Below, piece after piece: positions 1-64,000 of a stretch of 64,000 nucleotides of DNA. The first letter of the stretch is position 1, and each line of letters starts with the position of its first letter. The DNA comes from an uncultured Verrucomicrobiota bacterium (GTDB lineage Bacteria > Verrucomicrobiota > Verrucomicrobiia > Limisphaerales > CAYMCQ01): assembly GCA_964389025.1 (NCBI GenBank), contig CAYMCQ010000002.1, forward strand, positions 29,867 through 93,866. The letters are read 5' to 3'. A program made the translations under genes and the position numbers. The notes beneath the pieces were generated by a model. The model did not search any database. It was not told the origin of the DNA and was given only the letters and a program-made list of their open reading frames with translations.

Positions 1-744
1 CTCGAATCGCAGGGCTGCGACGTGACTTACATTTCGAATCTTGATACACACACGGACCCGCGCGGATTGCGTCGCGCGAAAGGTTTTCTCTCCGTCGGCC
101 ACGACGAATATTATTCCATCGAGATGTTCAATCATCTCAAAGCCGCGATTGCCGGCGGCCTGAATGTCGGCTTCTTTTCCGGCAACACTTGCTGCGGAAA
201 AATCAATCCGCGACCAGGTTCAACCGGAGTTCCGAATCGAATTTTTGGACGCGTCGGTATGTTTGGCCCGCCGGGCGGAACACGCGAATTCGTGGCCATG
301 GAATCCCTGCCGCACGAACGCCCTTACGCCAACGAACTCATCGGCGCTCACAGCACCGGGCCGGTGACCGGCGGCGCGGACTGGATTTGCGCCGCGCCCG
401 ACCACTGGATTTTCGAAGGCACAGGAATGAAGGCGGGCGACGGCATTCCCGGACTCGTCGGCTGGGAATGGCACGGCGATCCGGCGAAGATTCCCGGCCT
501 AGAAATTGTCGCGAGCGGCCCCACGCAAGACGCGCCCGGCAAACCGAACGGCGGCATTTACACCGCCACGGTTTATCCCGGCCCAAAAGGAAACTTTGTT
601 TTCAACGCCGCGACTTGCTGGTGGGCCGACGGACTTTCCGAACCGCCCGGTTACGTCCGCCCGAAAGTCTATACCGAACCGCGTGGCGTGGATCCACGTG
701 CGCAACAAACCACGCGCAATGTTTTGAAGAGGATGGCGGCTTGA
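1..744 (+). CDS. C-terminal part of a N,N-dimethylformamidase beta-subunit-like (DUF6605-type) protein, 5' partial
   Basis: Frame 1 is open from base 1 (LESQGCDVTYISN). The motifs 'FLSVGHDEYYS', 'GLVGWEW' and 'VFNAATCWW' resemble this family. Confidence 0.6.
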   Translation, partial: LESQGCDVTYISNLDTHTDPRGLRRAKGFLSVGHDEYYSIEMFNHLKAAIAGGLNVGFFSGNTCCGKINPRPGSTGVPNRIFGRVGMFGPPGGTREFVAMESLPHERPYANELIGAHSTGPVTGGADWICAAPDHWIFEGTGMKAGDGIPGLVGWEWHGDPAKIPGLEIVASGPTQDAPGKPNGGIYTATVYPGPKGNFVFNAATCWWADGLSEPPGYVRPKVYTEPRGVDPRAQQTTRNVLKRMAA

Positions 745-817
745 CGACCGGTCTGGTTAGATCGTGTCAGCCGATCAACTGTGCCTGCCCAAACTGGTGT
801 TCCAGTAAACCGCACCG

Positions 818-1060
818 TTAGAACACACCTGGCCGAAAAGGGTCGGTGTTTGAAGGATACGGCGGGCGGTAATCAGGGTTGTATTGCCTCCAACGCCACT
901 CAGATTCCTGGCTGGGAGTCATGCAGCCGGAGAGCAGCAAGCACGCACCCATCCCCATCACGAACAAGGACAGAGTCCTCTCGCGTCGGCTGAAAAGTTT
1001 TGTTTTCACTATACGCATGATACCGTAAAAGGACTCGCGTAGCTCGTCCTGTCCATTCAT
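818..1060 (-). CDS. small hypothetical protein, possible lipoprotein
   Basis: Contains the lipobox-like 'CLLLSGC' followed by a short Pro-rich tail. The start codon is uncertain. Confidence 0.3.
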   Translation of the reverse strand: MNGQDELRESFYGIMRIVKTKLFSRRERTLSLFVMGMGACLLLSGCMTPSQESEWRWRQYNPDYRPPYPSNTDPFRPGVF

Positions 1061-1070
1061 GAGGTAGGTT

Positions 1071-2672
1071 TTATTTCTGCTGGTCTTGCAGTTGATCGTG
1101 GTCGTCCAGTTCCGTTCGCAAGCGGGCGATGTCGGCTTTTAATTTTTTCGCCGCGTCGGCGTAGCTCTTGTCGGCGTAGACGTTTTTCAATTCGTGCGGG
1201 TCGCGTTTCAAGTCGAACAACTCCCATTGGTTGATTCGATTGAAATAAATCAGCTTGTAGCGATGGTCACGCACGCCGTAGTGCGGTTGCACGCGGTGGT
1301 CGGCGGGATAATGGTAGTAGCGGTAATACATTTCCGTGCGCCAATCCTTCGGGGTCTTGCCGCGCAACAACGGAACGAAGCTGCGGCCTTGAACTTCCTT
1401 CGGTGCGGTCAGCCCGGCGTATTCCAATAATGTCGGCGCGAAGTCCACGTTGAGAATCATTCCGTCGTTCACCGTGCCGGGTTTGATGTGGCCGGGATAA
1501 CGGATCAGGAACGGCATTCGTAGCGATTCCTCATACATGAACCGTTTGTCGAACCAATCGTGGTCGCCGAGAAAAAATCCCTGGTCAGACGTGTAGACGA
1601 CGATGGTATTTTCGCGCAGCCCGTTCTTGTCGAGGTAATCGAGCAGGCGACCGACATTGTCGTCCACCGACGCGATGCAACCGAGATAATCCTGCATGTA
1701 ACGCTGATATTTCCACTTCTTCAACGCCTGTCCGGTGAGGATTTTCTTTTTTCCGTTCACCATGACCTCCATCTCCGTGTCCACGCCGCTTTTCCATTTC
1801 TGCAACTCCTCGCCTTTCAGTCCTGCAGGCGGCTCCACTTTCAAATCGTTGCGGGTCAGATTGCGGTCAATGCGCATCGTCGCTTCGCGCGCGGCGTCGG
1901 AACGAGTGGCGTAATCACTGTCGTTATCGTTGAACGTTGCCGGTTCGGGAATTGTTTTGCCGTCGAACATGCGCAGATGCTTTTCATCCGGCTCCCACGG
2001 GCGATGCGGGGCTTTGTGATGGACGCAAACGAGAAACGGCTTTGCCTTGTCTCGCTTCTCGATGAATTGAATCGCAAAGTCCGTGATCAAATCAGTGACG
2101 TAGCCGGAAATTTTATTCGTCTTGCCCCGCTCGTAGAAAACCGGATTGTGATAAATCCCTTGTCCCGGCAAAATGTTCCAGTAATCAAATCCGGTCGGCT
2201 CACTCTGCAAATGCCACTTGCCAATCATCGCTGTCTGATATCCGGCCTTCTGTAAATCTTTAGGGTAAGTCCATTGCGCACCGTCGAAACGGTTGAATAC
2301 AGTGACGCCGTTGATGTGGCTGTATTTGCCGGTGAAAATCGCCGCGCGGCTAGGCGTGCAAATGGAATTCACAACGAAACAATTTTTGAAACGCATCCCT
2401 TCCTTCGCGAGGCGGTCAATGTTCGGCGTCTTGTTGACCTTGCTGCCGTAGGCGCTGATGGCGTGCGCGGCGTGGTCGTCCGACATGATGAAAACGATGT
2501 TGGGCGTGGGCTGACGCGATTCAGCAATTGAAGTTAGAGTGCCGGCGAGAATAGCCGCAACCGTCGCAGCCGCCGCGATTTGAAAAAACTGACGGTGAGC
2601 GCGGTTTGTCATGGCAAAAGCGGAAATTACAAGGCAGAGCGCAGCCAGACCAGCAGAAGTTTCAAGTTTCAA
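1071..2672 (-). CDS. sulfatase (arylsulfatase family)
   Basis: 'PNIVFIMSDDH', the formylglycine motif CTPSR ('SICTPSRAAIFTGKY'), 'GKWHL', 'YTSDQGFFLGDH' and 'KRFMYEESLRMP'. The true start may lie downstream of the first ATG. Confidence 0.93.
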   Translation of the reverse strand: MKLETSAGLAALCLVISAFAMTNRAHRQFFQIAAAATVAAILAGTLTSIAESRQPTPNIVFIMSDDHAAHAISAYGSKVNKTPNIDRLAKEGMRFKNCFVVNSICTPSRAAIFTGKYSHINGVTVFNRFDGAQWTYPKDLQKAGYQTAMIGKWHLQSEPTGFDYWNILPGQGIYHNPVFYERGKTNKISGYVTDLITDFAIQFIEKRDKAKPFLVCVHHKAPHRPWEPDEKHLRMFDGKTIPEPATFNDNDSDYATRSDAAREATMRIDRNLTRNDLKVEPPAGLKGEELQKWKSGVDTEMEVMVNGKKKILTGQALKKWKYQRYMQDYLGCIASVDDNVGRLLDYLDKNGLRENTIVVYTSDQGFFLGDHDWFDKRFMYEESLRMPFLIRYPGHIKPGTVNDGMILNVDFAPTLLEYAGLTAPKEVQGRSFVPLLRGKTPKDWRTEMYYRYYHYPADHRVQPHYGVRDHRYKLIYFNRINQWELFDLKRDPHELKNVYADKSYADAAKKLKADIARLRTELDDHDQLQDQQK

Positions 2673-2726
2673 CGTTCGACAAGCGCGGAATTTTCTGAAA
2701 CTATTTTCGGTGCGCTCTGCAAACTT

Positions 2727-4970
2727 ATGCTCAAGCTGAGATTTACGATTTACGATTTACGATGGACGCGCGCGCAAAAAGTCATTTGTCTCTCTTTGCT
2801 TCTGGCGGACTTTAATTCACAAGCTCAAACACTCAACGTCCCTTCACGTCCAACCAACGCTCCGACCGGCAGCCAGTTCGTCAAAATCATCACGCCGATG
2901 GGAACGCCGCCGACGCCAGAGCGTGAGAACTGGATTCTCGCGCAAATTCAAAGCGGCAACGTGCCGAATTTTCTGCGCACACTCAAACCCATCACCGTCA
3001 GCCAGACCATCAACGGCACAAATCACACTGCGACGTATTACGTGACGCCCGACTACATGGCGATTGGGACTGACGAAGATTATTTCCTCGAACCGATGAC
3101 GCCGCTGTTGGCGCAGCGCGTCGCGAACCAGCTCGGCTGCACGCTGCCGACGCGCAAAATGGTGAACCAAATCTGGACGAACGCCGCCGTGAAGATGAAT
3201 CCGCAGCCGATCCCGCCCAGCGCCGAGATGATCACCGTGCCGGTCTTCTACGATCACAACACAATGGTTCGCACGCAGCGCAACACGTTCACAAATTCGT
3301 TTCCACTCGGCGCGCTGGTCAGCGGCGACAAGAAGGATGTGATCATCTCGACAAAAATTTACACGAACTTTTCCACCGCCGTCACGAAGCCCGTCGTGAT
3401 TTACGGCTGGCATTACACGAGCGGCTCGCCGATCCAACCGCTCTACAACGGCCACGAAGAAACTTACGCCGATTACAGCCACGGAGTCCGCCTTGTGCAG
3501 ATGAGCATGACGGTGGACGGCAGCGCGGACACGGTGACGAACGTTCTCGCCAATCCAAATCTCGCCAGACTTTTGAGTGACGAGGGCACAAGCGAGGGAA
3601 CTTCGACGAACGGCGAGATCGTGAAGCCGCGCTACACACTTTATTCGATGGCGCCTGTGGTCATCACGCATCCGTTTAGCCGAAACGTTTACACCGGCGC
3701 AAATGTTGATTTCAAAACTCTGGCCGTCGGCGACCAGCCGCTGGCATACCAATGGAAATTCAACGGGACAAATGTTTCCGGCGCGACGACTGCAACCTTG
3801 ATCATCACGAACGCGCAATCCACTGACGCAGGCAGCTACAACGTCATCATCACGAACCATTCCGGCTCCGTCACGAGCCGGCCAGCGGTTTTGAAAGTCA
3901 GCAGCGTGTCGTATCAACAGTCTTTCACTGACAATTTCAGCACCGACAGCTCGACCAACTGGAGTTTTTTTTTCGACGCAGCGAACGGAGTGGCAGACTA
4001 CACGGCGAACTGGGCGTTTGATTACGGCGCGATTCCGTTCAAGTTCAATGGCGTGACCGCGCTGATTCCACCCGCGCCGAACTCGACCGACGCCAGCACG
4101 CGCGGCGTGAAGTTCACGGTGAACGGCAACGACACGAACGGCTCGACCGCCGCTGTGAACATTTATCCGAAGAACCAATATTTCGGTGGCAACTACATTT
4201 TCAAGGCCGATATGTGGCTGAATTATCCCGGCGACGCGGGCGGCATCAACGCGACCGGCAGCACGCAGCACGCGATTTTCGGAATCAACCACGCCGGGAC
4301 GCGACCGAACTGGGCCGCAACTTCGGCGACGGCGACGGACGGAATTTATTTTGCCTGCGACGGCGAGGGCGGCACGTCACGGGATTTCCGCGCCTACGTT
4401 GGAAATTTTTCCGGCACGCAAACCGAATTGATCGGCTACGCCGCCGGCGGTTTGAGTGAATCCAACAACGCCGCGACAATTTACCAGAATCTTTTTCCGG
4501 CGTCGCGGTTCGAAACCTCGGGCGCGCCGGGAAAAAATTGGATCGCCGTTGAAATCGCCCAGACAAACGACGTCGTCTTCTGGAAACTGGACGACGCCAT
4601 CATCGCGCAGCGGACGAACGCAAGCAACTTCACGAACGGCACGATCATGCTCGGCTTGATGGATGTTTTCAGTTCGATTGCGAATCCCGTTGAAGATTCC
4701 TTTGTGATTTTCGACAACGTCCGCGTCGAAGTGCTCGCGCCCGCCGCGCCCGCCAAGTTCAACGCCATCACTCGCCGTAGTGACGGGGCGATGGAATTGG
4801 TTTGCGACGCTGCCTCGGGTTTTTCCTACGCCTTGGAAGCTTCGACAAACTTGACGCTCTCCGCGTGGAATCAAATTCTCGTCCTGCAGGGCAGCGACGC
4901 GCCCGTTTCGATCACGGACACAAACGCGACGAATGATAGCCAGCGTTACTACCGGACACGGCGGCTTTAG
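2727..4970 (+). CDS. secreted multidomain protein: uncharacterised N-terminal domain + Ig-like domain + lectin/LamG-like domain + C-terminal tail
   Basis: Probable ATG at 2727 with a signal-like segment. Ig motif 'PVVITHP...PLAYQWKFNG...DAGSYNVII'; tail 'YALEASTNL...W...RYYR'. Confidence 0.7.
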   Translation: MLKLRFTIYDLRWTRAQKVICLSLLLADFNSQAQTLNVPSRPTNAPTGSQFVKIITPMGTPPTPERENWILAQIQSGNVPNFLRTLKPITVSQTINGTNHTATYYVTPDYMAIGTDEDYFLEPMTPLLAQRVANQLGCTLPTRKMVNQIWTNAAVKMNPQPIPPSAEMITVPVFYDHNTMVRTQRNTFTNSFPLGALVSGDKKDVIISTKIYTNFSTAVTKPVVIYGWHYTSGSPIQPLYNGHEETYADYSHGVRLVQMSMTVDGSADTVTNVLANPNLARLLSDEGTSEGTSTNGEIVKPRYTLYSMAPVVITHPFSRNVYTGANVDFKTLAVGDQPLAYQWKFNGTNVSGATTATLIITNAQSTDAGSYNVIITNHSGSVTSRPAVLKVSSVSYQQSFTDNFSTDSSTNWSFFFDAANGVADYTANWAFDYGAIPFKFNGVTALIPPAPNSTDASTRGVKFTVNGNDTNGSTAAVNIYPKNQYFGGNYIFKADMWLNYPGDAGGINATGSTQHAIFGINHAGTRPNWAATSATATDGIYFACDGEGGTSRDFRAYVGNFSGTQTELIGYAAGGLSESNNAATIYQNLFPASRFETSGAPGKNWIAVEIAQTNDVVFWKLDDAIIAQRTNASNFTNGTIMLGLMDVFSSIANPVEDSFVIFDNVRVEVLAPAAPAKFNAITRRSDGAMELVCDAASGFSYALEASTNLTLSAWNQILVLQGSDAPVSITDTNATNDSQRYYRTRRL
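2741..2763 (+). repeat. heptamer tandem repeat (ATTTACG)x3
   Basis: Directly visible as atttacg atttacg atttacg at; it encodes 'FTIYDLR' in the N-terminus of the CDS. Confidence 0.85.
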
Positions 4971-4999
4971 TCACGTTTCTTTCCAGACTGGAAAAGAAA

Positions 5000-5012
5000 T
5001 GGCGGAGAGAGA
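5000..5012 (+). repeat. att core, left copy (TGGCGGAGAGAGA), duplicate of the tRNA-Ser 3' end
   Basis: Identical 13-mer at 48334-48346, which is the reverse complement of the tRNA-Ser 3' end including CCA. Confidence 0.88.
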
Positions 5013-5038
5013 CCTTTACGCACCCCTTTTGCCACCTG

Positions 5039-5269
5039 GTGATCAAGGCCATAAGACCTGATTCGCACCCTTGGATTCTTGACCTTCTCAACAAGCAGTT
5101 TGATCAAGGAATCACAATACGATCAATCGCGAGGAAACTGCATGTGAGCAGACTAACGGTTCAAAATTGGAAGCATGGTCGAGCCAAGCCAACACCCCGA
5201 CTGTGGCCTGTTATCCGAGATAGATTGATAGCAAAAGATTATTTCTCACCTCAGTCCTCTCCACTGTGA
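5039..5269 (+). CDS. XRE/Cro-type HTH domain; in frame with the att core and the predicted C-terminal part of the integrase
   Basis: 'ITIRSIARKLHVSRLTVQNWKHGRAKP'. The frame is open from TGG at 5000 (W-R-R-E-T-F-T-H-P-F-C-H-L-V-I-K...). Confidence 0.75.
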   Translation: MIKAIRPDSHPWILDLLNKQFDQGITIRSIARKLHVSRLTVQNWKHGRAKPTPRLWPVIRDRLIAKDYFSPQSSPL

Positions 5270-5304
5270 AGGCAAACCCTTCAACATCCCCTCACAGTGG
5301 AGAG
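5257..5304. repeat. 16-bp inverted repeat (1 mismatch, 16-bp spacer) between two HTH ORFs
   Basis: CTCTCCACTGTGAAGG (5257-5272) and CCCTCACAGTGGAGAG (5289-5304). Confidence 0.75.
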
Positions 5305-5312
5305 TAGCACTG

Positions 5313-5570
5313 TTGGGTATTGCACACCGTTCAATTTCGAGAAAATACACAGATAAATCAAACAAACAAAAAGACCATAAGACTTTGATACCAACAGTTA
5401 CGACGCTCGGCGACTGGATTCAAGTCAAACGCCACGAGAAGAACCTATCGCCCTGGCACTTGGCTTACAAAATGGGAATTGCATCCGAATTGGTCCAGTC
5501 GTGGGAAGGCGGCACGGAGCAACCCGATGAAAAGCAAAAGCAGATATTGCGCAAAGTTTTAAGCGGCTGA
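5313..5570 (+). CDS. XRE-family HTH protein
   Basis: 'TLGDWIQVKRHEKNLSPWHLAYKMGIASELVQSWEGGTEQP'. Confidence 0.7.
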   Translation: MGIAHRSISRKYTDKSNKQKDHKTLIPTVTTLGDWIQVKRHEKNLSPWHLAYKMGIASELVQSWEGGTEQPDEKQKQILRKVLSG

Positions 5571-5592
5571 AATCATATTCGAACCTCGTTGG

Positions 5593-7269
5593 GTGACTCA
5601 ACGCATCCACCATGTTCGTTTGCCAGCCAGCATTGTCGCAGGCGTGACTCTGAGATACCACCATCCGAGATCTCGGGTGATTGACCTCGGACACGGTCTT
5701 TGCCAGCATGAGTGCGTGAGCAGCCTTCGCAAACATGGTGGGATATTCATCGTGCTTGGGTTGCTCGTTCTGCTGTATTCTCAACTGCCACTTGGCACGG
5801 CACTGGAATTTAGCCCGGATGAGGGGTTTGAGTTGATGAAGGGCTTTCTCTGTAGCAAGGGCTATGGGTTATACACGGATATCTGGAGCGATCAGCCGCC
5901 GGTTTACACTTTATTGCTCCAGTGTGCGTTTCAAACTGCGGGGCCGTCCATTCTGGTTGCCAGACTGGTCGCCGCTGGATTTGGGCTGTTGCTTTTTTCG
6001 ATGTTCTTCGAACTCGTTCGAGAGCGGTCCGGCCAAATCCCAGCCGCGTTTGCGACGTTCTTCCTGATCGCTTCACCGGCTATACTGCTGCTGAGCGTAG
6101 CGGTGATGAAGGAAGTGGCTGCTTTCGGCATGGCGCTACTCTCAGTCTGGCTCTTGTTTCGTTGGACCAAACGACTTCATTGGGGCTGGTTGGTTGCATC
6201 GGGCGTGGTCATGGGGTTGGCAGCGGAAATAAAATTCTCTGCGCTCTTGGTCGTACCAGCGACCCTTGTAGAAATCGCCCTATTTGGCCGGGGTAACAAA
6301 ACCCAATCGCAGGTAGAAACAACCAAGGTCAACACAAGAGCCAAACTTAGCCGCAGTACGAGCGTCTCACATGAACAACATTTGGCTTTCGGGAGGAACG
6401 CGTTGGCTTGGGTTGTCGGTCTTCTGGCGGTTGTAACGATCATGAGTTTGGGGTGGTCGAGAGGTAGCTTCGAGACCTCTTGGAAAGCACATTTCACAGG
6501 GCATCTGATTCCCGGAATGCAAAACAGGGAGGAAATCCGATTTCCTTTGAGCCTGTTACACAATCATGCCGAGTGTGTGCTCGCAGCCATTGTGGGAGTT
6601 GTGGCGATGGTTTGGAAACGGCATTGGCGCGCACTGGCTTTTCCGACCTTGTTATTGCTGACGGCTATAGCAGTTCATTGCGTGCATCGGCCATGGTGGG
6701 GTTATTACTATCTTCATCTAGCCATACCAATGGCTTGGCTCGCGGGTTTTGCTGTAGCAGAAACCATGAAGTTCATCCTCAAATTCCTTTCCGAAAGCCG
6801 CTTCCGCTTCCGACACTCTGCAACTTGGAAAGGGCTTGGCTTGTGCGCCTTGACAGCATTGGCATTAACACGCTCCTTGGGTCGGTTCGAAGCAGAGACG
6901 AAAGCCCTAAGAATGCGACCGAGATTAGACACAAATCCCATAATCAGCAAAATGAAGGATTTTGCAGACCGCACCCGCTGGGTTTATGCCGAGAATGCAA
7001 TCTACCCATTCCACATGCGGCTATCAATGCCACCGGAATTGGCGGTGGTAACGCCCAAGCGATTCTGGTCTGGCCAGATTTCAACCATGCAAATCATTGA
7101 AGCCTGCGAGCGCTATCAGCCTGAAATGATCGTTTTGACGGTGGCCGGCAATCAACGTGAGTGGAACGACTTCCTGCAATCCAAATATGTGGCCTTAAGA
7201 ACGGACAAGAAATTTGTTCTCTATATCGCCAAACGTCTTGACAACGTCTCTGATCTTGAACGGAAGTAA
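5593..7269 (+). CDS. membrane glycosyltransferase, GT-C fold (ArnT/PMT, GT39-like)
   Basis: Multiple TM segments; 'DEG' acidic loop, 'DQPPVY', 'ARLV' and 'IKF' motifs typical of ArnT-like proteins. Confidence 0.75.
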   Translation: MTQRIHHVRLPASIVAGVTLRYHHPRSRVIDLGHGLCQHECVSSLRKHGGIFIVLGLLVLLYSQLPLGTALEFSPDEGFELMKGFLCSKGYGLYTDIWSDQPPVYTLLLQCAFQTAGPSILVARLVAAGFGLLLFSMFFELVRERSGQIPAAFATFFLIASPAILLLSVAVMKEVAAFGMALLSVWLLFRWTKRLHWGWLVASGVVMGLAAEIKFSALLVVPATLVEIALFGRGNKTQSQVETTKVNTRAKLSRSTSVSHEQHLAFGRNALAWVVGLLAVVTIMSLGWSRGSFETSWKAHFTGHLIPGMQNREEIRFPLSLLHNHAECVLAAIVGVVAMVWKRHWRALAFPTLLLLTAIAVHCVHRPWWGYYYLHLAIPMAWLAGFAVAETMKFILKFLSESRFRFRHSATWKGLGLCALTALALTRSLGRFEAETKALRMRPRLDTNPIISKMKDFADRTRWVYAENAIYPFHMRLSMPPELAVVTPKRFWSGQISTMQIIEACERYQPEMIVLTVAGNQREWNDFLQSKYVALRTDKKFVLYIAKRLDNVSDLERK

Positions 7270-7377
7270 ATTCTCACCCACCGACCTTGCGGTTCCTGCT
7301 CTCATGAATTTCAAAACCACTTCCAAACGCGGTTGGTTGCAGCAATCCTTTTCCCAACGACTACCACCTTAAAGCGG

Positions 7378-8247
7378 TCACCGACCTTGTTGCTCCATTG
7401 CCGTCAGTTGTTTCTTCAACGACTCCATCAATGACCGGTCCTCACAATCAATTATAAAACTACCTGTTTCCAACGGAGCTCTGATTTTTGGCGCGGAAAT
7501 GGGTTCGTTGTCCACCGTAATTAAAACCTTCAGAGAAATGTTCGTTTCTGTTATGGCCTTCAGTTTGGCGGCGTCTTCCTCAGTCAGAAAGATACCGAAC
7601 GACCAGTTTGTGCGATTGTGACCTTCTGATAACACTCGTTCCTCTAAGGTCACTTCCTTCAACCTACGAACTGTCAATGATGGAGTTCGACCGATAAAAC
7701 CTAGTTTGGGGAAACGCTCGTTGTCAATGAATCGGAGGTCACCACTAGGATCGTTATGGACAATAAAAAATTGAAGCGTAGAAGAGCCGCCTAGTCTTTT
7801 GTCGACTGCTAGAACGTCTTGTTTCCGTGAGGTATCCGCAGAACCCACGTAGAAGCAACCCCAGTTCGCCAAATGCCCATTGGTAATCCCAACTGCAACT
7901 CCGGCTACATAGGTCCCTTTCATATCGTCGTCAGCAGGAAAGGCCGGTAAGCTGTAATGCCATATTTGCCGAGCCTTGCCCAAGTCTTCTATCCAACGAG
8001 GTTCACCAAAAACTGCAGCAATCTCATTCGTTTTCATACCGGGCAAGAGAATCCGCCGCAGATCAGTCGTGCTTCGTATGAGTTGTTGAGTTCGGACATC
8101 TTCACTACCCCGGCGCGATCCGACTGTATCATTATTCTTGGTGCCGCAACCGAAGAGAGCGACAGTTGAAACGACAGCTCCACAGAAGATTAGACAGACT
8201 GTGGCGAGCGAAATACTGTGCGCCTTACCAGAGGAACATTTTTTCAT
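7378..8247 (-). CDS. lipoprotein, putative RHS immunity protein (SmpA/BamE-like N-terminal motif)
   Basis: Lipobox-like 'VALFGC' and 'LPGMKTNEIAAVFGEP...WHY'. Its start overlaps the RHS stop by 23 nt. Confidence 0.65.
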   Translation of the reverse strand: MKKCSSGKAHSISLATVCLIFCGAVVSTVALFGCGTKNNDTVGSRRGSEDVRTQQLIRSTTDLRRILLPGMKTNEIAAVFGEPRWIEDLGKARQIWHYSLPAFPADDDMKGTYVAGVAVGITNGHLANWGCFYVGSADTSRKQDVLAVDKRLGGSSTLQFFIVHNDPSGDLRFIDNERFPKLGFIGRTPSLTVRRLKEVTLEERVLSEGHNRTNWSFGIFLTEEDAAKLKAITETNISLKVLITVDNEPISAPKIRAPLETGSFIIDCEDRSLMESLKKQLTAMEQQGR

Positions 8248-11200
8248 ATGCTGGAACTGATTTATCTCCCTTAGGACAGCCAGGCTTCAACACTTTACCG
8301 GGTGTTTCGAATTCCTTCTGTGCTGCTGAACAAGGTTGGTCATCAAGATAAGCCATAACCCTCTTAATGCTAATCCGTCCTGAGAGACATCCTTGGCTTT
8401 TACAGAAGAGCATTACGCAACATCGTTCGCTTGACTGCCATCCCTTCATCTGGCTTCTGCATATCTTGATTCCGTCTTGTAATTCCCACCGATTGAAGAT
8501 GTCGTTCCACATGTCTGCACACATATTCAATGCATCCACCCCGGCTCCTGTTGCCGGGGAACTCGGGGTCCCTGTAGGTGGCGACTTTGGGGAACCCGAA
8601 CTAGGCTTTCCAGGAGGAGCAGGTGGAGGGGTCTTGGGTGGGGGTAAAGGGGGATCTCCTGGTCCCGGTGCTGGCCAGTTTGGTGGAATGACAGGGTTGG
8701 GAATTGGACCTTTATCTTGGAGACCTAAGAGATCCACAAAGTAAATGGGGTCGTTACGAACAAATTCATAAAGATTCAACCCTCCCCACTCCTCGATGGG
8801 ATCGCGGCTTAACCAAGCCAAGTCGGGTCGGCGGACGCGAAATTCGTAGAGCTCAATGTCCGTTGTCCGGTCGTTTCGCTTGGTCGAAAACTGGAAGCGG
8901 TTCTCATCGGCCATGGCTCCTGTGCTGCGCAACACCGTGCCAAATGGATCGTATTCGTAAAGCGCGCTCACGATCCCGTCACTGGCCTTGACCAGTGCAA
9001 CTACATTTCCGTTCCCGTCGTAGGCGTAGAAATGCGCCCCATTTGCCGCGCTGTTTAACATCAGCAAGCCGCCCACTCCACCAGCGCCATCCAGCGTGCT
9101 GCTCAAGTCCAGCCCCCAGACGTAAGAGCTCACAAGTGCATTGTCCGCCGCGTTCAACTCCGCAATACAACGCCAGCCGTCGCTCACGAACTTCAAATCT
9201 TCGGTAACCACATAACTGCCGCTGCTTCCGTTGTATGTCGTCTGCCGGATACGTCGGCCTTTGCCATCGTATTCCCAAGTGACTCGCCGCTTCGAGGCGG
9301 TTGGCGACGAAGATAGACTCTCCACTTTCGTCAGCCGATTCTCTCCATCCCACGTGTAGTTCCATCGCCCGTCACTGGTGAGATTTCCGTCCAGGTCGTA
9401 GCCGAACGCTTCCGGCGTCTGTGGCACGAACTCGTGGCGGGTCACAGGGTTTTCACCAGTTGCGGTCACGTCCACCTGGTGCCAGACGGGGGCGGTGTCA
9501 TTTGCCACAGTGAGTTGCTTGCGGAAGTATTCGCCTTTGCGATATGCGGCTGGAGTGGGGTCATTCACCTCCACCGTGCTGGTGGCCAGTGCAATGCCCA
9601 TTACGTCCACCGCACCGGGCACGGTGCGGCTGGTGTATTGGTTCAAGTTGTTTGGCGTGTAAGTGGCCACGCGCAGGTTCGCCCCGTTCTCATCGCCGCC
9701 GGCCTTGGTGCTCTTGCGATTTCCGATGTCATCGTGTGCATACTCGAACTGCTGGCCGGGCACGGGATAACCGTCGTTGAAATACTTCGCGCCACGTTTC
9801 ACCTGGCCGAGCGAATCGTATTCGTAGAGCCAATACGAGCCGTCGGCAGTCGTGTTGCGCGTCCGCTGGTTGGCGGAGTTGTATTGGTAAGAGTAAGAAA
9901 CCGGCTGTTGACCGGACGCGGCGGGCGCGCTGCCGATCACCGATAGCCGGTTCAAATAATCATATGACTTGGTCGTCGTCATGCGCGGTGTCGTGTTTTG
10001 TTTGAAGGTCACGGTGCCCACCAGCAGCGAGTTGGCAAGATAACCATACGTGGCGGTTTGCGTGCCATCGGAAACGGTGGCGAGGCGCGAAGCGGTGTCG
10101 TAAGAATTGGTTGCATGTGTTAATAGCGTTGAACCGTTAAGAGTGGAAAGATTGGTGCGGCGCAGATATGTGTCGTAACCATTCGTCACGGACAGACCGT
10201 TCAAAGTGCCGCCTGTGTAAGTCTCGGTCAGCAATTCATTGGCATCGTTGTAAGTCAGCGTGGTTACCGCACTCCCTTGTGTGATGGTGTTTTTTCGGCC
10301 CCGGCGATCGTAGCCATAGGTCACCGTTGGCGTACTCTGAGGATCGTTGGAATAGGTCACCGTCTGAAGGTCTCCCGCAGGGTTGTAAGCATAAGTGGTG
10401 GTGACGCCGCGTTCCCAATGCCGCTTCCAGAGCCTTCCCGAACCGAGGTATTCGTAATCCAGCGTGTTGTCGGTTTCACCGTCATACACCTTTTTCTCCA
10501 GCCAGCCGCGGTATTGGTTGTAGTTCCACGTCGTCGTCGTGGGCGCGCCGGTGCCGCCGGCGAAGTTCTGCCACGTCATCATCGTCTTCATGCGCCCGGC
10601 GTAATCGTAGAAGTATTCCACCGGATAGGTGCGCGAGCCGTAGGTTTTCTTAAGCAGTCCGGTGGGGAAGAATTCGCTTGTCACACTCGTGCCGTCCGGC
10701 TGCGTCACGTTCGTCGCGCGGAGCGAGGTGTCGTAATAGGTGGTCGTGGTTTGTGCGGCTTGGCCGTTGCCGGGTATGGGCGTGGTGACGGTGGCAGTCT
10801 GATCAGCGTTGTTGAAGGTGTAGGTTGTCGTGCCGTTGCGCGCGTCCTTCATGGTGTTCTGGCGACCGTGGGCGTCGTAACCGTAAGTGGTCTTGGTGAT
10901 TTGCGCAGGTGCGGAACTGAATCTCGTAACGGTGTTCAGGAAACCTGACTTGTAAACGGCCACCGTGGATGAGCCGTCCGGAGACGTGGCCGTGGCGGTC
11001 CGAGTCCAACCGTTCCCGGAAGTGGCAATTTGTGTTATCGTGCTGGTCGTGACAGCGGTGGCAGGATTCGCGGCGTCCTTATAGACCGTTGACCAGGTTT
11101 TCAAACCGTCAGTGGAAGTTTCGGTGGTGCTAACTTTTGCCACCGCATCGGAATCGTCCGTAGTCCACACCTCGATATCAGTCCGCGTAATGTCCACGCC

Positions 11201-14059
11201 CCGCGTGTTGCCGGCGTCGGTGGACGCCAGAACGGTTCTGGTCGTTCTCGTGACGCGATCCGTGCCCGTTTGTCCATCGTCAATCAGATCATCCTGATCA
11301 ACGTCAATCGCGCTCACGATCAGTTCGCCCTTCGCATCATAGCGATACAGGGTGACGACGTTGTCCGGGTCTCTCTGTTTTTCCAACTGGCCCAAGTTGT
11401 TGTACCAGGACTGGCTGTAAGGATAAGGCGCGGAACCAGCGGCATAAACGGTTTTGTAGGACCGCCCCACACCATCTACATAGTTCGTGGTCCATTCGGT
11501 GGTGTTCACCCCGTTGGTGTACAGCTTGAATTCCTTGGTGTATTCACGCCAGATCGAGCTGTCGTCCTGTTCCACATTATGAACATATCTGACTCCTTGA
11601 ACCGCCGTGCCGGTGACGCTCTCCAACCTTCCGTCGCGATAATAGGTGTTCGTACGCGTGCCGCCGTCCGGGTTCAGCGTGATTTCCTGCAACCGGCTGG
11701 AGGCAATGGCGTACAGGTTCGTCGTCACACCACCCAAGGCGTTCGTCTGGCGCGTGACGCGCCCCAGAACGTCGTACTGGAACTGTGCGGTGGTGATTAC
11801 GGTGCCGTTCGTGCCGACGCGCATCGTGGCGAGCACCGCGCCCACGGCGTCCAGTTTGTTGGTGGTTTCAATGACGCGCTCGGTTGACTGGACCACTTCC
11901 ACCACCCGGCGGGTACCCAATTGCCATTTTAGCAGAGGATCCTGAACGTAATAAGTTTTGACCCCATCCGGATCAATCATGTAATCCAGTCCGCAGCAGC
12001 CGTTGTAACGGTGCTGGGTTTTCCGTTGGGCCAGATCGGTGACATCGTAGCTGCGTCGCAAGTGATCCAGATAGTTGTTGTATGCATCCTTGTAATTGTA
12101 AACCTGCTCCGCCAGCTTCACGCCTGCCGTTCCACCCACGACGACCTTGGTCGTGATGGATAACGGCAGTCCCAACTCGTCCACGACCGTGGTGGATTCG
12201 GTGCCATCCCCGGCAGGCGAAAGATGTCGTACACGAGTCGTAACTTCGTCGTCGTAATGATAAGAAGTAATTGTTCCGTCCGGGTGAGTGACGGAAGTCG
12301 TGCGACCGGAGGTGTCCTTTTCGGTAATCGTATTTAGGTTTCCGGTATCGTCCCATTTCCCTCCCGGCTCGGGACATTGTCGGGTTTCTTCATTAGCATC
12401 GCTGACGAATCGGTGGTAGATTCTCGACACCTCGTTGGATACACCAGCCGACACTATTTTGGTGATGATGCGACGCGGCTTCTCCGATTTGATGCCACCA
12501 TCGTCAACCACACCGTCGTCATCGAAGTTCAGAGAGTAAGCATACGACTTGAGTCTGAAGGTTTGGGTCAGGAGATTCGGCTCATCTCCGGGAGCCGGGG
12601 GAGCATTGTTGCCATAAGCGGAGTATTCGGTTTCCATTAGCCCATCAGCATTGTACTTGTAGTAAACCCAATTGCCTTCCGGATAATCCACCCGTTGCAA
12701 CTTGTTTGCACTCCCCGTTCCGGCTGAATCCGAATAATAGGTATAGGTGGTGGTGCGGGTCAGCCCGCCGTCGCCTTCCACTTCCTGCGTCAACACCTTG
12801 TCCCCCAACGTGTCCACATATTTGTAGGTCTTCTGATTCTTACGAACTACAGTGCTGTCGAAGGTGACCTGGTGGAAATAATTGGTGGTATCTCCGTCCG
12901 GCGTGACCGCCGTTTTCCAGGCTGAAATTGTTGTGTGCCCATCGGGCTGCAACAAATCCCATCGCAAAGTCGAACTGGTGTATGTGTATTTGAAATCACG
13001 GCTTGATTCGCCGCGCTGTTCGGTAATCCAGAGACGGTTGTACGGTTGGCCGCCGTCAGGGTTTTTTACGATCCAAGTGACGTAAGCCGCTGCGTCTGCG
13101 TTGGTCGTATAAAATCCGTTTGCATCTTTGACATAAGCACCATTCCCGTCCTTCACCACGTTGGTCTCATAAAAGCACTGTAGATGGTATTCATTATTGT
13201 CGTCCTTCACCGCCACATGCACCAGGCCTTGCGGAGTCTTCACCTGTTTGATTGTTTCGTCTGTCCAAGGGAGAACCTCAACGCCAGGCATCACAAACGG
13301 GACTTTTATTGAGTCCGGCTTGGCCAGATCAGCCGACGGCTCCTCTGCATAAAGAGAAATGTATCCAGCATCCCACTTAGGAGTAGACCGCCCAAGATTA
13401 AGCCGAAAATCCACACTGCGGTTCGATACGTTGCCGGTTCCTTGTTGTGGGCCCTGGTTGCCGCAACTGCCGCATCCCCCACCGTCGTCGTCATCCGGCA
13501 CATTAATTCGAACGATTCCAATCGCTTTATACTCGCGAGTTCTAATTTCGCAGTCATCACATTTATTACCCGTAATCCCAGTGCAATCCTCGCAATCAGC
13601 GGTAACTGTGGCGATGACTTGCACAGCTCCACTCTTCTTGAAACCGTCAGGCTCTGGAGACCAAACCCTCCAGGAAAAGTTTCCATCGCCCAAATCCTCG
13701 ACTTTAGATTGCGCGCCGGTCCCGTCCGGATCCTTAATCTCGACGTTGCCTTCGACGGAAGCCGAATCAATAGAGCAGATACCGTCAATGGTTGTTTCGA
13801 ATAGATCCTGCCCGTGCGCCGAAGCAGTTCCGCCTGCCTCGCCGCACCTGCCACATATCACTGCAAGGACTTTGGTGGGAACGCCTTCAAAGCAGCACTT
13901 TGAATCGATCACCCCATCCTCACCCACATATACAGCCGCGGTATTGCAGGTAACATCACAGTAGGCCGGCGGGTCCGCGAAAAGCAAATGGAATGCGGCA
14001 ACCATCACTGTCAGAATAGCGAAGACGCTCAATCTCTTGTTCGAGGTTAATTTCTTCAT
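8225..14059 (-). CDS. RHS/YD-repeat polymorphic toxin with signal peptide, Cys-rich N-terminus and a 164-aa C-terminal domain
   Basis: Many YxYD repeats ('YTYDALG'-like). RHS core end 'FQFSTK...SRDPIEEWGGLNLYEFVRNDPIYFVDLLGL'; RBS AAGGA upstream of the start. Confidence 0.93.
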   Translation of the reverse strand: MKKLTSNKRLSVFAILTVMVAAFHLLFADPPAYCDVTCNTAAVYVGEDGVIDSKCCFEGVPTKVLAVICGRCGEAGGTASAHGQDLFETTIDGICSIDSASVEGNVEIKDPDGTGAQSKVEDLGDGNFSWRVWSPEPDGFKKSGAVQVIATVTADCEDCTGITGNKCDDCEIRTREYKAIGIVRINVPDDDDGGGCGSCGNQGPQQGTGNVSNRSVDFRLNLGRSTPKWDAGYISLYAEEPSADLAKPDSIKVPFVMPGVEVLPWTDETIKQVKTPQGLVHVAVKDDNNEYHLQCFYETNVVKDGNGAYVKDANGFYTTNADAAAYVTWIVKNPDGGQPYNRLWITEQRGESSRDFKYTYTSSTLRWDLLQPDGHTTISAWKTAVTPDGDTTNYFHQVTFDSTVVRKNQKTYKYVDTLGDKVLTQEVEGDGGLTRTTTYTYYSDSAGTGSANKLQRVDYPEGNWVYYKYNADGLMETEYSAYGNNAPPAPGDEPNLLTQTFRLKSYAYSLNFDDDGVVDDGGIKSEKPRRIITKIVSAGVSNEVSRIYHRFVSDANEETRQCPEPGGKWDDTGNLNTITEKDTSGRTTSVTHPDGTITSYHYDDEVTTRVRHLSPAGDGTESTTVVDELGLPLSITTKVVVGGTAGVKLAEQVYNYKDAYNNYLDHLRRSYDVTDLAQRKTQHRYNGCCGLDYMIDPDGVKTYYVQDPLLKWQLGTRRVVEVVQSTERVIETTNKLDAVGAVLATMRVGTNGTVITTAQFQYDVLGRVTRQTNALGGVTTNLYAIASSRLQEITLNPDGGTRTNTYYRDGRLESVTGTAVQGVRYVHNVEQDDSSIWREYTKEFKLYTNGVNTTEWTTNYVDGVGRSYKTVYAAGSAPYPYSQSWYNNLGQLEKQRDPDNVVTLYRYDAKGELIVSAIDVDQDDLIDDGQTGTDRVTRTTRTVLASTDAGNTRGVDITRTDIEVWTTDDSDAVAKVSTTETSTDGLKTWSTVYKDAANPATAVTTSTITQIATSGNGWTRTATATSPDGSSTVAVYKSGFLNTVTRFSSAPAQITKTTYGYDAHGRQNTMKDARNGTTTYTFNNADQTATVTTPIPGNGQAAQTTTTYYDTSLRATNVTQPDGTSVTSEFFPTGLLKKTYGSRTYPVEYFYDYAGRMKTMMTWQNFAGGTGAPTTTTWNYNQYRGWLEKKVYDGETDNTLDYEYLGSGRLWKRHWERGVTTTYAYNPAGDLQTVTYSNDPQSTPTVTYGYDRRGRKNTITQGSAVTTLTYNDANELLTETYTGGTLNGLSVTNGYDTYLRRTNLSTLNGSTLLTHATNSYDTASRLATVSDGTQTATYGYLANSLLVGTVTFKQNTTPRMTTTKSYDYLNRLSVIGSAPAASGQQPVSYSYQYNSANQRTRNTTADGSYWLYEYDSLGQVKRGAKYFNDGYPVPGQQFEYAHDDIGNRKSTKAGGDENGANLRVATYTPNNLNQYTSRTVPGAVDVMGIALATSTVEVNDPTPAAYRKGEYFRKQLTVANDTAPVWHQVDVTATGENPVTRHEFVPQTPEAFGYDLDGNLTSDGRWNYTWDGENRLTKVESLSSSPTASKRRVTWEYDGKGRRIRQTTYNGSSGSYVVTEDLKFVSDGWRCIAELNAADNALVSSYVWGLDLSSTLDGAGGVGGLLMLNSAANGAHFYAYDGNGNVVALVKASDGIVSALYEYDPFGTVLRSTGAMADENRFQFSTKRNDRTTDIELYEFRVRRPDLAWLSRDPIEEWGGLNLYEFVRNDPIYFVDLLGLQDKGPIPNPVIPPNWPAPGPGDPPLPPPKTPPPAPPGKPSSGSPKSPPTGTPSSPATGAGVDALNMCADMWNDIFNRWELQDGIKICRSQMKGWQSSERCCVMLFCKSQGCLSGRISIKRVMAYLDDQPCSAAQKEFETPGKVLKPGCPKGDKSVPAYEKMFLW

Positions 14060-14109
14060 ACGATTTCCTTAATTATTCCTTCGTCCACCATAGGACATTT
14101 CAGCGGCAA

Positions 14110-17100
14110 TTACTTCAGAGGCGTGAATACCTGCAAGCCGGTGCCCGCAGCCAAACCATTCGGCGAGTTGTAAACCTGCCACGAGGTTGGATCATTTGCT
14201 CCATTCCCGTCGCCGTTGGCATCTTCAAAATAATCCGGCAATCCGTCGCCGTCGGTATCTACGGGTTGGTCGCTGCCGTTCACCGCGACGTAATGGAAGC
14301 CGATGTCCACCGTGGAGGTGGGTACTTCCTTCACCTGATCGGCTGTGGTGGTGTAGTGATACAGCGCGGCATTGGTGGCATAGCGGCTGCCGGCGTCGAT
14401 CAGCAGGCTTAAATTTCCACCGGTAGTCGGGTAGTAGTAACTTCCCAACGCGCCACTTTGGTAATCAGCATTCGCCACCGTGACGTCATGCCCACCCGAA
14501 CCGGGAAGTTGCGTCGTGCTATGATAACCGTTGTAGTCGTTTGGCCAGGGTTCGCTCCCGTCATTGCTCAAATTCACCGTGTCAAAGAGATTGTCAAAGA
14601 CATACCAGGCAGCATTGGCAGTATTGTCCTCTAAACTTACGGTGCCGCCCAGGAACAGGTTGTTGTATAAAAGAGTCTGCAACGGCGTTTGATCCTCGCC
14701 CGGCATCGGGAAAAGGCTATGTCCTTGAGTTACTTTAAAATTGACCCGCTGCACCAAACAGTTCGTGAACGACACGGTCGCCAGTTGACAACCAAAACAG
14801 AACGGGTTTGAAATCCCCAAATCCATGAATCCGCCCCGCCAGAAGCAGTCCCTTAATGCGATGGCCTTGAAGCCAAGTAAGTTATTGTGAACAAAATACC
14901 GTTTGTGATAGGCATCACTCAACAAGGATATGTCCGTAAACCGCATCCGCACTTCGGTGTATGAAAAGAAATCCATCATTTGAATCACGGACATGGTCGA
15001 ACCGGTAGTCCCCCAAACCGATGACTGTTCCTGCACGGCCTGATAACGCACGAACCGGTTGAGATTGATCGGTGTGCCTTCACTGTAAATTTTCCCGCCC
15101 TTTCTTAGTTGGATTCCGTTCGTCCCGTAAACCCCAATCGCGACCCCGTTGGTCAACGTCAGCGTAGCGTTTGTAAGTGCGACGCCGCTCATCACATAAT
15201 CAAGCGGGTCGTAGTGATAACCCAGATCGGGTGCATCTGTATCCCGCTGGGCTTGGGGATTAAGCGTCGTGTTGATCATGATTGCGTTTGTGAGAATGAT
15301 TGGCGGATACGTCGTTTTCGTTTCCAGTTCAGCCAGCAGCCATGGGCTGATGTCGGTCGTTCCTGCGTCGCGGTAAGTGCCGTCGGCCAGATAATAGTTG
15401 CCCGCGCCCACACTTTGAAAAGCGCTTCCGTCAACTTCCTCGGTGTGGTCAGTGGTAAGGGTGCACTGCGTCTGGTCGGGAACGCCCAACAGCAGACTGT
15501 TTGCCAACGATATCTGGTTAGCGGTGGTGCCGAAACCGAAATTGGCGCAACTGTCAATCGTCAGGTGCTCGCCGTGGATATTCACTGGCGTTCCGTTGTT
15601 TGGTCCTTCTTCCTCATTACAGCCACCGCACCAGAACAGCGTTACAATGTTCGTGAACAACCCATTCTGAACATGGAGATTAGCGCCGCCCTTCATCCCG
15701 ATATAACAGTTGAGCAATTGAACGTTCCGGAGGTAAATGTCGCCAGAATCGGGGAATCGGAACGCGCTTACCAAATAGTTCACCCGCAGATGTCGCAGGT
15801 CAGTAAGGTTTTCCGACACGCGCAACACGTCACAGGCACTGCCGTGAAACTCATTCCCATTTCCGCCGTAGTAGCCGGTGCTGCCGAAATACCCGTTTGG
15901 CGTCCCGCAGCTGCCGGAAATCCTTTCGCCAACCGTGTCGTCGTCCATCGCGGTGAAGATGGCCGGTCTGTAAGCCGTCGTCTGGCAATCAATCGGGCCA
16001 TTGAACGAAATGGTTCCAGCCGGGTCACCAGAAGTATTTTCGGGCGAGCGACCGAATTTCACCACGGTTCCGCCTTCAATTGTGCTCGTTCCGTCCAGAT
16101 TAACGTCCCCACTGCAAAAATATGTCGTATCGCCCTGGAACGTGAAATCTGTGCTGCTCGCGAGCGCTGAATAGTCCAGCACGAAACCGGGCTGCCCGTA
16201 AATATCCAGTTGGGCAAGTTCTATCGGCTTGTCAGATGTGCCTGTCGGCAAGGCCGGCAGCTTCCTCTCAATGCTAGCCAGATTTTGGAATTTCTTCGTG
16301 TCAGGAAGCGCCGCCTGTGGCTTCTCCGGCAAAGTTTTCAGCGTGCTTTCGATCCGTTTGTATTGAACTTCCTCGACCAAAAACTTTCTCCCGTCCAGCA
16401 CCGTCCACTGTTTCACCACCGGCACGCTGGACTTTTGATTGGCCTCAGCGCCAATAGCAAATGCTTTCCCTCTGCCGATTTTCATTTCACCGAAATCAAG
16501 TTTCTCATCCGTCAGACCGACTTGCCCGTCAACGACCACTTGTTCTTTCACCGGCTCGGGCGGATCGAGAAATTCTGTGAGCACTTGCAGACGAGTCGTT
16601 GCTGGATCAAGCCCCCACTCACTCGGCGATGGCGGTTGCTCGCGCAAAATGATGTCCTGCTCCAGCCCGGCTTTCGTGAGCGTGTAAAGCACGTCGGCCT
16701 TCACGTCGGTAAAAGCGTTTTGGTAAATGATTTTGTTCTTGGATGGCAGAAGAAACCCGTCCGCATCCTGCAACTCGGCTATCAACACGCTCTTGCCACT
16801 CGCCGTATCGAAATAACTCAATCCAAGAATGTGGCTCTTGAGATTTTTGCCGTCGGGCGTGAGAAGTTCCACTGCGCCCGCCACGTTGACGTTTCCATCG
16901 AACGAAACCTTGTGAGGAGTCTTGCTTGCAACCGCGCCATCCTGAGCGATCTCTATCACAGTGCTGGATTCTTTCCACTCGCCGTTGTCAAAATAGTGCA
17001 TCGAAGTTTCAAGTTCTGTGTAAGCCGAGTTCGTGCGCCCGATGACTTTTCCAGCCTTGTTTGTTTCGTAAGTCACCTGCGCCCACACACGGTGATTGGC

Positions 17101-17208
17101 CCCGCGTTCGGATATGGAATAGTCCGATGCGCCTTCGGGATTGGCACCGGAAGAATTCAGGGCGTGAGCAACCAATAAAACGCATGAGAATAACGCGAGA
17201 GTTTTCAT
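14110..17208 (-). CDS. large secreted beta-rich protein (1032 aa) upstream of RHS
   Basis: Signal peptide 'MKTLALFSCVLLVAHA', two internal 'DAG...D(L/I)G(Y/F)HY' modules, and a C-terminal Ca-binding-like 'DTDGDGLPDYFEDANGDG'. Confidence 0.8.
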   Translation of the reverse strand: MKTLALFSCVLLVAHALNSSGANPEGASDYSISERGANHRVWAQVTYETNKAGKVIGRTNSAYTELETSMHYFDNGEWKESSTVIEIAQDGAVASKTPHKVSFDGNVNVAGAVELLTPDGKNLKSHILGLSYFDTASGKSVLIAELQDADGFLLPSKNKIIYQNAFTDVKADVLYTLTKAGLEQDIILREQPPSPSEWGLDPATTRLQVLTEFLDPPEPVKEQVVVDGQVGLTDEKLDFGEMKIGRGKAFAIGAEANQKSSVPVVKQWTVLDGRKFLVEEVQYKRIESTLKTLPEKPQAALPDTKKFQNLASIERKLPALPTGTSDKPIELAQLDIYGQPGFVLDYSALASSTDFTFQGDTTYFCSGDVNLDGTSTIEGGTVVKFGRSPENTSGDPAGTISFNGPIDCQTTAYRPAIFTAMDDDTVGERISGSCGTPNGYFGSTGYYGGNGNEFHGSACDVLRVSENLTDLRHLRVNYLVSAFRFPDSGDIYLRNVQLLNCYIGMKGGANLHVQNGLFTNIVTLFWCGGCNEEEGPNNGTPVNIHGEHLTIDSCANFGFGTTANQISLANSLLLGVPDQTQCTLTTDHTEEVDGSAFQSVGAGNYYLADGTYRDAGTTDISPWLLAELETKTTYPPIILTNAIMINTTLNPQAQRDTDAPDLGYHYDPLDYVMSGVALTNATLTLTNGVAIGVYGTNGIQLRKGGKIYSEGTPINLNRFVRYQAVQEQSSVWGTTGSTMSVIQMMDFFSYTEVRMRFTDISLLSDAYHKRYFVHNNLLGFKAIALRDCFWRGGFMDLGISNPFCFGCQLATVSFTNCLVQRVNFKVTQGHSLFPMPGEDQTPLQTLLYNNLFLGGTVSLEDNTANAAWYVFDNLFDTVNLSNDGSEPWPNDYNGYHSTTQLPGSGGHDVTVANADYQSGALGSYYYPTTGGNLSLLIDAGSRYATNAALYHYTTTADQVKEVPTSTVDIGFHYVAVNGSDQPVDTDGDGLPDYFEDANGDGNGANDPTSWQVYNSPNGLAAGTGLQVFTPLK

Positions 17209-17481
17209 AAAGCGAAATGTCTAGAAATAGCCGCCAAGCCGAAACATCTCTGAAGGGAACACAAACCCATTGCCGACAAAGGAAGGTATGCCGGCAAACT
17301 GATTCGATGATTGGTTTTCATCGCGCCTGATTGAAAGCACTCACGGTTGACCCCAATGAGTGACTGCCTTAAAGCTATCTGCACCGAAAACGAAAACACA
17401 GAGGAAGAATAGCGAGTCCCAATGTGTTGAAGGCGTTTCTACTCTTGCACTTGTAGGGGGTCAATAGAATTCCTGAAGAAG

Positions 17482-18012
17482 TTATTCACAGGCTGTAGAG
17501 CTCTTGTGATGATGCCGTTGGCGCACCATCAAAGCCAGCGCCACTGCATCAAATATGTCCATCCGATAGTCTTCGCTCATCCAGGGGCGACGCTTGGGCG
17601 GCAGGCGAAAACCCAGTTCATCAGAAAACTTTTTTGCGATGATTTCTGCCAGAGCGTATTTGGTTCCTTGACCATCGTCAAAAAAGGCCTGCCTCACTTG
17701 TTCTTTCGAGAACAAGACCGCAATGACATTGTGGCTTTTCGCCAGGGTAATAATTTGTTTACCGAGTGCGCGGATTCTTGTAGAGCGACGGAATGGTTTG
17801 GTTGAAGTATCTTCAAGAACGACGACGTCGGGTTGGTAATGAGCGACCATCTTTTCCACTTGTGCGATGCAGCCAGGATTCTTGTCGCCTGTTACCGACT
17901 TCACGCCCCAATCAGCGAGCGTATCGAGTCCTTCAACGAGAGCAAAGCCGAACCCTCTCGTTGAGGGAGCGATTGCCAAGATGCGAGGATATTTTGAAAG
18001 TGGTTTCTTCAT
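17482..18012 (-). CDS. RuvC/RNase H-fold protein (first acidic position appears to be Ala)
   Basis: 'ILAIAPSTRGFGFALVEG', 'VVVLED' and 'DIFDAVALAL' follow RuvC-like spacing. Confidence 0.55.
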   Translation of the reverse strand: MKKPLSKYPRILAIAPSTRGFGFALVEGLDTLADWGVKSVTGDKNPGCIAQVEKMVAHYQPDVVVLEDTSTKPFRRSTRIRALGKQIITLAKSHNVIAVLFSKEQVRQAFFDDGQGTKYALAEIIAKKFSDELGFRLPPKRRPWMSEDYRMDIFDAVALALMVRQRHHHKSSTACE

Positions 18013-18018
18013 GATGGA

Positions 18019-18351
18019 TTAAGCAGCGGTAAGATCGGTAAGCGCCTCACGCTTGCGGATAGTCTGCGCATTCCGTTTACCGCCATCTTTTCTCTCGGCA
18101 AGTATTTTGGCTCGCTCCGCAACGTCCCGTTCGACTTTTTGATAAAGGCCCCCAAAGAGTTCGCTCACCGACCTCTTGAAAATCACTTCAAAAGCCAGCG
18201 CCGTTTCCAAACTCGGTTCACGAACAAACATCTCATAGCGGCAAACCTTGGCTCCGCTTTTTGTTCCCAAAAGAAACGCCACTTCGTCTTGCGAGAGAGC
18301 GAGGCGTTTTCTATTTGCCCTGAGATAATTTGGAAATTGAGGCGAAGACAT
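18019..18351 (-). CDS. XRE-family HTH regulator
   Basis: 'NYLRANRKRLALSQDEVAFLLG...VCRYE'. Confidence 0.85.
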   Translation of the reverse strand: MSSPQFPNYLRANRKRLALSQDEVAFLLGTKSGAKVCRYEMFVREPSLETALAFEVIFKRSVSELFGGLYQKVERDVAERAKILAERKDGGKRNAQTIRKREALTDLTAA

Positions 18352-18589
18352 GAGAGTTAAAACGAAGAACTCATTGCGAGTTCAGATTCACACTATCGGA
18401 TTACCGAAGTTACCAAAGGAGGGAACCTTTGCCGGAAACGGCAACTTTTTACACAAAACCACCAAGCAGGCGTAGCTTGGTGGCATGGTATTAGAACATA
18501 CCATTTATTTTCTGTCAAAGAGCGGAGCATGCCGCATTGAGCAAACCTGCCCTCCTTTTTTGATTCCGATACACATGTAGATTGGAGTT

Positions 18590-18778
18590 ATGAAAACACC
18601 ACAACAGTTGAGCCGCCAGGCCATTGACGAGTTCAAGGCGATTTATCAGGAGGAATTCGGTCAGACTCTTTCAGACGATGAAGTCCAGGAGATCGCCGTT
18701 CGCTTGTTGCGATTTTTTGGCATTCTTGTCAGGCCACTTCCGGGTGAGGCCGAAGATGAGAAGCCCATTCGGGAGTAG
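18590..18778 (+). CDS. small conserved MGE protein upstream of the recombinase
   Basis: 'LSRQAIDEFKAIYQEEFGQTLSDDEVQEIAVRLLRFF' is a small helical protein type that I recall preceding this recombinase type; RBS GGAG present. Confidence 0.6.
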   Translation: MKTPQQLSRQAIDEFKAIYQEEFGQTLSDDEVQEIAVRLLRFFGILVRPLPGEAEDEKPIRE

Positions 18779-18864
18779 CACCGTTGACGCAATCATTTGG
18801 GGTACGTTAGCATTGGTATATTCCCAGCAAGTTGTCGCTTCCCCGTCGTTAATCACACATCTTT

Positions 18865-20712
18865 ATGACTGGATATTTCATCTACTGCCGCAAATCATCC
18901 GAAGCCGAAGACCGGCAGGTTCTTTCCATTGAATCGCAAACCCGCGAGTTGAAGGAACTCGCACTAAAACTCAATCTCCCCGTCTCAGAAATTTTGATGG
19001 AATCGAAATCCGCGAAAGAACCGGGTCGGCCTGTGTTCAATCACATGATGCAGCGCCTCTACCGGGGCGAAGCCGCCGGCATCATCTGCTGGAAACTTGA
19101 CCGTCTGGCGCGCAACCCCGTGGACGGCGGTTCCATCATCTGGGCGATAAAACAGCATCGCATCAAAGTGATGACACCGGCCCAGAGTTACGCGCACGAG
19201 GATGACAACATCATCCTCATGTATATCGAATTCGGCATGGCCCAAAAATACGTTGATGACTTGAGCAAGAACGTAAAGCGAGGGCTGAAAACCAAGATTG
19301 AAAAGGGCTGGTATCCCGGTGTTGCTCCCGCTGGCTATTTGAACAACACTGTTAAATTAAGTGGAGAGAACAATTTGATCAAAGACCCGGAACGCTTTCC
19401 CTTGATCCGGCGCATGTGGGACTTGATGTTGACCGGTCTCTATACCCCGCCAAGGATTCGAGAGATTGCGAACAACGAATGGAGCTTTCGCACGAGGTCC
19501 ACGCGGAAAATGGGCGGCAAGCCGCTTTGTCTAAGCGCCATCTATCAAGTTTTCACCAAGCCGTTCTACTACGGCTGGTTTGAGTATCCCAACGGAAGCG
19601 GACAGTGGTATCAGGGGAAACACGAACCGCTCATCACCCAGGCTGAATATGAACGTGTGCAGGTATTGCTTGGTCGAAACGGGAATCCGAGGCCCAAGAC
19701 GCACCTTGAATTTGCCTTCACTGGACTCATTCGCTGCGGAGATTGCCATTCCATGGTGACGGCAGAGGAAAAGCGTCAACTCATTTGCAGCGGGTGCCGT
19801 TTCAAATTTGCGTACCAGAACCACGATGCATGTCCCCGCTGCGAAACTCCAATCGAGACGATGACCGGGGCGATCTTCCTTCACTACACCTACTACCATT
19901 GCACGAAGGCAAAGAATCCCGGTTGCGTCCAAAAATCGGTGAGCGGCAAGGAACTAGACCGCCAGATCGACAATTATCTGTCGCGGATACAGATTTCGGA
20001 ACGGTTCAAGGAATGGGCGCTCAAATATCTCCATGAGTTGCATGAGAAAGAAAGCGCATCGCGAAACGACATCATTCAAGCTCAACAGAATGCCTATCGG
20101 GAATGCGTGCGGAGAATTGACAACTTGGTGAAGCTAAAGACTTCGCCGGATAATGCTGACGGAAGTTTGCTGTCCGATGAAGAATATGGACGGCAGCGGG
20201 TGGAACTGCTCAAAGAAAAGTCCGCGCTTGAGGAATTGCTCCGCGATGCCGGGCATCGGATTGAACAGTGGGTGAAGCTCTCCGAACGGACATTTGAATT
20301 CGCGTGCGCGGCGAGGGACAGATTCTCCAAAGGGGACTCGAAGACCAAGAAGGAGATTCTTGTCGCAATTGGATCGAACCTGACTTTGAAGGACAAAAAG
20401 CTCTGCATTGAAGCCAAAAAACCGTTCCTGATTTTAGAAAAGTCCTTGTCTCTCGATGAACCTGAAAATGAACCTATCGAACCTGAAAATACCGCTGTGT
20501 CACAAAGACAAAAAGAGGCAAATGCCTCTCTTAGTCCAAGACGGCTGGGAGGAAGACACGAAGCACGAACGGAGCACATCTACCAAAAGGTCGTAAGAAA
20601 AGTATACCACTTCTTCCGGGATGAAGTCGTTTCAGGGCGGTTTAACTTTTCTGATTGGAAAACCTTGTATGACTGGAGCAGCGGTAAAAGCCACGATCAT
20701 CATGAAAACTAG
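18865..20712 (+). CDS. large serine recombinase (second) with an extra zinc-finger insert
   Basis: Catalytic 'YCRKSSE', 'WKLDRLARN', 'GVAPAGY', Zn ribbon CGDC...HC...C with inserted CSGC/CPRC, and a coiled coil. Confidence 0.92.
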   Translation: MTGYFIYCRKSSEAEDRQVLSIESQTRELKELALKLNLPVSEILMESKSAKEPGRPVFNHMMQRLYRGEAAGIICWKLDRLARNPVDGGSIIWAIKQHRIKVMTPAQSYAHEDDNIILMYIEFGMAQKYVDDLSKNVKRGLKTKIEKGWYPGVAPAGYLNNTVKLSGENNLIKDPERFPLIRRMWDLMLTGLYTPPRIREIANNEWSFRTRSTRKMGGKPLCLSAIYQVFTKPFYYGWFEYPNGSGQWYQGKHEPLITQAEYERVQVLLGRNGNPRPKTHLEFAFTGLIRCGDCHSMVTAEEKRQLICSGCRFKFAYQNHDACPRCETPIETMTGAIFLHYTYYHCTKAKNPGCVQKSVSGKELDRQIDNYLSRIQISERFKEWALKYLHELHEKESASRNDIIQAQQNAYRECVRRIDNLVKLKTSPDNADGSLLSDEEYGRQRVELLKEKSALEELLRDAGHRIEQWVKLSERTFEFACAARDRFSKGDSKTKKEILVAIGSNLTLKDKKLCIEAKKPFLILEKSLSLDEPENEPIEPENTAVSQRQKEANASLSPRRLGGRHEARTEHIYQKVVRKVYHFFRDEVVSGRFNFSDWKTLYDWSSGKSHDHHEN

Positions 20713-21017
20713 ATCGAATAACGTGGTACACATACCAAGATTACTTAAGCGTTCTCGTCAATGGAGTTTTTTGTCACTCGTCAGTCTTTCGCGTAAGAAG
20801 ATCAAACAAGCGAAGCAGTCGTACTCCGAGCTCTTCTGCCCCGTCATCGGTGAGAACCCCGTTACATTCCTCCGTATAGATCTTCCGCAATTCATCTTTG
20901 GCTTTTTGGGAAAGCGTGGCCATGGGAGAAAAAGTGTAATCCGTTTGCAGCAACTTGTCACATCCGGCAAGAATGAGCGTCTAGGAGTCGCTGCTTAGTA
21001 GTCCTACCATATATTTC

Positions 21018-21320
21018 ATGAATCAAGAGAACCATTTTCAAAACAACCTTAAGAGACTCCGAAAGGAGGCTGGGTTACGTCAGATTGATATCGCAGAGAG
21101 GCTCGGGCACACAAGTGCCGACCGCGTTTCGCACTGGGAAAAAGGTCTGGCAGTCCCAGGGCTCATAAATTTATTCAAGCTGTCGATTATTTATGGAACT
21201 TCACCACAAGAATTGTACGCAGAGCTCTATGCGTTGCTTACCCACAAGCACGAAGAAGAAGCTGAAGGCGTGTGGAATCAATCGAGGATTCTTGGCTCTA
21301 AACTCCAAGACTTCGGATGA
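21018..21320 (+). CDS. XRE-family HTH regulator
   Basis: 'NNLKRLRKEAGLRQIDIAERLG...VSHWEKGLAVP'. Confidence 0.85.
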   Translation: MNQENHFQNNLKRLRKEAGLRQIDIAERLGHTSADRVSHWEKGLAVPGLINLFKLSIIYGTSPQELYAELYALLTHKHEEEAEGVWNQSRILGSKLQDFG

Positions 21321-21595
21321 CGCTGGTTGACACATTTAATTGCTATGTTAGGCTGAACCTCTTCTTGTTCTTATAGTTACACGACTTCCTCGCCTCACAC
21401 TTTCCCGTTCAGAGTATTTTATTTCCCTGTAACACCACGTTTGGGAAGTCATACAATTTTTGGGGTCGGCTACAAGTTGACTCCATAGGGCCGGTATCCT
21501 CTTACGTGGCTGTTGGGGGGTACTGGCCTGTTTTTTTGTGAAAAACCAATTGACAAATTTTAACAGCACCTGAGAATAGATCGCTCCTTAGTTCT

Positions 21596-21874
21596 TTGAC
21601 ATGCCGGGCTATTTCGCGGGATGCCGCATGCATCCTTTCTATGAATACAAACAGCCACAATACCAATCCGTTCCTATCCAAGACCGTCCACTTGAGCAAA
21701 CAGGACGTGGAAGTGTTGTTGAGGGTCCTAGCCGAGTTTCAAGAGGCTATGGTTTCAACAACACCAGACAGTGACCGCGTCGCTGTTAAGATACAATCAG
21801 AGGCAACAGCTAAGCCTTGCGAGAGAGAGTGTTTGGGTACCTTTTGGCAAGATGGCCAATGCCATTTCTATTAA
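21596..21874 (+). CDS. hypothetical protein
   Basis: An ORF followed by a terminator; no recognisable motif. Confidence 0.3.
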   Translation: MTCRAISRDAACILSMNTNSHNTNPFLSKTVHLSKQDVEVLLRVLAEFQEAMVSTTPDSDRVAVKIQSEATAKPCERECLGTFWQDGQCHFY

Positions 21875-21978
21875 AACTGTGTTCCTTTACTGCGTGAGCC
21901 CGCCTGATGAGCCTGTTAGAGGCAAGCCCTAATGAGGGCGAAAAATTCCCGGCATTGTTTAATCCTTATCATCCTTTG

Positions 21979-22015
21979 AACCGTTTGGAAAAATCCAAAC
22001 GGTTTTCTCTTTTTT
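21979..22015 (+). terminator. rho-independent terminator
   Basis: AACCGTTTGGA-AAAA-TCCAAACGGTT perfect 11-bp stem, followed by TTCTCTTTTTT. Confidence 0.7.
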
Positions 22016-22237
22016 GGCTTATTGGTATTTCTACCAATTCTTGCTGGGAGACCTAGATGATGTTAGAACATTATCCCACAAAAACCGTAATTTAGTCAAA
22101 GCGATCTACCACTACTTTCGTAGCTCGGATAAGTGTCAGTGCTCGGATTGTCGGCAGGAAAATTTACTGCACGGGGTCAGTTTAAACTAGGGAGCCACAA
22201 ATCAAAGACGTGAAGGCTTACCTCCTCCGGCAAGAAT

Positions 22238-23407
22238 TTACTTGATGAAGCTATCGAACTTAAACTTGCTCAGATCGAAACGGCTTTTGCCTGTCGTTGC
22301 TAATTCAGACAACGCCTCACCAATTGCAGCGGAATGCTTGAATCCATGACCCGAACACGGTGATGCCAGGATGACATTTTTCTGCTCCGGATGAAAATCT
22401 ATCACGAACCCGAAATCGGGTGTGACAGTGTATAAACAAGAGACTGCCTTGATACACTTACTGGAGACGTTCGGAAGATATGCCTCCACAAGATTTCTAT
22501 GCATGGCACTCATCTCGGCTTGGCTCACATTCCGATTCACAGTGTCAGCGGTAGTAGTTGTTTCATACTGTTCAGTTGCAATCTTTAAACCACCTTTGGG
22601 ACCATTGATCGCTGGGAAGCCGTATATGAGCTTCTTTTTGTCCTGCAATTCCCAGATAAAAACGGGAAATTTGTCCGGAGTAAACTCTTTGAACGAATCC
22701 TCAACATCAAACCAGAACAACACCTGCCGCATTATCTTAAAATATTTTTTGTGCTTTTTGTCGACAAGCTGGGGAACCCACGGTCCGGCCGTAATGACTA
22801 ATTTGTCAGCGCGATATTCTCCTTTTGTCGTCTTCACAACAACTCGATCGGAAGCATCAAACCGAATCACCTTTTCTTCAGTGCGAATTTGCGCTCCATA
22901 TTTTTTTGCTAATTCCAACTGTGCCCTGATGCACTCTTCCGGTCGCACAAATCCTGCCTCATACTCAAAGTAACCTCTTTCGTTGTCCTGAACGTTGAAT
23001 TCAGGATACCGCTTTCGTATCCGTTCAACGGAGAGCTTTTCATGCTTGATGTTATGTTTTTCCGCCGCGGCTAAAGTCTTATCAAAAAATTGCACAGCAT
23101 GAGTGGAAGTTGTTTTTCCACGACTGGAAATAATAAGGCCACCATTGGAAGTAAGCAGGCTCCTCCCTGTTTCTTTCTCGATCTCCCGCCAGAGTTCATG
23201 CGAACGAAGTGCGAAAGGTATGTAATGATCTCCTTCACCAATAGCGAGCCTTGTGACGCGAGTATCACCATGACTTGATCCGAAGGTGTGCGGAGGTGAA
23301 AATTGATCGATCCCGAGTACTCGGTTTCCTCTTTTAGCCAACTGATATGTAGCAGCGCTTCCCATTGCACCGAGCCCGATGACAATCGTTTCGAATTGAT
23401 CGTTCAT
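22238..23407 (-). CDS. solA: N-methyl-L-tryptophan / monomeric sarcosine oxidase
   Basis: FAD motif 'IVIGLGAMGSAA', 'GSSHGDTRVTR', 'CLYTVTPD' and 'CSGHGFKH'. Confidence 0.9.
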   Translation of the reverse strand: MNDQFETIVIGLGAMGSAATYQLAKRGNRVLGIDQFSPPHTFGSSHGDTRVTRLAIGEGDHYIPFALRSHELWREIEKETGRSLLTSNGGLIISSRGKTTSTHAVQFFDKTLAAAEKHNIKHEKLSVERIRKRYPEFNVQDNERGYFEYEAGFVRPEECIRAQLELAKKYGAQIRTEEKVIRFDASDRVVVKTTKGEYRADKLVITAGPWVPQLVDKKHKKYFKIMRQVLFWFDVEDSFKEFTPDKFPVFIWELQDKKKLIYGFPAINGPKGGLKIATEQYETTTTADTVNRNVSQAEMSAMHRNLVEAYLPNVSSKCIKAVSCLYTVTPDFGFVIDFHPEQKNVILASPCSGHGFKHSAAIGEALSELATTGKSRFDLSKFKFDSFIK

Positions 23408-23707
23408 AACGTCCGCTCACGCGGTCAGGCAACATTTTGGAATTGGTTTCAATCCGCAAAGAAAAGGCGATCCCATTTCTGAGACCGCCTTTTTGTCCCC
23501 AACAAAAACACAAACGATTTGTTTTGTCAGTGTTCTGATTCAACTGATTTTCTAAGAATGGGTCAAGTGAATTTTCGCCGCCTTTCCGGGCTTGACATCC
23601 CCAAGATGAAGCATATCAAGGCTCTCGTAACCACAGGAGCATCGGTTACTTCGTTCACAAACACTAAAAAACAATTGTTGTGTTGTCTCATTAAGAAAAG
23701 GCAATCC

Positions 23708-25018
23708 ATGAAACTGATTCGATCTTTCTCAATCACTCTCGCGCTTCTTTTGTCGGCAATTCCGTTGGCAAAGGCCGACGCAATCCGAATCGCGAGCTAT
23801 AACATCAAGTTCTTCGCGACAGGCGTCGTCAACCAAGGCGACCGCCTCGACAAATTAAAACAAGTCATTGACGTGCTAGACGCTGATATAATCGGCCTTC
23901 AAGAAATCGATGACCGCGCGGCTCTGATGCTGTTGTTTCCAACGAACAAATGGGAAATAATAATTGATGACACAAGCGGCGATGACCAGGATGTCGCACT
24001 CGTGGCACTCAAAAGCGCGGTAACAGTTAAAGGACACGAATACCTCTTTCCCGGTTCATCGAACAACACGTTCTTTCCTAATCGCCGCGATGTGTTGTCC
24101 GTCGAGCTTCAGTTGCCAAACTCTGCCGGAAGTTTCTTTGTCATGGTGCAGCATGCAAAGGCACGCTTTGGTGGCAGGAAACAGACAGACGACCGTCGAG
24201 AAGGAGCGGCGCGAAAACTGGTTGAGAAGATCAAGCAGGACTTTGATGATAGGGATTTCATCCTTTTAGGAGACTTAAATGACAATCCCGATGATCGCTC
24301 GCTCAACATCCTTGAAACGGGCGACCCCAATGCGCTCGGTGGACCCGAAGAAATGGACGGTCCTTTGTTGGTCAATCTGATGGACCAGTTGTGCGCCGAC
24401 GGGCATGTATCTCATGGTCGATCCTCTTCCGACATCGTCGCAGGTCAGATCAATACGCTTGATCCAAATAGCCGGTCGAGAAACAACAATGCACGCGGCA
24501 CCGATGCGAATACGGGAGATATTTTGTTCGATCAGATTCTTTTCCCGGTTTCGATGAAAAACAAATATGTCGGCGGTTCTGTTAAGGTGTTCAACCATCC
24601 CTCAGGAGTTTCCGGCAATGATGACACACGGGCCTCCGACCACTTGCCGGTGTATGCCGAGTTTGATTTTGAGGCAGCGGTCGCGCCGCCAGCGACTACA
24701 ACGCTCCGCATTGCCGGACTATTGCCAAATCCAGAAGGCACCGACGCAGGCCATGAGCAAGTTGTTCTGGCGAATGGCACCGCAAGCGCCGTGAATCTGC
24801 AAGGGTTCAAACTGCGCGACAAATCTCACAATGAATTCTCCCTGAGCGGAGTGGTTCCGAGCGGTTCCAAACTGACGATTACCATGCAAGGCAATTCAAT
24901 GCCGCTTAATAATGATACCGATGAGATTCAATTGATTGACCCGCAAGGTGACGAGAAAGACAAGGTATCCTATACAGCCTCTCAGGTGAAAGTGGGCCAG
25001 ATGATTGAATTCCCCTGA
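23708..25018 (+). CDS. secreted endonuclease/exonuclease/phosphatase (EEP) with a C-terminal lamin-tail domain
   Basis: Signal peptide, 'IASYNI', 'IIGLQEI', 'LLGDLND' and 'SDHLPV'; LTD-like 'PNPEGTD...EQVVLAN...VNLQGFKLRD'. Confidence 0.88.
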   Translation: MKLIRSFSITLALLLSAIPLAKADAIRIASYNIKFFATGVVNQGDRLDKLKQVIDVLDADIIGLQEIDDRAALMLLFPTNKWEIIIDDTSGDDQDVALVALKSAVTVKGHEYLFPGSSNNTFFPNRRDVLSVELQLPNSAGSFFVMVQHAKARFGGRKQTDDRREGAARKLVEKIKQDFDDRDFILLGDLNDNPDDRSLNILETGDPNALGGPEEMDGPLLVNLMDQLCADGHVSHGRSSSDIVAGQINTLDPNSRSRNNNARGTDANTGDILFDQILFPVSMKNKYVGGSVKVFNHPSGVSGNDDTRASDHLPVYAEFDFEAAVAPPATTTLRIAGLLPNPEGTDAGHEQVVLANGTASAVNLQGFKLRDKSHNEFSLSGVVPSGSKLTITMQGNSMPLNNDTDEIQLIDPQGDEKDKVSYTASQVKVGQMIEFP

Positions 25019-25412
25019 TCTCGACTCTTTTCAAATACCGTGAGTTTCAGAGGCACGCCATATGAAGTTTTCCCTGACTGGTCAAACCGCAACCACAGTC
25101 TGAATTAAAATCCCTCTGTGGTTATTCTCACGACTTGATCTGCCGGACGATTTGCCGCGCAATGATTTCTATCGTGTCTTCTATGTCCTGAAGCTTCTCG
25201 AAAATCTTCTCCGAGCAATCACAGTTCTGGCGTTTGATCCAACTGGAAAAGAATCGCCTGACCCATCTACGAAAAGAGCGGTTCTGTGCTGCGCTGTATA
25301 TTTTTTTCATATACGCACAGGATAAACGCCGGAGACACGCAGACAAAGACGCCGAAACTTGCCGGATGCGGAAAGTGTTTTACATCTCAGCCTGTATATT
25401 TTTGCCGGCGCC

Positions 25413-25619
25413 CTATGTTGTGTGGCACGGATTGGAGCAATAATAGCAGCCGTTAGACTGGCTGTAATGCTTCTTGGCTTCTTGCACTGCTGGCGCGCAA
25501 CTTGAGAAGTCTCCGAGATACAGGCGATTTTCAGATTCAGGCATGAATGAGCAACCTGTTACATGTACTTCATGATCGCCATTCGCCTGTGCATTCTTGT
25601 TAACGTAGTAGGATGCCAT
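25413..25619 (-). CDS. small conserved His/Cys-rich protein
   Basis: 'YYVNKNAQANGDHEVH...C...NGCYYC...CH'; RBS-like AAAGG upstream. Confidence 0.7.
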   Translation of the reverse strand: MASYYVNKNAQANGDHEVHVTGCSFMPESENRLYLGDFSSCAPAVQEAKKHYSQSNGCYYCSNPCHTT

Positions 25620-25756
25620 ATATGACCTTTCCTTTCTTTTCGTCTGCCCTGCGGGAGACGCGTTTGATTCGACCGAGATTATTGCCCGGCGCGATGTGCC
25701 GTCAAGCCAATGGCGAATCTGAATAAGGTCACCGCCACCGCTTCGGACATTCGCGG

Positions 25757-26017
25757 TTGAGCCAGATTGTCGAGACGTTCACGATCATCACGACCGCTGC
25801 GAATGAGCAGATGAAGCCGTTGCATGACCGCATACCGGTGATCGTGCAACCGAATCATTACGATTGGTGGTTGTTCGATGATGCGTTGTGCAAGTCGGTC
25901 TTGAACCGTCCGCAGAATGATGCGTTGAAGATTTATCCGGTGAGTCCTCTTGTGAACAGTCCGAGGAATGCAGACGCGCGGTGTATTGAGCCGGTCAGGG
26001 GTGGCGGTAAATCCTGA
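25757..26017 (+). pseudogene. SOS-response-associated peptidase (SRAP/YedK) C-terminal fragment
   Basis: 'ETFTIITTAANEQMKPLHDRIPVI' and 'YPVSPLVNSPRN' are present, but the N-terminal catalytic Cys region is absent. Confidence 0.75.
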
Positions 26018-28298
26018 AAAAGTTTGATCCGAAAGGAACGTTGGTTGTGAAGGTGTAGCTCGTTCCCGCCGCAAGGAGATTGGATTTGAAGATTGTCCAG
26101 TTCGTGAAGTCGGTGGAGCACTCGATGTTGTAGGTGCGTGTGGCCAGAGATTCCCATTTGAACGTCGCGGTCTGGTTGCTCACGCTGAAGGAAAGGATTT
26201 TGTAAACCGGATTGGTGTATGCTTGCACGGCGGAAACGGTCCCGTCTATCGCGAAGTCGTAGTTGGTATTGTTCGCCACGTCGAAGATATACCAGGTTCC
26301 CGCCGAGCTTGTGCCGCCCCAGTTCACGATGCGGAAGGTAATGTTTGTTCCCGCGCCGACGTTCTGCAATGGCGTGATTCCTGAAAGGTCAATCGGGGCA
26401 ATTGACCCGCCTGCGCTGGTGTTGGACGGGTAGAAAATGGCGGCAATGTCAGTGAACGCGCCAGAGCCGACTTGATATTGCACCAAGGCGTTGGTCGCGC
26501 CCGTGGCCGAATGGCGGTAATCAAACTTGCTGATTGAGGAATAGGAAACGTAGTAGCCGGTCTGTCCGGCAATGGAGCAGGTGACGAATTGGTTTGAACC
26601 GATGGCGTTCGCCGATGTGAGATTCGTAAAGCTCGTGCCTCCCCATGCGCGAACCGCTGCGGTGCCGACTTGAGCGACGCCGGTTCCGCGAGTGAGACCA
26701 ACGACGGTGAGGTTCGCCGCGCCGGTTGTGGGAGCCAAAGGCGAAGCTCCGTAGTTTCCAGAGCCGCCTGTCAGCCCATTCACATCCCAGCCAACAAGCG
26801 TGCCTGTGAAGTCGCCGCCGTTTGTGAAAGCGTTAATGGTGATGATGTCGGTTGCGGTGTTGTTTGCAGCGTTGGTTTCGTCGCCGCCGGAAACTGTGAC
26901 TGTGTTGGTGACACTCGCCGGAGCGTTGGAAGCAACGTTCACGGTGACTGTGATGGCGGGATAGGCTGAGTTCGCAGAGAGAGCGTCGGAGCGCGTGGCG
27001 GTGAGTGTGCCGAGTGTCGTGCTCCAACCCGTGCCGCTGATGGCCGTCGCAGTCAGGCCGGAGCCGAGAACGTTGGAAACGGTGATCGTGCCGGATGTTG
27101 ATGCGATGCCGGAATTGGTCACGATGATGGTGTAGGTATCGCCAACGTCCTGTTGCGTGAAATTGCCTGAATGAGTGGCGGTGAGAGTCAAGTCAGGCGT
27201 GCCGCCAGACCCGATGATGAAGTTACTCGCGCTGTTTGTCGTGCCGCCGGGCGTCGTGACGGAGATCGTGCCGGTGGTCGCGTTTGTCGGAACTGTGGCC
27301 GTGATTTGCGTGTTTGAATCCACGATGAAGACGGCGTTCAAGCCGTTGAATTTCACAACAGAAGTGCCATTAAAGTTTGTGCCGGTGATCACGACGTTTG
27401 TGTTCACGTTCCCGCTCGTGGGCGCAAAGCTCGTGATGCCTGGCGGCGGCGGACTGACAAGGTTGTCTATCTTGGCCCTGAATGCCGAGGCGATTGTTCC
27501 CGGCAACGCGGTGAAAAAAGTGAAGCCTGTTTCCAATTCGATTTGACGCGCGGACGTGACGTAGTTCGACCAGTTCCCGCTCAGGCCATTCGTGACGTTC
27601 GGAATGATCATGCTGATCACGCGATTCGTCGTCGTCGTGATGCGGCTCAATGCCGTGCCGCCGCCCAACGGAACCACCACCACGATTTTCCAGACGTTAG
27701 ACCCGATGTATGCTTTGCCGCTTGGAATCTTGTTCGTGCCGAAACCGCTCGGCCCGCAAATGATGAGCAATTCATTCGCCGTCGTCAGGTCACGGCAATA
27801 GTTTTCAAACGTCGCCCAAACTCCCTGATTGTTGTGTGCGGACTGCGGCGTAATGTTCGACATGTAAAACACCGCGTCGTTATGCGGGTCCGTGTCCGTC
27901 CGGTCCTCCGACGGACACAAATGGCCGCGATTGAAATTGTTTGTCCCCACTCCGTTGTAATCATTGTCCGTCATCCGATAAAAGTTCGGCGGCAAAGTGG
28001 TGTCCGTGAAATAATTGTCCGAGCGCGTCGCGCTGCCAACGTCACCAGCGGTCAAGTCCCAGCTCGCCCAGACCGGCCCGCCCAGATTATCGCTGAAATC
28101 CAGCGCCTCGACGTCCCGCTGGACGAGGTAATGATCGTGATTGTTCGTGTCCGCAGTCGCACCGCTGGGATTGCCCAACTGCATTTGCAGCGTTGAATGG
28201 AGGACGTGAGCATCCACGCAGCGGCCCTCAAAGCCATTGAGTGGTTTAACCTCGATTCCGAGGCGATGAAAGGAAGCCGCAATGGGAGCGAAGATCAT
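25995..28298 (-). CDS. DNA/RNA non-specific endonuclease (NucA-like) with IPT/TIG and DUF11-like domains; N-terminus probably truncated near 28195
   Basis: 'LGNPS', 'FNRGHLCPSEDR', 'FYMSNITPQ', 'ICGP' and an IPT-like 'ITSFAPTSG...VVITGTNF'; no signal peptide. Confidence 0.85.
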   Translation of the reverse strand: MIFAPIAASFHRLGIEVKPLNGFEGRCVDAHVLHSTLQMQLGNPSGATADTNNHDHYLVQRDVEALDFSDNLGGPVWASWDLTAGDVGSATRSDNYFTDTTLPPNFYRMTDNDYNGVGTNNFNRGHLCPSEDRTDTDPHNDAVFYMSNITPQSAHNNQGVWATFENYCRDLTTANELLIICGPSGFGTNKIPSGKAYIGSNVWKIVVVVPLGGGTALSRITTTTNRVISMIIPNVTNGLSGNWSNYVTSARQIELETGFTFFTALPGTIASAFRAKIDNLVSPPPPGITSFAPTSGNVNTNVVITGTNFNGTSVVKFNGLNAVFIVDSNTQITATVPTNATTGTISVTTPGGTTNSASNFIIGSGGTPDLTLTATHSGNFTQQDVGDTYTIIVTNSGIASTSGTITVSNVLGSGLTATAISGTGWSTTLGTLTATRSDALSANSAYPAITVTVNVASNAPASVTNTVTVSGGDETNAANNTATDIITINAFTNGGDFTGTLVGWDVNGLTGGSGNYGASPLAPTTGAANLTVVGLTRGTGVAQVGTAAVRAWGGTSFTNLTSANAIGSNQFVTCSIAGQTGYYVSYSSISKFDYRHSATGATNALVQYQVGSGAFTDIAAIFYPSNTSAGGSIAPIDLSGITPLQNVGAGTNITFRIVNWGGTSSAGTWYIFDVANNTNYDFAIDGTVSAVQAYTNPVYKILSFSVSNQTATFKWESLATRTYNIECSTDFTNWTIFKSNLLAAGTSYTFTTNVPFGSNFFRIYRHP

Positions 28299-29012
28299 TC
28301 CGAGGAAGCGGAGGAGCGGGAAAGTTCGAAAGCGCAGAAGCCGAACTCAAAAGAACCGCCATCAAGCCAGACTGCGAGAAACGGAACGGCGAAAGAAGAC
28401 AACGACACGCCGAACAAGCCGCTCGGTTTCCGATTGGAAAAGCTTGAGCACAATCATTCATACCTCACCCGCCGCGGTCTGACGCCGGAAACGGCCATAG
28501 ACTTCGGCGCAGGCTTCTGTCCTAAAGGCATCATGGCGGCACGCATTGCCATTCCCATCCACAACGTGGAAGGGAAAGTTGTTGCGTATGCCGGACGCTT
28601 CCCCGGAGAACCAACGGATGATACGCCCAAATACAAGCTCCCGCCCGGATTCAAAAAGGGGTTGGAGTTGTTCAACATTGATCGGGCTATCAAGGAGTCT
28701 CCCGACACGCCGCTTGTCATTGTCGAAGGGTTCTTCGACTGCATGAAACTTCACCAGAACGGCTGCAAAAAAGTTGTTGCCCTCATGGGGAGCACCATGT
28801 CAGCCGCGCAGGAGGAACTGATCCGCAGATACACCAACTCACAGAGCCGCGTCATCGCCATCCTTGATGAAGACGAGGCGGGACGCGCAGGCCGGGAGGA
28901 CATCGCCTGTCGCCTCTCGAAGTTCTGCTTCGTGAAGGTTCACCAGTTCGAAAAGCCAGGAATGCAGCCCGAGGACTTGTCCGCAGAGGAACTGTATTCC
29001 CTGCTCGATTGA
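28197..29012 (+). pseudogene. DnaG-like primase, Toprim part only (N-terminal zinc finger missing)
   Basis: 'RIAIPIHN..GKVVAYAGR', 'IVEGFFD', 'VALMGS' and 'LDEDEAGR'; no CHC2 cysteines upstream in frame. Confidence 0.75.
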
Positions 29013-29023
29013 CGAGGTGCGCC

Positions 29024-29329
29024 ATGAATACCACTGGCGAACAAGGGCAATGTCTCGGCCTCATCTTCGAACCTTTCTGGCACAAGTTCCGCCTGCGGGT
29101 GAACGATGTCATCCGAGTTGACGGCAGGCTTGGTAAGGTCATCCGCGTCACTGACTGCGCGGCGGTCGTGCTCATCAACCGACCGGTGCGGCAATTCACC
29201 ACGCGATTTGACAAGCATGTCCGATTGCAGCCCTCGCCCGTTCTGGTTCGGATCTGTTCCAACTCGGATACCGAGGTGCTGAATCGCCAACCAAAGAAAC
29301 GCAAACAACACGAAAGGAGGACTACATGA
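29024..29329 (+). CDS. hypothetical protein
   Basis: Part of a run of overlapping small ORFs between the primase and ArdC. Confidence 0.5.
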   Translation: MNTTGEQGQCLGLIFEPFWHKFRLRVNDVIRVDGRLGKVIRVTDCAAVVLINRPVRQFTTRFDKHVRLQPSPVLVRICSNSDTEVLNRQPKKRKQHERRTT

Positions 29330-29652
29330 ACATATACGAAGGCTGGCGGGAAGGGTGTGCCGCGATTGTGACCGTCAACGACGGACGGCTCAGTCCGCGC
29401 TGGGACTTGTATAACCACAGTCCGAGCGGATTCGAGTGGGGCTACAGTGGAAGCGGCCCGGCGCAACTCTCACTTGCAATCCTGGCTAATCACTTGGGCG
29501 ATGATCGAGAGGCTCTAAACCTCTATCAACGCTTCAAGTGGGCAGTGATTGCCGAGTTGCCTTTTAGGCGCTGGAGGCTGACGAGCCACGACATTGACGA
29601 GGCGCTTTGGTGCATTCGCCGCCACGAAACCGTCGCGGGAGGTGCACCATGA
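29326..29652 (+). CDS. DUF6166-like MGE protein
   Basis: 'HSPSGFEWGYSGSGPAQLSLAILA' motif; ATGA overlap with the previous ORF. Confidence 0.7.
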   Translation: MNIYEGWREGCAAIVTVNDGRLSPRWDLYNHSPSGFEWGYSGSGPAQLSLAILANHLGDDREALNLYQRFKWAVIAELPFRRWRLTSHDIDEALWCIRRHETVAGGAP

Positions 29653-29840
29653 AGTTCGCGGTCAAGCGATACTGGCAACTGTGTGATGAAGTTCACGTGG
29701 ATGCTGACTCCATTGACGACGCTATCGAGCGAGCGCACAAGATGCCGCTCAATGAATTCCAAGGCGATTTTGTCTTGGGTTCATTGAACAGCGATCCACA
29801 CGTTGACGTAGAACAGTTGATGGCGAAAGGCAGATCGTGA
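29649..29840 (+). CDS. small hypothetical protein
   Basis: 4-nt overlaps on both sides (ATGA with the previous ORF, GTGA with the next). Confidence 0.5.
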   Translation: MKFAVKRYWQLCDEVHVDADSIDDAIERAHKMPLNEFQGDFVLGSLNSDPHVDVEQLMAKGRS

Positions 29841-30124
29841 GCACAACTGTTCTCCCCGTTGCCAAGATTCGCCTTGGCAAGATTGTCACCATAGCCAATG
29901 CAAGGTCGCAGTTGTCCGAGGAGGAAATTCTCAAAGACATTCAGCGACATCAGGCGGGAGATTGGGGTGACTTGTATGAGCATGAGCACAAGGCAAACGA
30001 TCTTGCCATCGTTCAAGGCACACGCATTTGGTCGGTGTATCACAGCGAGAAAGGCGTGAAGTTCTGGATCATCACCGAAGCGAACCGTTCGTTAACGACG
30101 GTGCTGCTCCCGGAAGACTACTGA
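29837..30124 (+). CDS. conserved plasmid/ICE-associated small protein
   Basis: 'RHQAGDWGDL...N...IWSVY...WIITEANRSLTTVLLPEDY' is a motif common in MGE backbones. Confidence 0.75.
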   Translation: MSTTVLPVAKIRLGKIVTIANARSQLSEEEILKDIQRHQAGDWGDLYEHEHKANDLAIVQGTRIWSVYHSEKGVKFWIITEANRSLTTVLLPEDY

Positions 30125-30129
30125 TTCAA

Positions 30130-30163
30130 CAACCTCTCTCATCCCGAGGGAGGTTGCTTTTTT
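30130..30163 (+). terminator. rho-independent terminator
   Basis: CAACCTCTCTC-ATCCC-GAGGGAGGTTG stem followed by CTTTTTT. Confidence 0.6.
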
Positions 30164-30272
30164 CCTGGTCAAAGCGACCGCACTTCCCCGCTGAAGTGCC
30201 GTCCGCGCTTCCAGTTGAGAATCCCCAAACCAGAAGCAACCCGCATGGGTGGACGGCAAGAAAGTGAGTTCT

Positions 30273-31589
30273 ATGAAAAGTGACGTATATCAGATCATAA
30301 CGGACAGGATTGTTCGCCTGCTCGAATCGGGAACCGTTCCCTGGCACAAGCCGTGGAAAGGCGGAGATCAGTGGCCACAAAACTTTGTGAGCCGGAAGGT
30401 GTATCGGGGAATCAATCTGTTTCTCCTAAACACAGCCGGATACCCATCTCCATACTGGCTGACTTTCAAGCAGGTTCAAATGCTTGGAGGTTCGGTGAAG
30501 AAAGGTGAGCGCTCGTTTCCAGTTGTGTTCTGGAAAATGTTCAAGGATGAAGAGGACGGTGAAACCAAGAACATTCCGTTCCTTCGCTATCACAGCGTCT
30601 TTAATGTCGCTCAATGTGAAGGAGTCAATGTTCCCGTCATTCAAATGGGTGAACCCAAGCCGCAGTTTCAAGCGATTGAGAACTGTGAACGGGTGGTGAG
30701 AGGTATGCCCAAACCACCTGCCATCAATCACCATGGCGTCCGTGCCTGCTATTCCCCATCGCAAGATGAGATCAGTATGCCGGAGGCGATACTGTTTGAA
30801 ACGAGTGCGGACTATTACAGCACGCTCTTCCATGAGTTGACACATGCCACAGGGCACGTCTCCAGATTGAACCGCAAGGGAATCACCGACCCGATTAGGT
30901 TCGGAAGCGATCCATACAGCCGGGAGGAATTGGTTGCTGAAATGGGTTCTGCGTTCTTGTGCGGTCACTGTGAGATTGAGAACAAGACCATCGCTCAATC
31001 CGCCAGTTATATTCAAAACTGGTTGGAGCGGCTGAAGGAGGACCGGAAGCTTGTGGTTCACGCGGCGGCACAGGCCCAAAAAGCGTGTGACTTCATCCTC
31101 GACAGAAAAGTGGAGGATGAAGGGCCGACAGAATACCAGCCGAAGGAGTTCAAGGTGGTTGCGCTACGAGAATGTCCGGTGCCAGAGTCCATGCAGATGT
31201 GTGACACGCCAGACGGTGCAGCCGACTATTGGCGGTTGCACGTCGCCACCAATCCATACTTCAACCCAGAGTGCGAATGTTTCGCCGTGCTGCTTTTGAA
31301 CACACGAAGGCGGGTGAAGGGGCATCACTTGGTGAGCATCGGCACGTTGGACACAATTCTTGTGAATCCGCGAGAAGTGTTCCGAGTTGCGGTCATCGGA
31401 AGCGCGGCGGCAATCGTGCTCATGCACAATCATCCGAGCGGCGACGCGACTCCCTCAGAAGCAGACATCAAAGTGACGCGCGATTTAATCCGCGCCGGGC
31501 AGCTTCTCAAAATCGAAGTGCTTGACCACGTCGTCATGGGGAATCCGAGCCGAGTCTCATTGCGAGAGCTAGGGTTCTTCTATTCGTAA
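30273..31589 (+). CDS. ArdC-like antirestriction protein (ssDNA-binding + zincin) fused to a RadC/JAB domain
   Basis: 'VYQIITDRIV..LE.GTVPWHKPW', 'YRGINLF', 'TLFHELTHATGH' and 'EELVAE', then 'HNHPSGDATPSEAD...LDHVV'. Confidence 0.9.
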   Translation: MKSDVYQIITDRIVRLLESGTVPWHKPWKGGDQWPQNFVSRKVYRGINLFLLNTAGYPSPYWLTFKQVQMLGGSVKKGERSFPVVFWKMFKDEEDGETKNIPFLRYHSVFNVAQCEGVNVPVIQMGEPKPQFQAIENCERVVRGMPKPPAINHHGVRACYSPSQDEISMPEAILFETSADYYSTLFHELTHATGHVSRLNRKGITDPIRFGSDPYSREELVAEMGSAFLCGHCEIENKTIAQSASYIQNWLERLKEDRKLVVHAAAQAQKACDFILDRKVEDEGPTEYQPKEFKVVALRECPVPESMQMCDTPDGAADYWRLHVATNPYFNPECECFAVLLLNTRRRVKGHHLVSIGTLDTILVNPREVFRVAVIGSAAAIVLMHNHPSGDATPSEADIKVTRDLIRAGQLLKIEVLDHVVMGNPSRVSLRELGFFYS

Positions 31590-31600
31590 ATATCAAATCG

Positions 31601-31636
31601 AATCCCCGATTCAAGGAGACTTGACGGGGATTTTTT
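31601..31636 (+). terminator. rho-independent terminator
   Basis: AATCCCCG..TCAAG-GAGA-CTTGA-CGGGGATT followed by a T-run. Confidence 0.6.
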
Positions 31637-31930
31637 CAGATCGCGCCCGGTGGTTTAAGTCCTACAAATCTGCAAGACAAAGGTATGCGCCCGCAATTAA
31701 TTTGAAAGTGCCAAGACAATTGAACCAATTGAATATCGTGTCGGCAGAAAAGAAAAGTTGATCGCTCGTTCTCGAGAACGCTTTGCAACAAAGCGAACGG
31801 TGGTGGAAAATAAACTGAGTCATTGGCTTCGCGCATTAGCAGAATTATGAAGAAATAGAAATTCATCAACTTGCTCGTAATCCTTAATTTTGAGATAATG
31901 CACTTAACTTCTAGGGCGATATAAAATATT

Positions 31931-32449
31931 ATGACAAAAAATGTCTATATCGGAAAGAGCGATCTCGGACGCGGATTATTCGCAAAGACATATTTTAGAA
32001 AGGGGGATGTAATTTGTATTTTAACGGGCCCCGTAATTCGGTTTGAAGACACCCTGAGAAAATTGCGTGCACAATCCTACCCGCTGCAAATTGGACCTGA
32101 CACCTATCTCGATATTGGAGCTCCCGGTTGTTTCGCAAATCATTCCTGCGAACCAAATGCGGGCATTCGCAACGATGTTGAATTGACCGCGCTCACGGCT
32201 ATAAAACAAAAGCAGGAAATCAGATTCGATTACTCGACCACCATGGATGAAAATTATTTTGTTATGCGCTGTCGCTGTAGATCATCAAGATGTCGAAAAA
32301 TGATCAAGGATTTCCGGTGCCTCAGCCCCAGATTGAGAAAGAAATATCTCTCGCTTGGGGTCGTGATGAATTTCATCCGATCTAGTCTTGTGGGCCGAAA
32401 TGGAAAAACCACAATCCATAAAAACCCGGATTTTTATAAAGCTGCGTGA
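31931..32449 (+). CDS. SET-domain protein with post-SET cysteines
   Basis: 'GRGLFA', 'FANHSCEPNA', 'EIRFDYS' and 'CRCRSSRCR'. Confidence 0.9.
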   Translation: MTKNVYIGKSDLGRGLFAKTYFRKGDVICILTGPVIRFEDTLRKLRAQSYPLQIGPDTYLDIGAPGCFANHSCEPNAGIRNDVELTALTAIKQKQEIRFDYSTTMDENYFVMRCRCRSSRCRKMIKDFRCLSPRLRKKYLSLGVVMNFIRSSLVGRNGKTTIHKNPDFYKAA

Positions 32450-32454
32450 TTGCT

Positions 32455-33072
32455 CTAACTCACCTTAGTTACCTTTTTTATCTTTTTTACGTCCAGCCGA
32501 TAGGACTCGAACAAATCTATTTCTGCAATCGCGGCATCTGCCTCTCCAAGTTCACTTAAAGTCGCTTCGGAAAGTCCTTCCTCTAGCCTAGTCGCAATCG
32601 CCCTCGCGATGTCAAGTCGTGACCATTGTGAAACCTTCGCTGCAAGATGTATTCGTTGCTCATCAGGACAGTAATTAAAAAGAACCCATTCCATTTCTCC
32701 ATTTACTCGCTTAAAAATGTCGAGTGGAAATAATCGGCATGTAAGAGGTCGATCTTCATAAATCGTACATTTCCCGGTTTGTTTATCAAGCATCGAGCAC
32801 ACACCATTTTTTCTTTTAACAAATTTGAATCCTTTATATTCGAAAAAAGGAACCCCTCGGCTTTGTAAGTGTTTAACTTCAGATTTTAGGACGTAAGCTG
32901 CTCCGCCATTAGTACAACATTGCGAGCAACCATTGCACTTTACAAGGGAAGTGGTTGGAGTTTTTTCGAATATTACAGAGCAGGGCATTGGATTGTAGAG
33001 ATCTTCATATTGAACATTGACGTTCCCATAAATTGCTAGCCGAGAGCTCGCGTCTAGTCCTTTTTGCAGCAC
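32455..33072 (-). CDS. YkgJ-family Cys-cluster (Fe-S/Zn) protein; likely start at 32988
   Basis: 'CNGCSQCC', 'CSMLD...CTIYEDRPLTCRLFP' and 'YCP'. Confidence 0.85.
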   Translation of the reverse strand: MLQKGLDASSRLAIYGNVNVQYEDLYNPMPCSVIFEKTPTTSLVKCNGCSQCCTNGGAAYVLKSEVKHLQSRGVPFFEYKGFKFVKRKNGVCSMLDKQTGKCTIYEDRPLTCRLFPLDIFKRVNGEMEWVLFNYCPDEQRIHLAAKVSQWSRLDIARAIATRLEEGLSEATLSELGEADAAIAEIDLFESYRLDVKKIKKVTKVS

Positions 33073-34480
33073 CTGAGCTCACGTTCTCGCAAAAAAACCA
33101 GACCTCACGGTGCATCGGATCGCCCGTTTTCTTAAAATGGGCAATCTGATTCGCATATCGTCCGGAGGTGCCCAATCTTTTGCCGTCTTCGTCTAAAAGG
33201 CATTCAAGATCGAGCCATTCTTGCCCGAGCACGCTATTTTTTCGTAATGCTGGATGCGGCTTGTAAAGAAGGAGATCTTTTGATTGAGAATTTAGTTGGT
33301 TCACCAAACCCAAAACATCCGAGAGATCCTTGGAAGCCTTCAATTCCCAACATCCAAGCGGATCAAAAACTTGGCCGGCGGCCAATCTGTTTGTCAGCAA
33401 ACGGCTTTTCGGCTCGTCTGATTCTCGCATATGTCCCAATAACTCGTCATCTCCCATCAAGAGATAAGCTGTTAGCTGCTGTCTGTTTAAGCCAGAAGCC
33501 TTCAGTCGATCCAAGTATTCACCCAAAGACCAATTACACATTGCATCAAGTGACATGCTTTTGGGATGGAGAAAACAATCCAGTGTCAAACGTTCTCTCA
33601 TGTGGAGCAACGATAACGCGTGGCCGACCGCTTCGCGATCCAACCTCATCTTCACCGGCGGTGAAGTTTTCGTCCCCTCTATCGTTAGCCCATGCAGAAG
33701 TGCCTGATAATTAAATCCAATTTCTAATCCAGTAAATTCACTGTCACGCCTGTAATGATCAATCCGATCTAAATCAAGTAACCCGCTTGTCAATGCGTGA
33801 AGAATTCGAGCTTGTCTCTTCCGACGGTCATCGCCCGTTTGTAGGTATACCTCGTTGCCGGTAATAAGGTAACAAAGCAAGTCAACCTCTAGACGATTCC
33901 TTCCACTGGCCTCCTCCATGTTTTCAATCACATTCCGAATACGCGGCGGATTGTCTGCACCCTTCGAAGCGATAGACATAGCTTCCGTGGCCAAACCACG
34001 ACCCAAAATTATGTCGCAAGCCACCTCTTCATGATTGAGCTTGACCCCTAACAGCTCGGTGATTTTTGTATTACCCTCGATGAGATGAGAAAAAGCGAAA
34101 TGACCTAAATCGTGAAGTAATAGCGCAATCAAGAACTCCTCCTCCCACTGTCGACGTCCTAGCCACTTACCGAGTACATCAGTATCATTACCTTCATCGG
34201 GGTCGGAAATTTTGACGGAAGCAGAAGCAGCGAAGCCCAAATGGCAGCATCCGAGGGAATGTGCAAATCGTGTGTGAGTTGCTGATGGGAACACGAGATA
34301 TAACAAACCAGATTGTCTCAATCGTGAAAGCCGGGTGAATTCAAATGAATCAATCAATGGAGTTACAGCCTTTCTCACATGAGAGTCCCCCGAGACGCTG
34401 AAAGCACTCCTCGGTCTTGAACTTACCGGGTCTTGGAGCACTACAACCTTATAAAGAGGATCAAAATAACCCCGCTTCAT
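33005..34480 (-). CDS. HD-domain phosphohydrolase (SAMHD1/YdhJ-like dNTP triphosphohydrolase)
   Basis: 'RLSRLRQSGL...VFPSATHTRFAHSLG', 'LLHDLGHFAFSH' and 'LDLDRIDHYRRD'; the H-HD-D set is intact. Confidence 0.88.
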   Translation of the reverse strand: MKRGYFDPLYKVVVLQDPVSSRPRSAFSVSGDSHVRKAVTPLIDSFEFTRLSRLRQSGLLYLVFPSATHTRFAHSLGCCHLGFAASASVKISDPDEGNDTDVLGKWLGRRQWEEEFLIALLLHDLGHFAFSHLIEGNTKITELLGVKLNHEEVACDIILGRGLATEAMSIASKGADNPPRIRNVIENMEEASGRNRLEVDLLCYLITGNEVYLQTGDDRRKRQARILHALTSGLLDLDRIDHYRRDSEFTGLEIGFNYQALLHGLTIEGTKTSPPVKMRLDREAVGHALSLLHMRERLTLDCFLHPKSMSLDAMCNWSLGEYLDRLKASGLNRQQLTAYLLMGDDELLGHMRESDEPKSRLLTNRLAAGQVFDPLGCWELKASKDLSDVLGLVNQLNSQSKDLLLYKPHPALRKNSVLGQEWLDLECLLDEDGKRLGTSGRYANQIAHFKKTGDPMHREVWFFCENVSSGAAKRTRRELSASNLWERQCSI

Positions 34481-35241
34481 GTGGCCCCTTTCGCTATCTT
34501 TTTTGCCAAGCGAGAATATTCCTCATGGACAGTTGCGTTCTCTGCTTTTCCACTTTGTACAATTAATGAGTCATCAAAATAGCGAAGCGGATCGTATGGA
34601 ATAATAAAATCGGGCTTCTGACGAACTTCTTTCTGAAAGAGCGTGAGTGCTGCGTTCAGTTTAGGGCTGTTAATGGGGACAGCGTTCGCCACAATGCTGT
34701 AACTGATGCCTCGCTCGCGAAAAATTGTCCTCAGCCCACGGACACCTTGTCGATTTTGTTTATCCAATCTGCACGAAATCACGGCCTGAGTCGCTAATTG
34801 CAAACTAAAAGCTGCCTGCAACGAAACACCACTACGTGTATCGAGAAGAAGGTGATTTAAGTCGAATGATGACTGCATCGCTTTAAATAGATTTCGCAAG
34901 TACGCTGTTGTGCTTGCTTCCGTCCATCTAACTTGATCGTTCAAATCCGCATTGCCAGAACATGGAAGGCATAAGACGCGGACTTCCTTTGCTATTGAAA
35001 TCTCGACTGCATGTTTTTCCACATCGGCAACAGATGCGTGTTTTGCCAGCAGTTGTAAGAGATCGTGTTTTTCAGTGTCAATGTCGTACAGCGTAGCCAG
35101 GCTTGGGGCCTCAATGTCTAAATCTACAATTCCGACCTTTAACCCTTCACGTGCCAAAATCGCCGCAACATTTAGCACGGTCGATGTTTTGCCAGTACCG
35201 CCTTTGTGGGAATAGAATGTTGTGATGGCTTGTTTACTCAC
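34477..35241 (-). CDS. MinD/ParA-family ATPase
   Basis: Deviant Walker A 'FYSHKGGTGKT', 'VDLDIEAP' and 'LLDTRSG'; its stop overlaps the HD start (ATGA). Confidence 0.88.
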   Translation of the reverse strand: MSKQAITTFYSHKGGTGKTSTVLNVAAILAREGLKVGIVDLDIEAPSLATLYDIDTEKHDLLQLLAKHASVADVEKHAVEISIAKEVRVLCLPCSGNADLNDQVRWTEASTTAYLRNLFKAMQSSFDLNHLLLDTRSGVSLQAAFSLQLATQAVISCRLDKQNRQGVRGLRTIFRERGISYSIVANAVPINSPKLNAALTLFQKEVRQKPDFIIPYDPLRYFDDSLIVQSGKAENATVHEEYSRLAKKIAKGAT

Positions 35242-35243
35242 AG

Positions 35244-36662
35244 TCAGTTTTTGGTGCTACGTTTTTTACGGCTCTTTCCAGAACTCGAATGGGCCGCTTG
35301 CGGCTTTCGTTTTGGTCCGCCTCGTGATGCCCGTTGCATCTTGCCTAAAATTTTCTCGGTGTCCTCATGGGCCGCATAATTGTATAAGCCATCGGCAACA
35401 ATTTTCGCAATCGTGTCCAAAATTTTCGCCTCTGTTAGGACTTCTTTAATTTGTGGTTTTAGCTTCGCTAAATTGAGATTTAATTCCACGTCCAAGTCAC
35501 TGAACTCATCTCCGAAGAGTAACAAGTCTGTCACAATACTCGGCATCGCAGAAACGGAAACTTCGCCGTTATACCATAGATTCGAGTCGGGATCCTGCAT
35601 TGCGAACAGTTCGTTTCGGAATCCGTCAACCTTCTGTCTAAATTCGTCTTCTTCTGTAATTTTTTTCAATCCCTCGCACCGCTTCATCTCAACGAGGGTC
35701 GTGATAATACCGCCATGCTCAGTTCGATGTTCGAAGTAGGTTCCTGATCCACTCGCCGAGATTGTATGATGAAAAACCTTTTTTCCTTTGATAGGTTCTT
35801 TGAGTAAATTTAGAAACCCCTCTGCCACAGCTTCAACTATGCGCTGTTGCTCCTTGTCCAGTTCCTTCCAGCAAACGAGGAGGGCCCTCAGCCCCCAACA
35901 GCTATAGACTAGTTTTTCGTACGGTGTTAAATTCTTAGGTTCAAAATTGGTCTCCGCTCCCGAGAAGATAACTCCGTCCTTTGAGCAACTTAAAATATAT
36001 TTGCATGCGCCTTTGACAAGCGCTTTTGCTTTTTCACAACGTGTCGGTTCCCAAAAATCTTTCATCCTTGGATGACGAGCGCAACGCTCTACGGCAAGCA
36101 CAAACACAGCAGTAAAATATGTATTATATGGTGTTGGCCCTCCCCGTTGATTCACATTGGTCGGAGCCCAAGCGCATCCCGAACTTTCACTTCGATGAAA
36201 GTTTCCCTCCGTGGTCAACAAGTCAAAGGCCTTTATTGCGAATAGGCGGAGAATGTCTTCACCAATGGCGACGCTTCCCTCTGAATCAAGAATGTCACAA
36301 CAAAGATGAAGAACATCGCAAGCGAAGTCGACAGCTTGATCGTCTTTGCAAACATGAAACGAATATGGGCTTGGGAAAAAACCGTCCGAATTTATGAGGG
36401 TGAAAACATTTTGAACATCTTTTTCAAGCCATGGCTTTACAACCTTTTCAATGCGGCTCCAGACGCGAGAATATTTCGCTGCTTTAATAAAGCAGGAAAG
36501 TGCATCGAGGCGTTTATAGGACTGCGTTTCTGTAGGCTCCCTTTCCACCTCATCGTCCTGCCACTTCCCATCATCACTGCGGCGGTTCGACAAAGCAATT
36601 AATGAATCAACAAGTTGCTTATGTGTAGCGTTCGTATTTCCAACGATTCGCGGTTCAGCCAT
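35244..36662 (-). CDS. hypothetical helical protein, possible (alpha/alpha)-barrel with QW-like repeats
   Basis: Repeated 'SDDGKW', 'NSDGFF', 'SKDGVI' and 'QDPDSNLW' turns; basic C-terminal tail; ends 2 nt before the ParA GTG start. Confidence 0.65.
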   Translation of the reverse strand: MAEPRIVGNTNATHKQLVDSLIALSNRRSDDGKWQDDEVEREPTETQSYKRLDALSCFIKAAKYSRVWSRIEKVVKPWLEKDVQNVFTLINSDGFFPSPYSFHVCKDDQAVDFACDVLHLCCDILDSEGSVAIGEDILRLFAIKAFDLLTTEGNFHRSESSGCAWAPTNVNQRGGPTPYNTYFTAVFVLAVERCARHPRMKDFWEPTRCEKAKALVKGACKYILSCSKDGVIFSGAETNFEPKNLTPYEKLVYSCWGLRALLVCWKELDKEQQRIVEAVAEGFLNLLKEPIKGKKVFHHTISASGSGTYFEHRTEHGGIITTLVEMKRCEGLKKITEEDEFRQKVDGFRNELFAMQDPDSNLWYNGEVSVSAMPSIVTDLLLFGDEFSDLDVELNLNLAKLKPQIKEVLTEAKILDTIAKIVADGLYNYAAHEDTEKILGKMQRASRGGPKRKPQAAHSSSGKSRKKRSTKN

Positions 36663-36741
36663 TGTAATAGTGGGTTTCGGGTGATGCTATGACAACAACC
36701 TCCTCTGTCAAGCGAGTTGCAATAAAATAAAAAGTCAGCGA

Positions 36742-37035
36742 CCTCCGGCAAAGCCGGAGGCTTGAGGAAGGTTGAGCGGCTCAAAGCCGCGCGGCCCTTC
36801 GGGCAAACGTTCCATCGTCCTGTTCCAAAATAACGTCCCTTCTTCGCCAATATTTATTCCCCTGTCCCTCGATGCTTTCGACTATTCCAAAATCCGTTTT
36901 TCCATCTGCTCACCTGCCTACAAATAGTTGGTTTTATCACCTCCACACAGTTGTCAGCTAAGGCGTAAACCCTTACCCTTTCTCCCACACTCCCGGAACT
37001 GTCAAACTTCGGGAGTCCTCCGGCAGAGCCGGAGG
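36742..37035. mobile_element. IS200/IS605-like non-autonomous remnant (two subterminal hairpins, no transposase)
   Basis: CCTCCGGC-AAA-GCCGGAGG (36742-36760) and CCTCCGGC-AGA-GCCGGAGG (37017-37035), plus an ACTCCCG...CGGGAGT inverted repeat. Confidence 0.6.
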
Positions 37036-37234
37036 ATTTATTTGCGATTAAGATTTCTCGATCGGTCTTCCTGAATTGATCCGCAAGAGGTGAGTGAATA
37101 GATTGCATGACAGCGCAATATGCACTTGCGTAGTTATTCTGGCCTTGTCAAAACAGCAAGGCCTTTTTATTACATCGGATGAAGCTTAACCCGCAGCACG
37201 CTAAAACGAATTCTATAACGTAGCATAAAATACT

Positions 37235-37633
37235 GTGTTTTGTTTCTTTAAGTCAAAAACTGCCGACGTCCTTAGTCACTGGTATGCACCGGTTCCTAAC
37301 TTCAGCACTTCCACTCAGGAATTCTATTCCGCCATAGAAAAGGAATTACAGGATCGGAAAATTCCCGACCTCAAAATCTCTCGCGTTGAGTTTTCCGAGG
37401 AAGGATTGCTTTCAGCAAAACGCCAGTATTTGCGCATGACGCGCGAACGATTGGTCTTTGATATTTGCGCCGCTCCATTTGGAACCAGCTATTTTTTCAG
37501 TTGTCGCTTTGGTGAAGTTCCCCCTGTCGTGCAACTGTGGCAATTACTTGTTTTGTTCGCCGCATTTGGCTTCGTTGGCCTAATTTCACTTTTTGTTTTC
37601 TTCAAAATCTTTAGCGTCGTCGCCCTTTTTTGA
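37235..37633 (+). CDS. membrane-anchored hypothetical MGE protein, possibly truncated
   Basis: 'LSHW...FSTSTQEFY...EEGLLSAKRQYLRMTRERLVFDICAAPFG'; it stops in a T7 run shortly after the TM helix. Confidence 0.55.
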   Translation: MFCFFKSKTADVLSHWYAPVPNFSTSTQEFYSAIEKELQDRKIPDLKISRVEFSEEGLLSAKRQYLRMTRERLVFDICAAPFGTSYFFSCRFGEVPPVVQLWQLLVLFAAFGFVGLISLFVFFKIFSVVALF

Positions 37634-37690
37634 AGTGAACAGCAGCTTTCAAGCTGAATCAATACGCTATAAACGGCTCGACTGTCTTTG

Positions 37691-37915
37691 CTATTTCTCT
37701 CGCAGCAATTCGCTCACGGACACACCGAGGGCTTTAGACAATTTGAAGATAATTTTTCTCCCCGTAAGATTTCCAGTCCTCTCCCAATACGCAACGGTGC
37801 TTTGTGGCACACCAGTCTTTGCGGAAAGCTCATCTTGGGTCATTCCGGCATCACGCCGCAAGTGATGAAGCCATGCTCCATATACATCACGTCGCGCTTT
37901 AGGTTTTCGACCCAT
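37691..37915 (-). CDS. XRE-family HTH regulator
   Basis: 'LHHLRRDAGMTQDELSAKTGVPQSTVAYWER...LSKALGVSVSELL'. Confidence 0.88.
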   Translation of the reverse strand: MGRKPKARRDVYGAWLHHLRRDAGMTQDELSAKTGVPQSTVAYWERTGNLTGRKIIFKLSKALGVSVSELLREK

Positions 37916-38004
37916 GACGCGAATGTTAAAGGCGATCTAAATTGTTGTTGCATTTTACCAACCTATTGGTAAATAAGAAGGGTGTAGTTTCAGGAAAGGA
38001 CACT

Positions 38005-38973
38005 ATGAAAACACTTATCGTCTGCTTCTATGCGCTCTGCCTCGCGGCAGCTACTGCACTCGCGCAACCCGACTCTATCACTTCACTCCCCATCGGGACG
38101 CGTAGCAACATCAATGCACAGCTCGGACGGGAGGTAAAAACCGTTTCGGTGTGGATTGGCATCACCAATACCACGACTCAGGTGTCGACCAATGCCTTCC
38201 AGACCATCTCGTACAACCAAAGTATGGGAAGTGTCGAAGGAGTCATTACTAACGCCATGCGTCAGTTGGTCTCGTTGGTGATCAAAAGCAACGACGTCGG
38301 CCAAACCGCTTGGAGTTATGTCTACATCGCGAACAAAAGCATCGTCCTCAATTTGCTTGAACAGGTCCCCTTCACGGTGACATTCAACGCTTCAGGACAG
38401 CCCGTTATACCGTATGAGAAACTTCTCTATCCCGGGACAAACATGTGCTCGGAAAGAAGTTGGGCACTTGGAGCCTACGTGCCCATTAGCGGAGCTATGG
38501 CAGGCGTTGAGCGAGTGGACTACGTCCGAAGCAACCTCGCGACAACGATAACCACCAACGGGTTTGACGATGATTGTTGGGCAGCGGGTCTCACAGACGG
38601 GATCCTCTACCTCTACACTCATCGGATTGATCCGGTGGGACAATCTGAATCCTGTGGTTCGTTTAATCCGTACGTAAAAATCGTCCTCTGGTACAGCGTC
38701 AATCGTGGACAGTATGAATCCTTTGATGCTTTAACCGGCATAAAGATTGACTCCACGATCGTCCGCCTCTCCATGAAGCGAACGAACGGAGCCCCAAGGG
38801 TTGTCATTTCAGGCTTCCCTGGAAAATCAGTGACTCTTGAATCATCGCCTGACCGAACGAATTGGACGGCGATCGGCTCGCCGATTACGCTCAATTCGAC
38901 AGGACAGGGTGAGTTTGCTCCCCCACTTGGACAGCCACGATGGTTTGTGCGTGGGAGAATCCAAGTGCCATAA
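38005..38973 (+). CDS. secreted hypothetical protein with a C-terminal tail domain
   Basis: RBS AAAGGA, signal peptide 'MKTLIVCFYALCLAAATALA' and tail 'VTLESSPDRTNW'. Confidence 0.75.
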   Translation: MKTLIVCFYALCLAAATALAQPDSITSLPIGTRSNINAQLGREVKTVSVWIGITNTTTQVSTNAFQTISYNQSMGSVEGVITNAMRQLVSLVIKSNDVGQTAWSYVYIANKSIVLNLLEQVPFTVTFNASGQPVIPYEKLLYPGTNMCSERSWALGAYVPISGAMAGVERVDYVRSNLATTITTNGFDDDCWAAGLTDGILYLYTHRIDPVGQSESCGSFNPYVKIVLWYSVNRGQYESFDALTGIKIDSTIVRLSMKRTNGAPRVVISGFPGKSVTLESSPDRTNWTAIGSPITLNSTGQGEFAPPLGQPRWFVRGRIQVP

Positions 38974-39124
38974 ACGCATCAGAAAACGATTCACTGGAAA
39001 TTTGAGGATAGAAAGGGCATCATGATATGCGTCAATTTTTAAAAATCGAAATAGTGAAGCAGATCATGCTGTTAGCAACCCATACCATTGCTAGTTTAAC
39101 GACCTTGGTTGTTTTGTATAACGC

Positions 39125-40942
39125 TCACCGAGGTTTCCAATCAAAGCCAGGCCACTCCTCTGTCGCTGTTTGCAGTAATTGATACCCTAGCTGAAGCGCT
39201 ACAGCCGCTGAAGGGACGAGGTTGTCAACAGTTGCAACCGTGCTCAAGAATTTAGGGATATCGTTGAGCGAGAGGCGGCCTTGCCCATACCTCTCCAAAG
39301 ACGTCTTGTCCCATTCCCAATTGAATTTTGGCAAATAATTCTTGATTTGTTCGTCCCACACAACCAACACGGCTGAGACTTCAACGATCAACGTCGTGAG
39401 ATCAATGGCAATTCCAGTTAGACTGAAGAAAGCACTCTTTTTCTTACCTCGGCCATTTAATCCTGCTTCGATAATTTTTATCTGCGGCTTTTGGTAGATA
39501 TATTCTCGCCAAGGACAACTCAGCGAATCCATCTCCATTTCACCGTAAACCTCTTCGAGCAACTCGCGATAAATATTGAGTTTAATCGACCAATCATCTT
39601 TCGGCGGAAGATCAGGGTGACAACGCTCAAACCCGCATGCCGGCACCACGTCCCATTTTTCGGAGAACATGCCAACCGCCTTGGAACGGTTTGCTACTGT
39701 GCAAAAGAAGCCGCCTGAGTCTGCAGGCAGGACATATAAAGTGTTCAACGAAATCATCGCGCGGCGCGTTGTTCCGTTGTGCAATACGTCAAATACACCT
39801 CCTTGATCTACTGTTTGGCGTCTTGGTAATGCCCGCGGCGAATTGAGCGCACCGTTCGCCAGTGCCTTGCAAAGTTCCCAGCGAAGAGCCATTCCGCCCA
39901 ACACGATGTCATAGTAGCCCGCCAAGCCACCGCGAATAAGTGGCGGCTTTGATGATTCTCGTTCTTGGATGTTCAACATGGTGAAATAAATTTTCTCTCC
40001 TTTGATTGGCCCCTTGTCATAAATCCATTTTACGAATCGTCGTTCAAGGCTTTCATCTGCTTTCAATGGAGGCGAAAACTTTGGATCACAATCCAAGACC
40101 GCATCCGGTTCAACTGGTCGAGTGGTTGACCACAAAAGCCAGATAGGAAAGAGGTTCTTGCCCACCTGAAAGCAACTCACGTCATACCGTTTTTCCAGAA
40201 ACCGAGTCGCTTCTTGCCATGCCTCACCAAATGATCGCTTGGCGTATGCATAACCAGTTGCGTCTTCCAGTTGGTTAAAGCGCTCACGTTCCTCGTCGGT
40301 GAATTCAGATTCGGTGTGTGGAACTGTGATAATTTTTTTCCAACGCGGAATCTCCTTTTCCAGTTTGGAAGCCAACGTCAACAGTTCGCGTCCATTACTG
40401 ATATGACTTTCTGTTTCCCCTTTCCTGAGAAAAATTCTTATCCCGTCAGGCCGAAGGTTAATCAAGGCAGCCTGCACGGTTGCACCGCTGCGGTTCAGCC
40501 GACCTGGTGGCCTCGATACGAGCTCCAAGAAATTCCTCCACTTGTTCTTTTCTTTGTATCCGAGAATCTTTTGCAGTATTGGCTCCTTCTTAAATGCTGC
40601 CTGGGTCCTGACATCAGCCAGACTGGTTATCCAACCGGGCTTCGCTGCGGTTTCGCGACTGAGTTCATTCCCATGTGAATCGGAAGCGGCGGTCAGAAAA
40701 AAGATGGAGACCACACGGAGCGAGCTGTAAGGAGAGGGTTTCCACTCGCCTTTGGAGATTTTACCTCCGCCTGAAACTGGAGGTGATATGAACCTCAACT
40801 CCTCTAGCCAAACCCTTGAATCAGACTCTTGGACGAAGCGGAGATCAACTTGCCACTTATCTGTCGATTGCCCTCGAGTGTTTGAATCCAGCTTTGTCAT
40901 AACAACGGTGGATCTTCCGAAATTGACAAGCCGCTTCTGCAA
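39125..40942 (-). CDS. hypothetical protein with a possible NUDIX-like C-terminal domain
   Basis: 'WDVVPACGFE...NIYRELLEEVYG' resembles a degenerate Nudix box (RELxEE). Confidence 0.6.
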   Translation of the reverse strand: MQKRLVNFGRSTVVMTKLDSNTRGQSTDKWQVDLRFVQESDSRVWLEELRFISPPVSGGGKISKGEWKPSPYSSLRVVSIFFLTAASDSHGNELSRETAAKPGWITSLADVRTQAAFKKEPILQKILGYKEKNKWRNFLELVSRPPGRLNRSGATVQAALINLRPDGIRIFLRKGETESHISNGRELLTLASKLEKEIPRWKKIITVPHTESEFTDEERERFNQLEDATGYAYAKRSFGEAWQEATRFLEKRYDVSCFQVGKNLFPIWLLWSTTRPVEPDAVLDCDPKFSPPLKADESLERRFVKWIYDKGPIKGEKIYFTMLNIQERESSKPPLIRGGLAGYYDIVLGGMALRWELCKALANGALNSPRALPRRQTVDQGGVFDVLHNGTTRRAMISLNTLYVLPADSGGFFCTVANRSKAVGMFSEKWDVVPACGFERCHPDLPPKDDWSIKLNIYRELLEEVYGEMEMDSLSCPWREYIYQKPQIKIIEAGLNGRGKKKSAFFSLTGIAIDLTTLIVEVSAVLVVWDEQIKNYLPKFNWEWDKTSLERYGQGRLSLNDIPKFLSTVATVDNLVPSAAVALQLGYQLLQTATEEWPGFDWKPR

Positions 40943-41052
40943 TCGACTCTGCCAAATTGCTTGAGCTTTTCACCAGATACGCAGAAGTGGGCAGAGGCAG
41001 TTAAGCTACCGCTGGCGAGAAAGTCAACTTTAGATTAACTACGAGTAGAACG

Positions 41053-41081
41053 AAAAAAAAGCTGGACGTTTGAAGTCCAGC
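41053..41081 (-). terminator. rho-independent terminator (minus strand)
   Basis: GCTGGAC-GTTTGAA-GTCCAGC stem adjacent to A8 (U8 on the minus strand). Confidence 0.55.
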
Positions 41082-41492
41082 CCCCGGAGTGCGAATCCGG
41101 TAACCAAGATCGAAGCATGATGAATTCGACCTCAGCTGCGGCGTATGATAACACGGGAAAAGGCTCCTTTTTCACGGAGGCACAAAAACTCCTTTTCGTC
41201 CAGAGCCAACCATTAAGTGAACACCTCGGGCGTTTTTTGAGACCTACCTCTCCCGGATCATCACTCTCGCACATCCTTCTGCACACCAGGGGTATTCCAT
41301 TTTCCGGGCGGCTCTCCCCGCGCGCACACGGAGGCGCAAGCTGGCGCGCTTGGGCGGCAGCCCCGCGCGGTAGCATGGCGGCGGCCGTCGCGTCGCCGTG
41401 CGCCGCCCCACGTAATTTCTTACCGGTGTTCAACGCTCCACACCGGAGAGAACAGATAATCAGGAGCAGAAACCAAAAGCAAAGAACATGCA

Positions 41493-41669
41493 ATGAATGA
41501 AACAACAAAGATCGCAGATAAACCTTGGTTAACGCCCTTGCAACGACGCGCAGTAATCGTCTTGGGTGCTGTCGCCGGTGCCGTTGCAGCGGCAGCACTC
41601 ATTCGCTGGCTCGATTCGCGCCGCGTGGCTCGCAACAAAACGGCACGGTCGGATACCAATGAAACGTGA
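41493..41669 (+). CDS. small single-TM protein (58 aa, below the ORF-track cutoff)
   Basis: MNETTKIADKPWLTPLQRRAVIVLGAVAGAVAAAALIRWLDSRR...; first gene of the 41.5-46.5 kb run. Confidence 0.5.
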   Translation: MNETTKIADKPWLTPLQRRAVIVLGAVAGAVAAAALIRWLDSRRVARNKTARSDTNET

Positions 41670-41692
41670 CGAGCGATTCAATGAGGAGAAGC

Positions 41693-43003
41693 ATGAAAAA
41701 ATTTTGTTTCATCCTAATTATAGCGGTGCTCGTCACCATAGTCATCTACGCCGCCCCGATTGTGCTTGGGGCGGCGTTATTACGCCGTGGAACAAACATC
41801 GTAAGCGAAGCGCTCGATATTCCCGATTGGATAGGGTTATTGATTTTTTTAGCTTTGGTTCCGTCATGCTTCCTTTTAGTAATTCGAATATTTTCGGGGA
41901 AGTCACGCAAGCGAGCCGCAATCTTTTTAATGGCCGCAGCGATTCTATTTTGCCTAGCGACAGCAGTTATGAATCACCAGCAGGAACTCGCCGAGGTAAC
42001 TACGAAGGTGAAAAAATGGTTCTGCCCCCTTCGACGCGTCGATCCAAAAAGTGCTGCGTGGTTCACTCCCTCCGGCGAAGCGATTTTGTTTTATGCCCAC
42101 CTCAAGACAAACAGTTGGATTTTTTACGACGCCTATCCGGGTGCCCACGACCCGGACAGTGGTTCCGAATTGCAGCCGGTTACGTCGTCACTCCGGCAGG
42201 AGTGGGAAGCTGCACAAGAGAGCGAGACAACGCTGACCACAGCGAACAAACAGCTAGTCACCGAAATAGAATCTCAGAAGAAAATTGAACAACTACAAAT
42301 CGCTGCTGCGACATTGAAGAGCGAAAAGGAAGACCGAATCCGTCGCGAGGAAAGCTTCCTCAATTCCTTGACTCAAACGCTACAAGCCAAGCAAGCAGAG
42401 TTGGCGTCAGTTGAAAATGCGCTGATAGCTAATTCACCGCAACAATCTGCACATGACGCACGCCAGCGACTCGAAGACGCCAAAAGAGCATTGTCGGATG
42501 CGGTCAAAGAATCTCGGAATGGAGCACCGTTAGATTTGGCCGGACTTCATATCCTGGCGCAAACGGTGTTACGCAAAATCGAGCAAGCTAAGGAGGAGAT
42601 TAGTTACGCCGTTGCCGCTCGCAAAATAAAAGGCCAACAGGTTGCACGCGAACCAGCAGCGCAAAAGGCGCAGCGCGTGCCAGAGACAAAATCCGCTACG
42701 GAGTCTAATAGCCCAACGGTCACAGTCACATTCAAGAACGAAACGCCTTTCAAGCTCTACGTCACCTTCTCGTCGCCCGAATATCGGCATGTCTGGCCTG
42801 TCCCGGGCACTGCTTACGTAGCCCAGTCAGGGCAGACGATTGCTGTTTCCCTCTTGGCTCTTTCAGGCGAGCCAATTTTTTTCACGGCATGGAGTCCCGA
42901 AAATCCACAGGTGCGCTGGGAGAATTGTCCCTGCAACTCCCCGCCTATTGCGGTTGGTGGGAAAGCCGATCCACCGCTGCGCGTTTTCACCGAGAAACGA
43001 TAA
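41693..43003 (+). CDS. membrane protein with a coiled coil and C-terminal beta domain
   Basis: Three N-terminal TM segments, a long heptad-rich region, and RBS GAGGAG. Confidence 0.65.
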   Translation: MKKFCFILIIAVLVTIVIYAAPIVLGAALLRRGTNIVSEALDIPDWIGLLIFLALVPSCFLLVIRIFSGKSRKRAAIFLMAAAILFCLATAVMNHQQELAEVTTKVKKWFCPLRRVDPKSAAWFTPSGEAILFYAHLKTNSWIFYDAYPGAHDPDSGSELQPVTSSLRQEWEAAQESETTLTTANKQLVTEIESQKKIEQLQIAAATLKSEKEDRIRREESFLNSLTQTLQAKQAELASVENALIANSPQQSAHDARQRLEDAKRALSDAVKESRNGAPLDLAGLHILAQTVLRKIEQAKEEISYAVAARKIKGQQVAREPAAQKAQRVPETKSATESNSPTVTVTFKNETPFKLYVTFSSPEYRHVWPVPGTAYVAQSGQTIAVSLLALSGEPIFFTAWSPENPQVRWENCPCNSPPIAVGGKADPPLRVFTEKR

Positions 43004-43010
43004 CAGCCAT

Positions 43011-43469
43011 ATGAAACTCTACACCAAAACTTACCCGACGAACCTCGGAATAGTGCGCAAGAAAATCGCTTGGCAATTCGATTTTCGAGTGCAACTGACC
43101 GACGAGGAAGTTGCGCTCGTTCGCCATTACGAGTATTGGGATTTCACCGTGGGGAAGGCGCATGAAGACACCCAGAGTCCAATCTATGTCGAACTCAGGC
43201 GCGCCGCTGCGGGTATAAAGGGATGGTGCTTTGAAGGAATTGGGCCGCTCACTCGTTTTGAGGCTTCCCTGATCGAGGGGTGCCAAAGGCTCTGTGTCAC
43301 ACTCCAAGAGTTCCGTCGCATCCATCGAAGTCCTGAGAGCTGGTATAACATCACGGCTGAAGGTGCCGAGCCCCTTTCATATTCAAAATCGGCGGAGACC
43401 AACACGAACCCGCGTCCGGCAGAACCTGGAGACGTGCCGCCCATACTCCAGCCCCCAGCGCCGTTCTAA
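43011..43469 (+). CDS. hypothetical protein
   Basis: ATG 7 nt after the previous stop; its stop directly abuts the next GTG start. Confidence 0.55.
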   Translation: MKLYTKTYPTNLGIVRKKIAWQFDFRVQLTDEEVALVRHYEYWDFTVGKAHEDTQSPIYVELRRAAAGIKGWCFEGIGPLTRFEASLIEGCQRLCVTLQEFRRIHRSPESWYNITAEGAEPLSYSKSAETNTNPRPAEPGDVPPILQPPAPF

Positions 43470-46400
43470 GTGAGCCAACGATTCTACACCGAACGCGAAA
43501 AGCTCTTAGACGATTTTTTTCTCTGGGAGCTTCCCGGGCGCGGAATCCAGGTATGGGGGTTGCCGGTCTTCCCCGAGCCGCAGTTCCAGCCCTTTCGCGG
43601 ACACTGGTTGCCCGTATCACCCGCGCCTCAAATTGAAATACCTCCGCCGCTCCTGGTCCGCTTTTTCGATAACATTGTTGATGCATTCACGGACAGTCCG
43701 AAAACGCCAGTGGCGGTGCCTCCGGTCATTGACGCCACGCCGATACTTCCAGACAAAAGCTTCTTCGATTTTACTCACCGGAAGATCATCGAACTGGAAA
43801 TCACCCTGCCACAGGCGGAAACTATTTCTCGCGACCTCTGCGAACAGTTTTTACTCGGGCTTTCGTTTTGCCGCCATCCCGTCAGTTTTGAGGTCGTGGG
43901 AACCGCAGGCTCAATCCATATCCAATTCGCGGTTGACGAAGCGGATGCAGCACTCATACAGCAACAACTCTCTGCTCACTTTCCGTCCGTCTGCATCACA
44001 AAGAACGACCGGCTCCTTGCCGATCTGTTGCTTGGGCCTGAGGAACCGTTTGGTGGATTTGCCGAATTCCGACTCGCGCACGAGTTCATGCGGCCGCTTG
44101 CAACCGTCCGTAATCTCACTGCCGATCCGCTGGTTGGAATCACCGGCGCATTGGCCGGGCTGCGGGAGAAGGAAGTTGGTGTGTTCCAAGTCATCTTTCA
44201 GCCAGTCAAGCACCCGTGGGCAGAAAGCATGTTGCGGGCGGTCACGTGGGAGGACGGTAGCCCGTTTCTGGATTCAACGCTTGTGGCGCAGACACGTCAG
44301 AAGACGTCGCGTCCTCTCTTTGCCACAGCGATTCGCGTTCTTGGACAGAGCAGCAGCGTAGAGCGAGGCGAAGAGATTGCCCGGGGATTGGCTGCGGCAT
44401 TGTCGGCCTTTTCTGAACCCTCATCCAATGAACTCGTGACTCTGGAAAACTTGGAACTCGAATTCTTGGAGATGTGCGGCGATGTCATCCGCCGCCGTAT
44501 ACGGCACAGCGGGATGATTCTCAACAGCGACGAGATCGTCTCGCTCGTCCATCCCCCGTCGCCCTCGGTCAAAACCTCCAAGCTCCGGCGCGAGACCGAG
44601 AAGACCAAAGCCGCGCCTGCAATTGCCTGCGGCCATCGGCTGATTCTTGGAAGCAACGAAAGCGACGGTGAGACGAATTCAGTGACGCTCTCTTCCGACC
44701 ACCGTGTTCGCCACATGCACGTTCTTGGCGCGTCAGGCACCGGCAAATCCACATTCCTCCTCAATCTAATTCGTCAGGACATTGAGAACGGTGAAGGGCT
44801 GGCGCTGCTTGACCCGCACGGAGATTTGGTGGATGCAGTGCTTGCCGACATCCCGGAATCGCGCATTGACGATGTTATTCTGATTGATCCATCAGATGCG
44901 GAGTTTCCGGTTGGCTTCAATATTCTCTCTGCCCATTCAGAGCTTGAAAAGAATCTTCTCGCTTCCGACTTGATTGCCGTGTTTCAGCGTTTGTCCACCA
45001 GTTGGGGTGATCAGATGAATTCAGTCTTTGCCAACGCGATACTTGCCTTTTTGGAAAGCGAGCGCGGTGGAACGCTTGCTGATTTGCGGCGGTTTCTTGT
45101 CGAGAAGGAATTTCGCGCTGATTTTCTCACGACGGTCAAAGACCCCGAGGTTGTCTATTACTGGACCAAGCAATATCCCTTGCTCAAAGGTGTTCCCCAA
45201 GCGCCGCTATTGACCCGGCTCGATACGTTTCTGCGGCCAAAACCGATCCGCTATATGGTTTCGCAACATGCGAACCGGATCAATTTTGCGGAGATCATGG
45301 ACGAGCGGAAAATATTTCTCGCCAAGCTTGCGCAGGGAGCCATCGGAGAAGAGAACGCATACCTTTTGGGAACGCTGCTCGTGTCAAAATTCCACCAGTT
45401 GGCGATTGGACGACAGCAGTTGGAGGAAGCGCAGCGGCAATACTTTTGGTGCTACATAGACGAGTGCCACCACTTCGTCACGCCCTCAATGGCTTCCATC
45501 TTAAGCGGCGCTCGCAAGTATCGGCTGGGCCTCGTTCTCGCGCATCAGGAGCTTTCGCAGCTTCAGCACTGCTCCGACGTGGCCAGCGCCATCGTGACGA
45601 ATCCCTACACACGGATTTGTTTTCGGTTAGGCAGCGAGGACGCCCGCAAATTTTCGGATGAATTCTCGTTTTTCGACGCGAAGGATTTGCAAAACCTCGG
45701 AATCGGCGAAGCCATCGGGCGCATTGAGCGCAGCGACTTTGATTTCAATTTGGCCGTTCCGTTTAGAGAGAAACGAGATCCAAATGAAGCCTTGCGGCGC
45801 AGGCAAGAGGTCATTACAGCTTCGAGAAGAAAGTATGCAATGCCGAGAGCGGAGGTTGAGACGATTCTGAAATCCGTCATCACCACCAAGCCAGACGTTG
45901 ACAACAAGCCGCCGCCGACTGCGCCCCCAATCGCTCCCGCTGTTTCAGAGCCACCGAAGCCCCCTCCAATTCCAAAGACCACTGTTTCGGGGGAAAAAGA
46001 AATGGTTACTGCGCCAAGCAAAGCAGAGCCGCCGCGTGATTTGGGAAGGGGCGGAGCGCAGCACAAGGCCATTCAGCTTCGAATCAAGCATGCAGCGGAA
46101 GAACTCGGTTTCCGCAGCGTTATTGAAAGGCCAATTCTCGACGGCCAGGGCAGTGTGGATTTGTGGCTTGAACGAGATGGGCAGGGCATCGCCTGCGAAA
46201 TATCCGTCACCACCACCATTGACCATGAAGTGGGCAATGTCGCCAAGTGTCTGAAGGCCGGAGTTCCGAACGTGGCGGTGATTTGCGTTGATGAAAGCAG
46301 GCTGCGCAAGATTGCCTCTGCGGTTTTGGGAAGTCTTGGGGCGGAATCGGCGGGACGGGTGGAATATTTTGAGCCAGACCAGTTCATCGCGAATCTGAAG

Positions 46401-46550
46401 ACATTGCCGGTCGAGACTCCGACTGAGCAAACCCGAGTCTCGCGCGGATACAAAGTGAAGCGCGTGGTTTCAGAGTTTTCAGAGGCCAAGCGAAAGGAGA
46501 GAGAAGCCGCCGCCATTCGCGCCATCGCGGACTCGATGCGCAAACGATGA
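43470..46550 (+). CDS. VirD4/TraD/HerA-like ATPase (type IV coupling-protein-like) with a C-terminal PD-(D/E)xK-like domain
   Basis: Walker A 'HMHVLGASGTGKS', 'LLDPHGDL', Walker B 'YIDECHHF', 'ARKYRLGLVLAHQ', a Pro-rich linker, then 'VDLWLERDGQGIACEISVTT'. Confidence 0.85.
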   Translation: MSQRFYTEREKLLDDFFLWELPGRGIQVWGLPVFPEPQFQPFRGHWLPVSPAPQIEIPPPLLVRFFDNIVDAFTDSPKTPVAVPPVIDATPILPDKSFFDFTHRKIIELEITLPQAETISRDLCEQFLLGLSFCRHPVSFEVVGTAGSIHIQFAVDEADAALIQQQLSAHFPSVCITKNDRLLADLLLGPEEPFGGFAEFRLAHEFMRPLATVRNLTADPLVGITGALAGLREKEVGVFQVIFQPVKHPWAESMLRAVTWEDGSPFLDSTLVAQTRQKTSRPLFATAIRVLGQSSSVERGEEIARGLAAALSAFSEPSSNELVTLENLELEFLEMCGDVIRRRIRHSGMILNSDEIVSLVHPPSPSVKTSKLRRETEKTKAAPAIACGHRLILGSNESDGETNSVTLSSDHRVRHMHVLGASGTGKSTFLLNLIRQDIENGEGLALLDPHGDLVDAVLADIPESRIDDVILIDPSDAEFPVGFNILSAHSELEKNLLASDLIAVFQRLSTSWGDQMNSVFANAILAFLESERGGTLADLRRFLVEKEFRADFLTTVKDPEVVYYWTKQYPLLKGVPQAPLLTRLDTFLRPKPIRYMVSQHANRINFAEIMDERKIFLAKLAQGAIGEENAYLLGTLLVSKFHQLAIGRQQLEEAQRQYFWCYIDECHHFVTPSMASILSGARKYRLGLVLAHQELSQLQHCSDVASAIVTNPYTRICFRLGSEDARKFSDEFSFFDAKDLQNLGIGEAIGRIERSDFDFNLAVPFREKRDPNEALRRRQEVITASRRKYAMPRAEVETILKSVITTKPDVDNKPPPTAPPIAPAVSEPPKPPPIPKTTVSGEKEMVTAPSKAEPPRDLGRGGAQHKAIQLRIKHAAEELGFRSVIERPILDGQGSVDLWLERDGQGIACEISVTTTIDHEVGNVAKCLKAGVPNVAVICVDESRLRKIASAVLGSLGAESAGRVEYFEPDQFIANLKTLPVETPTEQTRVSRGYKVKRVVSEFSEAKRKEREAAAIRAIADSMRKR

Positions 46551-46787
46551 TCACTTGCGTTCGAGGCGAAAGAGCGGCCCGACAACTCGGTAGGAGGAAT
46601 ACTTTTCAATCAGACGAATACGCAGGGCTGTCAGGCTTTGCTCCGGATTTTCTTCCGCCAGTTGCACAGAAGGCCGGCCAACGCCCAACCCTGCCGCAGC
46701 CTCTATTTTCGTCCGCCCCGCCTTTTCTCGGAATTGTTTGGCGAGTGATCCGAGTTCAGCTTCGGCAACAATCTTTTTCATGCTCAT
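46551..46787 (-). CDS. XRE-family HTH protein, divergent from the integrase (candidate regulator/RDF)
   Basis: 'LAKQFREKAGRTKIEAAAGLGVGRPSVQLAE'. Confidence 0.7.
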   Translation of the reverse strand: MSMKKIVAEAELGSLAKQFREKAGRTKIEAAAGLGVGRPSVQLAEENPEQSLTALRIRLIEKYSSYRVVGPLFRLERK

Positions 46788-46869
46788 GCTACAGTTGTCG
46801 GAAAAAAGTTCGCGTTTTGCAAACTATTTTCTTGCAACGCGACCGTGCTTTTTGATATGAAGTCGTGCT

Positions 46870-48390
46870 ATGAAGGAAAATAGTGCCTTGAAAAAACGTG
46901 TCGGCGTCTGGATTCGGGTTTCAACCGAAGATCAGGCCAAAGGAGACTCGCCCCAAATCCACGAAGCCCGCGCTCGCGAATACGCTAGGTTTAACGACTG
47001 GAATGTTGTCGAGGTGTATGACCTTGCCGGAGTCTCGGGCAAGACCATCATGGAGCATCCCGAATGCAAGCGGATGATGGCCGACGTGCGCAAGGGACAT
47101 ATCACGGGCTTGATTTTTTCCAAGCTCGCCCGTCTCTGCCGCAACAAGAGTGAGCTTGAGGATTTTGCCAAGTTCTTCCGCGACCACAACGCGGACATGA
47201 TTTCGCTCCAAGAGAAGATCGACACCTCGACACCCGCCGGACGCCTCTTTTACAGCATGATTGCGGCAATGGCACAGTGGGAGCGCGAGGAAACAGTAGA
47301 TCGCGTGAAAGCATCTATCGTCACCCGCGCCAGGCTCGGCAACCCAACCGGTGGTGCATCGCCCTTTGGCTACCAGTGGAAGGACAAGAAGCTCATCATT
47401 GACCCCAAGGAAGCGCCAGTGCGCAAACTCATGTATGAACTCTTCTTGAAACACCGGCGCAAAAAGACCGTAGTTCGACTTTTGAACGAGGCCGGCCACC
47501 GCACGCGCAAAGGCGGGCGTTTCACCAGCAAGACGTTCACGCGGTTGATTCAAGACCCCACCGCCAAAGGCATCCACAGAGCCAACTACACCATGCGAAA
47601 CGGCTCGCAGTGGACACTGAAGCCCGAAAACGAATGGTATTTGCATGAAGTTGAACGGTTGGTATCCGATGAAGTGTGGGAAGAATGCAACCGCATCATT
47701 GACGATTCGTTTGCCAATCAAAAACGACCGGCCAAAAAGCCCGTTCATATTTTCGCAGGCGTGGCAGTGTGCGAATGCGGCGAGAAAATGTATGTGCCGT
47801 CCAACACCCCCAAATACGTCTGTCGCGCGTGCCGTAACAAAATCAGCATTGCCGATCTCGATTCGATTTACATGGACGAAATCAAAGACTTTTCCCTCTC
47901 ACCGGAAGCCATCGGCAACTATCTCAAAAGCTCGAATGATACTGCCGCTGAGAAAGAGCGCCTTTTGGCAGTCACCCGACAGGACTTGGAAAACACCGAC
48001 AAAGAGATTCGCCGCACCTACGACCTCTATCAAAAAGAGCAAATCGACGGGGACGGATTCGCCAAGTTCTATCAACCGCTCCAAGAGCGTCGCAAACAGC
48101 TTGAAGCGGCCATTCCCCGCCTTGAAGCCGAACTCGACATACTCAAAGTGGAGAGCCTTTCAGCCGAAGAAATCGCTCTCCAAGCCCAAAACCTTCACCA
48201 CCGCTGGCAGGCCATGCAACCGGAAGAAAAGCGTGAACTCATTGAAATCATCACCAAGGAAATCATCATCGGCAAAGACGAAATCACCATAAACTACTGC
48301 TACGCTCCTTCTTCTAAAGAAATGGCAAAAAGGTGGCGGAGAGAGAGGGATTCGAACCCTCGATACGGTTTAACCCGTATAACGGTTTAG
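46870..48390 (+). CDS. large serine recombinase (element integrase); 3' end overlaps the att core and antisense tRNA-Ser
   Basis: 'WIRVSTEDQ' catalytic Ser, 'FSKLARL', 'GASPFGY', Zn ribbon CECG...CRAC and a coiled coil; C-terminal 'WRRERDSNPRYGLTRITV' is antisense tRNA. Confidence 0.93.
   Translation: MKENSALKKRVGVWIRVSTEDQAKGDSPQIHEARAREYARFNDWNVVEVYDLAGVSGKTIMEHPECKRMMADVRKGHITGLIFSKLARLCRNKSELEDFAKFFRDHNADMISLQEKIDTSTPAGRLFYSMIAAMAQWEREETVDRVKASIVTRARLGNPTGGASPFGYQWKDKKLIIDPKEAPVRKLMYELFLKHRRKKTVVRLLNEAGHRTRKGGRFTSKTFTRLIQDPTAKGIHRANYTMRNGSQWTLKPENEWYLHEVERLVSDEVWEECNRIIDDSFANQKRPAKKPVHIFAGVAVCECGEKMYVPSNTPKYVCRACRNKISIADLDSIYMDEIKDFSLSPEAIGNYLKSSNDTAAEKERLLAVTRQDLENTDKEIRRTYDLYQKEQIDGDGFAKFYQPLQERRKQLEAAIPRLEAELDILKVESLSAEEIALQAQNLHHRWQAMQPEEKRELIEIITKEIIIGKDEITINYCYAPSSKEMAKRWRRERDSNPRYGLTRITV
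48334..48346 (+). repeat. att core, right copy (TGGCGGAGAGAGA)
   Basis: Identical to 5000-5012. Confidence 0.88.
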
Positions 48391-48425
48391 CAAACCGTCG
48401 CCTTCAGCCACTCGGCCATCTCTCC
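48334..48425 (-). tRNA. tRNA-Ser(GCT)
   Basis: GGAGAGATGGCCGAGTGGCTGAAGGCGACGGTTTGCTAAACCGT...GGTTCGAATCCCTCTCTCTCCGCCA: long variable arm, anticodon GCT, encoded CCA. Confidence 0.97.
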
Positions 48426-48492
48426 AGCCGCGCATAATGAAGCCGCATTCACCAGCTGATTCAAGAACATTTTGCCAGTGTGCAGATCCAAG

Positions 48493-48564
48493 GTCTTAAT
48501 CTTAATCTTTCTCTTACTCTTAATCGAGTCCCGCGGATGCAAGGAGTAAGATTAAGATTAAGAC
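48493..48564. repeat. REP-like palindromic element made of CTTAAT hexamers
   Basis: GTCTTAATCTTAATCTT (48493-48509) is the perfect reverse complement of AAGATTAAGATTAAGAC (48548-48564). Confidence 0.8.
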
Positions 48565-48628
48565 TGCCGGCAAATTCTCCGGCACGGCATACTTTCCACA
48601 CAACGGAAGCGAACTCAAGTCGCGCAGT

Positions 48629-50293
48629 TCATTTCGTTTCCTCTGACGAAAACCACCAGCGCCTGCGCGGCTGATAGCGGCGCAATGCTTCGGCTCGAAA
48701 TTCCGCGACCAGCCGGAGCCGCGCGCGCAAAGCGAAAACCACATCCACCATCAGCGCGATCACGCCCCACAGGGCAACTCCCTCGCCAAATCCCCAATGC
48801 TGACTGAACCGGTTATCGAGAGATACGAGCGTGAAAAAAACTCCGAGATAAACCGCCCACGGCAGAAAAAGAATCTGCGTGGCGGTGTTGCTGCACGCCT
48901 TGGTGAAATTTTTCGCCGTCAAGCCCTGCCACATGCCGACCCAACTGAGCGCGACAGCATCAGCGACGAGAAAAAATATCATGACGACGAAAAGGACGAT
49001 GATCACGGTTCGCTCCTCGCCGCCACTTGCTCTGCCGGAAATATGGTTCAACACCACGAAAAACAGGAGCAGATTCAACAACAAGACCGCGATGATCGGC
49101 CCAGTAAATTGCTTTCGAATCGCCAACAGTTGGCCGCGCAAAATTTCCTTCACGGTCGTCGGTGTGGAAAGCAGAAGCTCCAGCGCTCCGTCGCGCCGGT
49201 CTTCCGCGAACCGTCTGGTCGCCAAAGGAATGATCCTCAGTTTCAGGAATGAATTCAACGTGAACGCGACCAGCACAAGCAGGGGAGATTCAGGCCAGGC
49301 GTCCCTGTTTTTCAGGAAGATTCCGAGCCAGATGACGACGGCGGTTGCGAGTCCGAACCAGATTGCTAAAAACTGCAGCCGGTTCCGCGCCGAGAGCCAG
49401 AGCACGGGATTGATTTCCAGCAGCCGCGTGCGCCAGGTTCGCCGGACTTCAGGCGCGCCGAAATTCCAGTCCTGCCAGCGCTTGCGCCAGCCTTTGGGCG
49501 CGATTTCCAGCGGACTGTCCTTCCAGGAACGCGGCGTCGCAATCAGCGCGACCAACAGAAACAGCCAGCTCATCGCGTGAATCGTGATCAGCGACCACCA
49601 AAACTGCGGGGCATTTTTCGCAGTTGCAAATCCGCTCGACGCCATCCCAAACGCGAATCCCGGACTCGGCAGAAAAAATGCAAGCGGGTCTCTGCTGGAT
49701 TTTGTCACAAACTCCTGCCAGAGCAATCCGGCCACCGGCGCGCCAATCACGAAGCAAAAAATCATCAGGAAACAGAACCCCGCCACGTTTCCTTCCTTGC
49801 GCAACAAACTCGACGAGCAGATTCCCGCGCTCAACGAAAAGAAAAGTGTGACGAGCAAAACCAAAGTCATCCGGCCAAATTCCGCGAGCGACACGCTGCC
49901 CATCAACAGCGGCAGCGCCATCACCGGCAAGATTGCCAGCAGCGAATAAAACGCGTTCAACGAAGTCGCTGCCAGTTTTCCGAAAACGATGTCATAACTT
50001 TTCAAGTCGGTCAGGAAAAGCAGTCCCAAAGTCCCTTCGCGCTTTTCAACGCTGATGCAGTCCGCCGTCGTGTGAACTCCGGCCAGCACGGCGAAGAAAA
50101 ACCCAATGACCGCCAGCGACATGAAGATGTTTTTGCCGGTGGACTGGGGATCGCCCGCCGCCGGGCTGAACGTGACAAGCATCCAGCCAACCAATGTGAT
50201 GGCCGTCAACGCCGCGATGAACCGTGTCCAGTAAGTGCGCGGCTTTCGCGATGCGACGCGCAGTTCCCGTTCGACGATGGGAAGAAATCTCAT
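48629..50293 (-). CDS. ABC-2 type transporter permease (paralog 3)
   Basis: 'MRFLPIVERELRVASRK', 'TADCISVEKREGTLGLLFLTDL' and 'GALELLLSTP'; ATGA overlap with the upstream paralog. Confidence 0.85.
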   Translation of the reverse strand: MRFLPIVERELRVASRKPRTYWTRFIAALTAITLVGWMLVTFSPAAGDPQSTGKNIFMSLAVIGFFFAVLAGVHTTADCISVEKREGTLGLLFLTDLKSYDIVFGKLAATSLNAFYSLLAILPVMALPLLMGSVSLAEFGRMTLVLLVTLFFSLSAGICSSSLLRKEGNVAGFCFLMIFCFVIGAPVAGLLWQEFVTKSSRDPLAFFLPSPGFAFGMASSGFATAKNAPQFWWSLITIHAMSWLFLLVALIATPRSWKDSPLEIAPKGWRKRWQDWNFGAPEVRRTWRTRLLEINPVLWLSARNRLQFLAIWFGLATAVVIWLGIFLKNRDAWPESPLLVLVAFTLNSFLKLRIIPLATRRFAEDRRDGALELLLSTPTTVKEILRGQLLAIRKQFTGPIIAVLLLNLLLFFVVLNHISGRASGGEERTVIIVLFVVMIFFLVADAVALSWVGMWQGLTAKNFTKACSNTATQILFLPWAVYLGVFFTLVSLDNRFSQHWGFGEGVALWGVIALMVDVVFALRARLRLVAEFRAEALRRYQPRRRWWFSSEETK

Positions 50294-51999
50294 GTTCGTG
50301 GCGACAGGATGACCGGCGGAAGATTTGTGCGCGGGTGCGGCGCGGCTCTCGGCGTCCAGATTGGCCTCGCAGTTCCAGCAGCAACAGTCCGAAACTTTGA
50401 GTGAAGATTGCGCATCGCCCACACAGTGAAGAAAATGTCCTTTCCGATCATAAGCCCGCCGACAATGAACGCCGTGATCCAAAATGGCCAACTCGCCCAG
50501 GTAATCAGAAACATCAAGTAGCCTTGCGCGAACAGCGACGCGAGCCACGGAATCGCAAGAACGAACAAAATCGTTTTCATCACCGCGATATTCGGGCGGC
50601 GCGTCGTCAGACCCATCCACATCCCGAACCACGCCAGCGCCGTCAGGTCGGCCAGCGTCACCGTGATGCTGACGAGCGTTGAAACGAACTGGCCTTCAGG
50701 CGAAAAAAATTGCTGCGGCATTCCACTGCCCATTCCCATCATTTCACTCATCTGCAAAAAACCGAACACGCCCTGGGTCAAAACGATTACCGCCGCCGGA
50801 ACAAAAAACAACCTCGCCAGCGCGCTCCATTGTCCCCGGATGATTTTTTTCTCCGGCAGCGGCGATGCCAGCAAAAGTTCCAGCGCGCCAGTGCGCCACG
50901 CCTCGATAAAAAACCGGCTTGCCTGTGTAGCCATCCAAAATTTCAGCCCCAAAATGACAACGCCGAAGAAAAAGTTCGCGCCCATCAACATGCCGTAGTT
51001 CACGCCGCGGTTTTCGTTGCTCCAATTGTAAGCTACGACAAACGTGAAGAGCGCGACGCAGGCGAACGAAAAAACCCACAAGAACAGCCAGCGCCAGCGT
51101 TGCCGGTGCGCCAGCCACAATGCAGGATTGATTTCCAACAGCCGCCGTCGCCGACGCCCGCGCCCGCGGTCAGTCCCAAACCGCAAACTGTAGAGCCAAT
51201 TTTTTTTGACCGACGTTCCGCCCGCAGTTTTTTCGTGAAACGCGCGGGGTGTGAAGACGCTCGCGAGCGCCAGAAAAATCCAGCCGAGAAAATTCGGGAC
51301 GGCAAAACTCCACCAAAACATTTTCACAGTCGCGTTCCCGGCAAGCCTGCAGCCGAACCATGGACTCGCGTAGCTGAACAGCGCGACGAACGGCCTGTTC
51401 AGCGCCTCCGCAATCCAAGCGTCAATCAGTGGCAGCCCGACGACGAAGATCAAAAGCAAAAACAACGTCCCGCCCAGCGCCTTTTGCGATTCGCGGCTGA
51501 TCGAGGAGACGAACATCCCGGCGGCGAGCGAAAAGAACAGTGTGTTCGCCAGGACCAGCATCCGTTGCCAGAACTCCGCGCCCGTCACGCCGCCCATGAG
51601 CAGCGTGATCCCGACGATTGGAAAAATCGCCAGCAGCGCATAAAACGTCCGCAGCGACATCGCCATCAATTTCCCGAGCACCACATCGTAGCCGCGCAAG
51701 TCCGTGAGGAACAAAAGTCCGAGCGTCCCTTCGCGCTTTTCCTCGCTCAAAGTGTCCGAGCTGAAGAACACGCCCGCAAAACACGCGCAAACAAAACTCA
51801 TCCACGTCAGAATCGCAAACAGCACCGCACCGAGACTCAGCGGAAACATTCCACCCTGCATTTCCATCAGCCCGCCGATGCCGAGGAACGCCGCCGAAAT
51901 CGTGATAGTCACCAGCGCCGCGACGACGCGCAGCCAGAAGGTGCTGCGTTTGCGCGCCGCCACGCGCAACTCGCGGTCAACGATGGGCAGGAAAGTCAT
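50290..51999 (-). CDS. ABC-2 type transporter permease (paralog 2)
   Basis: 'MTFLPIVDRELRVAARK', 'SDTLSEEKREGTLGLLFLTDL' and 'GALELLLASP'. Confidence 0.85.
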   Translation of the reverse strand: MTFLPIVDRELRVAARKRSTFWLRVVAALVTITISAAFLGIGGLMEMQGGMFPLSLGAVLFAILTWMSFVCACFAGVFFSSDTLSEEKREGTLGLLFLTDLRGYDVVLGKLMAMSLRTFYALLAIFPIVGITLLMGGVTGAEFWQRMLVLANTLFFSLAAGMFVSSISRESQKALGGTLFLLLIFVVGLPLIDAWIAEALNRPFVALFSYASPWFGCRLAGNATVKMFWWSFAVPNFLGWIFLALASVFTPRAFHEKTAGGTSVKKNWLYSLRFGTDRGRGRRRRRLLEINPALWLAHRQRWRWLFLWVFSFACVALFTFVVAYNWSNENRGVNYGMLMGANFFFGVVILGLKFWMATQASRFFIEAWRTGALELLLASPLPEKKIIRGQWSALARLFFVPAAVIVLTQGVFGFLQMSEMMGMGSGMPQQFFSPEGQFVSTLVSITVTLADLTALAWFGMWMGLTTRRPNIAVMKTILFVLAIPWLASLFAQGYLMFLITWASWPFWITAFIVGGLMIGKDIFFTVWAMRNLHSKFRTVAAGTARPIWTPRAAPHPRTNLPPVILSPRT

Positions 52000-52001
52000 G
52001 G

Positions 52002-53591
52002 TCAGTTTATTGCCCGGTAAAAGGAAAATTTTCGCTCGTTCAAGTTACGAAATAATCGCAGCCAGAACAATAACGCAAACAACAATTGCACCACCGCCAA
52101 AGTCGAAACCGAAGTGTAGGAATATCCTCCGAACCCATATTTCGGCGGTGTGAGAAACCAAAATGATAGTGGAACAATGACCATCGGCAGCGCCACAGAC
52201 CAAAGAATCGTCCGAAGCAGCGAGATGATGAAATTCCTGCTGCTCAACGAACAATAAAGCCCGATAACAGGTAGAGTCGTAAAGGTCGTCGCGAAAAACA
52301 GGATGTGCCGGTTCTCATCCATTTTTTCGAACGTGTTCGTCCAATAAATCCAGACGCCGAGCAGCAGCAGGATTGCCGGAAGAAATTGTCCCCACAAACC
52401 GCGCAACCGCCCGTTGATGATGTCCTTAACTTTCAGGGGCGCGACGAGCAGAAGTTCGAGAACGCCGGTTTCGCGTTCGCGCTGGAAACTTCCCGCCGCG
52501 CTCGATGCGATGCTCAAAACCAGGAGCCATGCCATGAACGAGTGGATTTCGTGAAATCTGATCTGATAAAGGTTCCCGTCCCAAAGCGCGATGGTCATCA
52601 CCGAGACCATCACCGCGAACCAGCCCCAGATCACCAGACGTCCCGACCAAGTCCGCACTTCGAGCCAGCCGATGGGATTGCGTTCGAGTTTGAATTTCAT
52701 CCAACGTTTGAATAGCGAAAGCATGACGACCGGCGTGCAAAGATATTTTTCCCACCAGATTTGAAAAGCCGAGCGCGGTTTTTCCTGCCAGTTGCGGCGG
52801 ACGTTTCGCGCGGCGATGAGAACGATTACCCACAAAGCAGCCAGCGAAACCAAACTCATCACGCCCGCGCTGACGAGCCATGCGACTTGAGCAGTCTTTG
52901 GAGACGAAAGAATTCCGCGGTATGCTCCGCCGAAGTTCGTCGCAACCATAAGCGCTCCTTCGGTAAACTGCTCAAATGTGACATCCCACCTTGCGCTTGG
53001 GATGCGAGGAATAATCAGAGCGCAGGCGATCAAATAATTGAGCAGTCCGAACACCATGCCGAACACCACCGCGAATGATTCCGCTCCCACTAACGCGCGC
53101 GCCCAAATCTTCGTGCTTGATGACGCCAGAATCCCCGCCGCCAGCGCCCAACACAGCGAACAGAAATTCATCATGCCGGACATGAACACTTCCTTCCAAC
53201 TCACGCCGCCCATCAGAAAGCAAATCATGAACACCGGCAGCACCGCAATGCACAGCGTCGCCGCGCGCAAGCCATGCGCAAAACTTTTCGCGAGCACGAT
53301 GTCTTTGGGCTTGAGCAAAGTAAGAAAAAGCAGACCTAACGTGTTCTCGCGCCGTTCGCGGCTGATGCAATCCGCCGTCATCATCGGCACGAGAATCCAG
53401 ATCGCAAAAAAAAGAACACGGTGAAGAATTGCAAAATAGCGTTGGCCCAACTGCTTCCCGAACTCGATGTCAGGAAAGAAAATAAAAACTGTGACGAGCA
53501 GCGCGCCTGCGCCGAGCACCCGCACCCAATACGTGAACGGCTGGCGCGATTGCGCCCGCAACTCGCGCGCGATGACGGGAAGCAAAGTCAT
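52002..53591 (-). CDS. ABC-2 type transporter permease (paralog 1)
   Basis: 'MTLLPVIARELR', 'TADCISRERRENTLGLLFLT' and 'ERETGVLELLLVAP'. Confidence 0.85.
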   Translation of the reverse strand: MTLLPVIARELRAQSRQPFTYWVRVLGAGALLVTVFIFFPDIEFGKQLGQRYFAILHRVLFFAIWILVPMMTADCISRERRENTLGLLFLTLLKPKDIVLAKSFAHGLRAATLCIAVLPVFMICFLMGGVSWKEVFMSGMMNFCSLCWALAAGILASSSTKIWARALVGAESFAVVFGMVFGLLNYLIACALIIPRIPSARWDVTFEQFTEGALMVATNFGGAYRGILSSPKTAQVAWLVSAGVMSLVSLAALWVIVLIAARNVRRNWQEKPRSAFQIWWEKYLCTPVVMLSLFKRWMKFKLERNPIGWLEVRTWSGRLVIWGWFAVMVSVMTIALWDGNLYQIRFHEIHSFMAWLLVLSIASSAAGSFQRERETGVLELLLVAPLKVKDIINGRLRGLWGQFLPAILLLLGVWIYWTNTFEKMDENRHILFFATTFTTLPVIGLYCSLSSRNFIISLLRTILWSVALPMVIVPLSFWFLTPPKYGFGGYSYTSVSTLAVVQLLFALLFWLRLFRNLNERKFSFYRAIN

Positions 53592-53698
53592 GTGGCTGCG
53601 GCGATTGTGAACGAGGCCGTGCGCAACTTCACGGAAAATTTTCCGACGCTCCGATTCCTTGACGGGCTTTGGCAAATGTTTAGTCTCTGCCCACTCCA

Positions 53699-55465
53699 AT
53701 GAAATTCAATCTGAACTCGCGTGCTCTGGTTCTGGCTTTGTTCACCTCGGTAATTTTTCCCACCCGCGCAGCGGACGATTACCTGCCCGGCCCGGATTCA
53801 AAACCACAGGATGGCGTGCCGAAGGGTGAACTCATCAAATTCATTTTTGACAAATCGAAAATTTTCCCTGGCACGACGCGCGAAGTGAACATTTATGTGC
53901 CGCAGCAATACGACCCCGCCAAGCCCGCATGCCTTTACGTCAACCAAGACGGCGTCCAGTGGAGCGCGCCGGTCGTCTTCGACAATCTCATCCACAAGAA
54001 GGAGATGCCCGTGACCATTGGCGTCTTCGTGATGCACGGTCGTGTGAAAGCTGCGAACACGAGTGAGGCACAGGATCGTTTTAATCGCAGCTACGAATAC
54101 GACGGGCTTGGCGACAATTACGTCCGCTTCCTGCTTGAAGAACTTTTGCCTGAAGTTGAATCGCGGAAAACTTCCGATGGTCGCGCAATCCATTTTTCCA
54201 AAGACTCGAATGACCGCGCCATCGGCGGTTCGAGCAGCGGCGCGATTTGCGCGTTCACAGCAGCGTGGGAACGTCCCGATGTCTTTCGCCGCGTGTTTAG
54301 CGCGATTGGCACTTACGTCGGGCTGCGCGGCGGTGACCGTTACCCGACGCTGATCCGCAAGTTCGAGCCGAAACCGCTCCGGATTTTTTTGCAGGATGGC
54401 TCTAACGATCTCAACATTTTCGCGGGTGACTGGTGGATGGCGAACCAGACGATGGAGCGCGCGCTGACTTTTTCCGGCTACGAAGTGAACCACGCATGGG
54501 GCGATGGCGGTCACAGCGGCAAGCAAGGCTCCGCGATTTTTCCCGACGTGATGCGCTGGCTGTGGAAGGATTGGCCCGCGCCAGTGAAGGCAGGCGCGGG
54601 TTCGCCGCAACTCAAGGACATCCTGCTGCCTGGCGAAGATTGGCAACTGGTTGCTGAAGGCTATAAATTCACCGAAGGCCCGGCCGTCAACGCGAAGGGT
54701 GAAGTTTTCTTCACGGACATTCCAAACAACCGCATCCACAAAATCAGTCTCGATGGCACGGTGTCCGTTTTTGTCGAGCAGACCCGCAGCGGGAGTGGTC
54801 AGGCATTCGGATTGGATGGCCGTCTCTACACAGTCACGGGCGGCGAGGAGAAGGTTCTCGCTTATGACGCCGGTGCCAAGGCGACAGTCATCGTGGAAGG
54901 ATTTCGTGGCAACGACATCGTCGTGGCGCACAACGGCGACATTTACGTCACCAATCCAAACTGGACCGGCGTGAACGCGAACACCAGCCGCGTCTGGCTC
55001 ATCAAGCCCGACGGCACAAAGAAGGAAGTGGACAGCGGCCTGCGCTTCTCCAACGGTCTTACGCTCTCGCCGGATCAATCACTGCTCTACGTCGCCGACA
55101 GCCGCTCGCATTGGATTTACAGTTACCAGATTCAGCCTGACGGCTCGCTCATGTCGAAGCAAAAGTTTTTCTGGCTGCACGAGCCGGACAACGCGGATGA
55201 CGCAGGCGCGGACGGAATGCGCGTTGACCGCGATGGACGTCTGTATGTCGCCACGCGGATGGGAATTCAAGTGTGCGATCAAGCCGGCAGAGTCCAGTGC
55301 ATCATCCCGACTCCAAACGGAAAAGTTTCAAACCTTTGTTTCGGCGGAGACAATTTTGACACGATCTTCGCGACGTGCGGCGACAAAGTTTTCAAACGCA
55401 AACTCAAGGTGCAAGGCGCGCAGGCTTGGGACAAGCCGAACAAACCGCCGACACCGAGGTTGTGA
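53699..55465 (+). CDS. esterase (Fes/enterochelin-esterase-like) fused to an SMP-30/gluconolactonase domain
   Basis: 'AIGGSSSGAICA' nucleophile elbow, 'FLQDGSND' and 'GGHSG', then 'FTEGPA', 'FSNGLTLSPD' and 'ADGMRVDRDGRLYVAT'. Confidence 0.88.
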   Translation: MKFNLNSRALVLALFTSVIFPTRAADDYLPGPDSKPQDGVPKGELIKFIFDKSKIFPGTTREVNIYVPQQYDPAKPACLYVNQDGVQWSAPVVFDNLIHKKEMPVTIGVFVMHGRVKAANTSEAQDRFNRSYEYDGLGDNYVRFLLEELLPEVESRKTSDGRAIHFSKDSNDRAIGGSSSGAICAFTAAWERPDVFRRVFSAIGTYVGLRGGDRYPTLIRKFEPKPLRIFLQDGSNDLNIFAGDWWMANQTMERALTFSGYEVNHAWGDGGHSGKQGSAIFPDVMRWLWKDWPAPVKAGAGSPQLKDILLPGEDWQLVAEGYKFTEGPAVNAKGEVFFTDIPNNRIHKISLDGTVSVFVEQTRSGSGQAFGLDGRLYTVTGGEEKVLAYDAGAKATVIVEGFRGNDIVVAHNGDIYVTNPNWTGVNANTSRVWLIKPDGTKKEVDSGLRFSNGLTLSPDQSLLYVADSRSHWIYSYQIQPDGSLMSKQKFFWLHEPDNADDAGADGMRVDRDGRLYVATRMGIQVCDQAGRVQCIIPTPNGKVSNLCFGGDNFDTIFATCGDKVFKRKLKVQGAQAWDKPNKPPTPRL

Positions 55466-55497
55466 GCGCAGATTGGCAGTTAAATGATCGCTGGAAT

Positions 55498-55574
55498 TGG
55501 TGCATCCGGATGGAGTTGAACCATCAACCTTCTGATCCGTAGTCAGATGCTCTATCCAATTGAGCTACGGATGC
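55498..55574 (-). tRNA. tRNA-Arg(ACG)
   Basis: GCATCCGTAGCTCAATTGGATAGAGCATCTGACTACGGATCAGAAGGTTGATGGTTCAACTCCATCCGGATGCACCA. Confidence 0.96.
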
Positions 55575-55708
55575 ACAAACAGGGCGAAAACTTACAAGCC
55601 GCTCTTGCAACCCGCAAGCGATTTTGAAACTCATTGATCTCCAATGTTGACAAAAAATCGGGTTGGCGTAAGAAAGGGCCAGGCCATCGGCATCAAAACT
55701 CTAATCCT

Positions 55709-56854
55709 ATGAAAACATTTACCAAAGCAACTGTAGAAACTTTTCAACGTTGGTTTTTATTTTTTTCGCTCGCTGCCTGTGCATCGCTTCAGGCCGCCGA
55801 TCATCGCGATGCGCCAGGCATTGCCGAGGACGGCCGCGCCGACTTGCTGGACGTTTATGCCTTTGTCAATCCGAACAACAGCAACATTGTGTTCGCTGCC
55901 ACAGTGAACCCATTTGTCATCGGTGGCGCGCTGCAAGTGGCGTTTTCCCCCGACGTGCTTTACCAGTTCAAAATTGACAACAATGGCGACAACAAAGAGG
56001 ACCTCGTCATTCAGGGGGTTTTCACGCCCACAGTTCCGGGACCGCAAATGGTCACGGTTCTCGGTCCGGACAAACCGCGCGCGGCTGGCCCGAAGAGCCT
56101 GCTCCTGAATGAAAAGCGGGTGATTAATTTTACGGGACTGGCCAACGGCACTGTCATTACAGGCACCAACGGAATGCGCGCCTTCGCTGGATTGCGGGAT
56201 GACCCGTTTTTCATTGACCTCATCTGGGTGTTGCGTTTGCTCGGCCTCCAGCCCGGCGGCCCGATCACAAATCGAAACGGCGGGATTGATTTCTTTAATT
56301 CTTTGAACTGCTCTATATTTGCCGTGGAAGTCCCGCCAGCCTTGTTGCGCGGAGAATCGGGTGATGTGATTCGCGTTTGGAGCACTACCAGCCGCCCGCG
56401 CACCACGGTTCGTTCCTCCAAGCCGGACAAAGAGGACAAGGACTCGCGCGTTTTTGTTCAAGTTGACCGGACTGCGCTGCCCGTCATCAACACCGTCCTG
56501 ATGCCTCCAGCTCGCAAGGATGAGTTTAACCGCGCGATACCAAGACAGGACCGCGTATTGTTCCGTGACACAGCCATCGCAAGCCTCGTGAGCGTCAACG
56601 GCGACCCGGCCTACAGCGGCATCATTGCCGACATCCTGCTCCCCGACGTGCTGACGCTCGACATGTCCAACACCGGTGGCTTTCTCAATGGCCGCAGGCC
56701 GCAAGACGACGTGGTTGATACGGTCTTAAGTGTGGCGAGCAACGGCGCGGTCACAACGGACAACGTCAACACAAACGACGTTCCGTTCCTTCCGGATTTT
56801 CCATTCTTCCCGCCGGCACACCCGGCGTCCAAGGCAATTCCGGGGCGCAACTAG
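55709..56854 (+). CDS. DUF4331-family secreted protein
   Basis: 'ADHRDAP...DLLDVYAF', 'FAGLRDDPFF', 'QVDR...P.INT' and 'NGRRPQDDVVD'. Confidence 0.8.
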   Translation: MKTFTKATVETFQRWFLFFSLAACASLQAADHRDAPGIAEDGRADLLDVYAFVNPNNSNIVFAATVNPFVIGGALQVAFSPDVLYQFKIDNNGDNKEDLVIQGVFTPTVPGPQMVTVLGPDKPRAAGPKSLLLNEKRVINFTGLANGTVITGTNGMRAFAGLRDDPFFIDLIWVLRLLGLQPGGPITNRNGGIDFFNSLNCSIFAVEVPPALLRGESGDVIRVWSTTSRPRTTVRSSKPDKEDKDSRVFVQVDRTALPVINTVLMPPARKDEFNRAIPRQDRVLFRDTAIASLVSVNGDPAYSGIIADILLPDVLTLDMSNTGGFLNGRRPQDDVVDTVLSVASNGAVTTDNVNTNDVPFLPDFPFFPPAHPASKAIPGRN

Positions 56855-56857
56855 AAC

Positions 56858-58168
56858 TTGCGTCCAGCAATTCATCTTCCCAGCGTCCAACGATTGAAAC
56901 GAAGATCGGTTTTGAACGATTTGTTCCGCTGTTGCTCCAGCGAGGCGGCACGTTTCGCCAGCAGCCTGTTACTTTTGTTGATCCTTGCCGCGTCGCATGC
57001 GGTCGCGCAAGAATCCCAGACCGACCGCGAAATCCAGTTCTGGGAAAACCGCCTGCTGCGAGACCTTCACGATTTCGTCGCGCCGACAAAACTCGGCGCG
57101 GCTTATCTGCAAAAGGCGCGCGAATCCGGCAGGCTGGATTTCTACGCAAAGGCCGAGGAAGTTCTCAAACAAGCTCTTGAGCGAAATCCAAATCACCAAA
57201 CAGCGCAAGGCTTGCTCGCTTCTGCATACATTGCGCGCCACAAGTTCGGCGATGCCATTGCGCTGGCGCGCAAGTTGACCGTGGCATTGCCCGACGAGGC
57301 GTTCGGACACGGCATTTTGGGAGATGCGCTTTTGGAAACTGGCAACGTGCGACAGGCGGAAAATGCCTATGCGAAACTCGTCAAACTCGAACCGGGACTT
57401 TTTGCATTCAGCCGCGCGGCCAACCTTTGCCACGCCAAGGGCGACATCAAAGGCGCGCTGAAGAATTTTGCGAAGGCGCTTGAAGCCGGAAAGGAAGAAA
57501 ATGCCTCAGGCGAAAATCTGGCGTGGTGCCACGTCCAGCGGGGCGGCATTTATTTCGACACGGGAAAATTCCGGCAAGCCGAGGAACATTATCAGGCCGC
57601 GCTAAAAATCCTTCCGGGTTACTATGTCGCGCTGGAGCACCTTGCCGAACTGCGAGCGGCGCAGGAAAAATTTGGCGATGCGCTCGCGCTTTATCAGAAA
57701 GCAGCCGCTTCGTCGCCCCGACCGGAATTGTTTCAGGCCATTGCCGAGCTTTACATTTTCATGGGCAAGCCCGCCGAAGCCGGGCCGTGGAGCGACCGCG
57801 CACTGGCGGGCTATCGCGCGTCCGTCGGACGCGGCGAAGTCCATTACTACCATCACCTCGCCACGTTTTATTTGAGCGTCAGGCTTGACCCGGCGGAAGC
57901 GCTCAACTGGGCGCGCAAAGATTTGGAGATCCGTCAGGGCGGCGCGAGTTACGAGACACTCGCGTGGGCGCTGCATTTGAACGGCAAATCTGCCGAGGCA
58001 ATCGAGCCGCTGCAAAAGGCGCTGTCCTTTGGCACGGTGGACGCGCGCCTGTTTCAAAGCGCTGCGGAGATTTACAAAATGGCGGGGCAGGAATCGAAAG
58101 CAAAACAATTTTTCAAACGGGCAAATCGCGTCAACCCGTATCATCTTCGATTTCACGCCAGCGTGTGA
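56858..58168 (+). CDS. tetratricopeptide-repeat protein
   Basis: Repeated TPR-like helices ('AEEHYQAALKILPGY'); adjacent to the DUF4331 gene. Confidence 0.85.
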   Translation: MRPAIHLPSVQRLKRRSVLNDLFRCCSSEAARFASSLLLLLILAASHAVAQESQTDREIQFWENRLLRDLHDFVAPTKLGAAYLQKARESGRLDFYAKAEEVLKQALERNPNHQTAQGLLASAYIARHKFGDAIALARKLTVALPDEAFGHGILGDALLETGNVRQAENAYAKLVKLEPGLFAFSRAANLCHAKGDIKGALKNFAKALEAGKEENASGENLAWCHVQRGGIYFDTGKFRQAEEHYQAALKILPGYYVALEHLAELRAAQEKFGDALALYQKAAASSPRPELFQAIAELYIFMGKPAEAGPWSDRALAGYRASVGRGEVHYYHHLATFYLSVRLDPAEALNWARKDLEIRQGGASYETLAWALHLNGKSAEAIEPLQKALSFGTVDARLFQSAAEIYKMAGQESKAKQFFKRANRVNPYHLRFHASV

Positions 58169-58172
58169 GCCG

Positions 58173-59417
58173 CTAACGCGAAACCTTCTGCATCTCCTTC
58201 GCCACCGCCTCCGCGCCGCGCATTGCGCGCAGCGCGTTCAGCCCGGCGACTTTTTTCAGATCGTCGTTGCTGTAGCCGCGGCGTTTCAACTCAGCAAGCA
58301 ACGCGGGATATTTGCTCACATCTTCCAATCCAATCGGCGGGCCGCTGAAACCCTCGAAGTCCGCGCCGATGCCGATGTGGTCAATGCCGGCGATTTTACG
58401 GACATGGTCAATGTGGTCCGCCACGTCGCTCAACTCCGCCTCGCGCGGGCCGGGATGCGATTTGCGCCAGGTCTGGATTTCTTCTTCTACCTTCGCCGGA
58501 TTGTCCGGATGAAGTTTTTTCAAGCGATCTTCCTCATCCTGCACGAGGACGAAGTGCGCGCGGTTTCGTTCGGTCAAATAGCCGGGCAGGAAACAGATCA
58601 TGATGACGCCGCCGTTGGCCGGGAGCATTTTCAAAACATCGTCGGGCACGTTGCGCGGATGATTACAGAGCGCGCGCGTGGAGGAATGGGAAAAAATCAC
58701 CGGCGCGCGTGCCACACGCAAAACGTGGCGCATCGTCTCGTCGGAAACATGCGAGAGGTCAACCAACATGCCGAGGCGGTTCATCTCGTGGACAACTTTC
58801 TCGCCGAATTCCGTGAGACCATGATGCTTCGGGTCGTCATTGGCGGAATCGGCCCACTCGGTGTTCTTCGTGTGCGTGAGCGTCATGTAACGCGCGCCGA
58901 GCGAGTAGGTCATGCGCAGCACCGCGAGCGAGTTGTCAATCGAATGACCGCCTTCCATGCCGATGAGCGACGCGATTTTTCCCTTGCGATGAATCCGCTC
59001 CACGTCGTCCGCCGTGAGCGCCAGCTCGAACGCATCGGGATAACGCGCGCACATCTGGTGAACGACATCAATCTGCTCCAGCACCGCGCGGACGGCGATG
59101 GAACCGCTCATCGTCGAAGGGATGTAAACCGACCAGAACTGTCCGCCGACGCCGCCAGCGCGCAATCGCGGAATGTCGGTGACCATGCCCAACGAACTTG
59201 TGTCGCTCGAAAGATCAATGGCGTTCATGTCATTGCCGCGCTTGCGATATTGCCACGGCACATCGTTGTGTCCGTCAATGAGCGGGACGGAGCGGAGGAG
59301 TTTTTTGACGGCGGCGATGTCTGCGGAGTCGGTGGAATTTTTCACGGCAGGTAGTTGGGCGAAAGTGGAAAACGCAATGATGAATAACGAACCGGCGATG
59401 AATCGAAGTGGTTTCAT
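58173..59417 (-). CDS. membrane dipeptidase (peptidase M19)
   Basis: '[11 protein letters not shown]', 'GGQFWSVY', 'IGMEGGH', 'VDLSHVS', 'FSHSS' and 'IGIGADFEG'. Confidence 0.93.
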
Positions 59418-59541
59418 TGGCAACGATTGTGACTGTGCTGTAGAATCTACGAAATTAAAAAGTTTCCAACAATCGGCTTGTTTCATTCAGTGGCTTGCCG
59501 TTTTCTTTTCGCATGAAAAAAGCAACACATCGAAACGTTTT

Positions 59542-59751
59542 ATGACAATCGAATTCGTTGAAGACATCGACCTCGCTCTTCGCAAGAGCCTTCAGGGGCG
59601 TGTAACAAATCGGCAGCGCTTCAAGCGTGGAGAAATTCATCATGTCGAATTCCTCGGTGAGGATTCCGACCTCGAAACCATCGACATTCAATTCGCGGAC
59701 GGGCTGTTCGCAATTAAAGTTCCACGATTGGCCATTGACGCGACACCCTGA
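59542..59751 (+). CDS. small hypothetical protein
   Basis: A 69-aa ORF filling the gap between the dipeptidase and the exonuclease gene. Confidence 0.3.
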   Translation: MTIEFVEDIDLALRKSLQGRVTNRQRFKRGEIHHVEFLGEDSDLETIDIQFADGLFAIKVPRLAIDATP

Positions 59752-59832
59752 TTCCTAGGGCTGAAGGCTCGAAAGAGTCCGGGCTGACGGGCCGGGGCGG
59801 TTGGGGTTGTGCTCCGCCAATTGCGACCACTG

Positions 59833-61551
59833 CTACTTCAACACCTGTTGCCAAAACCGATATTCTGCTTCCAGCAGGCGTTTGATGTAATTGTCGTCTC
59901 GATCAACGGTTACGAGCACTTCAGGGCAGTTTGGCAGGTAGCACCAAAAATCAATCGATGTAAGGCCGGTGACAGCAAGCGCGTGCTGTAGTTGACCATA
60001 GTAGTAGTCGGGAACCCTGCCGCTAGCTGACGTTTTCCGATAAACGGAATTGCCGCATTTGATTTCGACGACCGCGCTTCCGTCCGCCGATAAGCCGTCA
60101 ACGCTCGCACGCAACCACTCGTATTGCTTGCTCTCGAGACAAGCGGGCTGAACATCAAAGCCACGGTGTAAGATATATTTCTTGCGCGCCTCCGGTTCAA
60201 GCATGGTCCCGCGCGCCATCGCTTCGTTCTCAATTTGGTCTCTTGGCGCACCGCGTTTGTGCCGCAGCAATTCAGAAACATCTTTCCAAGGATTTTCTCC
60301 CATTATCACTGGCGCATCCGATGCCCCAATCCCCTTGTGTCGCCACTCCAACCATTCACGAGTTCCCTGATTGAGTTGAACAATCGTGTAGTGTGGAGAA
60401 TTTATTGGGGCACTTTGAAGTGAATCGGCCACCTCAATCGCTTGACGAGGCTTTTCGAAGGCGAGCTCAACAGGACTGCCGGTGACTTTCTGAAGAAAGT
60501 TTTTTAGCTCCTCCTTTTCTTCTTTGGTGATGACGCCGTCTTCCAAAATGCGCTCCATCGTTTGAGCAATTTCAGATGCCGGCCATTCGGTTGTGAAGCT
60601 TGCATCCTCCAGCCACGAATTCAAAAATTTCACTTCTGCGGTTGTAATTTTGTCATCGGCAATCAAACCCCGGCAAATGCCAATAAGCTCTGACATTGCT
60701 TTGGGCGTGTCGGCTTTCTTGACTGGCTGTTTCGTGGTCGGTGGCGTCTGACTAAGCGCAAGGAACTCGGCACAATCGTGATTGGCAATCCAATCGCCGA
60801 TCCCTACTCGCCAAACGTAGTATGCTTCAAGCCCCGCACTTTGGGCGACCTGCCAAGCCGAAACTGGGCCGTGGGGATTCTTGGCGGCATCAATAAAATA
60901 CCACTCGTCTTTAAGCGCAGGCGGCTTCGTGACGCTGACGGATGCGCCACGGATAATAATGTCTCGGCATTTTGCGACAGGCGTTTGCTTGGCGAACGTT
61001 GCAATTGCGTCGTAAGTATCAAGCTTCGCTGTTTCCAATCGTGGCCGATAAACTTTCTGGAACAATTCTACAACTGTCAGAACGTCATTTTTCGCCCGAT
61101 GGCTTTGTGATGGTGTAATGCGAAACTGTTCTTTCAAAATCTCAAGCCGGTAACTTTGCGTTTCTGTCACCAGTCGCCGAGCAAGCATCATGCAACAGAA
61201 TCCGCGTTGGCCAATGTCAGGAAGGCCAAGCCTTACCCATTCTGGTTGAAGACAACGATTCCAGTCGAAACTAAGATTGTGAGCAATGAGAGGGTAATCT
61301 TGTGCGTAATCCCGGAACAACTCATAGACACGCTCGGGCTTCTCACCGTGCTGCCTCAAATACTCTCGGGAATAACCGTGAATCGCCTCAGCCGCAGGAT
61401 CAACAGGAACGTCATGGTTCAAAAGCATTCTGAACGGTTCTCCTACTGAATCCCAACCGTCCATCAATTGCCCAGATAACTCAACAACGTGAATTGGCTC
61501 GTAGAGGCCGTCGGTTTCGGTATCAATGATTACCCAGCGTTTTCCATTCAT
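59833..61551 (-). CDS. DEDDh 3'-5' exonuclease fused to a YqaJ/lambda-exonuclease domain
   Basis: 'IIDTETDGL', 'AHNLSFD' and 'HRAKNDV'; C-terminal 'QGTREWLEWRHKGIGASD', 'ASVDG', 'VEIKC' and 'YYGQLQH'. Confidence 0.85.
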   Translation of the reverse strand: MNGKRWVIIDTETDGLYEPIHVVELSGQLMDGWDSVGEPFRMLLNHDVPVDPAAEAIHGYSREYLRQHGEKPERVYELFRDYAQDYPLIAHNLSFDWNRCLQPEWVRLGLPDIGQRGFCCMMLARRLVTETQSYRLEILKEQFRITPSQSHRAKNDVLTVVELFQKVYRPRLETAKLDTYDAIATFAKQTPVAKCRDIIIRGASVSVTKPPALKDEWYFIDAAKNPHGPVSAWQVAQSAGLEAYYVWRVGIGDWIANHDCAEFLALSQTPPTTKQPVKKADTPKAMSELIGICRGLIADDKITTAEVKFLNSWLEDASFTTEWPASEIAQTMERILEDGVITKEEKEELKNFLQKVTGSPVELAFEKPRQAIEVADSLQSAPINSPHYTIVQLNQGTREWLEWRHKGIGASDAPVIMGENPWKDVSELLRHKRGAPRDQIENEAMARGTMLEPEARKKYILHRGFDVQPACLESKQYEWLRASVDGLSADGSAVVEIKCGNSVYRKTSASGRVPDYYYGQLQHALAVTGLTSIDFWCYLPNCPEVLVTVDRDDNYIKRLLEAEYRFWQQVLK

Positions 61552-61585
61552 AGTTTGTGTCGTATGTCGAGTTGTTGCAATTGAA

Positions 61586-63568
61586 CTACTGCTTTCCCTT
61601 CACCAGCGCCTCCACCACTCCGGGATCGGCCAGCGTCGAGGTATCGCCGATCTGGTCGGTCTGGTTCTCGGCGATTTTGCGGAGGATGCGGCGCATGATT
61701 TTGCCGGAGCGCGTTTTCGGCAGGCCGGGCGCGAATTGAATCTTGTCCGGCACGGCAATCGGCCCGATTTCCTTTCGCACGTGCAGCGCAAGTTCCTTTT
61801 TCAATTCGTCACTCGGTTCGACGTGGTCCTTGAGCGTGATGAAGGCGTAGAGGCCCTGGCCCTTGATCTCGTGCGGCATCGGCGCGACGGCGGCCTCCGC
61901 GACTTTCGCGTGACTCACCAGCGCGCTCTCGACTTCCGCGGTGCCGATGCGATGACCGGAGACGTTCACCACGTCGTCCACGCGGCCCAGCAGCCAGTAA
62001 TCGCCGTCTTTGTCCACGCGGCAGCCGTCGCCAGTGAAGTAAATGTTTTTGAACATCGTGAAGTAGGTGTCAATGAAACGGTCGTGATCGCCCCAGGTGG
62101 TGCGCATGATGCCGGGCCAGGGTTTCTTGATGCACAACTTGCCGCCTTCGTTCGGCGCGCATTCGCTGCCGTCGTCGCGCAACACCACCGGCTCGACGCC
62201 GAAGAACGGCCGGCTCGCGCTGCCGGGTTTAAGCGTGTGTGCGCCGGGCAGCGCGGTGATGAGGATGCCGCCGGTCTCCGTCTGCCACCAGGTGTCCACG
62301 ATGGGGCAACGGCCTTTGCCGATGACGCGGTGATACCACAGCCACGCCTCGGGATTGATCGGCTCGCCGACGGTGCCGAGCGTGCGCAGCGAACTCATGT
62401 CGTGTTTGTTCGGCCATTCTTCGCCGAGGCGGATGAGCGAGCGGATGGCGGTGGGCGCGGTGTAAAAAACCGTGACCTTGAACTTCTCGACAATTCTCCA
62501 GAAGCGGCCCGCATCGGGGAACGTCGGCACGCCCTCGAACATCAGCGTCGTCGCGCCGTTGCAGAGCGGGCCATAAACGCCGTAGCTGTGGCCGGTGACC
62601 CAGCCGATGTCCGCCGTGCAAAAATAAACGTCGTCGTCGTGAACATCGAAGACGTATTTGTGCGTGAGCGCGGCGTGGAGCAGATAACCGGCGGTGCTGT
62701 GGACGACGCCCTTGGGCTTCCCCGTCGAGCCGCTCGTGTAGAGCATGAACAGATAATCCTCCGCCTTCATCGGCTCGGGCGCGCAATCGGGCGATGCTTT
62801 CGCCATGAGTTCGTGATACCAGAGATCGCGACCGGCAGTCATGTTGCAGGGCGTGTCGTTTCGTTTGAACACGACAACTTTTTCAATCGTCGGCGTTTGC
62901 TTCAGCGCGGCGTCGGCAATGTCCTTCAATAAAATCGGTTTGCCCGCGCGCAAACCGGCGTTCGCCGTGATGAGCAACTTGCAGGTCGAGTCATTGATGC
63001 GCCCTGCGAGCGAATCCGCGCTGAAGCCGCCGAACACGATGGAATGGATTGCGCCGATGCGCGTGCAAGCAAGCATCGCAACGGCGGCTTCGGGCACCAT
63101 CGGCATGTAAATGGAGACGCGGTCTCCCTTTTTCACGCCGAGAGATTTCAGGACGTTGGCGAATTTGCACGTCTCGCGGTGGAGTTGCTCGTAGGTGAGC
63201 GTCTGGACGTCGTCCTCCGGCTCGCCCTGCCAGATGATCGCGGGTTTGGTGCGATGCGCGGTCTTGAGATGGCGGTCAAGGCAATTGACGCTGAGATTCA
63301 GCACGCCGTCCTCGAACCATGTGTGTTGAATCTTCCGCGCCGCAGTGTCCCAAGTGAATTTTCGCGCGACGGTCGGCTTCTTGAACCATTCGAGCGTCGC
63401 CGCCTGTTCCAACCAGAACTTGTCCGGCTCGTTCACCGAGCTTTCATACATTTTTTTGTAAGTCTCGGCGTTGGCGTGCGCGCGTTTCACGGCATCGGCC
63501 GGCGGCGGGAAGGTGCGGCCTTCTTGTTGCAATGACTCGGTGGAGATGGTTTTGGCGTTCGTGGGCAT
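61586..63568 (-). CDS. acs: acetyl-CoA synthetase
   Basis: '[12 protein letters not shown]', '[11 protein letters not shown]', '[13 protein letters not shown]' and '[13 protein letters not shown]'; probable start MPTNAK at 63568. Confidence 0.96.
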
Positions 63569-63683
63569 AATAAATAATGAAAAAGTGTCCCGGCATTTTA
63601 GAAGCGGGTAGGCAAGCGTCAATCGTGGAAAACTCCTGTTAAATTTGAATGGAAACTTTTTCGCCATCAGCCACAATCCCCGC

Positions 63684-64000
63684 ATGGCAGACGACACGAT
63701 AGTCTTCACAAAACCGGCGGCGGATGAAATCCAGCCGGGTTGGAATGATTTGAAAATGCGCGTCGCGCAACTCGAAGCCGAACGCATCGCACTGCAGCAA
63801 GACAACAAACAGCTTCGCTCGCTTCTCGAACGGGTCGCCGAGCATCGCCAGAAATCGCACTCGGAACTGGTCAACCTTCTTGCTGGGTTGGTGAGCAAGC
63901 TGCCCATCCAGGACGTCGGCGGCGTCGTTTCGAATCTCATCGAGCACAACACCAACGTGAACCAGTATCTCGCCGCACTGCTCAAAGGCACGGCGGAAGC
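63684..64000 (+). CDS. hypothetical coiled-coil protein, 3' partial
   Basis: Open from ATG 63684 (MADDTIVF...[23 protein letters not shown]) to the window end. Confidence 0.6.

Follow-up and report, generated by a model that had tools for sequence, protein, structure and literature searches.

A large serine integrase gene apparently split by its own attP site, with a Cro/CI-type HTH tail predicted for the excised state

Gene content, integrase, and attachment sites of the element

We analyzed a 64,000-nucleotide (nt) stretch of DNA (hereafter, the window) in which a candidate mobile element lies between two copies of a short core sequence (Table 1). In addition to the genes listed in Table 1, a Toprim protein is encoded in the element's backbone or cargo, and the flanks are of chromosomal type (left, sulfatase and Ig-domain protein genes; right, an ABC-2 permease gene). 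No relaxase or type IV secretion system (T4SS) genes were recognized by Pfam in the scanned open reading frames (ORFs), several large ones of which were without a match. Judged from its sequence, the element is integrative and probably mobilizable or conjugative.

Table 1. Features of the window and their coordinates (LSR, large serine recombinase; +/-, strand)
Feature	Position	Strand	Remarks
Hairpin, TTTCTTTCCAG A CTGGAAAAGAAA	4976-4999	.	Between host gene end (4970) and tRNA 3' end in reconstructed attB; read from the sequence
Integrated mobile element, ICE/IME-like	5000-48346	.	43.3 kb between core copies; Verrucomicrobial genome
attL core	5000-5012	+	Copy of tRNA 3' end; central dinucleotide GA at 5011-5012
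P' arm of attP, CCTTTACGCACCCCTTTTGCCAC	5013-5035	+	Codes T-F-T-H-P-F-C-H of the predicted fusion
Tail, 85 codons	5013-5269	+	P'-arm peptide, linker, and Cro/CI-type HTH; in phase with int across the crossover
GTG, possible independent start of a 76-aa HTH protein	5039-5041	+	First canonical start in tail frame; sole start available to a stand-alone tail ORF
Second small HTH-like ORF, other frame	5313-5570	+	Putative, from sequence pattern and position; no Pfam match
RHS toxin	8225-14059		Inside element
Second LSR	18865-20712		Inside element
ArdC-MPTase-RadC	30249-31589		Inside element
ParA	34477-35241		Inside element
TrwB/VirD4-like ATPase	43470-46550		Inside element; E = 3.9e-11
Small divergent XRE-type HTH gene, 78 aa	46551-46787	-	5' of int; weak Pfam HTH_3 match, E = 4.6e-4
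Promoter-like TTGCAA-N18-TATGAA	46832-46861	+	Putative int promoter by consensus, directly 5' of int
LSR (int)	46870-48390	+	506 aa as integrated; final 14 aa from antisense tRNA
P arm of attP, ATGGCAAAAAGG	48322-48333	+	Codes Int residues M-A-K-R
attR core	48334-48346	+	tRNA-Ser 3' end, antisense; central dinucleotide GA at 48345-48346
tRNA-Ser(GCT)	48334-48425	-	ARAGORN; integration target, still intact after integration

The int product matches the Pfam families Resolvase (PF00239, E = 1.7e-29, residues 14-157, with the motif VWIRVSTEDQ) and Recombinase (PF07508, E = 3.4e-16), and more weakly a zinc ribbon (PF13408; 17.4 bits, under the cut-off); four Cys residues are present (CECG...CRAC). 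An AF2 model of the homologue P0025 (60% identical) displays catalytic, recombinase, and zinc domains plus a long coiled coil, with beta-strands at residues 295-322 and a long helical hairpin at 341-422. By its catalytic, recombinase, and zinc-ribbon/coiled-coil features, the predicted protein is a large serine recombinase. The promoter-like site 5' of int is kept in position in the window and in the related loci L098 and L001, and a 79-aa gene of L098 occupies the position equivalent to that of the 78-aa HTH gene. We considered the second LSR as the enzyme for the att site, and rejected it because it is only 23% identical to int.

The earlier note had described a 13-bp core at either end of the element, and we found exactly two copies of this 13-mer, TGGCGGAGAGAGA, in the whole window; none of 100 shuffles contained two matches (≤1 mismatch allowed). 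According to ARAGORN, the right copy is the tRNA-Ser(GCT) 3' end, CCA included. Joining the two ends in silico reconstructs attP as an imperfect 48-bp palindrome, in which ATGGCAAAAAGG (48322-48333) is followed by the core and ...TTTTGCCAC (5027-5035); the P arm pairs as an inverted repeat with 5027-5035 and 5019-5024. The dyad is centered on GA (48345-48346 / 5011-5012), which lies inside the 13-bp identity block at its edge. Thus reconstructed, the site follows the serine-integrase pattern (40-50 bp, imperfect dyad, 2-bp crossover, short identity), and the reconstructed attB consists of the whole tRNA and then the hairpin, which a simple terminator scan did not call. Collectively, these features support the repeat as a real serine-integrase crossover site. 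The predicted attP junction reads …GAAATGGCAAAAAGGTGGCGGAGAGAGACCTTTACGCACC… (longer form, ...GAAATGGCAAAAAGGTGGCGGAGAGAGACCTTTACGCACCCCTTTTGCCACCTGGTG...), the predicted empty attB reads ...CTGGAAAAGAAATGGCGGAGAGAGAGGGATTCGAACCC..., and the circle size after excision is 43,334 bp by arithmetic, which agrees with the earlier figure. The databases searched contained no attP junction from this element.

Both ORF analysis and ARAGORN bear out that int, as previously claimed, reads across the core and terminates with 14 residues encoded by the antisense tRNA-Ser, its C-terminus being ...KRWRRE/RDSNPRYGLTRITV (slash, junction). At the distal copy, the same phase (TGG CGG AGA GAG ACC TTT... from 5000) stays open across the core, with no stop before TGA 5267-5269; the nearest in-frame stop 5' of the tail frame is TAG 4937. 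In silico recombination accordingly yielded the 577-aa ORF (492 + 85) that the earlier note had predicted, comprising an integrase with a C-terminal XRE/Cro HTH and the junction peptide KRWRRETFTHPF.

The window tail, which ends in ...FSPQSSPL, scored 25.0 bits against Pfam HTH_23 (cut-off 24.6) and 21.6 bits against HTH_3 (below the cut-off of 23). A profile of homologous tails matched P22 C2, 434 repressor, ICEBs1 Xre, SinR, and HipB (E = 1e-6 to 1e-4), and the P0025 HTH (helices 512-567) was modeled by AF2 with a pLDDT of 87-90. By its profile matches and modeled five-helix HTH_3-type fold, the tail is a Cro/CI (XRE, lambda-repressor-like) HTH domain. The junction and linker of P0025 have a pLDDT of ~50 and AF2 does not dock the tail confidently onto the enzyme; the model therefore offers no guide to docking and no structural link between the tail and recombinase function. 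The HTH-like ORF at 5313-5570 occupies the place of a second HTH found in the tails of clade 2 (see below). Motif searches of the window and other elements found no tail-binding site; the candidate motif AAGGCCATAAG, which is found near the left end at 5045 and again at 5371, was rejected since it is not enriched in the window and not repeated in other elements.

Related elements and constraint on the tail

Among the closest 120 homologues, the ORF stops ≤25 residues from the junction column in 106, for which the typical tail-less ending (WRKG/WDSNPR-stop) is antisense tRNA, and an HTH tail is present in 9. In total, we identified ~25 junction-spanning ORFs, which fall into two clades, one targeting tRNA-Ser (clade 1) and the other comM (clade 2), a host gene that the clade-2 elements split. 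Clade-1 junction-spanning ORFs with the tail intact are P0025, P0064, L005, P0123, P0140, P0153, P0175, and P0391-P0395, and the closest fused relative of the window int is 60% identical to it. Clade 2 includes 7 full-length fusions (636-702 aa), with linkers that differ in sequence, and 6 more loci at which int and tail are contiguous in a single frame. The earlier note had named att-to-HTH phase and fusions among homologues as its key test, and the structural reading came through it, with natural fusions in both clades. Two attP-state sequences, P0026 and P0396, have a disrupted tail.

Element-type genes flank the fused gene on both sides in L001, L002, L099, and L100; L099 (13,748 bp, a whole contig) showed no terminal overlap when examined for circularity. 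The P-arm architecture of the window was also found in these four loci and in L005, and the clade-2 attP has a matching two-tier palindrome (ATGGCA..GGCAACGCA-N10-TGCGTTGCC..TGCCAT). In L001, a 1029-aa neighbor of int matches the TrwB-like gene of the window (51% identity) rather than the 1032-aa window ORF at 14110-17208. L001 and the window have their int modules in opposite orientations relative to TrwB, so gene order is not conserved between the two.

We also detected more than 80 orphan tails, among them 7 genome loci and ~70 metagenome loci, in which unrelated host DNA extends up to the crossover and the tail ORF is intact with its phase unchanged. At these integrated tails, just 9-39 nt of element DNA lie 5' of the tail, followed by variable host flanks. 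Likewise, an independent element with both ends on one contig has tail and int ~31 kb apart, with a 12-bp shared core and a tRNA-Ser(CGA) at the int end. Both observations agree with the expectation, raised previously, that the distal att of relatives would be followed by an in-frame HTH tail. Overall, the layout recurs in hundreds of relatives. An alignment of ten tails from both clades was too diverse, and related-locus searches were split by clade. When 1.84 billion representatives were searched with the tail profile, stand-alone tails and unrelated multi-HTH repeat proteins dominated the result, which measures family size rather than the fused fraction.

Across 77 unique sequences, the tail frame contains 2 stops, whereas the alternative frames contain 303 and 214. 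The ratio pN/pS, given instead of dN/dS because synonymous sites are saturated, is 0.48 for the linker and 0.34 for the HTH. By these measures, the tail is coding and under purifying selection. In the clade-2 set, pS is depressed in the P' arm (0.41) relative to further on (0.76-0.83), indicative of constraint at the DNA level. The phase cannot drift, because the earliest possible start of the tail lies inside or beside the constrained P' arm, and att-arm indels are forbidden by attP geometry, so phase conservation is not independent evidence for each lineage. It corresponds to roughly one ancestral event and weighs less than it appears. Moreover, the attP sequence reads stop-free in all forward frames, which makes the absence of stops there uninformative.

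Proposed mechanism and competing explanations

We favor, with moderate confidence, an attP-split integrase with an excision-state HTH tail as the best explanation overall. More specifically, the LSR would have inserted the 43.3-kb element into the 3' end of tRNA-Ser(GCT) by recombining attP with attB, with crossover at the GA dinucleotide. As attP would lie within int, at the codons linking the recombinase body to the C-terminal Cro/CI-type HTH tail, this reaction would split the gene. The attR side would retain the int promoter and 492 codons that run into antisense tRNA (yielding the 506-aa protein), and the attL side would hold the 85 tail codons, 43 kb distant and with host DNA immediately 5'. 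Excision would then rejoin the halves into a single 577-aa ORF. Since the tail lacks a promoter of the element's own in the integrated state, and no int stop precedes it when excised, it would be an excision-state domain; essentially its sole source would be the circle, excised or newly transferred, where it would form part of the integrase. The tethered Cro/CI-like domain would be expected to confer sequence-specific DNA binding on the excised-state enzyme, a function that integration would turn off automatically. Its likeliest role would be control of int or of transfer/establishment genes, and an accessory contact near attP would be the alternative; broadly, the tail could serve regulation, att-site accessory binding, or directionality. 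A stand-alone HTH protein may also be produced at a low level from the conserved NTG (GTG 5039), beside the fusion, and with such candidate starts the tail might also, or even exclusively, function as a small free regulator. In silico, the analysis demonstrates the split-and-rejoin geometry, an attP of canonical architecture, conservation throughout the family in two clades whose targets differ, and a tail under purifying selection.

Excision-state expression could also amount to a commitment switch, in which the Int-HTH made by the circle would be the true integration enzyme and would also set the regulatory state, and integration would convert it to a tail-less form that responds to an RDF for excision, with loss of HTH-mediated control. 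We put this forward tentatively and think it somewhat unlikely. If true, a single ORF would, through its topology, encode recombination direction as well as gene regulation, and the ~500-aa database proteins of the window-int family would be truncated products, not native integrases.

Alternatively, the layout may be a geometric accident, although we consider this unlikely. Here, an ordinary small XRE gene would have a start that abuts attP, its read-through fusion being tolerated but functionless, and the phase, set once in an ancestor, would be kept only because the att arms tolerate neither indels nor stops. Phase conservation that counts as about one event (prior 1 in 3), the stop-free attP, and a flexible linker of low AF2 confidence all suit this explanation, as do the candidate starts of the tail. 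The codon equivalent to 5039, which the attP palindrome does not include, is NTG in 11 of 12 clade-1 DNA sequences (GTG, 8; TTG, 2; ATG, 1), the sole exception being GTA in a decayed remnant; in clade 2, TTG is found in the P' arm in 95% of sequences; and gene callers often begin tails at these NTG/TTG codons. However, apart from that one ATG, the candidate starts are non-ATG codons, that of the window has no Shine-Dalgarno-like sequence 5' of it, and the clade-2 TTG is accounted for by the arm palindrome. In addition, a free regulator would be without a dependable promoter when integrated, which is where such regulators normally act. An int stop never precedes the tail among the ~25 attP-state ORFs, the two disrupted tails being the only irregular cases, and a ribosome reading int mRNA must therefore continue through the tail. 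Finally, the layout persisted when the target switched from tRNA-Ser to comM and the arms were re-made.

A less probable explanation still is that the swapped segment itself sets direction. The excised-state C-terminal segment, which leaves the zinc domain close to the coiled-coil base, would occlude or alter the RDF-binding region and permit integration only, and the tail-less enzyme of the integrated state would be RDF-responsive and excise. The position of the segment is suitable, as it starts ~20 residues past the last zinc-domain strand, and AF2 places a short beta-strand (RLVIKGT, P0025 residues 496-502) directly after the crossover, albeit with a pLDDT of only ~50-55. Blocking of the RDF site by C-terminal extensions of some LSRs has been speculated (PMC12286644), and engineered Int-RDF fusions demonstrate that direction can be set by what is appended to the C-terminus (PMC5737554). 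Against this, the element yielded no RDF candidate, linker sequences differ in clade 2, and a Cro/CI-type HTH is a DNA binder, which occlusion would not need.

Lastly, it is highly improbable that the repeat at 5000 is what remains of an earlier element, or matches by chance, with the real end elsewhere and neither circle nor fusion ever forming: decayed P'-arm remnants do exist beside tRNAs (L011 and L012) and a second LSR gene does lie inside the interval, but the window tail ORF is intact, unlike those of the remnants, joining the halves restores both an attP of canonical palindromic form and an intact attB, the two-ended layout recurs on an independent contig, and the second LSR is, at its low identity to int, unrelated to the att site.

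Comparison with known systems

Serine integrases are prized for their apparent simplicity, requiring one protein and two short sites, with direction supplied by a separate RDF. A large natural family in which the recombination state sets the primary structure of the enzyme would add a layer of control. Genome mining from integrated elements would then return a truncated enzyme whose C-terminus is junk, and the native form of 577-700 aa would be missed. The split layout would also explain hundreds of orphan "XRE regulators" annotated beside tRNA-Ser and comM, both in Verrucomicrobial MAGs and in others.

The integrases of phiC31, Bxb1, R4, and A118/LI and SPbeta SprA share with the window Int the domain order, a short identity block, a ~50-bp palindromic attP, and a 2-bp crossover. 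For canonical large serine integrases, Int alone suffices for integration, and we know of none with a Cro/CI-type C-terminal domain or a recombination-state-dependent protein sequence. Their attP lies outside the ORF in the examples checked (phage R4). We rejected R4 as a precedent, because its attP core in D38173 (254-265) is located 27 bp upstream of, and not inside, the sre coding sequence (292-1701). A full-text literature search retrieved no account of an LSR whose ORF extends across attP, or of one that carries a Cro/CI tail; we found no published precedent for an attP-split gene among large serine integrases.

Integrase-RDF fusions were engineered by Olorunniji et al. (2017; PMC5737554) and have also been used elsewhere (PMC12286644). 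Like the predicted window fusion, they place a second module on a flexible linker at the LSR C-terminus and so change enzyme behavior. However, they are synthetic and permanent, and their RDF drives excision, whereas the window fusion would be natural, restricted to the excised state, and equipped with an XRE-type module.

In the skin/sigK and SPbeta/spsM systems, developmental LSR excision rejoins host genes. Excision by an LSR there rebuilds an ORF that integration had split, and clade 2 also splits a host gene, comM; yet the rejoined ORF is that of the host, in contrast to the window, where it would be the recombinase's own.

To our knowledge, recombinase-driven, reversible assembly of the recombinase's own ORF is known only in archaeal tyrosine integrases (SSV1), and that of a repressor in mycobacteriophages. 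The earlier note had invoked SSV1 and BPs as parallels; they are apt as analogies, but the window integrase belongs to neither group, since it is a serine enzyme and its attP lies in int, not in a repressor gene. Mycobacteriophages BPs and Brujita have integration-dependent immunity, with attP in the repressor gene: integration, by a tyrosine integrase, removes a degradation tag so that the integrated form of the repressor is active. The likeness is that recombination state alters a protein's C-terminus and hence regulatory behavior, in that case of an HTH regulator. In contrast, the split gene of the window is the integrase, and its HTH is removed rather than activated upon integration.

SSV1-type (Fuselloviridae) integrases likewise have attP in the integrase gene, which is partitioned on integration. 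As in the window, attP lies within the recombinase's own ORF, and integration into a tRNA gene splits this ORF, which excision restores. SSV1 Int, however, is a tyrosine recombinase of an archaeal virus, and the window Int, a bacterial large serine recombinase, has neither the fold nor the residues of that class, so the likeness is confined to gene partition. Furthermore, the split parts of SSV1 Int are essential pieces of the enzyme, leaving the integrated copy non-functional, whereas the catalytic and DNA-binding core of the window Int stays whole and the enzyme loses only an appended Cro/CI-type domain on integration.

Core repeat and split integrase gene

The 13-mer TGGCGGAGAGAGA occurs only twice in the window, and two matches (one mismatch permitted) were found in none of 100 dinucleotide-preserving shuffles, confirming the two-copy core claimed by the earlier note. 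Because ARAGORN places a tRNA-Ser(GCT) across it, the right-hand copy is the tRNA 3' end, including CCA. The reconstructed attP (48286-48346 joined to 5013-5072) reads ATGGCAAAAAGG-TGGCGGAGAGAGA-CCTTTACGCACCCCTTTTGCCAC, with outer inverted repeats ATGGCAAAA and TTTTGCCAC, inner inverted repeats GGTGGCG and CGCACC, and a dyad centre between 48345 and 48346 (i.e., GA, the final two bases of the identity block). A standard attP of large serine recombinases (LSRs) comprises two ~24-bp half-sites and a 2-bp crossover; the reconstructed site matches this layout, and the repeat is a genuine serine-integrase crossover site. The reciprocal join yields an intact tRNA, then a hairpin and the end of a convergent host gene, plausibly the empty attB.

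The LSR gene (int) scores against Pfam Resolvase (E = 1.7e-29), Recombinase (E = 3.4e-16) and, weakly, a zinc ribbon, and has a conserved promoter-like site, TTGCAA-N18-TATGAA. Its codons pass through the core as AGG TGG CGG AGA GAG, the C-terminus RDSNPRYGLTRITV being encoded by antisense tRNA. This phase is also stop-free around the left copy, between TAG 4937 and TGA 5267-5269, with GTG 5039 as the first canonical start. Joined in silico, the two parts form a 577-aa ORF (492 + 85), the added part of which matches HTH_23 and HTH_3; the proposal that int is split at the core and regains an in-frame HTH upon rejoining thus holds.

The TrwB/VirD4-like ATPase gene directly adjoins int, and ordinary chromosomal genes flank the element, which resembles an ICE or IME. 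Pfam recognised neither relaxase nor T4SS genes among the element ORFs scanned. A second LSR, 23% identical to int, could come from a nested or accreted element, or serve as an accessory recombinase.

Coordinates of features in the window and in loci of relatives
Sequence	Feature	Coordinates	Strand	Content or method
Window	Mobile element	5000-48346		RHS toxin, ArdC-MPTase-RadC, ParA, Toprim protein, TrwB/VirD4-like ATPase
Window	Core copies (attL; attR)	5000-5012; 48334-48346
Window	tRNA-Ser(GCT)	48334-48425	minus	ARAGORN
Window	int, 506 aa	46870-48390	+	Pfam
Window	Tail, 85 codons	5013-5269	+
Window	Second HTH-like ORF	5313-5570	+
Window	16-nt inverted repeat	5257-5272; 5289-5304
Window	Second LSR, 615 aa	18865-20712	+	Inside element
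L011; L012	Decayed stubs	3001-3063; 3001-3063		Core and P' arm
L011	tRNA-Thr	3089-3163
k141_790292	Tail; int	5437-5745; 34873-36375	Same strand
L036	Split comM/yifB	2528-3157	minus
L099; L002; L100	Defence-type cargo	4564-8188; 2220-4589; 8119-9622
L001	TrwB-like and int-HTH region on the contig of fusion P0025	10001-16045
L096; L098; window	T-arm-antisense-like sites	3077-3092; 4481-4496; 5056-5070 region		GATTCGCACC (window)

Split and fused forms among relatives

The LSR homologues retrieved with the 577-aa fusion number in the thousands, and most carry the name Verrucomicrobiae or Limisphaerales. Among the best 120, 106 end no more than 25 residues from the junction column, 9 carry HTH tails and 5 have other long ends; the split form is the rule, and fused forms exist. 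Conservation across homologues, which the earlier note had made its key test, is borne out by this division and by in-phase tails at host DNA.

Clade 1, which includes the window and targets tRNA-Ser, reads MA.RWRKG up to the junction, and its integrated form ends in WDSNPR and a stop, i.e., antisense tRNA acceptor and T arm. Clade 2 reads QRN(F/L), and its fused form (636-702 aa) runs on as IPALPFCH into two tandem HTH domains. Its attP is a two-tier palindrome, ATGGCA-TCTG-GGCAACGCA-ACTTCATTCC-TGCGTTGCC-TTTT-TGCCAT, and the window's dyad centre falls on the same codon boundary. Clade 2 targets host comM/yifB, at its CPCGYYG motif. This Mg-chelatase-like gene is split at the CPCGYYG codons in L036 and in the upstream flanks of most of loci L014-L093; clade-2 insertion splits both host comM and the element's own integrase.

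Scanning a genome collection with clade-1 tails gave seven MAG loci where TGGCGGAAGGGG is directly preceded by unrelated host DNA and the W-R-K-G phase continues unbroken via PFCH into the HTH. The same scan gave one attP-state locus (L005, int 3' end upstream of the tail) and two stubs, in which a 1-nt insertion creates a stop after ~20 codons, one of them adjoining a tRNA-Thr; these stubs were left behind by lost elements at integration hot spots. With clade-2 tails as queries, a metagenome scan yielded >389 relatives; the tail was in frame in 80/80 loci kept, with int contiguous and in the same frame in 6 and the others host-flanked or starting at a contig end. Protein searches with clade-1 tails and a junction-spanning profile added ~95 stand-alone tails. 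Nine further junction-spanning fragments (P0123, P0140, P0153, P0175, P0391-P0395) have intact tails, and two sequences (P0396 and P0026) broken ones. Element-type genes (TrwB-like, RHS, SMODS-SLATT, OLD-family ATPase with UvrD helicase) lie to either side of fused genes, as would fit the attP state, although the ends of contig L099 show no overlap that would indicate a circle. Contig k141_790292, with tRNA-Ser(CGA) at its int end and a 12-bp core common to both ends, is an independent two-ended example. In silico, integration is shown to split int and excision to restore it.

Several side observations concern these loci. Three fused-state elements carry anti-phage-defence-type cargo, namely an OLD-family ATPase beside a UvrD-type helicase (Gabija-like), SMODS-SLATT and Abi_C. 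In L001, the region downstream of int-HTH holds, on the opposite strand, a TrwB-like gene with 51% identity to that of the window, so the int module is inverted relative to the window order (43470-48390). P0022, P0194 and P0196, an int and two stand-alone tails that resemble each other, are each listed with a longest contig of 60,326 bp and may lie on one contig; this would point to tandem elements or to a single element plus a remnant.

In clade 1, sequence resembling tRNA T-arm antisense encodes the tail linker (..R.DSPP or RWDSNP); in L096, 16 nt of it are identical to the target T arm. The apparent P'-side order is acceptor-antisense, ~44 nt with the P' half-site and an inverted copy of the P arm, then T-arm-antisense.

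Coding, fold and likely role of the tail

Over 72 codons of 77 unique clade-2 sequences, the tail frame holds 2 stops, compared with 303 and 214 in the two alternative frames; the tail is coding. In this set, pS and pN/pS are 0.41 and 0.41 for the P' arm, 0.76 and 0.48 for the linker, and 0.83 and 0.34 for the HTH. Depressed synonymous change thus indicates DNA-level constraint in the arm, whereas linker and HTH evolve as protein, since synonymous change is saturated and non-synonymous change held down.

An AF2 model of natural fusion P0025 (44-sequence alignment; mean pLDDT 81) is confident for the catalytic, recombinase and zinc domains, coiled coil and HTH (pLDDT 87-90), with pLDDT ~50 at the junction and linker (residues 481-520) and a weak beta-strand at RLVIKGT. 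The tail is predicted to fold as a domain of its own, joined to the enzyme by a flexible tether. Its profile matches P22 C2, 434 repressor and Cro, ICEBs1 Xre, SinR and HipB in the PDB, pointing to a classic operator-binding module. The tail family numbers 717 representatives at E < 1e-30, a count that includes unrelated multi-HTH proteins. The tail's HTH module, with its FLGY.P motif, also occurs in long tandem arrays of 3-22 copies (up to 4162 aa; P0241, P0243-P0245, P0380), in which no recombinase part was seen.

After the window tail, a second HTH-like ORF follows in another frame; because its clade-2 equivalent is fused in frame, a double-HTH tail seems to be ancestral and to have been split in the lineage of the window. 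Among other clade-1 loci, only L004 hints at a second HTH. The inverted repeat (94% complementary) straddles the tail stop codon, possibly serving as a terminator or, between the two ORFs, as a regulatory hairpin.

The first codon at which the tail could start is 9 nt away from the crossover in clade 2 and 39 nt away in clade 1, and upstream flanks of integrated tails differ among hosts (antisense comM in clade 2), so the integrated tail has no dependable promoter. Independent translation from GTG 5039 would, according to the earlier note, count against its reading. That codon, just beyond the palindromic part of attP, is NTG in 11/12 clade-1 DNA sequences (GTG 8, TTG 2, ATG 1); no Shine-Dalgarno-like sequence precedes it in the window. 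In clade 2, a TTG within the arm is kept in 95% of sequences, for which the palindrome itself accounts. Given the conserved start-type codon, a free tail protein may be made alongside the fusion, but it would not remove the fusion: in the excised state, the int frame has no stop until the tail ends, so translation must yield the fusion. It is mainly for this reason that we regard the tail as an excision-state domain of the integrase. Since att-site function forbids indels and stops between crossover and candidate starts, phase conservation amounts to roughly one, largely inherited event; weight is added by a layout that outlasted a change of target with re-made arms, and by the absence of a stop before the crossover in int throughout >100 sequences.

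The Cro/CI-like tail would give the circle-state enzyme sequence-specific DNA binding, which integration would take away. Its role is most likely regulatory, with the tail controlling int, or genes for transfer and establishment, as long as the element is unintegrated. An effect on recombination directionality is less likely: it gains some plausibility from the suggestion that LSR C-terminal extensions can block the recombination directionality factor (RDF) site (PMC12286644) and from engineered Int-RDF fusions (PMC5737554), but structural support is weak. Accessory contact by the tail near attP is likewise less likely than the regulatory role.

Comparison with known systems

If the tail is indeed an excision-state domain of the integrase, database 'integrases' of this family would be truncated products; the family is large, and the idea of a state-dependent integrase is directly testable. 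Phage R4 was considered as a case of attP inside sre and rejected, its attP lying 27 bp upstream of sre. Full-text literature searches found no description of a serine integrase with this arrangement. In its logic, the arrangement is akin to the partition of SSV1-type integrases and to integration-dependent immunity of the BPs type, but the enzyme class differs from both. Unlike in SSV1, the split leaves the entire recombinase core intact, and integration removes the HTH, whereas in BPs the HTH is activated. The present enzyme would be a serine integrase with state-dependent primary structure.
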